Source of the DNA: Gilliamella sp. N-G2
GTDB lineage: Bacteria; Pseudomonadota; Gammaproteobacteria; Enterobacterales; Orbaceae
Direction of reading: 5' to 3'
NCBI RefSeq assembly: GCF_002142215.1
Contig: NZ_NAST01000014.1
Span: forward strand, 25,893 to 49,892
Length of the DNA: 24,000 nt
Part shown: positions 1 through 24,000 of the stretch, one piece after another
How positions within the stretch are numbered: position 1 is the stretch's first letter
Layout of the letters: each line of letters starts with the position of its first letter
Program-made: the position numbers and the translations under genes
The notes under the pieces: model-generated
What the model was told of the DNA's origin: nothing
The model's input: the letters and a program-made list of their open reading frames with translations, nothing else
The model's database searches: none

Positions 1-187
1 ATTAAACCTGGTAGCTGATTCATTGCTCTTGGTGTAAACAACCGCATACTATCTGATCGTCTAGGCCAGACGTCTCCTATACGTTCATCTCTTTCTAATA
101 TAAGAACTGTGATATTTTTTTAGTCAGAAATGATGCTAAACACAGTCCAACTTGTCCAACACCAATAATTACACAGTCATAAGTCAT
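1..187 (-). pseudogene. FAD/NAD(P)-binding oxidoreductase (flavoprotein), 5' part only (runs off the left edge), frame broken in an A7 homopolymer
   Basis: ATG at 187 is preceded by GAGGA (196-200). It translates MTYDCVIIGVGQVGLCLASFLTKK, a GxGxxG Rossmann start, then hits TAG at 95-97. The frame that one extra A in the run at 115-121 would restore reads NITVLILERDERIGDVWPRRSDSMRLFTPRAMNQLPGL. That is the expected beta-strand plus acidic residue, followed by a W..R.DS.RLFTP motif typical of this flavoprotein class. Confidence 0.6.
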
Positions 188-449
188 GAATTATATCCTC
201 TAATAGATATATGTTGGGTGAGCATGCATATATCAATTCAATGGTTATTTAATTGAATAAACTAGCTATATTAAATCTCTCATTCTTTTTTTTAAATGAA
301 AATAATTGTCAAAGAATAAATAACTATTTGAAATATAGAAAGTTAAATAAATGAATAATTTTTTTTTATAAAATGAAGTCAGCTTATTTGTTCAAGACAA
401 TATTACTCACCCATTTATATAATGCCATTAACTTTTCACAATCTAATAA

Positions 450-580
450 CCAAACAAGAGATGGAGTAACACAATGGAAAATAATAAGGAAGTGGCTATG
501 TCTGTGAATTTTTTACTCGGTTGTGGGGTAATTATACTACAGGTCAAACTCTAGTTATTGATGGTGGAATGTCTGCTTAA
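450..580 (+). pseudogene. C-terminal remnant of a short-chain dehydrogenase/reductase (SDR), 5'-truncated and frameshifted
   Basis: One frame reads ..KEVAMSVNFLLGCG and the next frame reads NYTTGQTLVIDGGMSA*. Joined, they give the canonical SDR tail (EVA..V.FL......Y.TGQ.L.VDGG). The frame switch lies in the GGGG run near 524-527. An upstream stop at 447-449 means the other ~200 codons of an SDR are absent. Confidence 0.45.
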
Positions 581-649
581 TGAAACAGCATTTTGTGATG
601 CTGTTCATAGAAGCAATGATTAAAATAAAAGATGTAAATGGAGTGTACG

Positions 650-1825
650 ATGGAAAACAACACCGATGGCCGACAATTCAATGGTTTAACACGATATAAA
701 AAATTGATTATTTTATCTGTTATTTTCCTGGTTTCAGGGATAGGATACTTCATTTTTTGGTACATGTTTACTCGGTTTACAGAATCTACAGATAATGCGT
801 ATGTTATGGGAAATCAAATTCCAATTCATACTCAAATAAGCGGAGGAATCTCCTCCATTTACGTTGATGATAATGACTTTGTGAGAAAAAAAGATGTTAT
901 CGCTCAATTAGAATCAATTGATGCTGAAAATAATTTTAGTTATGCAAAAAATGAATTAGCCAAGGTAATAAGAGAAATTCAACAGATCAAACTGACAACT
1001 GAAAAATTGTCAGCAAGTATTCAATTAAAACAAGCGACATTAGATAAATTAGAAAAAGATTTAGCTCGGAGAGAAGGCCTTTGGTCTCGTAATGCTATTT
1101 CAAAAGAAGAAATAGAGCATGCTAGGCAAGATGTATTAATTGCGTTAAATGACTTAAAAATTTCCAAGCAAGAGTTAGAAATTAATAATGCCCTATTAAT
1201 GCAGAATTCATTATTAGAACAACCACGTATTCAGCAAGCCATTTCTAAACTAAAGGAAGCTTGGCTTAACTTAAAACGAGTAACAATTGTTTCCCCTGTC
1301 ACTGGATATGTTTCGAGGCGCCAAGTCCAAGTTGGAACACAGGTTAATAGAGGAGAACGATTATTAGTTATTGTTCCTTTGGATCAAGTTTGGGTAGAAG
1401 CTAACTTTAAAGAAGTTCAATTAAAACACATTCGAATAGGACAAAAAGTTAAGTTAACTAGTGATTTTTATGGAGATGATATTAAATTCGACGGGGTGAT
1501 TACAGGAATTGCTATGGGTACGGGAAGTGCATTTTCGTTATTACCAGCACAAAATGCAACAGGAAATTGGATTAAAGTAGTTCAGCGTTTACCTGTTCGT
1601 ATTGAATTGAATAAAGAGCAAATTAAGGAATATCCATTACGAGTAGGGTTATCTATGTATGTAACAGTGGATACCAGTGATGTAAGTGGAAAATTACTTA
1701 CTGATATTTCACCTCAAGAAATTAAATATCAAACAGATGTACTTGCTTACGACTTAGATGAATTCGAGCAACTAGTACGAGAAATTATGCAAAATAACTT
1801 AATTTTAGAGAGTAATATTCAGTGA
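650..1825 (+). CDS. emrA: Multidrug efflux membrane-fusion (HlyD-family) protein EmrA
   Basis: Collinear similarity to E. coli EmrA as I recall it (DNAYVMGNQIPIHTQISG, ISPVTGYVSRRQVQVG, GTGSAFSLLPAQNATGNWIKVVQRLPVRIEL), with one N-terminal TM helix. I prefer ATG 650 (GGAG at 640-643, 6-nt spacer) over the track start at 638. The stop overlaps the emrB start (GTGA). Confidence 0.9.
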   Translation: MENNTDGRQFNGLTRYKKLIILSVIFLVSGIGYFIFWYMFTRFTESTDNAYVMGNQIPIHTQISGGISSIYVDDNDFVRKKDVIAQLESIDAENNFSYAKNELAKVIREIQQIKLTTEKLSASIQLKQATLDKLEKDLARREGLWSRNAISKEEIEHARQDVLIALNDLKISKQELEINNALLMQNSLLEQPRIQQAISKLKEAWLNLKRVTIVSPVTGYVSRRQVQVGTQVNRGERLLVIVPLDQVWVEANFKEVQLKHIRIGQKVKLTSDFYGDDIKFDGVITGIAMGTGSAFSLLPAQNATGNWIKVVQRLPVRIELNKEQIKEYPLRVGLSMYVTVDTSDVSGKLLTDISPQEIKYQTDVLAYDLDEFEQLVREIMQNNLILESNIQ

Positions 1826-3363
1826 ATCATAAAATGTCACCATTATATCTATCAGGTGCAAAATTAATTGGGCTTATTGTTGCATTGGCAACAGTGGCCT
1901 TCTTACAAATTTTAGATTTAACAATTGCCAATGTAGCACTCTCTACTATTGCTGGAAACCTAGGAACATCAAGTAGCCAAGCAACATGGGTAATTACATC
2001 ATTTGCCGTATCCAATGCCATTTCAATTCCTTTATCTGGATGGCTAGCTAAGTACTTTGGGGAAGTTAAGTTATTTTTATTTTCAATTTTTTTGTTTGTT
2101 TTAGCCTCTTGGTTATGTGGTGTCTCCAACAGCCTTGAAATGTTAATTATTTCACGAGTACTACAAGGTGCGGTTTCTGGACCAATTATTCCTCTTTCTC
2201 AAAGCTTATTATTAGCTAACTCTCCAGATTCCAAAAAAAATATGTCTTTAGCAATATGGTCGATGACTATTATTATTGCTCCCGTCTGCGGACCTATTTT
2301 GGGTGGATGGATAAGTGACAATTTATTTTGGGGCTGGATTTTTTTACTAAATGTGCCAATTGGTCTAATAGCATGGATAAGTATTAGAATATTATTAAAA
2401 GGACGAGAAACAGAAATAAGTAAATCTCGAATAGATACTATCGGGCTTGCTTTATTAATATTTGGTGTTGGTAGTTTACAGCTTATTTTAGATAGAGGAA
2501 AAGAACTGGATTGGTTTAATTCATCTGAAATTATTATTTTATCTGTGATAGCGTTAGTAACACTTTCTTTTTTTGTTCTTTGGGAAATGACATCGAATCA
2601 TCCTATTGTTGATCTATCTTTATTTAGATCAAGAAATTTTACAGTAGGGACGATTTGCATAAGTTTGGCATTTTTGCTACATATAGGAACATTAGTTATG
2701 CAACCACAGCTATTACAACGAGTTTTTGGTTATACTGCAACGTGGGCAGGATTAGCATTGTCTCCCATCGGTTTAGTTCCTATCGTTCTTGCTCCAATAG
2801 TCGGTCGTTTTGTTCCTTATTTAGATATGAGGAAGCTTGTGACTTTTGGTTTCATTGTTTTTGCTTTGTGCTTTTTTTGGAGAGCTTACTCGTTTGAGCC
2901 TAATATGGATTTTTCGAGTTCTGCATGGCCCCAATTCTTTCAAGGATTTGCGATAGCTTGCTTTGTTATGCCTTTGAATATAATAATTTTAACTGATATA
3001 CCTTCTCACAAGTTAGCGGCTGCAGGAAGTTTATTTAATTTTTTTAGAACATTATCTACTTCCATTGGTACTTCTTTAACAAATTCATTATGGGAACATC
3101 GTGAAGCAATTCATCACAACCAACTAACTGATCTAATGAATCAAAATATACAAACGCTAGAATACACATATCAGCAGTTTCAGTTGCAAGGTTTTTCTGA
3201 AACTCAAGCTTCGGCCAAACTAGCACAAAATATTACTAATCAGGGGCTGGTAATCGCAACCAACGAAATTTTTTGGCTATATGGAATTATTTTTATACTA
3301 TTAATCATAGTTGTTTGGTTTGCAAAATCAACCATTACATCAAAGAATGAAATAGAAAAATAG
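1822..3363 (+). CDS. emrB: DHA2-family MFS multidrug efflux permease EmrB
   Basis: Near full-length similarity to E. coli EmrB (LDLTIANVALSTIAGNLG, WVITSFAVSNAISIPLSGWLAK, GPILGGWISDN, DRGKELDWF, NPIVDLSLFRSRNF). It has about 14 hydrophobic segments. GTG 1822 overlaps the emrA stop by 4 nt; ATG 1834 is an alternative start. Confidence 0.92.
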   Translation: MNHKMSPLYLSGAKLIGLIVALATVAFLQILDLTIANVALSTIAGNLGTSSSQATWVITSFAVSNAISIPLSGWLAKYFGEVKLFLFSIFLFVLASWLCGVSNSLEMLIISRVLQGAVSGPIIPLSQSLLLANSPDSKKNMSLAIWSMTIIIAPVCGPILGGWISDNLFWGWIFLLNVPIGLIAWISIRILLKGRETEISKSRIDTIGLALLIFGVGSLQLILDRGKELDWFNSSEIIILSVIALVTLSFFVLWEMTSNHPIVDLSLFRSRNFTVGTICISLAFLLHIGTLVMQPQLLQRVFGYTATWAGLALSPIGLVPIVLAPIVGRFVPYLDMRKLVTFGFIVFALCFFWRAYSFEPNMDFSSSAWPQFFQGFAIACFVMPLNIIILTDIPSHKLAAAGSLFNFFRTLSTSIGTSLTNSLWEHREAIHHNQLTDLMNQNIQTLEYTYQQFQLQGFSETQASAKLAQNITNQGLVIATNEIFWLYGIIFILLIIVVWFAKSTITSKNEIEK

Positions 3364-3422
3364 TTGGTTAGATAAGTACGTAAGTCATAACAAGATTATA
3401 ATATTTTGAAAAATAAATCGGA

Positions 3423-3950
3423 TTAGCTACATGTAATGTACATGTTTTTTTCTTTGTTTATACCTATGCAAAAAATATCTTCATATGAAAGTGTAATACC
3501 AATTGAGCTAAACGCCTTATATAAACTCTCTTGGGCTGAAAATACTAAAGTAATGTAATGTGTTATGTCCATTATCATGTCACTGGGTGTAGGGCATTTT
3601 AGGATCGTTTGACTTAAATCAATTGCTTTTTGAGTGGACATCATTTTTTCTATATCCACTCCTATGCTTTCAACCTCATTTGAGAGTTTTATTGTAACCG
3701 CAGTTACAAAATTATTAGAGTGAGATATTGAACCTGCTATGTTTTTAGTCCATAAAACAGCTCCGTTGGAACTTTTTAGTCTCCAGTAATATTCTCCATC
3801 ACGCAATAAGTTTTCTAATGCCGTAGCAGAACACACTCTACCAGCTAAGAACTCTATTTTTCTTCTTACTGGAAATTATTGAATATCTTTTTTTAATTTT
3901 AATGGTAAATCATCAAAATTATTAATATTAAAATTATCTACTGAAAATGG
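3423..3950 (-). pseudogene. EntD/Sfp-type 4'-phosphopantetheinyl transferase, disrupted (in-frame TAA, no start codon)
   Basis: PPTase motifs are present: RRKIEFLAGRVCS (EntD-like R..E.LAGR), GSISHS, IGVDIE, FSAQESLYKA. The track ORF starts at an internal GTG (3836). Read upstream in the same frame, it gives PFSVDNFNINNFDDLPLKLKKDIQ-TAA(3876-3878)-FPVRRKIEFLAGR. It is then closed by TAG at 3951-3953 with no ATG/GTG/TTG start. More N-terminal-like sequence (..SQSFSHF) lies in another frame. Confidence 0.7.
3429..3451 (+). terminator. Weak terminator-like hairpin downstream of emrB
   Basis: ACATGTA-atg-TACATGT (7-bp AT-rich stem) runs into a T7 tract about 65 nt after the emrB stop. It overlaps the 3' end of the convergent PPTase remnant. 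The stem is weak, so this is low confidence. Confidence 0.3.
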
Positions 3951-4173
3951 CTAAAAGATTGCGAAATATTTTGAGATCCTATAATAAAGTTTTTGGTGAT
4001 AGGTTTAAAATAGCCAAAAATACGTTTGTATTGTTCTTGATTAACTTTATATATGATGTGTGTTATCCTTTAGTTAGTTTTAGTTAATCGAATTACGTAT
4101 ATATAGTCTTTACATATGGTTTATGTTACTGTTTTTGATGGCAAGGATGTTTATTTAGCAAGGATAAAATATC

Positions 4174-4992
4174 ATGTTAGACAATGATTTGTTAGTTAAA
4201 GTGCACCGACAAAATTTATCTACATTGCTTTTTATAAACAATATCACGACGGATTGGCATCGTCACCCTTCTCTTCAATTGACAATATCATTGCACAATA
4301 TGTCTTTTGAGCTAGAAACACCAGATGAAAAAAAAGAGGTGTTTGGTTTTATTATTCATTCAAATGTTCCCCATAAACTGCGCGCACCAGATGTCTGTTG
4401 TATTAATTTGCTTATTGACCCAGAAGATCCCTATTATCACTTATTATCGCATTTTACTGAAACTAATCCTGTTTATTTTCTTACTAAAGAAGAAGCATTA
4501 AAAATTGCCAGTTATTTTATGAAGTCTGTTACTATTAGCCAACCATTTGAGCTTTATCACGTCTATAAGTTATTATGTGAGTCAGATCCTAGTTGTTCAT
4601 GTGATCAAGATAACCGCATTAATAAAGCAATCTCTATTATTTCATCATTACCCATAAAGCAAATTTCATCGAGGGAAATCGCCGAAAAAATACACCTTTC
4701 TGAAAGTCGCTTTCTTCATCTTTTTCGTTCTGAGTTGGGTATTAATTTCAGGGGTTACCTATTGTGGAAAAGATTGCAGGATGTAATTGATACACTCGAC
4801 TCCCATACAACGCTGACAAAATTAGCCAATGATATGGGATTTTCTGATTCGGCTCATTTTAGCAGAACATGTTTATCTAGTTTGGGGCTGAGACCATCAC
4901 AACTCAAACGAGCTTTAATAATTGATAATAAAGACACTATATGCGGAAAACATTACTGTTTGTACAGCGTATTTCAGGCATTACATACCTAA
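4174..4992 (+). CDS. AraC/XylS-family transcriptional regulator
   Basis: The C-terminus has the double HTH typical of AraC family (ISSREIAEKIHLSESRFLHLFRSELGINFRGYLLWKRL ... LTKLANDMGFSDSAHFSRTCLSSLGLRPSQ). The N-terminal ~150 aa are a ligand/cupin-like domain. AAGGA lies 8 nt upstream of the ATG. Confidence 0.85.
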   Translation: MLDNDLLVKVHRQNLSTLLFINNITTDWHRHPSLQLTISLHNMSFELETPDEKKEVFGFIIHSNVPHKLRAPDVCCINLLIDPEDPYYHLLSHFTETNPVYFLTKEEALKIASYFMKSVTISQPFELYHVYKLLCESDPSCSCDQDNRINKAISIISSLPIKQISSREIAEKIHLSESRFLHLFRSELGINFRGYLLWKRLQDVIDTLDSHTTLTKLANDMGFSDSAHFSRTCLSSLGLRPSQLKRALIIDNKDTICGKHYCLYSVFQALHT

Positions 4993-5650
4993 AATACACT
5001 GTATTATCGTTTATATACTACTAACTGAATATAAGATTCTTCGTTTCAGAAATATTGACCAAAGATTGCATTTGATTAATCGCAATACCATTGAGTTGTA
5101 TCAAGCGTTCGGAAGCACTTATACTTTGATGAATTAAGACTGAGTTAATACTTTGCAGATTAGATAAAACGACTAATTACTCTAATGTAGCAACATTACG
5201 TATGTTTCCTTTTTGATAAGACACTCAAAATTTAGGTTTAACTTTGATTAAAAATAATATTATTTTACTCAAAATAAGTTCTATATTTGAACGTCCAATG
5301 GGATTTTATGGAGATTTTTACCGTGTAAATATTCTTAAGAATCAATATCATATATTTAGTGACAGGTAGCTTTTATTTTTTCTGCGCTTCCGCCATTTAT
5401 TTTTATGGTAGAATCCACTGCAACGTAATAGAATCGACTAAAATCATGATAGTCATGAGGTTGCGTGTTTTTTTATTTCCACTTTTTCATTAATCTTATA
5501 CTCATCCAGAGTAATTCATTTCATCCACGCTTAAAATGTATGCCAAAACGTCCACCGAAAAATACTCTAACTGTCTTGTATTTTTTTATTAAATTGGGTT
5601 ATCTCCCTCTGCATAATTCAACGTATTATAAAAGTTTGGAGTTTGCTGAT

Positions 5651-5681
5651 GTTCCCCTAAATTTTATATTTTAGGGGGAAC
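5651..5681 (-). terminator. Hairpin 45 nt downstream of the malY stop (terminator-like, no clear U tract)
   Basis: GTTCCCCTAAA ... TTTAGGGGGAAC forms an 11-bp stem with one bulged G. It is GC-rich at the base and is the only strong hairpin after malY. No T run follows on either strand. Confidence 0.35.
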
Positions 5682-5725
5682 AATCTTTGATGCATGATTG
5701 TTTATTATATAAAAACAATTTTGTA

Positions 5726-6910
5726 TTATTCTAATGCTTTAATTGCATTGATAATTGCATTTACACCTGTTTCGACCTTACTACGCGGACAACCAATATT
5801 TAATCGTAAAAATTGATTTCCCTCAGGCCCATAGGTATAACCGGGCATAATAGCAACACCTTGTTCATGGATAAGGTTTTCTTGCAATTTTATATCATCG
5901 ATGTTGAGCTTTCTTAAATCAATCCAAGCCAGATAAGTTGAATCAGGTATTGCATAATCTAGTTGTGGAAAAGCATGATTCAATTGTTTGGCGACAAAAT
6001 CTAAATTGTTATAAAGATAGTTTTTTAATTCATGTAGCCAGATATGCCCTTCTTTATAAGCTGCAATGGTGGCAACGAGTGAAAGCACGGCAGGAGAAGA
6101 AACACCATCACAGGCCTTAATTTGATTTAGATAATTTTCTCTGGTTTTTTCGCATTGTATTAAACCATAAGCACCAGTTAAAGCCGGAATATTAAAGCTT
6201 TTCGACGCTGATGATAAAACCGCCCAACTATTTTTTCCATATTGACACCATGGATTATGAGAGCCTTTCCATACCATATCCATATGGATTTCATCACTAA
6301 TAACATTGACGTGGTATTTTTCACATAATGCCGCGATGATCGCTAATTCTTCTTTTGACCAAACTTTACCTGTTGGATTATGAGGATTGCATAACAATAA
6401 AATTTTAACCTCTTTTTTCGCCAGTAATGTTTCAAGGTAGTTCATATCACAATACCAGCTATTATCTCTTTTGATTAAAGGGCAGGCTTCTATTTTACGT
6501 TTGTTACCAATAATTGTTTTATAAAATGCGTCGTAGGCAGGAGTATGAACGACAATACTGTCATTTTGTTGACTCCATAAGTTGATTAATTTTGCAACCA
6601 TATAAATTACGGACGGGCCGTATACAATCATATTGGTATCAATTGTTGCATTAAATTGTGATGAGTACCAATATTTGATTGCATCAAGGTATTCTTCATT
6701 TTGCCAACGACTATAACCAAGTACACCATGGCTAATACGTCGATGTAATGCCTCTTCAATACATGGAGCTATTCTAAAATCCATATCAGAGATGGTAAAA
6801 GGAACTAAGTTAGCGATACCGAAACGGTCTTGCACATAGTCCCATTGTGTGCACCATGTACCTTTACGATCTATCGGGGTGTTAAAATCAAATAAGTTTG
6901 ACAGAGCCAT
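5726..6910 (-). CDS. malY: PLP-dependent cystathionine beta-lyase / maltose-regulon modulator MalY
   Basis: Collinear with E. coli MalY (DRKGTWCTQWDYV, LVPFTISDMDF, HTPAYDAF, NPHNPTGKVW, ISDEIHMDMVW, SASKSFNIPALTGAYG carrying the PLP lysine, RLNIGCPRSK). I prefer ATG 6910 (MALSNLFDF.., AGGA 9 nt upstream). The 22-codon 5' extension in the ORF track has no homology. Confidence 0.92.
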   Translation of the reverse strand: MALSNLFDFNTPIDRKGTWCTQWDYVQDRFGIANLVPFTISDMDFRIAPCIEEALHRRISHGVLGYSRWQNEEYLDAIKYWYSSQFNATIDTNMIVYGPSVIYMVAKLINLWSQQNDSIVVHTPAYDAFYKTIIGNKRKIEACPLIKRDNSWYCDMNYLETLLAKKEVKILLLCNPHNPTGKVWSKEELAIIAALCEKYHVNVISDEIHMDMVWKGSHNPWCQYGKNSWAVLSSASKSFNIPALTGAYGLIQCEKTRENYLNQIKACDGVSSPAVLSLVATIAAYKEGHIWLHELKNYLYNNLDFVAKQLNHAFPQLDYAIPDSTYLAWIDLRKLNIDDIKLQENLIHEQGVAIMPGYTYGPEGNQFLRLNIGCPRSKVETGVNAIINAIKALE

Positions 6911-6939
6911 TATCGTATTCCTGTGTGATCTAAATAATA

Positions 6940-6966
6940 GTAGTGATAAATTGACATTATCACTAC
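6940..6966 (-). other. Intercistronic hairpin between malX and malY
   Basis: Perfect 10-bp inverted repeat GTAGTGATAA / TTATCACTAC with a 7-nt loop. It lies in the 69-nt malX-malY spacer, 30 nt upstream of the malY ATG. Confidence 0.3.
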
Positions 6967-6979
6967 CTAATTTCACTAT

Positions 6980-8560
6980 TTATTGAGTCAAATATTGTTG
7001 CAATTCATCTTTAACTAACTGAACTTGTGGACCTATCACGACTTGCAAGTTATGTTCATTAAGACGAACAACTCCAATGGCTTTATTGGCTTTCAACTTC
7101 TGGTCATCAACAATGTTAATATCTTTAACTGATAAACGCAGCCGAGTAATACAGTTGTCTAAAGAAACGATGTTATCTGCACCGCCTAATGCTTCTAATA
7201 TTTGAGCTGTATTATAACCTGATTTGCTTGTGGTTGTTTGAGCATTGGTATTATTGTCGTTTTTACTTTCTACTTCTCGACCCGGTGTTTTGATATTGAA
7301 GTGTAAAATGAAGAATTTAAACACAAAGAAGTAAACCACAAACCAAACAGCTGCAATAACAGGAACCCAGTACCATTTTGTACTTGTACCATGTAAAATA
7401 CCGAATACGACAAAATCGATAATGTTACCATCAGTATTACCAATGGTAACATCAAGTAACGACATTACCATAAAGCCGATTCCTGTTAATAAAGCATGAA
7501 TCACGTATAAAACTGGGGCAATAAACAGAAACAAAAATTCTAATGGTTCAGTGATACCACCTACAGTACAGGCAACAACACCTGAAATGAGGAGCCCTTT
7601 AATTTTGCTTCTATTCTCAGGTTTAGCACAAACATACATTGCTAATGCGGCGCCAGGTAGTCCGCCTAGGAATGATGGCATTTTTCCTTGGGATAAAAAT
7701 CGCGTTGCACTTTCAGAAAACCCAGTCGTTGTTGGGCATGATAATTGAGCTTGGAAAATGGTTAGTGCGCCACTTACTGTCTCATTACAGACCTCCATAG
7801 TGCCGCCAGCATCAGTAAAACGAATCAACGCAACAAGAATATGATGCAAACCAAAAGGCAATAACAAACGTTCGCCTGTACCAAAAATAAATGGACCAAA
7901 TGCACCAGCACTATTAACAAGATAACCCAAACCACTAATAGCTTTTGCAAAAAAAGGCCACACGATAGGAACAAATAAACCTACGACGCCTAAAGTTAAC
8001 ATGGTAATAATCGGTACAAAACGATTACCACCAAAAAAAGCTAATGCATCGGGTAGACGAATTTTTCTAAAACGTTCATGTAAAAAATATACTATAATTC
8101 CTACTAAAATAGCACCTAAAATACCCGTATTAATGGATTGAATACCAAGTACAGATTGAATGTCGTTGGCTCTTAATATATTAGGATCGTTTTGAGGTAA
8201 AATACCAACTATAGTAAGGTAGAAGTTAATACTTAAGCTTAATACGGTATAACCAACAAAACCTGAAAATGCAGCAACGCCCTTATCTTCTCTAGCGAGC
8301 CCTAAAGGAATGGCAATGGCAAACATTGCAGGAAGAAAGCTAAATGAGAATGATCCTATTTTGCTCATCCAAGTAAAAATAGCAATACATACATGATTAT
8401 CTAAAAAAGGTAATAGTTCTCGAACATCTTGGCTGGCAAGTGAACTCCCTATGCCTAGCATAATTCCAGAAAAAGAAAGTAGAGCGACTGGTAACATAAA
8501 TGTTTTACCAAGGCTTTGAAAAAATTCCCAAAAAGTGACTTTGGTTGCTTTATTCGTCAT
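6980..8560 (-). CDS. malX: PTS maltose/glucose-family EIICB component MalX
   Basis: Very strong collinear similarity to E. coli MalX (VTFWEFFQSLGKTFMLPVALLSF, GERLLLPFGLHHILVALIRFTDAGGT, TIFQAQLSCPTTTGFSESATRFLSQGKMP, ITEPLEFLFLFIAPVLYVIHALLTG). The C-terminal EIIB motif is LDNCITRLRL. Confidence 0.93.
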   Translation of the reverse strand: MTNKATKVTFWEFFQSLGKTFMLPVALLSFSGIMLGIGSSLASQDVRELLPFLDNHVCIAIFTWMSKIGSFSFSFLPAMFAIAIPLGLAREDKGVAAFSGFVGYTVLSLSINFYLTIVGILPQNDPNILRANDIQSVLGIQSINTGILGAILVGIIVYFLHERFRKIRLPDALAFFGGNRFVPIITMLTLGVVGLFVPIVWPFFAKAISGLGYLVNSAGAFGPFIFGTGERLLLPFGLHHILVALIRFTDAGGTMEVCNETVSGALTIFQAQLSCPTTTGFSESATRFLSQGKMPSFLGGLPGAALAMYVCAKPENRSKIKGLLISGVVACTVGGITEPLEFLFLFIAPVLYVIHALLTGIGFMVMSLLDVTIGNTDGNIIDFVVFGILHGTSTKWYWVPVIAAVWFVVYFFVFKFFILHFNIKTPGREVESKNDNNTNAQTTTSKSGYNTAQILEALGGADNIVSLDNCITRLRLSVKDINIVDDQKLKANKAIGVVRLNEHNLQVVIGPQVQLVKDELQQYLTQ

Positions 8561-8615
8561 AATTTTACCTAAAAGTTAATTGATTCCACTTAAATTAACA
8601 TTTTCTTTACATTTA

Positions 8616-8631
8616 GGTAAAACGTTTTATC
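8616..8631. promoter_or_regulatory. Putative MalI (LacI-family) operator
   Basis: GGTAAAACGTTTTATC has a 12-bp perfect palindromic core TAAAACGTTTTA with the central CG typical of LacI/GalR operators. It lies in the divergent malX/malI intergenic region, between the CRP-like site and malX. Confidence 0.6.
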
Positions 8632-8640
8632 AACTATAAA

Positions 8641-8656
8641 TGAGATTTATGTCACA
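8641..8656. promoter_or_regulatory. Putative CRP binding site shared by the divergent malX and malI promoters
   Basis: TGAGA-tttatg-TCACA against the consensus TGTGA-N6-TCACA (9 of 10 core positions), with A/T-rich flanks. It is roughly central in the 183-nt intergenic region. Confidence 0.45.
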
Positions 8657-8743
8657 AAATTAGAAAATATATTTAACTGTAGGAAATTCAACTTAAAATG
8701 ACTAAAATAATCATCAGTTCTGAACTTAAGTGAATTTAATACG

Positions 8744-9742
8744 ATGCGGAAACCCACAATTAATGACGTAGCCAAGCATGCGAATGTTTCTGTTACTACT
8801 GTTTCACTCGCATTAAGTGGAAAAGGGCGAATATCTGATGTGACTGTTCAAAAAATTAACCAAGTAATAGAACAGCTCGGTTATGTTCGTAATAAAAATG
8901 CAGCAAGGTTACGCAGTGGTCAATCGGCAATTATCGGTGTTATTGTTCGTGATATTAGAGACGCTTTTTATGCAAGTATTATTACCGGTATCAATGAAGT
9001 TTTCTCTAAGCAAGACTATATTCTTTTTTTGTTGCAATCAGATATGACAAAAGAAGGATTATTGAAAAGCGTCAATTCACTCATTGAACAAGATGTATCA
9101 GGCATTATTTTGGGGTATAGCGGAATACTGACCTATGATATTAAGACAATAACTGATAAGCACAAAATTCCCTTAGTCATTGTTGCTCAATCAAGTAGTT
9201 TGAGTAATATCTCTCAAATTTGCTCTGATAATCGATTAGGCGCAGAGTTAGCAACGGAATACTTTATTGGCAAAGGATATCGTCAAATAGCTTACTTAGG
9301 TGGAAGAACAAATTCATTAACGCGAGCAGAACGTTTAGCTGGATTTGGTCATATTCTTGCAAAACATGGATTAAAATTTAGATCTGAATGGATAATACCT
9401 AATGAACGGCCAGAATTATTGGATGATGTTAGCTTTTTACTTAAACAGCATCCCAACGTTACCGCTTTTTTGTGTCATGATACGTCTGCAACCCTATCTT
9501 TAATTTTGAGTGCATCTAAATTCGGTCGAACAATTGGTAAAGGGGGATTAGTGAGCTATTTGGAACCACAGGTAGAAATAATGAGTTTCGCTACTCAAGC
9601 CGAAATACAGATGGCAAAAAGTTTAATCAGTTACGTTGACAATAAACCGATTGAAATTGGTCGTCAAGCCGCCTATACGTTACTGAGAAAGCAATTCACT
9701 ATCGCACAAATTATTATCTCACCCGTATTAGTTATTGATTAG
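8744..9742 (+). CDS. malI: LacI-family maltose regulon repressor MalI
   Basis: N-terminal HTH is TINDVAKHANVSVTTVSLALSGKGRIS. It shares VRNKNAARLRSGQSAIIGVIVRD and SLTRAERLAGF with E. coli MalI as I recall it. It is divergent from malXY, as in E. coli. Confidence 0.88.
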   Translation: MRKPTINDVAKHANVSVTTVSLALSGKGRISDVTVQKINQVIEQLGYVRNKNAARLRSGQSAIIGVIVRDIRDAFYASIITGINEVFSKQDYILFLLQSDMTKEGLLKSVNSLIEQDVSGIILGYSGILTYDIKTITDKHKIPLVIVAQSSSLSNISQICSDNRLGAELATEYFIGKGYRQIAYLGGRTNSLTRAERLAGFGHILAKHGLKFRSEWIIPNERPELLDDVSFLLKQHPNVTAFLCHDTSATLSLILSASKFGRTIGKGGLVSYLEPQVEIMSFATQAEIQMAKSLISYVDNKPIEIGRQAAYTLLRKQFTIAQIIISPVLVID

Positions 9743-10105
9743 TGGTTATTTTTCTCATAATTTTTTATTTGTACTTTATTATGTTCAAGTCCTATATTAT
9801 TGAAAACACAACAAGCTTGAATTCAAAAAATAAAATAAAAAAACACTTGATGCTATGAATAAATCTCCATAAGTTGTGATTATTTTTTATTCATCTTATA
9901 TTTCATTAATGTCTATTTTCTGTTTATTACCTTTGCCTGAAAGTATAACATCTTAATGTAAAATTAGTTCGCATTGTTTACAGTATTAGATGAAAATACT
10001 GTAATAAATATGCATAAAAACTCAAGATTAATACCTTATCATTGAGGTTGTTAATAATATAAATAAAAAGACGCAGATCTGATTTGGATTAAATTTCTAA
10101 TTATC

Positions 10106-10826
10106 ATGTGTGATACATTATTCGGTGGTCAACAATCGCTGATTACTATCAATATGTCTGATTACCAAGAAGCACACACTGTCTCTCAACTCAAAGGATC
10201 GCCTCATGGCTATGTCGGATATGGTCAAGATGGTGTTTTGACTGAAGCTGTCAGAAAACGGCCTTATAGTGTGGTTTTATTTGATGAAGTTGAAAAGGCA
10301 CATGGCGACGTGCTTAATTTATTCTATTAAGTTTTTGACCGTAGATTTATGCGAGATGGAGAAGGTCGAGAAATTGATTTTCTCAACACATTAATTATTA
10401 TGACGTCGAATTTGGGTAACGATGAACTTATGGCATTTTTTTGATAAATGCCTGATGCAGATCTAGCTACACTAGCATGAATTATTACGTCCAATTATTC
10501 GAGAACACTTTCAACCAGCACTACTTGCGCGTTTTCAAACTGTTATTTTCACACCGCTAGCAAACGATTCATTACGACATATTGTGAAAATGAAATTAGA
10601 CAAAGTGGCTTCACAATTATAAAAACATTATAAAATCGATTTTAATGTGGACGAACAACTCTATGATCAATTGGTTGCTGCGTGTTTATTACTAGATACT
10701 GGAGCAAGAAATATTGATAGTATTTTGAATCAACAAATTTTACTGGCGGTATCAAGCATTCTCTTGCAAAGAGATAGTCATCATCCTGATACAACACAAA
10801 CATTAATTCTCGATTTTGATAAATAA
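10106..10826 (+). pseudogene. clpV: Remnant of T6SS AAA+ ATPase ClpV/TssH (C-terminal third only, multiple disabling lesions)
   Basis: The D2-domain sequence is [62 protein letters not shown]. It continues with the ClpV-type FY(Q->TAA)VFDRRFMRDGEGREIDFLNTLIIMTSNLG. Lesions are the loss of about 600 N-terminal codons, an in-frame TAA at 10328-10330, and TGA-TAA at 10442-10447. There is also a frameshift between 10447 and 10476, and an in-frame TAA at 10620-10622. The tail still reads FQPALLARFQTVIFTPL ... LDTGARNIDSILNQQIL. Confidence 0.8.
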
Positions 10827-10966
10827 TGAAAGATAATTTACGACAATTATTAGATGAGTACGTTGAAAAAGAAGCTCAATTTAATTACGTCCATAATTTA
10901 GATCCCGATAATGCTTTTACTTTAAAAACACGAAATCAGATGTTGTGGTTTTATATAATATCATAA
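10826..10966 (+). CDS. 46-codon ORF overlapping the clpV remnant stop (TAATG); possibly the stub of the next T6SS-cluster gene
   Basis: It translates MKDNLRQLLDEYVEKEAQFNYVHNLDPDNAFTLKTRNQMLWFYIIS*. Only the coupled TAATG junction suggests an ancestral gene. I recognise no homology, and it may not be expressed. Confidence 0.2.
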   Translation: MKDNLRQLLDEYVEKEAQFNYVHNLDPDNAFTLKTRNQMLWFYIIS

Positions 10967-11186
10967 CCATGAAAAGCAAATTTATGATCAACTCTTAATT
11001 CATTCTCATTGTAATGTTATTTACTCTTCTTCTCTGTAGTATCACTTCACCATTTATTTGTAAAAATAATTGAGGGGGGTGTATACCATCACATTAATGT
11101 TTGGGGATTAATAACCTGTTCTCGTTTGTATGATTATGGATAGAGGAGTTAGCTATGCTTAAGGCTCATTCTAACTAAAAAACTAT

Positions 11187-11234
11187 TGCCTAAATAGACA
11201 TACTAATACAAAAGTATAACATCCTATTTAGGCA
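11187..11234 (-). terminator. Inverted repeat downstream of the 1104-aa gene (possible terminator)
   Basis: Perfect 11-bp arms TGCCTAAATAG / CTATTTAGGCA are separated by 26 nt, about 70 nt after the stop at 11303. On the minus strand they are followed by ATAGTTTTTT. The loop is large and the T run is offset, so confidence is low. Confidence 0.3.
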
Positions 11235-11302
11235 TTAAAGTTCATGATGCACTAGAAATAACAAAATAAATATACATTTAATAGTACTGTAACAGTCTTT
11301 GA

Positions 11303-14300
11303 TTAAAGGTTAATATTTAAATCTTCTTGCAACTGTTTTGCTTTCGCAACTGCTGTTGACTTTAATTTTGATGAAGCTATTTCATGCAGACCTTCCCATT
11401 TAGCATCTTTGATGTAACCACGCAATGCAGCTTCTTTCAAATAAGCGGAATACTGTAAAGATATATCTAAAATACGATTTGTCCAGACTGGTATTTTTTC
11501 CCCTCGACTAATTAGATTACCAACAAAACGAACACATTCAATTAAAATAGGCCAAAGTAATGGTAAAAATTTAATTTCTTTTTCTAATGACCTAATAAGT
11601 TTTGCAGGACTTACAATGGGATTTTTTAAAAATAGTAAAATTGCTCTACGAACAGTTTCTTCATCAATGTGACTTGTTAAAACATAATTTTCAGCAAAAT
11701 AGGCACCTTCGCCATCTTGAGCGAGAAGTCCAATAACAACCATCAATAAAGTATTCGATAATGCTGGTATTTTTGTACTAGACAATGGGCCATCTTCATT
11801 TTTTAACCAATTTCGATATTTGCTGACCAGTAAGGCTTTTTTATCATTATCCCAATGCAAATAAACACTTTTTTGGCTATCCGTTGTAAATTTAGGGTGT
11901 TCTATGGGGGCTGGATATGCTTGACATTGCCCTTCTTCTAAATCATAAAACCAATTTGTTTTTACTATATGAAAAACTCGGTCATTAATATCTGGTAGTT
12001 TCAATGTAAAAATGAAAGCGGAATTAGATTTGCTTTGCTCAAATAAATCAATTGAGATAATAGCGCCATCATCAAGTACCGGAATGTTTTTTTCTTTTTT
12101 AGGCCAAATTTTATCAAAATCAGTTACATTAACTTCATTAGATTTTTTTGATTTAACAAATTTAATGTCTGGTAATTGAGTAATAATATATTTTGCTACA
12201 TTGATTACTCGTGAACTGCCTGTTTTTTCAGCTAAAGTTCTCAAACCTAAAAGATCCAGTTGATTTGGCGACGCAAGTCCATTGGTAACAGCAAACTGAA
12301 CTTCGGGTAAAAATTCTGCTATAGCATTTACAATTTCATCAGTTCCCACTAGTAATCTCGGCGCTTTTAAAGAGGCTAAAATTAATTCGTCTAAAATTGG
12401 CCATACAACAGATAAAAGCCCTTGCTGAGCAATATTTGACAGCGTTGCAACTAAGCTAACTAATTTAGAAGGAGTGCTATTTATCCAGTCTAGTAAGAAA
12501 ACATCAGCAATTCCTGGTATAAGTAAACCTCTTTCCCATGCCTCATTCACGGCTAAGGCTATATCAGCTATAGCACGGGGTGATGCTGAACGCTGTGCAG
12601 CGAGAATATTCATTGCAACACCAGCAGTTAACGGTATTTGTCTCTTAGCAATTTGCCTAAAAATGAGTCCTTTTCCATGCTCCATTTCATTGAATGAGGA
12701 AACACTCAGTCGTATAGCAGCATCACCCCAGAGCGGAAACACAGAAAATGCACTAGTAGTCAAATCACCTAAAGAATCAAACCTTTTAGGAAAGTATTGT
12801 AATGATGGGGTGGTTGGAATTTTTATATCCCAAAAATATTCCTCATTATAATCTAATAAAACTTCTTTTACTGGGCAATTAAGATAAGCTAAAACTATGT
12901 CACTAGCGTTAATAGGGATTTTTTTACCTGATTGTAAAATGACATCAACCTTTAACGTTTTTAATAAGTTTAAATTTTTACTACTTTGTGTTTTGGTATC
13001 CAAACGAGTTAAAGCTAAAAATATATCTGCTTCAAGTGCATGAATTTTATTTTTCTGATATTTTTCTAGTCGCTTACAAAAATCATCTACTGTAATTGAA
13101 AGATCACTCTTACTAGGAGTTGATAAAATACAAGGCAATTGATCTAAATTTTTGCACACTACATAATTACGAGCATGCAATACTTCATGTACCATATCTT
13201 TCTGATCTGCTCCCCAATAGCCTTCAGGTTCGATTCCTTTCACCCAACAAGCAATCAAATTAAGTAGTACATCAACAGATGTTGGTTTCACCCCCGCCAA
13301 ACTTGTTCTAGCCGATTGAGGATCGTTATAAGCGATCTTATTTGCAACAGCTAGAAATCTTTCAACAACAGTATCACAAACGAACTCTCTTCGATTAACC
13401 AGTTCACTGGCAAGCTCTGTTAATGCTTGAGGTGTAACTTCTCCCCAATCAAATTGAGGGCATGTCCATAAAGATGGTGTTTTTTGCCAAAGATGTTTAA
13501 TGTCCTGTGTATGACTTTCTTCAATTTGTGCATAATTGAGTTGCCAATGGTTAGCCAATTGACGAGCTAGCTTTGCAATAGATTTATCTTTATCGTCACA
13601 CCATATCGCCAGCCATGGTGTGAGTTGCTCTACATCACTAAGGGCTTTTCTTGTCATTGCTGTTTTTAAAACTAACTGTTTTGTTGATTTAACCTTTGCG
13701 GAGAATGAAGCTATCATTACCTCATTTAAAAGTTCATCATCAACATTTTTTATCAATATAGGCGCAATTTTTGCAATTACATCTGATTCACCTTTGGCAA
13801 GTAAAGGAATCAAAACAGCTGTTCTTTCACATAACGTTGTAGTACTTATCCCTAACCCCTCTATTGCACTAACCCAAACCTTTCTATCCCCAGGTCGACT
13901 GGCAATATCTAACGCAAAAAAGATAAACTCTATTGCATCGTGTTTTGAGAGCCAACCTTGCTTAACACCTTCGATAAATACAGAAAAGAATGGTCCCGTT
14001 GCAGGTACATTGACGGCAATCCCTATTTTAATATGCTCAGAAAATCTGCGTTTTATTTGTTCTTGTGTTGGTAACTCTTGTGTCGATACTGCTCTAGAAT
14101 AATCTTCAGCAGGTAATCCCATGGACAAAGCAGCATAAACGGCCCAATCTTTCATATATTCGTAGCTTTCAGGAATAGCTAAATTTAACTGATCAACAAG
14201 TTGAACGGCAATATCACCAAATACACTTGAAGAGTGTTCAAATACTCTTCTTCTGGATACGCAAGCTTTGCTGATAAAGTTAGTCGCATATTTTTCACCT

Positions 14301-14617
14301 TTATCCTTAATAATAGGCAGTAATAAGGGCCTATCAGCAAAATAAGCAAACTCTAAAGCACGGGTGATAGAAACACCAATCCTAATAGCATACAATGTGA
14401 TATGTTTGAGATTGCATTCAATATATCCTTCATTGCTGTAATCGCTGTTTGCCTCTCTTTTAATAAGACGCTCCCAGTCTCCATTTTTTAGACCATTCAG
14501 CGCTATTTTTTGTTGTTCTTTTGTGCCTAGTGGTTGCTGTAATATGGTATCTATAGTTACTTTTTCCCATCCCAAAGAGTTAAAAATAGCAACGGCTTCT
14601 TCAAGCTTAGAGTTCAT
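11303..14617 (-). CDS. 1104-aa cytoplasmic protein of unknown function, partner of the SWIM zinc-finger protein
   Basis: Uninterrupted 3315-nt ORF. Its ATG at 14617 overlaps the upstream gene stop by 11 nt (ATGAACTCTAA). It has no signal peptide and no convincing TM helix, and I find no Walker A, helicase or kinase motif by eye. It is rich in L/I/A/E/K and looks like an extended helical scaffold. The only catalytic-looking string is HEVLH at residues 477-481. Confidence 0.85.
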   Translation of the reverse strand: MNSKLEEAVAIFNSLGWEKVTIDTILQQPLGTKEQQKIALNGLKNGDWERLIKREANSDYSNEGYIECNLKHITLYAIRIGVSITRALEFAYFADRPLLLPIIKDKGEKYATNFISKACVSRRRVFEHSSSVFGDIAVQLVDQLNLAIPESYEYMKDWAVYAALSMGLPAEDYSRAVSTQELPTQEQIKRRFSEHIKIGIAVNVPATGPFFSVFIEGVKQGWLSKHDAIEFIFFALDIASRPGDRKVWVSAIEGLGISTTTLCERTAVLIPLLAKGESDVIAKIAPILIKNVDDELLNEVMIASFSAKVKSTKQLVLKTAMTRKALSDVEQLTPWLAIWCDDKDKSIAKLARQLANHWQLNYAQIEESHTQDIKHLWQKTPSLWTCPQFDWGEVTPQALTELASELVNRREFVCDTVVERFLAVANKIAYNDPQSARTSLAGVKPTSVDVLLNLIACWVKGIEPEGYWGADQKDMVHEVLHARNYVVCKNLDQLPCILSTPSKSDLSITVDDFCKRLEKYQKNKIHALEADIFLALTRLDTKTQSSKNLNLLKTLKVDVILQSGKKIPINASDIVLAYLNCPVKEVLLDYNEEYFWDIKIPTTPSLQYFPKRFDSLGDLTTSAFSVFPLWGDAAIRLSVSSFNEMEHGKGLIFRQIAKRQIPLTAGVAMNILAAQRSASPRAIADIALAVNEAWERGLLIPGIADVFLLDWINSTPSKLVSLVATLSNIAQQGLLSVVWPILDELILASLKAPRLLVGTDEIVNAIAEFLPEVQFAVTNGLASPNQLDLLGLRTLAEKTGSSRVINVAKYIITQLPDIKFVKSKKSNEVNVTDFDKIWPKKEKNIPVLDDGAIISIDLFEQSKSNSAFIFTLKLPDINDRVFHIVKTNWFYDLEEGQCQAYPAPIEHPKFTTDSQKSVYLHWDNDKKALLVSKYRNWLKNEDGPLSSTKIPALSNTLLMVVIGLLAQDGEGAYFAENYVLTSHIDEETVRRAILLFLKNPIVSPAKLIRSLEKEIKFLPLLWPILIECVRFVGNLISRGEKIPVWTNRILDISLQYSAYLKEAALRGYIKDAKWEGLHEIASSKLKSTAVAKAKQLQEDLNINL

Positions 14618-15962
14618 AAATACCTTCCTTGATTTGTACAGCTAAAACATGCTTACAAGGGCCTTTTTTCTGTTGATTTTTAAGATACCAAGTACATGTA
14701 CATTGTGGATTGCAATTCAGTTGATTTATAGGAATAGACACACGATAACTATCATCTGTAGAATTGACTATCCATGTCATCTCATCAATTTTTTCGATCC
14801 GATCAACTAATTTATGCGCACCAATAAGACGTGGATTATCTTTTAAAACTCGGTTCGGATCTTCTGGTAATTCGCGATGAAAATAAGAACCTTCATATGC
14901 ATCAAACCCAAGTTTTCCAGAAACGGCAAGATAAGCTAGTGCGCGCTCAATGCGATAAGCCTCTAATGCAGAAGCATTTGACAATTGTTCTTTATTAATA
15001 AGCGCATCAAACTGTAAAAGATCATTCACTATTTTTGAATCTTTTTGTTCTGCTGATGAAACTAAAGATGTTAACAATGCTCCTTCACCAGAATATCCTT
15101 GCCATGTTTCAGCTGTTAAGCTGAGTGTTAAACGAGCACCCAAAAGGCTTACTTCAATCATGCATGGCCCCTGCTCGTTATTTTGCAAACAGTAAAAGGT
15201 TAAACTTTTAATATTAGTTATTAGTCGCTTAAGTGCATTGAGACGATGCAAGCCAGATATATAAACACTATGCGTATCGCTTCTAGACATTAATTTAATA
15301 CCTGAACGCGATAATACAAGCCAACCAAATTGATTTTTACTCGTTACATTAGGTAGAGTACTCACAAACATTTGTGCTTGAGGTCCTTTTATTGTAAAAA
15401 CTGGCTTCATGTTTTTATGGATTTCAGCGATATTGCCTAAAGCTCTTATCCACCGATTAGGCATTTGAACAGGCCGTTGTAAAATGATTTTATCTAACCC
15501 TTTGAGATGATTGCCTTTATCCTCTATATGCCGTGTTACTAACCCTTGATCACCTATATTTAAATGAAGTCTGTCTTTACTATTAACCTTAGCAAGAGCT
15601 TGTCTTAAACCAATACCAATATCAACATTAGTAGTACCTCGATAAATCTCTCCATCAAGGCCTTCTCTTAATAAATCTAAACGTGCATATACCCCATTAC
15701 AGGCAGAAAAACACTCTGCTCTTACACGATCACCTTGCGCTGAAAGTACCGGATCTTTTTGAAACTCAGGCTTATACTGGAAATAGTTCGTAGAAGTAAT
15801 GTCTGCTAATACAAGCAATCCTCTTGCAATAATTTGAGGATAAAGAGCAAAACCAGAAAAAAATACCGGATGATTAACAATACCTGTTGGCGTCAATGCA
15901 GGAGAAAGCGCTAAAGCTAGTGCTCCATCAGTAAAATTTGATTGCTGAAAAAAAGCTCGCAC
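14607..15962 (-). CDS. SWIM zinc-finger domain protein (451 aa), N-terminal ~400 aa uncharacterised
   Basis: GTG start at 15962 has AGGA 6 nt upstream and no in-frame ATG nearby. The C-terminus CTCTWYLKNQQKKGPCKH is a complete SWIM signature CxCx12CxH (nt 14649-14702). The rest of the protein carries no motif I recognise. Confidence 0.85.
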   Translation of the reverse strand: MRAFFQQSNFTDGALALALSPALTPTGIVNHPVFFSGFALYPQIIARGLLVLADITSTNYFQYKPEFQKDPVLSAQGDRVRAECFSACNGVYARLDLLREGLDGEIYRGTTNVDIGIGLRQALAKVNSKDRLHLNIGDQGLVTRHIEDKGNHLKGLDKIILQRPVQMPNRWIRALGNIAEIHKNMKPVFTIKGPQAQMFVSTLPNVTSKNQFGWLVLSRSGIKLMSRSDTHSVYISGLHRLNALKRLITNIKSLTFYCLQNNEQGPCMIEVSLLGARLTLSLTAETWQGYSGEGALLTSLVSSAEQKDSKIVNDLLQFDALINKEQLSNASALEAYRIERALAYLAVSGKLGFDAYEGSYFHRELPEDPNRVLKDNPRLIGAHKLVDRIEKIDEMTWIVNSTDDSYRVSIPINQLNCNPQCTCTWYLKNQQKKGPCKHVLAVQIKEGIYEL

Positions 15963-16128
15963 GTTTTTTCCTAAATAAAAAAATTAAAACAAATACTACA
16001 TATTATATCTGTTACGATTATATTGTTTATTAATAATTAGTTTATCAAAAAACACCAAAAAAGTGAGTTTTTTAATTGAGTTATTAAAATGGCAATATAA
16101 TTAAAAAATTGAATAATTATTTAATTAA

Positions 16129-16329
16129 CTAAAATCTATTTTTTTCATCGAATGTGATAACACAAGATGTTGCGGCAATTTGCTCTGCTAATAATTTAAT
16201 AAATGTCGATTTGCCAGAGCCGTTATGACCAACAATACCATAGACAAGCCCTGGTTGAAATTGAGTCGTTACATGATTAACAACAAGGGTATCTTGAATT
16301 TGGTATCCAATATCTTGAGCAATAAGCAT
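16129..16329 (-). pseudogene. ABC transporter ATP-binding protein, N-terminal 66 codons only (FepC/FecE-like iron-siderophore type)
   Basis: Reads MLIAQDIGYQI..VVNHVTTQFQPGLVYGIVGHNGSGKSTFIKLLAEQIAATSCVITFDEKN. It has Walker A (GHNGSGKST) and the beginning of the following strand, then a stop. The Q-loop, signature, Walker B and H-loop (about 190 codons) are absent, and the downstream 166 nt are AT-rich non-coding. Confidence 0.7.
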
Positions 16330-16388
16330 ACTAATTTAATTATCCATCCAATTACGCTTTAAAGTTATCCTATCTACCTATTCTGATA

Positions 16389-17603
16389 CTATTTTCCCAT
16401 TGTTCGACTTGCATAAAATGCATTTAAAAATGCCAATACTATTGAGCCGATTACAACTGGAAAATAACCAAATTTTTGTGCAAGATAATAACTTAGTGAT
16501 ATTACGATAAATCCACATATAAAACTTGGCGCTGATTGAGCATTACAAGCAGTAGAACGTGCCTGTGAACTATCTGAGTTGTCCATTATGATGGCAGTAA
16601 TCGCAATAGACATTAAAGGTAAACTAAAGAAGTAAAGAAAACAGGCTAAATAGACATTAAAAATATTAACATAACCTAACGAGATCGGGATGAATGCAAG
16701 TAAACCAAAAGCATGAAAAAGTAATGAATATGTTAAACTTTGTTTCCTAGATAATCGCTTGAGGATTTTTGCAACTAATATAACAGCCACTAAGCTAACA
16801 ATGGATCCAAATACTTTTAATAAAATAGCAATATCTGATAATGCCCAACCATCATCGACAAGTATTGGTGATAATAGATTATAAGCTGGTAAGAAACTAA
16901 ACGGCATAAGTATCAAAATAATTAACCAATTAATTCTACCTTTCCAGATGATAATCAGATCTTTCCAATATTTAGGATCCATATTTTCATATATTGGTTT
17001 ATTTTGACAGTAACGGTACTCTTCAAAAAAGAAAAGTTGAATTAATGTAAATCCAATTAAAATAGCAATTAATAATAAACAACCCATCCAACCAATATAG
17101 GCATAAAGTAGTAAAATTACTCCGCCACCTAAAATATTACCTATCATAGAACCACTGGTTTTGATACTTGAAATTAGATAACGTTGCTGAACTAAAAAAA
17201 TATTACAGGCTAATCCTGATATGGCTAATTCTTGAGTTGCAGTCATGGTCGAAAAAATAAAAATGATGGGTAAAATGATATAAAACTGTTTTATAGGATC
17301 TAACAAAGCTATAAAGATTAAGCATACTAACATTAGCGTTAAAGAGATAAATAACCAATTGCGATAATGAGATATTCGTCTTTTTAAATATTTATCAATA
17401 ACAGGTGCCCATAAAATTTTTAAACCAATTGGTAACATCATTAAAGGAATAAGACTTAATTGGTCTAACTCCATACCATCTTTTCTTAGGATTAAAGCTA
17501 AGGCGATTGTCAAAAAGCCAATACCAACATATTCTGTAATATAAAGACTTACAAATAATAACCATACATTTTTAGGTAATTTAATTGTTGCTTTGTCATT
17601 CAT
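16389..17603 (-). CDS. MFS permease of the AmpG/FptX/RhtX type (probable single-component siderophore importer)
   Basis: 404 aa with about 12 hydrophobic segments. The loop motif GLKILWAPVIDKY resembles the LKxLW(A/S)PxxD signature of the AmpG/FptX/RhtX group as I recall it. It lies immediately downstream of a TonB-dependent receptor on the same strand. The substrate assignment is by context only. Confidence 0.7.
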   Translation of the reverse strand: MNDKATIKLPKNVWLLFVSLYITEYVGIGFLTIALALILRKDGMELDQLSLIPLMMLPIGLKILWAPVIDKYLKRRISHYRNWLFISLTLMLVCLIFIALLDPIKQFYIILPIIFIFSTMTATQELAISGLACNIFLVQQRYLISSIKTSGSMIGNILGGGVILLLYAYIGWMGCLLLIAILIGFTLIQLFFFEEYRYCQNKPIYENMDPKYWKDLIIIWKGRINWLIILILMPFSFLPAYNLLSPILVDDGWALSDIAILLKVFGSIVSLVAVILVAKILKRLSRKQSLTYSLLFHAFGLLAFIPISLGYVNIFNVYLACFLYFFSLPLMSIAITAIIMDNSDSSQARSTACNAQSAPSFICGFIVISLSYYLAQKFGYFPVVIGSIVLAFLNAFYASRTMGK

Positions 17604-17725
17604 TTACTAATTTTCCTTTTGCAGTACCTATTTTGTGGTCATAATATTTTCATTAATACCATTCTTTAGTAGTAAAAAATAAAACAAATTTAGACCTTTC
17701 GTACATATAATATTTAACTGATTTA

Positions 17726-19744
17726 TCAATAGTTTATTTGTGCAGAAATACCTACTTGTCGTGGTTGCTGATAAGTGCTATATCGAGAAGATGAGGACAT
17801 AAGGCTTATTTTTTCATGCGCATTGAAAACATTATCAGCATAAAGCATGATTCGACCTTGTTTAAAGTTATAAGCTAAATAAGCATTTGCTTGGTAATAA
17901 CTATCAATTTTCGATGTCCTATTATTTGATGCATCAGTATAGTAACTATCCACAAACGATGCATTTAATCCGGTTTCCAGCCCATATGGTAGGTTATAGT
18001 AACCGCCTAGATTAAATGTATAACCAGGAGCACGCGTTAGCTTATTGCCGTTATAATTTTTACTGTCGCTGTATTTTTCTATTTTGGTTTTAAGTAAGCC
18101 CAAACCAGAGGTTAAATTTAAATTTTGTGTTGCTTGCCATTCAATATTAAATTCAGCGCCATAAGTTATAGCTTTATCGGCATTAGCAATAGTTGTTCCT
18201 AGTGGATGAGAATACTCAATTTGCATATCTTTATAGTCATTATAGAAAATATTGGTATTAACTTTTAGGCGTTTATCTTCTGAAAGCCAACGATGATAAA
18301 TCTCGTAGTTCCAAAGATATTCAGGTGAATAACTGTAGATTTTAATAGGAGATGTAAAGGTAATACCTGCACCACCAGGATTGTAACCGCGAGCAATTTT
18401 GGCACCAATTCTCTGATCATCACTGATTAAATAAGCAATATCAAATTTTGGTAAGAAAACATCTGTTTTACTCTGATAATTTAAAACATAGTTACTACCG
18501 CCGTTGCGAGTATGTTTTTCTTGTTCATAACGAGCAGACAGATTTACTTCGATAATATCTATTGGTTTAAAGGTAAATTCCCCTAAAACCGCTTTAGTGT
18601 TTGTAACGTCATGATAAAGGTTGCGAACCCCTAATAAAATACTGTCATCTTGTGGTGCCTTTAAATAAAATAGACCCAATAAACCTTTATATGAACCATC
18701 GTTGTATCTTAAAATTGGCTGAACTTGCCACTGATGACCTTCCACTCTTGATGGTGCGCCAGAAGGTAGCGAAAAACGGTCACGAATATAATTAGAATAA
18801 ACAGTTTTATTTTCAAATTCCCATGTATCATTAAATTGATAACCTGCATCCCATATTGTGCTCGAAGTACGAGTTTTATGAACCGGACGATATGTATCAC
18901 GAATAATTGTTGGTTTAAATTCACCTTGAGGATTTCGTGAATCTACATGTTTAAAGGTCAAACGACTATAAAAATCGGGTACAGCCGAAGGTAACCAAAG
19001 TAATTTAGCATTAGTTGTGGTGGCTTTAAACTTCCTTGAATCTCCTGCTGGATGATAATTTGCTATATGTTCGTACGACTTGCGACCTTTCTGATCAACC
19101 GTAAAGCGAAAAAGTAATTGCTCATCAATTAATGGACCAGATAGCATTGCGGCTAATTGGCGTTTATTTTGATTACCATAGTCCGCTTTAGCGGCTGCCT
19201 CAAATTTATTGATGGGATCGTTACTCTGCATAACTATAGCGCCAGCTATAGAATTACGGCCTTGAGAATAACTCTGTGGCCCACGGTAAACTTCGACTTG
19301 TTTAATATCCCAAAGTGATTTTGTGCCAAATGCTAATTCATAATAATTCGATGAATCACCATCAACCTGAATATTAACTCTAGGACGAACGCCGGCTAAA
19401 AAGGACACTGCACCATGAGCTGAAGTACCCTCTACGCCGCGAATTGTGGGTACATCATTACCTAATCCTGTATCTAACACATTTGATGTTTGTTTCAGTA
19501 CATTTAGTAGAGAATAAAAATCGGGACGTCTTTCGATATCCTTATTGGTTATAACACTTAAACTTGAACTAGTTTGTAATTCACTACGTTGTACCCCTTC
19601 ACCAGTAACAGTAATTGTCTCCAATTTATCTTTTTCATTATCTTCCTTGATATCTTTAATTTTATTTTCAGCTAGAACAATAGAGCTATAACAGCTTATA
19701 AGGCACAAGCTAAATAAACTAAATTTTGCAGTTATTTTTTTCAT
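17726..19744 (-). CDS. TonB-dependent outer-membrane siderophore receptor
   Basis: From ATG 19744 the protein has a signal peptide (MKKITAKFSLFSLCLISCYSSIVLA). It then has a TonB-box-like ETITVTG and plug motifs (IRGVEG.., VEVYRGPQS). A long beta-barrel follows, with a terminal aromatic residue (..GISAQINY). The TTG-started 22-codon extension in the track would run through the Fur box, so I reject it. Confidence 0.9.
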   Translation of the reverse strand: MKKITAKFSLFSLCLISCYSSIVLAENKIKDIKEDNEKDKLETITVTGEGVQRSELQTSSSLSVITNKDIERRPDFYSLLNVLKQTSNVLDTGLGNDVPTIRGVEGTSAHGAVSFLAGVRPRVNIQVDGDSSNYYELAFGTKSLWDIKQVEVYRGPQSYSQGRNSIAGAIVMQSNDPINKFEAAAKADYGNQNKRQLAAMLSGPLIDEQLLFRFTVDQKGRKSYEHIANYHPAGDSRKFKATTTNAKLLWLPSAVPDFYSRLTFKHVDSRNPQGEFKPTIIRDTYRPVHKTRTSSTIWDAGYQFNDTWEFENKTVYSNYIRDRFSLPSGAPSRVEGHQWQVQPILRYNDGSYKGLLGLFYLKAPQDDSILLGVRNLYHDVTNTKAVLGEFTFKPIDIIEVNLSARYEQEKHTRNGGSNYVLNYQSKTDVFLPKFDIAYLISDDQRIGAKIARGYNPGGAGITFTSPIKIYSYSPEYLWNYEIYHRWLSEDKRLKVNTNIFYNDYKDMQIEYSHPLGTTIANADKAITYGAEFNIEWQATQNLNLTSGLGLLKTKIEKYSDSKNYNGNKLTRAPGYTFNLGGYYNLPYGLETGLNASFVDSYYTDASNNRTSKIDSYYQANAYLAYNFKQGRIMLYADNVFNAHEKISLMSSSSRYSTYQQPRQVGISAQINY

Positions 19745-19761
19745 CCGAACACGCCATAATT

Positions 19762-19780
19762 GATAATGATTTTCATTTGC
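19762..19780. promoter_or_regulatory. Fur box upstream of the TonB-dependent receptor
   Basis: GATAATGATTTTCATTTGC matches the consensus GATAATGATAATCATTATC at 15 of 19 positions. It lies 18-36 nt upstream of the receptor ATG. Confidence 0.6.
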
Positions 19781-19900
19781 AATAATATAGATTGGAAAAT
19801 AAGCTGTCAAATTACTGTTTAAAAAAAATCAATATTATTAAATTAACTTGATTTTATTCAGAAGGAATAACTAAAATTTATAATCAAGTTAAATGATATA

Positions 19901-19932
19901 TAAAATAAAAAACCCTAGTTAAACTAGGGTTT
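19901..19932 (-). terminator. Rho-independent terminator of asdA
   Basis: On the minus strand, AAACCCTAGT-tta-ACTAGGGTTT forms a perfect 10-bp stem. It is followed directly by TTTATTTT, 36 nt after the asdA stop. Confidence 0.7.
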
Positions 19933-19967
19933 GATATGTAGACAAATGAATTAATCTAAATGATTAA

Positions 19968-21581
<1,614 letters not shown>

Positions 21582-21598
21582 TTAATTTGAGATGTCAA

Positions 21599-23299
21599 TT
21601 AAACAAAAGCAACAACTAATGGTCCCAATAATGTTAGGAAAACATTAGCTAAAGCATAGGTAATAGCAAAAGAATTGGTAGGCGTTGAGTTACCAGCTTT
21701 ATTAAGTACTTCACCAAAAGCAGGATTCGCACTGCGAGAGCCAGCTAAAGCTCCAGCAAATACCGCTGAATTTTTATAACCTAGTACATACTTGCCAAAA
21801 TAAATGCCAAGTAACATCGGCAATAAAGTCACTACAACACCAATTAAGAATAATGAAAGACCTTGATCTTTAATCGTATTAATGGCTTGTAAACCTGAGC
21901 TAAGACCAACCACTGCTACAAAGCCAGCTAAGCCAAAATCTTTAAGTAGTTGCACAGCTCCGGTTGGAATATTTCCAACAGTTTGATGCAAGGAGCGATA
22001 CCAACCAAACAATAATCCTGATAATAATGCACCACCACCTGCACCTAAAGTGATTGGAATATCACTGACTCGGATCACAATAAGACCAATTATAAGTCCA
22101 ACAACAAGACCTAACCCATGGAATATCCAATCAGTTTTTTCACTTTTGGTAATCGGCGCACCAATTCTATCTACTACACGCCTTAAATCACCATCAGTAC
22201 CATAAATAGTAATGACATCACCTAATTTAAATACCATATCATTGTTTAATGGCAATGGTTGTCCATCACGATGAACAGCAATTAAATAAATACCATGCTT
22301 TAACTTCATCACTTCGTCAGATGAAAGCACTTGCGTTAAATTTTGACCGACATATCGAGTATTACGCATTTCAACATCTTGGGTATTCATCACCACATCC
22401 ATACCCTGTGCTGAATTCACTTCTTCACCCAATAAATCAGCTGCAGCAATCATGGCATCCCGATGACCAACAACCAAAATAATATCTTTGGCTTTTAATA
22501 AAGTTTCAGGTGCAGCTTCAATAATACGATTGCCACGTTTGATTCGCTCAATACTAATACCATTAATCACCTTTTCTAAACTTTCAACGGTTTGATTAAC
22601 CTTATTAGTAATACGATATAAGCGACCAGTTACATCAGATAAAGCAAAGTTTTGACCACTACCTAATAAAAGTGAGCCATGTAATTGTTCTGCTTCGGCC
22701 TTAATTGCATCGTCGTTAATTTCTCGCCCCATAATTTTCGGCAAAATGTTAACACAAACAATAATAGCGCCAAGTGAACCGAAGATATAAGTCACTGCAT
22801 AACCAATGGTTACATTACTTTGTAATCGGCTTAACTCTTCTGGGCTTAAGCCTAGCTGAGTTAGCGCATCAGATGCCGTACCCATAATGGCAGATTGTGT
22901 TAATCCTCCTGCAGCTAAACCAGCAGCAAGGCCTTTATCTAAATTGAATAATTTGGCTAAAACTACTACCGTTACAAAACCAGCAACAGCAATAAATAAC
23001 GCTAAAAAGATTTCACGCAGAGTTTTAACTCCTAATGAACGGAAGAATTGTGGTCCACTTTCGAACCCGACAGCATAAATAAATAGGGCGAAAAGCACAG
23101 CTTTAACGCCAGCATCGACAGTAACACCAAATACACTTAATGCCACTGCCACCAATAATGAACCAGCAACCCCACCTAATTGAAATTTACCGATTCGAAT
23201 TCCACCAATCAAATACCCTAAACTTAAAGAAAGAAATAAAAGTATTTCGGGTGAATGCTTAAGTCCATCTAAAATCCAATTTGAAAGCCATTGAAACAT
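21599..23299 (-). CDS. aspT: Aspartate:alanine exchanger (AAE family, YidE/YbjL-like) AspT
   Basis: Two hydrophobic multi-TM halves flank two central TrkA-C/RCK_C-like domains (..IERIKRGNRIIEAAPETLLKAKDIILVVG.. and ..IAVHRDGQPLPLNNDMVFKLGDVITIYG..). The gene ends 29 nt upstream of asdA on the same strand. I prefer ATG 23299 (GAGGA 8 nt upstream) to the TTG at 23314. Confidence 0.85.
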   Translation of the reverse strand: MFQWLSNWILDGLKHSPEILLFLSLSLGYLIGGIRIGKFQLGGVAGSLLVAVALSVFGVTVDAGVKAVLFALFIYAVGFESGPQFFRSLGVKTLREIFLALFIAVAGFVTVVVLAKLFNLDKGLAAGLAAGGLTQSAIMGTASDALTQLGLSPEELSRLQSNVTIGYAVTYIFGSLGAIIVCVNILPKIMGREINDDAIKAEAEQLHGSLLLGSGQNFALSDVTGRLYRITNKVNQTVESLEKVINGISIERIKRGNRIIEAAPETLLKAKDIILVVGHRDAMIAAADLLGEEVNSAQGMDVVMNTQDVEMRNTRYVGQNLTQVLSSDEVMKLKHGIYLIAVHRDGQPLPLNNDMVFKLGDVITIYGTDGDLRRVVDRIGAPITKSEKTDWIFHGLGLVVGLIIGLIVIRVSDIPITLGAGGGALLSGLLFGWYRSLHQTVGNIPTGAVQLLKDFGLAGFVAVVGLSSGLQAINTIKDQGLSLFLIGVVVTLLPMLLGIYFGKYVLGYKNSAVFAGALAGSRSANPAFGEVLNKAGNSTPTNSFAITYALANVFLTLLGPLVVAFV

Positions 23300-23370
23300 A
23301 ATAATTGTCCTCAAGTGCTAAGATTTATGAAATAGAAAAAGATAGAAAAGAAAAGATTGGAACTTGAATA

Positions 23371-23394
23371 ATATTCATACTAATTTATGAATAT
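23371..23394. promoter_or_regulatory. Palindrome upstream of aspT (candidate operator)
   Basis: ATATTCATA-ctaatt-TATGAATAT has perfect 9-bp arms with a 6-nt spacer, 72-95 nt upstream of the aspT ATG. AT-rich palindromes of this size can arise by chance. Confidence 0.2.
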
Positions 23395-23593
23395 GGATAT
23401 ATTCTAAACTTCAATACCAAGAATAGATAGTTAATTTTAACGATTAATATTATTGCTAGTAAATAATAAAATGTTTTTATAGAAAGTAAAGGGAGATAAT
23501 ATTGGCGCATTTGATTATTATGAATAAGCCCAAACCAATTTTGGGCCTACCGATATTTCATTAGAAAATAAAAATATTTTTTAGATAAAATTC

Positions 23594-23992
23594 TTATTTA
23601 GCTCTGAAAAGGCCTTCTCTAATTTTAACATCAAGATTATTTACCCAACGATTGTAATTACGGTGAACTTTTCCATTGCTACCTTGTAAATTTGGACTAA
23701 CAGACACGTAATTGATTGAATAACTTGTCGCTGAATAAGGGATATCAACTACAACTTCAAATTTACGGTTGAATAAATGACCCCTAATAGTATTGCTATT
23801 TAAGACTTCCATTTTCCAAGTACCGAATGCTGCTTTACCTTTTGTTCCACTATCTAAAATAGCTTGTTTAACCTGCGCTTTAGTTAAACCATTAACTGGG
23901 GTGGTAATATTGTTTGGTGCTTGATATTTACCTGCACAACCAAACAATAGTGAAACTAAGAAAAATGCAGCAATATATTTAAAAAATTTCAT
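23594..23992 (-). CDS. Small lipoprotein of unknown function
   Basis: 132 aa. The signal peptide ends in the lipobox LLFG-C (MKFFKYIAAFFLVSLLFGCAG). The mature part is hydrophilic with no recognisable family. Confidence 0.7.
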   Translation of the reverse strand: MKFFKYIAAFFLVSLLFGCAGKYQAPNNITTPVNGLTKAQVKQAILDSGTKGKAAFGTWKMEVLNSNTIRGHLFNRKFEVVVDIPYSATSYSINYVSVSPNLQGSNGKVHRNYNRWVNNLDVKIREGLFRAK

Positions 23993-24000
23993 TGTTTACT

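Follow-up and report, generated by a model that had tools for sequence, protein, structure and literature searches.

Type XIII retrons carry an accessory SWIM zinc-finger protein that Mestre et al. (PMC7736814) proposed to be a MULE/IS256-like DDE transposase. In their cluster 114_1 the acidic residues follow the spacing Dx7Dx4Ex30D (the 'DEDE' motif), and a DprA-type winged helix was predicted in the same protein. These retrons are described as largely vertically inherited, and some retrons perhaps have non-defence roles (PMC7736814). No experimentally assigned function for type XIII retrons was found in the literature searched. Two further arrangements bring a SWIM protein together with very large proteins. 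One is the pairing with DUF6493 proteins, defined by NCBI/Pfam annotation only (DUF6493, PF20103; DUF7824, PF25148; DUF7825, PF25149), and DUF6493 is not mentioned in the literature searched. The other is the E. coli yeh locus, which encodes YehL (MoxR ATPase), YehM, YehP (VWA), YehQ (SWIM) and YehI (DUF4132).

In the bee-gut bacterium Gilliamella apis, two tightly coupled genes encode a zinc-finger protein (named gene 1) and an 1104-residue helical scaffold (named gene 2). All positions refer to the window, the whole 24,000-nt stretch of DNA analysed (Table 1). On re-reading the sequence, both reading frames, their 11-nt overlap, the AGGA site and the SWIM signature were found exactly where a preliminary description had placed them. 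Gene 1 stops at 14609-14607, within the opening codons of gene 2 (ATG 14617-14615), and its GTG start is backed by aligned homologues that begin MR(A/T)F. The candidate promoter falls within an upstream segment of ~110 nt that every G. apis strain has next to the pair, the conserved block ending at 16073. The two genes are co-transcribed and probably translationally coupled, as described before, and the close spacing kept across phyla agrees with this reading of an uncharacterised module.

Table 1 Features of the two-gene locus in window coordinates.
Feature	Position	Strand	Basis
Gene 1 (SWIM protein)	14607..15962	(-)	451 aa, GTG start; ORF
Gene 2 (large protein)	11303..14617	(-)	1104 aa, ATG start; ORF
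Stop/start overlap, 11 nt, ATGAACTCTAA	14607..14617	(-)	read from sequence
Gene 2 ribosome-binding site GGAAGG (Shine-Dalgarno)	14623..14628	(-)	5 nt before ATG; inside gene 1 end
Gene 1 ribosome-binding site AGGA	15969..15972	(-)	6-nt spacer to GTG 15962
Candidate sigma-70 promoter TAAACA-16-TATAAT	16002..16029	(-)	consensus match only, 10/12 positions; overall site count not above shuffles
Predicted clamp-fold domain 1, aa 1-137	15552..15962	(-)	AF2 secondary structure; Foldseek PDB; BFVD
Low-confidence inter-domain linker, aa 138-168	15459..15551	(-)	AF2 model; alignment
Predicted clamp-fold domain 2, aa 169-290	15093..15458	(-)	AF2 model; Foldseek PDB; BFVD
Helical / winged-helix-like domain, aa 300-365	14868..15065	(-)	AF2 secondary structure
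C-terminal SWIM zinc finger, aa 389-445	14628..14798	(-)	Pfam PF04434 above threshold; invariant ligands
Gene 2 N-terminal half, aa 43-557, homologous to DUF6493 + DUF7824	12947..14491	(-)	hhalign
Most conserved shared motif P-C-x-L-S-T-P-S-x2-D-L-S-I, aa 495-508	13094..13135	(-)	invariant / near-invariant columns
Small beta-sandwich insert, aa 853-932, in gene 2 C-terminal module	11822..12061	(-)	AF2 strands
C-terminal helical module, aa 955-1100	11318..11755	(-)	AF2 model

The AF2 model of gene 1 (pLDDT 78.8, pTM 0.81) enabled us to compare its fold with known structures. A Foldseek search against the PDB returned 243 matches at E<=1e-3, the top 50 being all PCNA or 9-1-1 subunits, with ~280 aligned columns, E~1e-7 and probability 1.00 against the clamps. 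The target TM-score was ~0.6 for PCNA matches and 0.38-0.48 for 9-1-1 subunits. PCNAs, beta-clamps and a herpes processivity factor were also retrieved from BFVD, an independent viral-structure library. The segment between the two domains has pLDDT below 50 at residues 139-164, varies in length with insertions in the homologue alignment, and occupies the position of the inter-domain connecting loop of PCNA. The N-terminal ~290 residues are thus predicted, on the strength of the model, to form a two-domain clamp subunit of PCNA/9-1-1 type with a flexible linker in between. Pfam gave no sequence-level likeness to clamps, no internal duplication was detectable, and no earlier report of this predicted architecture was found in the literature searched. 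The winged-helix-like domain is modelled as helices 303-315, 324-331 and 335-347 and strands 351-354 and 359-362, and FHRELPxDPxRVLKDNPRL (aa 361-379) comes next, a segment invariant in the homologue alignment. At the C-terminus, where PF04434 had been expected, residues 406-442 scored 24.3 bits against a gathering threshold of 19.6. The motif C421-x-C423-x12-C436-x-H438 (CxCx12CxH, nt 14649-14702) keeps all four ligand residues invariant in 39 homologues.

The ~400 residues before the finger were at first thought to match nothing, a view replaced by the predicted clamp and winged helix and by a match to the PADLOC model of the type XIII retron accessory protein, SWIM_XIII (E=4.8e-42). All 39 of the 39 gene 1 family members match this model. 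Clamp-fold domain 1 holds the invariant acidic set D70-x7-D78-x4-E83-x30-D114, whose spacing is exactly that of the 'DEDE' motif in cluster 114_1, and the DprA-type winged helix predicted by Mestre et al. stands at a position matching that of gene 1 (PMC7736814). Judged by these sequence matches, gene 1 is a homologue of the type XIII retron accessory SWIM protein. At the pair locus Rfam gave no match even at E<=1, and the genes that recur beside the pair, in loci surveyed from several phyla, include no reverse transcriptase (RT).

Gene 2 is modelled mostly as an alpha-helical solenoid (pLDDT 85) with generic HEAT/ARM fold matches only. Neither profile searches nor the fold search found a recognisable enzyme domain in it, in line with the helical scaffold of the preliminary description. 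It is no orphan, as had been supposed: more than 365 homologues and 546 representative clusters were found, and relatives that match over the full length (31–50% identity) come from Pseudomonadota, Bacillota, Actinomycetota, Spirochaetes and further phyla. The family alignment matches that of DUF6493 in hhalign (probability 95.5%, E=1.3e-8, 498 columns), and DUF7824 is matched in 41 of 42 family members; in gene 2 itself the stretch 489-555 reaches 23.5 bits, below the Pfam threshold of 27.5 bits. No Pfam match to DUF6493 or DUF7825 was detectable. The most conserved motif corresponds to the 'LPLLSTPTH' core of DUF7824 and aligns with DUF6493 proteins, and directly after the more distant SWIM homologues comes a gene annotated "DUF6493 family". 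These results bear out the suggested link between SWIM proteins and giants of the DUF6493/DUF7824 type, and the alignments place gene 2 as a divergent relative of this group, with which such SWIM proteins are usually paired. Further downstream, the beta-sandwich is built of strands 853-862, 865-873, 880-885, 897-904, 918-923 and 928-932 in the AF2 model, and the C-terminal 285 residues (aa 820-1104) have no Pfam match. A tail of ~290 residues, which includes the C-terminal helical module, is optional: family members of ~800 aa lack it, the short forms covering profile positions 1-812 (for example at loci L080 and L081). The HExxH sequence (H477-E-V-L-H481), suggested earlier as a mutation target, is not kept in the family consensus, which marks it as a chance match.

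A gene 1 homologue lies directly upstream of a gene 2 homologue in ~65 of ~70 informative loci from at least five phyla. Of the 72 junctions measured, 33 are overlaps of 1-17 nt, and 50 in all have either an overlap or a gap of <=10 nt. The distance matrices of the two proteins correlate with r=0.96, and no third gene recurs in the flanks of the surveyed loci. The gene 1 protein is unusually well conserved across phyla (43-65% identity). The dN/dS of the pair is 0.12-0.26, compared with 0-0.09 for neighbouring genes; the pair is functional, with purifying selection on both genes that is looser than on the neighbours. The pairing exceeds chance, because gene order and tight spacing repeat in ~65 loci from several phyla and both genes are under purifying selection. 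Collectively, the pair is a self-contained two-gene module. Its distribution across phyla is patchy, with only 113 confirmed loci among 185,579 species genomes for the search patterns used, and tandem paralogue expansions occur at some loci.

Whether the pair varies between strains had been asked; every G. apis strain examined has it, at one and the same site. The block conserved among them reaches ~110 nt beyond gene 1 on its upstream side and ~300-370 nt past the end of gene 2. Between Gilliamella species the flanks differ and are unrelated, and the pairs of other species (49% and 63% identity) are as distant from that of G. apis as those of termite-gut Betaproteobacteria. The surrounding region shows in part the decay described before, with ClpB-type AAA+ pseudogene fragments downstream and a deletion scar upstream, but the pair itself is intact. 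No terminal inverted repeats surround it. The flanking genes are mostly housekeeping, and known defence genes adjoin the pair in only a minority of 25 surveyed loci; neighbours at some loci include AAA_14/DUF4143 (PDC-S01), GmrSD/SspE-like and HEC-06 genes. A sister subfamily is found on plasmids, in one case beside an integrase and a VapC/Phd toxin-antitoxin pair. Of the earlier suggestion of a horizontally acquired conflict module, horizontal spread and a possible conflict role stay plausible, while the defence-island context is weak.

We tentatively favour, at somewhat less than an even chance for the explanation as a whole, a co-translated DNA-binding subunit and solenoid that most likely serve in conflict. 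The two proteins would form a stoichiometric complex, in which the clamp, winged helix and SWIM finger of gene 1 would recognise a DNA structure. The candidate ligands are a DNA end, a replication intermediate or a junction of single- and double-stranded DNA, which would put them in one class with the ligand that type XIII retrons obtain from msDNA. The solenoid would be the effector arm: it may wrap or sequester DNA or replisome proteins, or it may bring in a host enzyme. As the biological role, defence against phages, plasmids or other mobile elements seems most likely, and the pair may be a retron-independent relative of the module recruited by type XIII retrons.

Several observations were counted against a conflict role. 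Neither protein has a recognisable effector domain, profile and fold searches having detected nothing of nuclease, NADase, protease, membrane or ATPase type; the flanks are mostly housekeeping and the site is fixed in all examined G. apis strains; and type XIII retrons are largely vertically inherited, with possible non-defence roles (PMC7736814). Also weighing against the explanation as a whole, the complex and its DNA binding are inferred and the clamp assignment comes from a predicted structure.

An accessory factor of DNA metabolism, outside immunity, is an unlikely alternative that still deserves weight. A clamp-like protein and a HEAT-type scaffold would then act in repair, replication restart or chromosome organisation, with possible eukaryotic parallels in 9-1-1, FANCI/FANCD2 and the condensin HEAT subunits. 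The clamp fold suits such a role, as do the weak matches of the solenoid to condensin, CAND1 and FANCI-type repeats, the lack of a toxin-like effector domain, the presence in all G. apis strains examined, the housekeeping flanks and the conservation of the SWIM protein across phyla. The rare and patchy distribution does not, nor do the context that varies even inside the genus Gilliamella, the plasmid-borne sister subfamily, the paralogue expansions and the homology of gene 1 to a retron accessory protein. Less probable again is a substrate receptor or adaptor made of SWIM finger and solenoid, by analogy with eukaryotic ZSWIM8 or CAND1-like HEAT proteins, which would regulate the stability or assembly of other proteins without acting on DNA. 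In its favour, SWIM domains are able to bind other proteins, gene 2 finds its best fold matches, weak as they are, in CAND1, karyopherins and the PP2A-A subunit, and the helices of the predicted clamp in gene 1 show no marked basic character. However, a clamp fold and a winged helix are typical nucleic-acid modules, the retron XIII link implies a nucleic-acid ligand, and no proteolysis or ubiquitin-like genes lie near the pair in the loci surveyed.

We give little credence to gene 1 as a domesticated MULE/IS256-like DDE ('DEDE') transposase in a module that cuts or transposes DNA. Although its acidic spacing is present and invariant and MuDR-type transposases likewise have C-terminal SWIM fingers, the acidic residues sit in a predicted PCNA-type clamp domain instead of an RNase H-like core, and the top PDB and BFVD matches are all clamps. 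The fifth motif position (x37-E) is not kept in the gene 1 family, Pfam and NCBIfam gave no transposase family match, and the pair has no flanking terminal inverted repeats. Fainter still is the prospect that the pair is the remnant of a type XIII retron that has lost its RT and ncRNA. The SWIM_XIII match and the deletions and pseudogenes nearby would fit, but neither gene is broken and purifying selection acts on both, gene 2 is not of the retron XIII WGR type, and RT does not recur in the surveyed flanks; the conserved G. apis block ends so close to the pair that it leaves no room for an RT. Equally remote is the view of the preliminary description that the pair is a pared-down yehLMPQ-type MoxR/VWA/SWIM/DUF4132 system. 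Both encode a SWIM-finger protein alongside very large helical proteins with no assigned function, but the gene 1 family aligns with YehQ over the 33-residue zinc-finger motif only (hhalign probability 1.4%), the gene 2 family has no similarity to YehI (DUF4132) or YehM in profile comparison, and MoxR or VWA genes do not recur beside the pair in the surveyed loci.

Compared with known systems, the pair shares with the yeh locus a SWIM-finger protein near giant uncharacterised proteins, whereas it has no ATPase or VWA partner, and the SWIM motif is N-terminal in YehQ and C-terminal in gene 1, so that the domain order differs. As in sliding clamps (PCNA, Rad9-Hus1-Rad1, bacterial beta-clamp, viral processivity factors), two clamp-type domains are predicted in gene 1. 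However, the identity is only 8-14% in structural alignments, Pfam gives no clamp match, the clamp region shares its polypeptide with a winged helix and a SWIM finger, and the gene stands with a solenoid partner and not with replication genes; the likeness to ring clamps is one of predicted fold only. The SWIM + DUF6493 pairs have the same gene order and stop/start overlap. Their SWIM proteins are homologous to gene 1 over its full length (27-35% identity, query residues 27-444), and their large proteins are homologous to gene 2 in the N-terminal half, including the LSTP motif; gene 2 is longer (1104 versus 860-980 aa), and its C-terminal ~550 aa with the beta-sandwich lie outside the alignment. 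The accessory protein of type XIII retrons has the CxCx12CxH finger, the acidic-motif spacing and the winged-helix place in common with gene 1, and likewise has a very large protein of alpha-helical repeats as its partner. In contrast to these retrons, this locus and the homologous loci examined have neither RT nor msr/msd ncRNA, and gene 2, of DUF6493/DUF7824 lineage, has no match to the partner model WGR_XIII, so the parallel runs through gene 1 only. In conclusion, the locus is probably a DNA-directed conflict module of unproven function, a retron-independent variant of an uncharacterised pairing between a SWIM protein and a helical giant.

The gene for the 451-aa SWIM protein (gene 1) and that for the 1104-aa large protein (gene 2) are tightly coupled, and the coupling is conserved. 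The gene 1 stop codon (14609-14607) lies inside the first codons of gene 2 (ATG at 14617-14615), giving an 11-nt overlap, ATGAACTCTAA, and a GGAAGG ribosome-binding site is located 5 nt upstream of the gene 2 ATG. The GTG start of gene 1, preceded by AGGA at a distance of 6 nt, is supported by its homologues, which begin with MR(A/T)F. These reading frames and their overlap agree with the preliminary description of this DNA, made from the sequence alone, which also anticipated the SWIM domain PF04434 in the 451-aa protein; the signature is present where it was described, and the Pfam match lies above threshold (24.3 vs. 19.6 bits).

Coordinates of the gene pair, of features in its two products and of surrounding elements
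Feature	Protein or strand	Residues (aa)	Window position (nt)	Source
Gene 1 (SWIM protein, 451 aa, GTG start)	minus strand		14607-15962	
Alpha/beta domains	gene 1 product	1-137, 169-290		AlphaFold2 model
Low-confidence linker of variable length, between the two alpha/beta domains	gene 1 product	139-164		AlphaFold2 model
Conserved loop WQGYSGEGALL	gene 1 product	286-297	~15072-15107	
Helical/winged-helix unit	gene 1 product	300-365		AlphaFold2 model
SWIM finger	gene 1 product	389-445		AlphaFold2 model
SWIM signature C421-x-C423-x12-C436-x-H438	gene 1 product	421-438	14649-14702	
Gene 2 (large protein, 1104 aa, ATG start)	minus strand		11303-14617	
Small N-terminal hairpin	gene 2 product			AlphaFold2 model
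HExxH motif	gene 2 product	477-481		
Partial DUF7824 match	gene 2 product	489-555		Pfam
Beta-sandwich	gene 2 product	853-932		AlphaFold2 model
C-terminal helical module	gene 2 product			AlphaFold2 model
137-aa ORF	minus strand		3423-3836	
Block absent from G. apis strain NO3			5184-10995	locus L006
Gap with only ClpB-type fragments			9742-11303	
Frameshifted ClpB/ClpV-type AAA+ pieces	plus strand		10106-10823	
Block that moves with the pair			~10933/10996-16073	
5' remnant of ABC-ATPase gene	minus strand		16074-16388	vs. locus L087 (11215-18072)
TonB-dependent receptor gene			17817-19577 (in ORF 17726-19810)	

The four SWIM ligands are invariant across 39 homologues of the gene 1 product. The protein matches SWIM_XIII, the PADLOC model for a type XIII retron accessory protein, with E=4.8e-42, and so do 39 of the 39 family members. 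It further carries an acidic set, D70-x7-D78-x4-E83-x30-D114, whose residues are invariant or nearly so. The accessory protein was described by Mestre et al. 2020 (PMC7736814) as cluster 114_1, with a 'DEDE' motif (Dx7[D]x4Ex30-32Dx37E), a DprA-type winged helix and a C-terminal CxCx12CxH SWIM finger, encoded usually beside a WGR/HEAT-ARM repeat protein. The last glutamate of the DEDE motif is not conserved in the gene 1 family.

An AlphaFold2 model of the gene 1 product, built on 39 homologues (pLDDT 78.8, pTM 0.81), predicts a clamp/winged-helix/SWIM architecture. Foldseek returned 243 matches to the PDB at E<=1e-3, and the best 50 were all PCNA or 9-1-1 clamp subunits (E ~1e-7, probability 1.00, ~280 aligned columns), with a target TM-score of ~0.6 for PCNA. 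Viral PCNAs, phage beta-clamps and a herpesvirus processivity factor were matched in an independent library, BFVD. At the sequence level, hhalign of the two clamp domains against each other was not significant, no PCNA_N/C, DNA_pol3_beta or Rad1/Rad9/Hus1 match appeared in Pfam/NCBIfam at E<=1, and no sequence relative was found among PDB chains. From the structural matches, the N-terminal two-thirds of the protein, a region read as transposase-derived by Mestre et al., is predicted to be a PCNA-like two-domain clamp subunit and not a transposase remnant. In the conserved loop at aa 286-297, G289, S291, G292, E293 and G294 are invariant and residues 293-298 have pLDDT <50, making this flexible segment a candidate contact site for a partner or ligand.

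The gene 2 product is an alpha-solenoid in its AlphaFold2 model (pLDDT 85, pTM 0.60) and has no recognisable catalytic domain; no enzyme domain was detected by Pfam, NCBIfam or PADLOC. Structure prediction and Foldseek, proposed in the preliminary description for both proteins, yielded a predicted clamp fold for one and a solenoid for the other. The whole-chain Foldseek matches of the solenoid are weak and generic HEAT/ARM ones only (CAND1, Kap121, PP2A-A and condensin; E ~2e-3, TM-score ~0.1), and PDB chains hold no sequence relative of it. The HExxH motif, singled out earlier for mutation, is not conserved in the family, and a metalloprotease was rejected on that ground. Shorter forms of ~800 aa, without the last ~290 residues, also occur. 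Loci L080 and L081 and many profile-search matches encode members of ~800-860 aa that span profile positions 1-812 only, without the beta-sandwich or the helical module at the C-terminus, so that the last ~290 aa constitute an optional module.

The sole Pfam signal in the large protein is a partial, sub-threshold DUF7824 match (23.5 vs. 27.5 bits; profile positions 125-192 of 246). The same match is common to 41 of 42 family members, with a best E of 7.8e-8, and none of the 42 matches the Pfam DUF6493 or DUF7825 models, which together with DUF7824 make up the canonical architecture of DUF6493 proteins. An hhalign comparison of the large-protein family with a 27-member DUF6493 alignment gave a probability of 95.5% and E=1.3e-8 over 498 columns, pairing gene 2 aa 43-557 with DUF6493-family positions 31-637, and a motif, LP(C/L)LSTP(S/T)...I...L..R, is common to both. 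SWIM proteins that are more distantly homologous, at 27-35% identity across residues 27-444, are encoded on plasmids of Streptomyces, Diaphorobacter, Asticcacaulis and Chondrinema, each gene being followed, with a 4-nt overlap, by one annotated 'DUF6493 family protein'. Collectively, the DUF7824 signal, the DUF6493-paired SWIM homologues and the profile alignment place the large protein on a longer and divergent branch within the DUF6493/DUF7824 lineage. An association of SWIM proteins with this lineage, mentioned in the preliminary description, is thereby supported.

The large protein, first taken for an orphan, has hundreds of homologues: more than 365 in a word-indexed search, and 546 clusters at E<=1e-3 (289 at E<=1e-30) when a profile was run exhaustively against 1.84 billion representatives. 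Full-length relatives with 31-50% identity are found in other Gilliamella species, in termite-gut Beta- and Deltaproteobacteria, Spirochaetes, Chitinispirillales and Deferribacteraceae, in oral Lachnospiraceae (Lachnoanaerobaculum, Johnsonella, Oribacterium, Catonella and Shuttleworthella), in Filifactor, and in Actinomycetes (Cellulomonas, Rhodococcus, Agromyces, Isoptericola and Propionibacteriaceae). Three close homologues (P0001, P0019 and P0021) bear doubtful public names ('FimB/Mfa2 family fimbrial subunit', 'CsrA' and 'PRTRC system protein E') that look like annotation errors.

Adjacency was surveyed by tblastn in 85 loci, roughly 70 of them with upstream sequence, and a SWIM homologue lies directly 5' of the large gene in ~65 of these ~70. 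Of 72 junctions measured, 50 have the two genes within <=10 nt of each other, including 33 overlaps of 1-17 nt, and where a junction is much wider it seems to have received an insertion. Correlated distance matrices (r=0.96, Mantel p<=0.001) show that the two proteins are co-inherited, and the SWIM protein is the better conserved (mean distance 0.45 vs. 0.58). Departures from the simple pair were also observed. The termite-gut Micrococcales MAG Th196P3bin61 (L074/L082/L076/L079) shows a local expansion of the large-protein family, with several tandem paralogues, as many as four on one contig and most of them without an adjoining SWIM gene. Locus L028 has two tandem SWIM paralogues (6523-7797 and 8656-9996) upstream of one large gene, and L054 has a second, more divergent SWIM homologue (16136-17359, 35% identity) ~3 kb downstream of the pair.

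Clustering of the flanking ORFs revealed no further recurrent gene beyond closely related genera. A Pfam and PADLOC scan of the nearest neighbours (145 ORFs from 25 loci) found mostly housekeeping genes, with a minority of defence type: AAA_14/DUF4143 (= PDC-S01) in 5, GmrSD/SspE-like in 3 and HEC-06 in 3. The defence-island context raised in the preliminary description is weak. Plasmids gave no tblastn match for gene 2, and no gene 1 homologue was found in phage genomes; a SWIM-bearing sister subfamily is plasmid-borne, in one case beside an integrase and a toxin-antitoxin pair. The proteins of Gilliamella apis share 49% and 63% identity with those of other Gilliamella species, which makes them as distant from these as from those of termite-gut Betaproteobacteria, and the flanks are unrelated between Gilliamella species. 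This distance and the unrelated flanks point to a horizontal spread.

The nearest proteins to both gene products are those of G. apis, a honey-bee gut symbiont (95-99% identity). The pair is flanked by ordinary genes for HlyD/MFS efflux, an AraC regulator, an aminotransferase, PTS EIIBC and LacI, and further by an MFS transporter, a TonB-dependent receptor and an Asp-Al_Ex permease. Just downstream is a pseudogene of ClpB/ClpV-type pieces (AAA_2, E=9e-27 and 1.5e-5; ClpB_D2-small, E=4e-5). The ABC-ATPase remnant, with its Walker A motif GHNGSGKST, is in the 427-nt spacer that precedes gene 1. Between the MFS gene and the SWIM gene, most G. apis strains have a ~6.6 kb siderophore-uptake cluster (ABC ATPase, Peripla_BP_2, FecCD permease, TonB receptor and a 195-aa protein) that is absent from the present strain and ESL0177. 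Downstream of the pair, strain NO3 lacks the block that carries the ClpB fragments and the genes for the aminotransferase, PTS EIIBC and LacI, so the DNA on either side of the pair is prone to recombination or indels. The TonB-dependent receptor gene listed in the table, present here and in L094 and L007 and reduced to 57-67-aa ORF remnants in L087, L088 and L092, is a second strain-variable indel of the same siderophore/NRPS neighbourhood. The 137-aa ORF has weak sub-threshold ACPS and 4PPT_N matches and may be a truncated PPTase gene.

Within these surroundings the pair moves as one block, with ~110 nt upstream and 300-370 nt downstream. It was found in every G. apis strain examined, with the SWIM gene shortened to 285 aa in one strain (L086). 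Within G. apis, dN/dS is 0.12-0.26 in the SWIM gene, ~0.19 in the large gene and 0-0.09 in neighbouring genes, so both genes of the pair are under purifying selection that is looser than that on their neighbours, and the pair is therefore functional and not decaying. The idea of a decaying accessory region holds for the gene fragments alongside and fails for the pair itself. Between G. apis strains the pair (10996-16073) has ~96% DNA identity and a dS of 0.05-0.13, compared with 99% and ~0.01 for the adjoining MFS and aminotransferase genes, which suggests that the block had allelic exchange or a history different from that of its flanks.

The two products may form a stoichiometric complex, in which the clamp/winged-helix/SWIM subunit would recognise a DNA structure and the solenoid would serve as effector or scaffold arm. 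Clamps and 9-1-1 recognise primer-template junctions, and by analogy the ligand in type XIII retrons could be the msDNA. A role in conflict or defence, as proposed in the preliminary description, is the most likely one because gene 1 is homologous to a retron accessory protein, the distribution is patchy across phyla with varying contexts, the sister subfamily is carried on plasmids, in one case with an integrase and toxin-antitoxin genes, and defence genes are occasional neighbours of a pair whose constraint is relaxed but genuine. This case is not a strong one: there is no effector domain, the neighbours are mostly housekeeping genes, and the pair, which is fixed in G. apis, is missing from phage genomes, as gene 2 is from plasmids. 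An accessory role in DNA metabolism is the main rival to conflict or defence.

Lesser rivals are that the pair is a protein-directed scaffold, that gene 1 is a domesticated transposase, an explanation contradicted by the predicted clamp fold, or that the pair is a retron remnant. For the last, no RVT-family match was found among the main ORFs of the window and no reverse transcriptase (RT) among the recurrent flank genes of homologous loci; the one RT in the surveyed loci, of group II intron type, lies ~5 kb away in L004. Rfam gave no match in the window at its gathering thresholds, nor within 10800-16450 when the cutoff was relaxed to E<=1, a weaker test than that for the RT, and the upstream intergenic RNA has no unusual structure (fold z=-0.67). 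A retron in the window is ruled out by these results, and a remnant is contradicted by the comparative data and by selection. A more specific form of the defence reading, which we consider rather unlikely, is that the pair is a new DNA-clamp-based immune sensor. Its PCNA/9-1-1-like subunit, attached to the winged helix and the SWIM finger, would cap or load on an invader-specific DNA structure and, together with the giant HEAT-like partner, would block replication with no need of an enzyme as classical effector. On this view type XIII retrons would be derived, with msDNA as the guarded ligand of the same clamp-fold protein.

The pair is already visible in databases, where NCBI annotates related proteins as 'SWIM zinc finger family protein' or 'DUF6493 family protein', and since 2020 the SWIM protein has been on record as an accessory of type XIII retrons. 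The literature that we searched gave no functional study of type XIII accessory proteins, no assigned function for SWIM or DUF6493 relatives, no link of a clamp fold with retron XIII, SWIM or DUF6493 proteins, and nothing relevant on DUF6493/DUF7824, on retrons with PCNA or on PCNA-like proteins in anti-phage roles. What is new is the ~1100-aa family as a divergent, RT-independent branch of the SWIM-DUF6493 pair in gut, oral and soil bacteria, together with the predicted PCNA-like clamp. A SWIM-type accessory also exists far from any RT, strictly coupled to a giant helical partner, in several phyla. With the clamp prediction, the working hypothesis for all of these proteins, those of retron XIII and of the annotated SWIM-DUF6493 pairs among them, moves from a nuclease or transposase to a DNA-structure-binding clamp with a scaffold. 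Should the pair be a defence system, it would lack an obvious enzymatic effector; otherwise it would be a rare case of bacteria using the PCNA-like fold for something other than replication.

The pair had been read as a minimal form of the E. coli yeh system, in which a SWIM protein accompanies MoxR, VWA and DUF4132 proteins. That reading is not supported: for the locus of E. coli K-12, hhalign aligned only the 33-residue zinc finger with YehQ, where it is N-terminal (probability 1.4%), the large-protein family gave 0.6% and 0.1% with YehI (DUF4132) and YehM, and no MoxR or VWA genes were found in the flanks. No Yeh protein matches a PADLOC model, and ARMADA, a methyltransferase/helicase defence system, is unrelated. 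Among known anti-phage systems (PADLOC-DB v2) only gene 1 has a match, to SWIM_XIII, and the large protein has none at E<=1, including WGR_XIII, the model for the second type XIII accessory protein; WGR_XIII matches 1 of 27 DUF6493 proteins (E=0.007). Gene 1 has the two clamp-fold domains per subunit of the sliding-clamp (PCNA/beta-clamp) family in its predicted structure, but no sequence-level similarity to clamps. Type XIII, which ranks among the commoner and most widespread retron types, differs in the RT (RT clade 10) beside the accessory genes, in the msr-msd ncRNA next to the RT and in the WGR-like and HEAT/ARM partner (cluster 216), whereas its accessory shares the DEDE motif, the winged helix and the C-terminal SWIM finger with gene 1, the D70/D78/E83/D114 spacing being exact. 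The SWIM-DUF6493 gene pair differs in having DUF6493, DUF7824 and DUF7825 above threshold, but the same clamp/winged-helix/SWIM-type gene lies directly upstream of, and coupled to, a large gene to which that of the window is remotely homologous.
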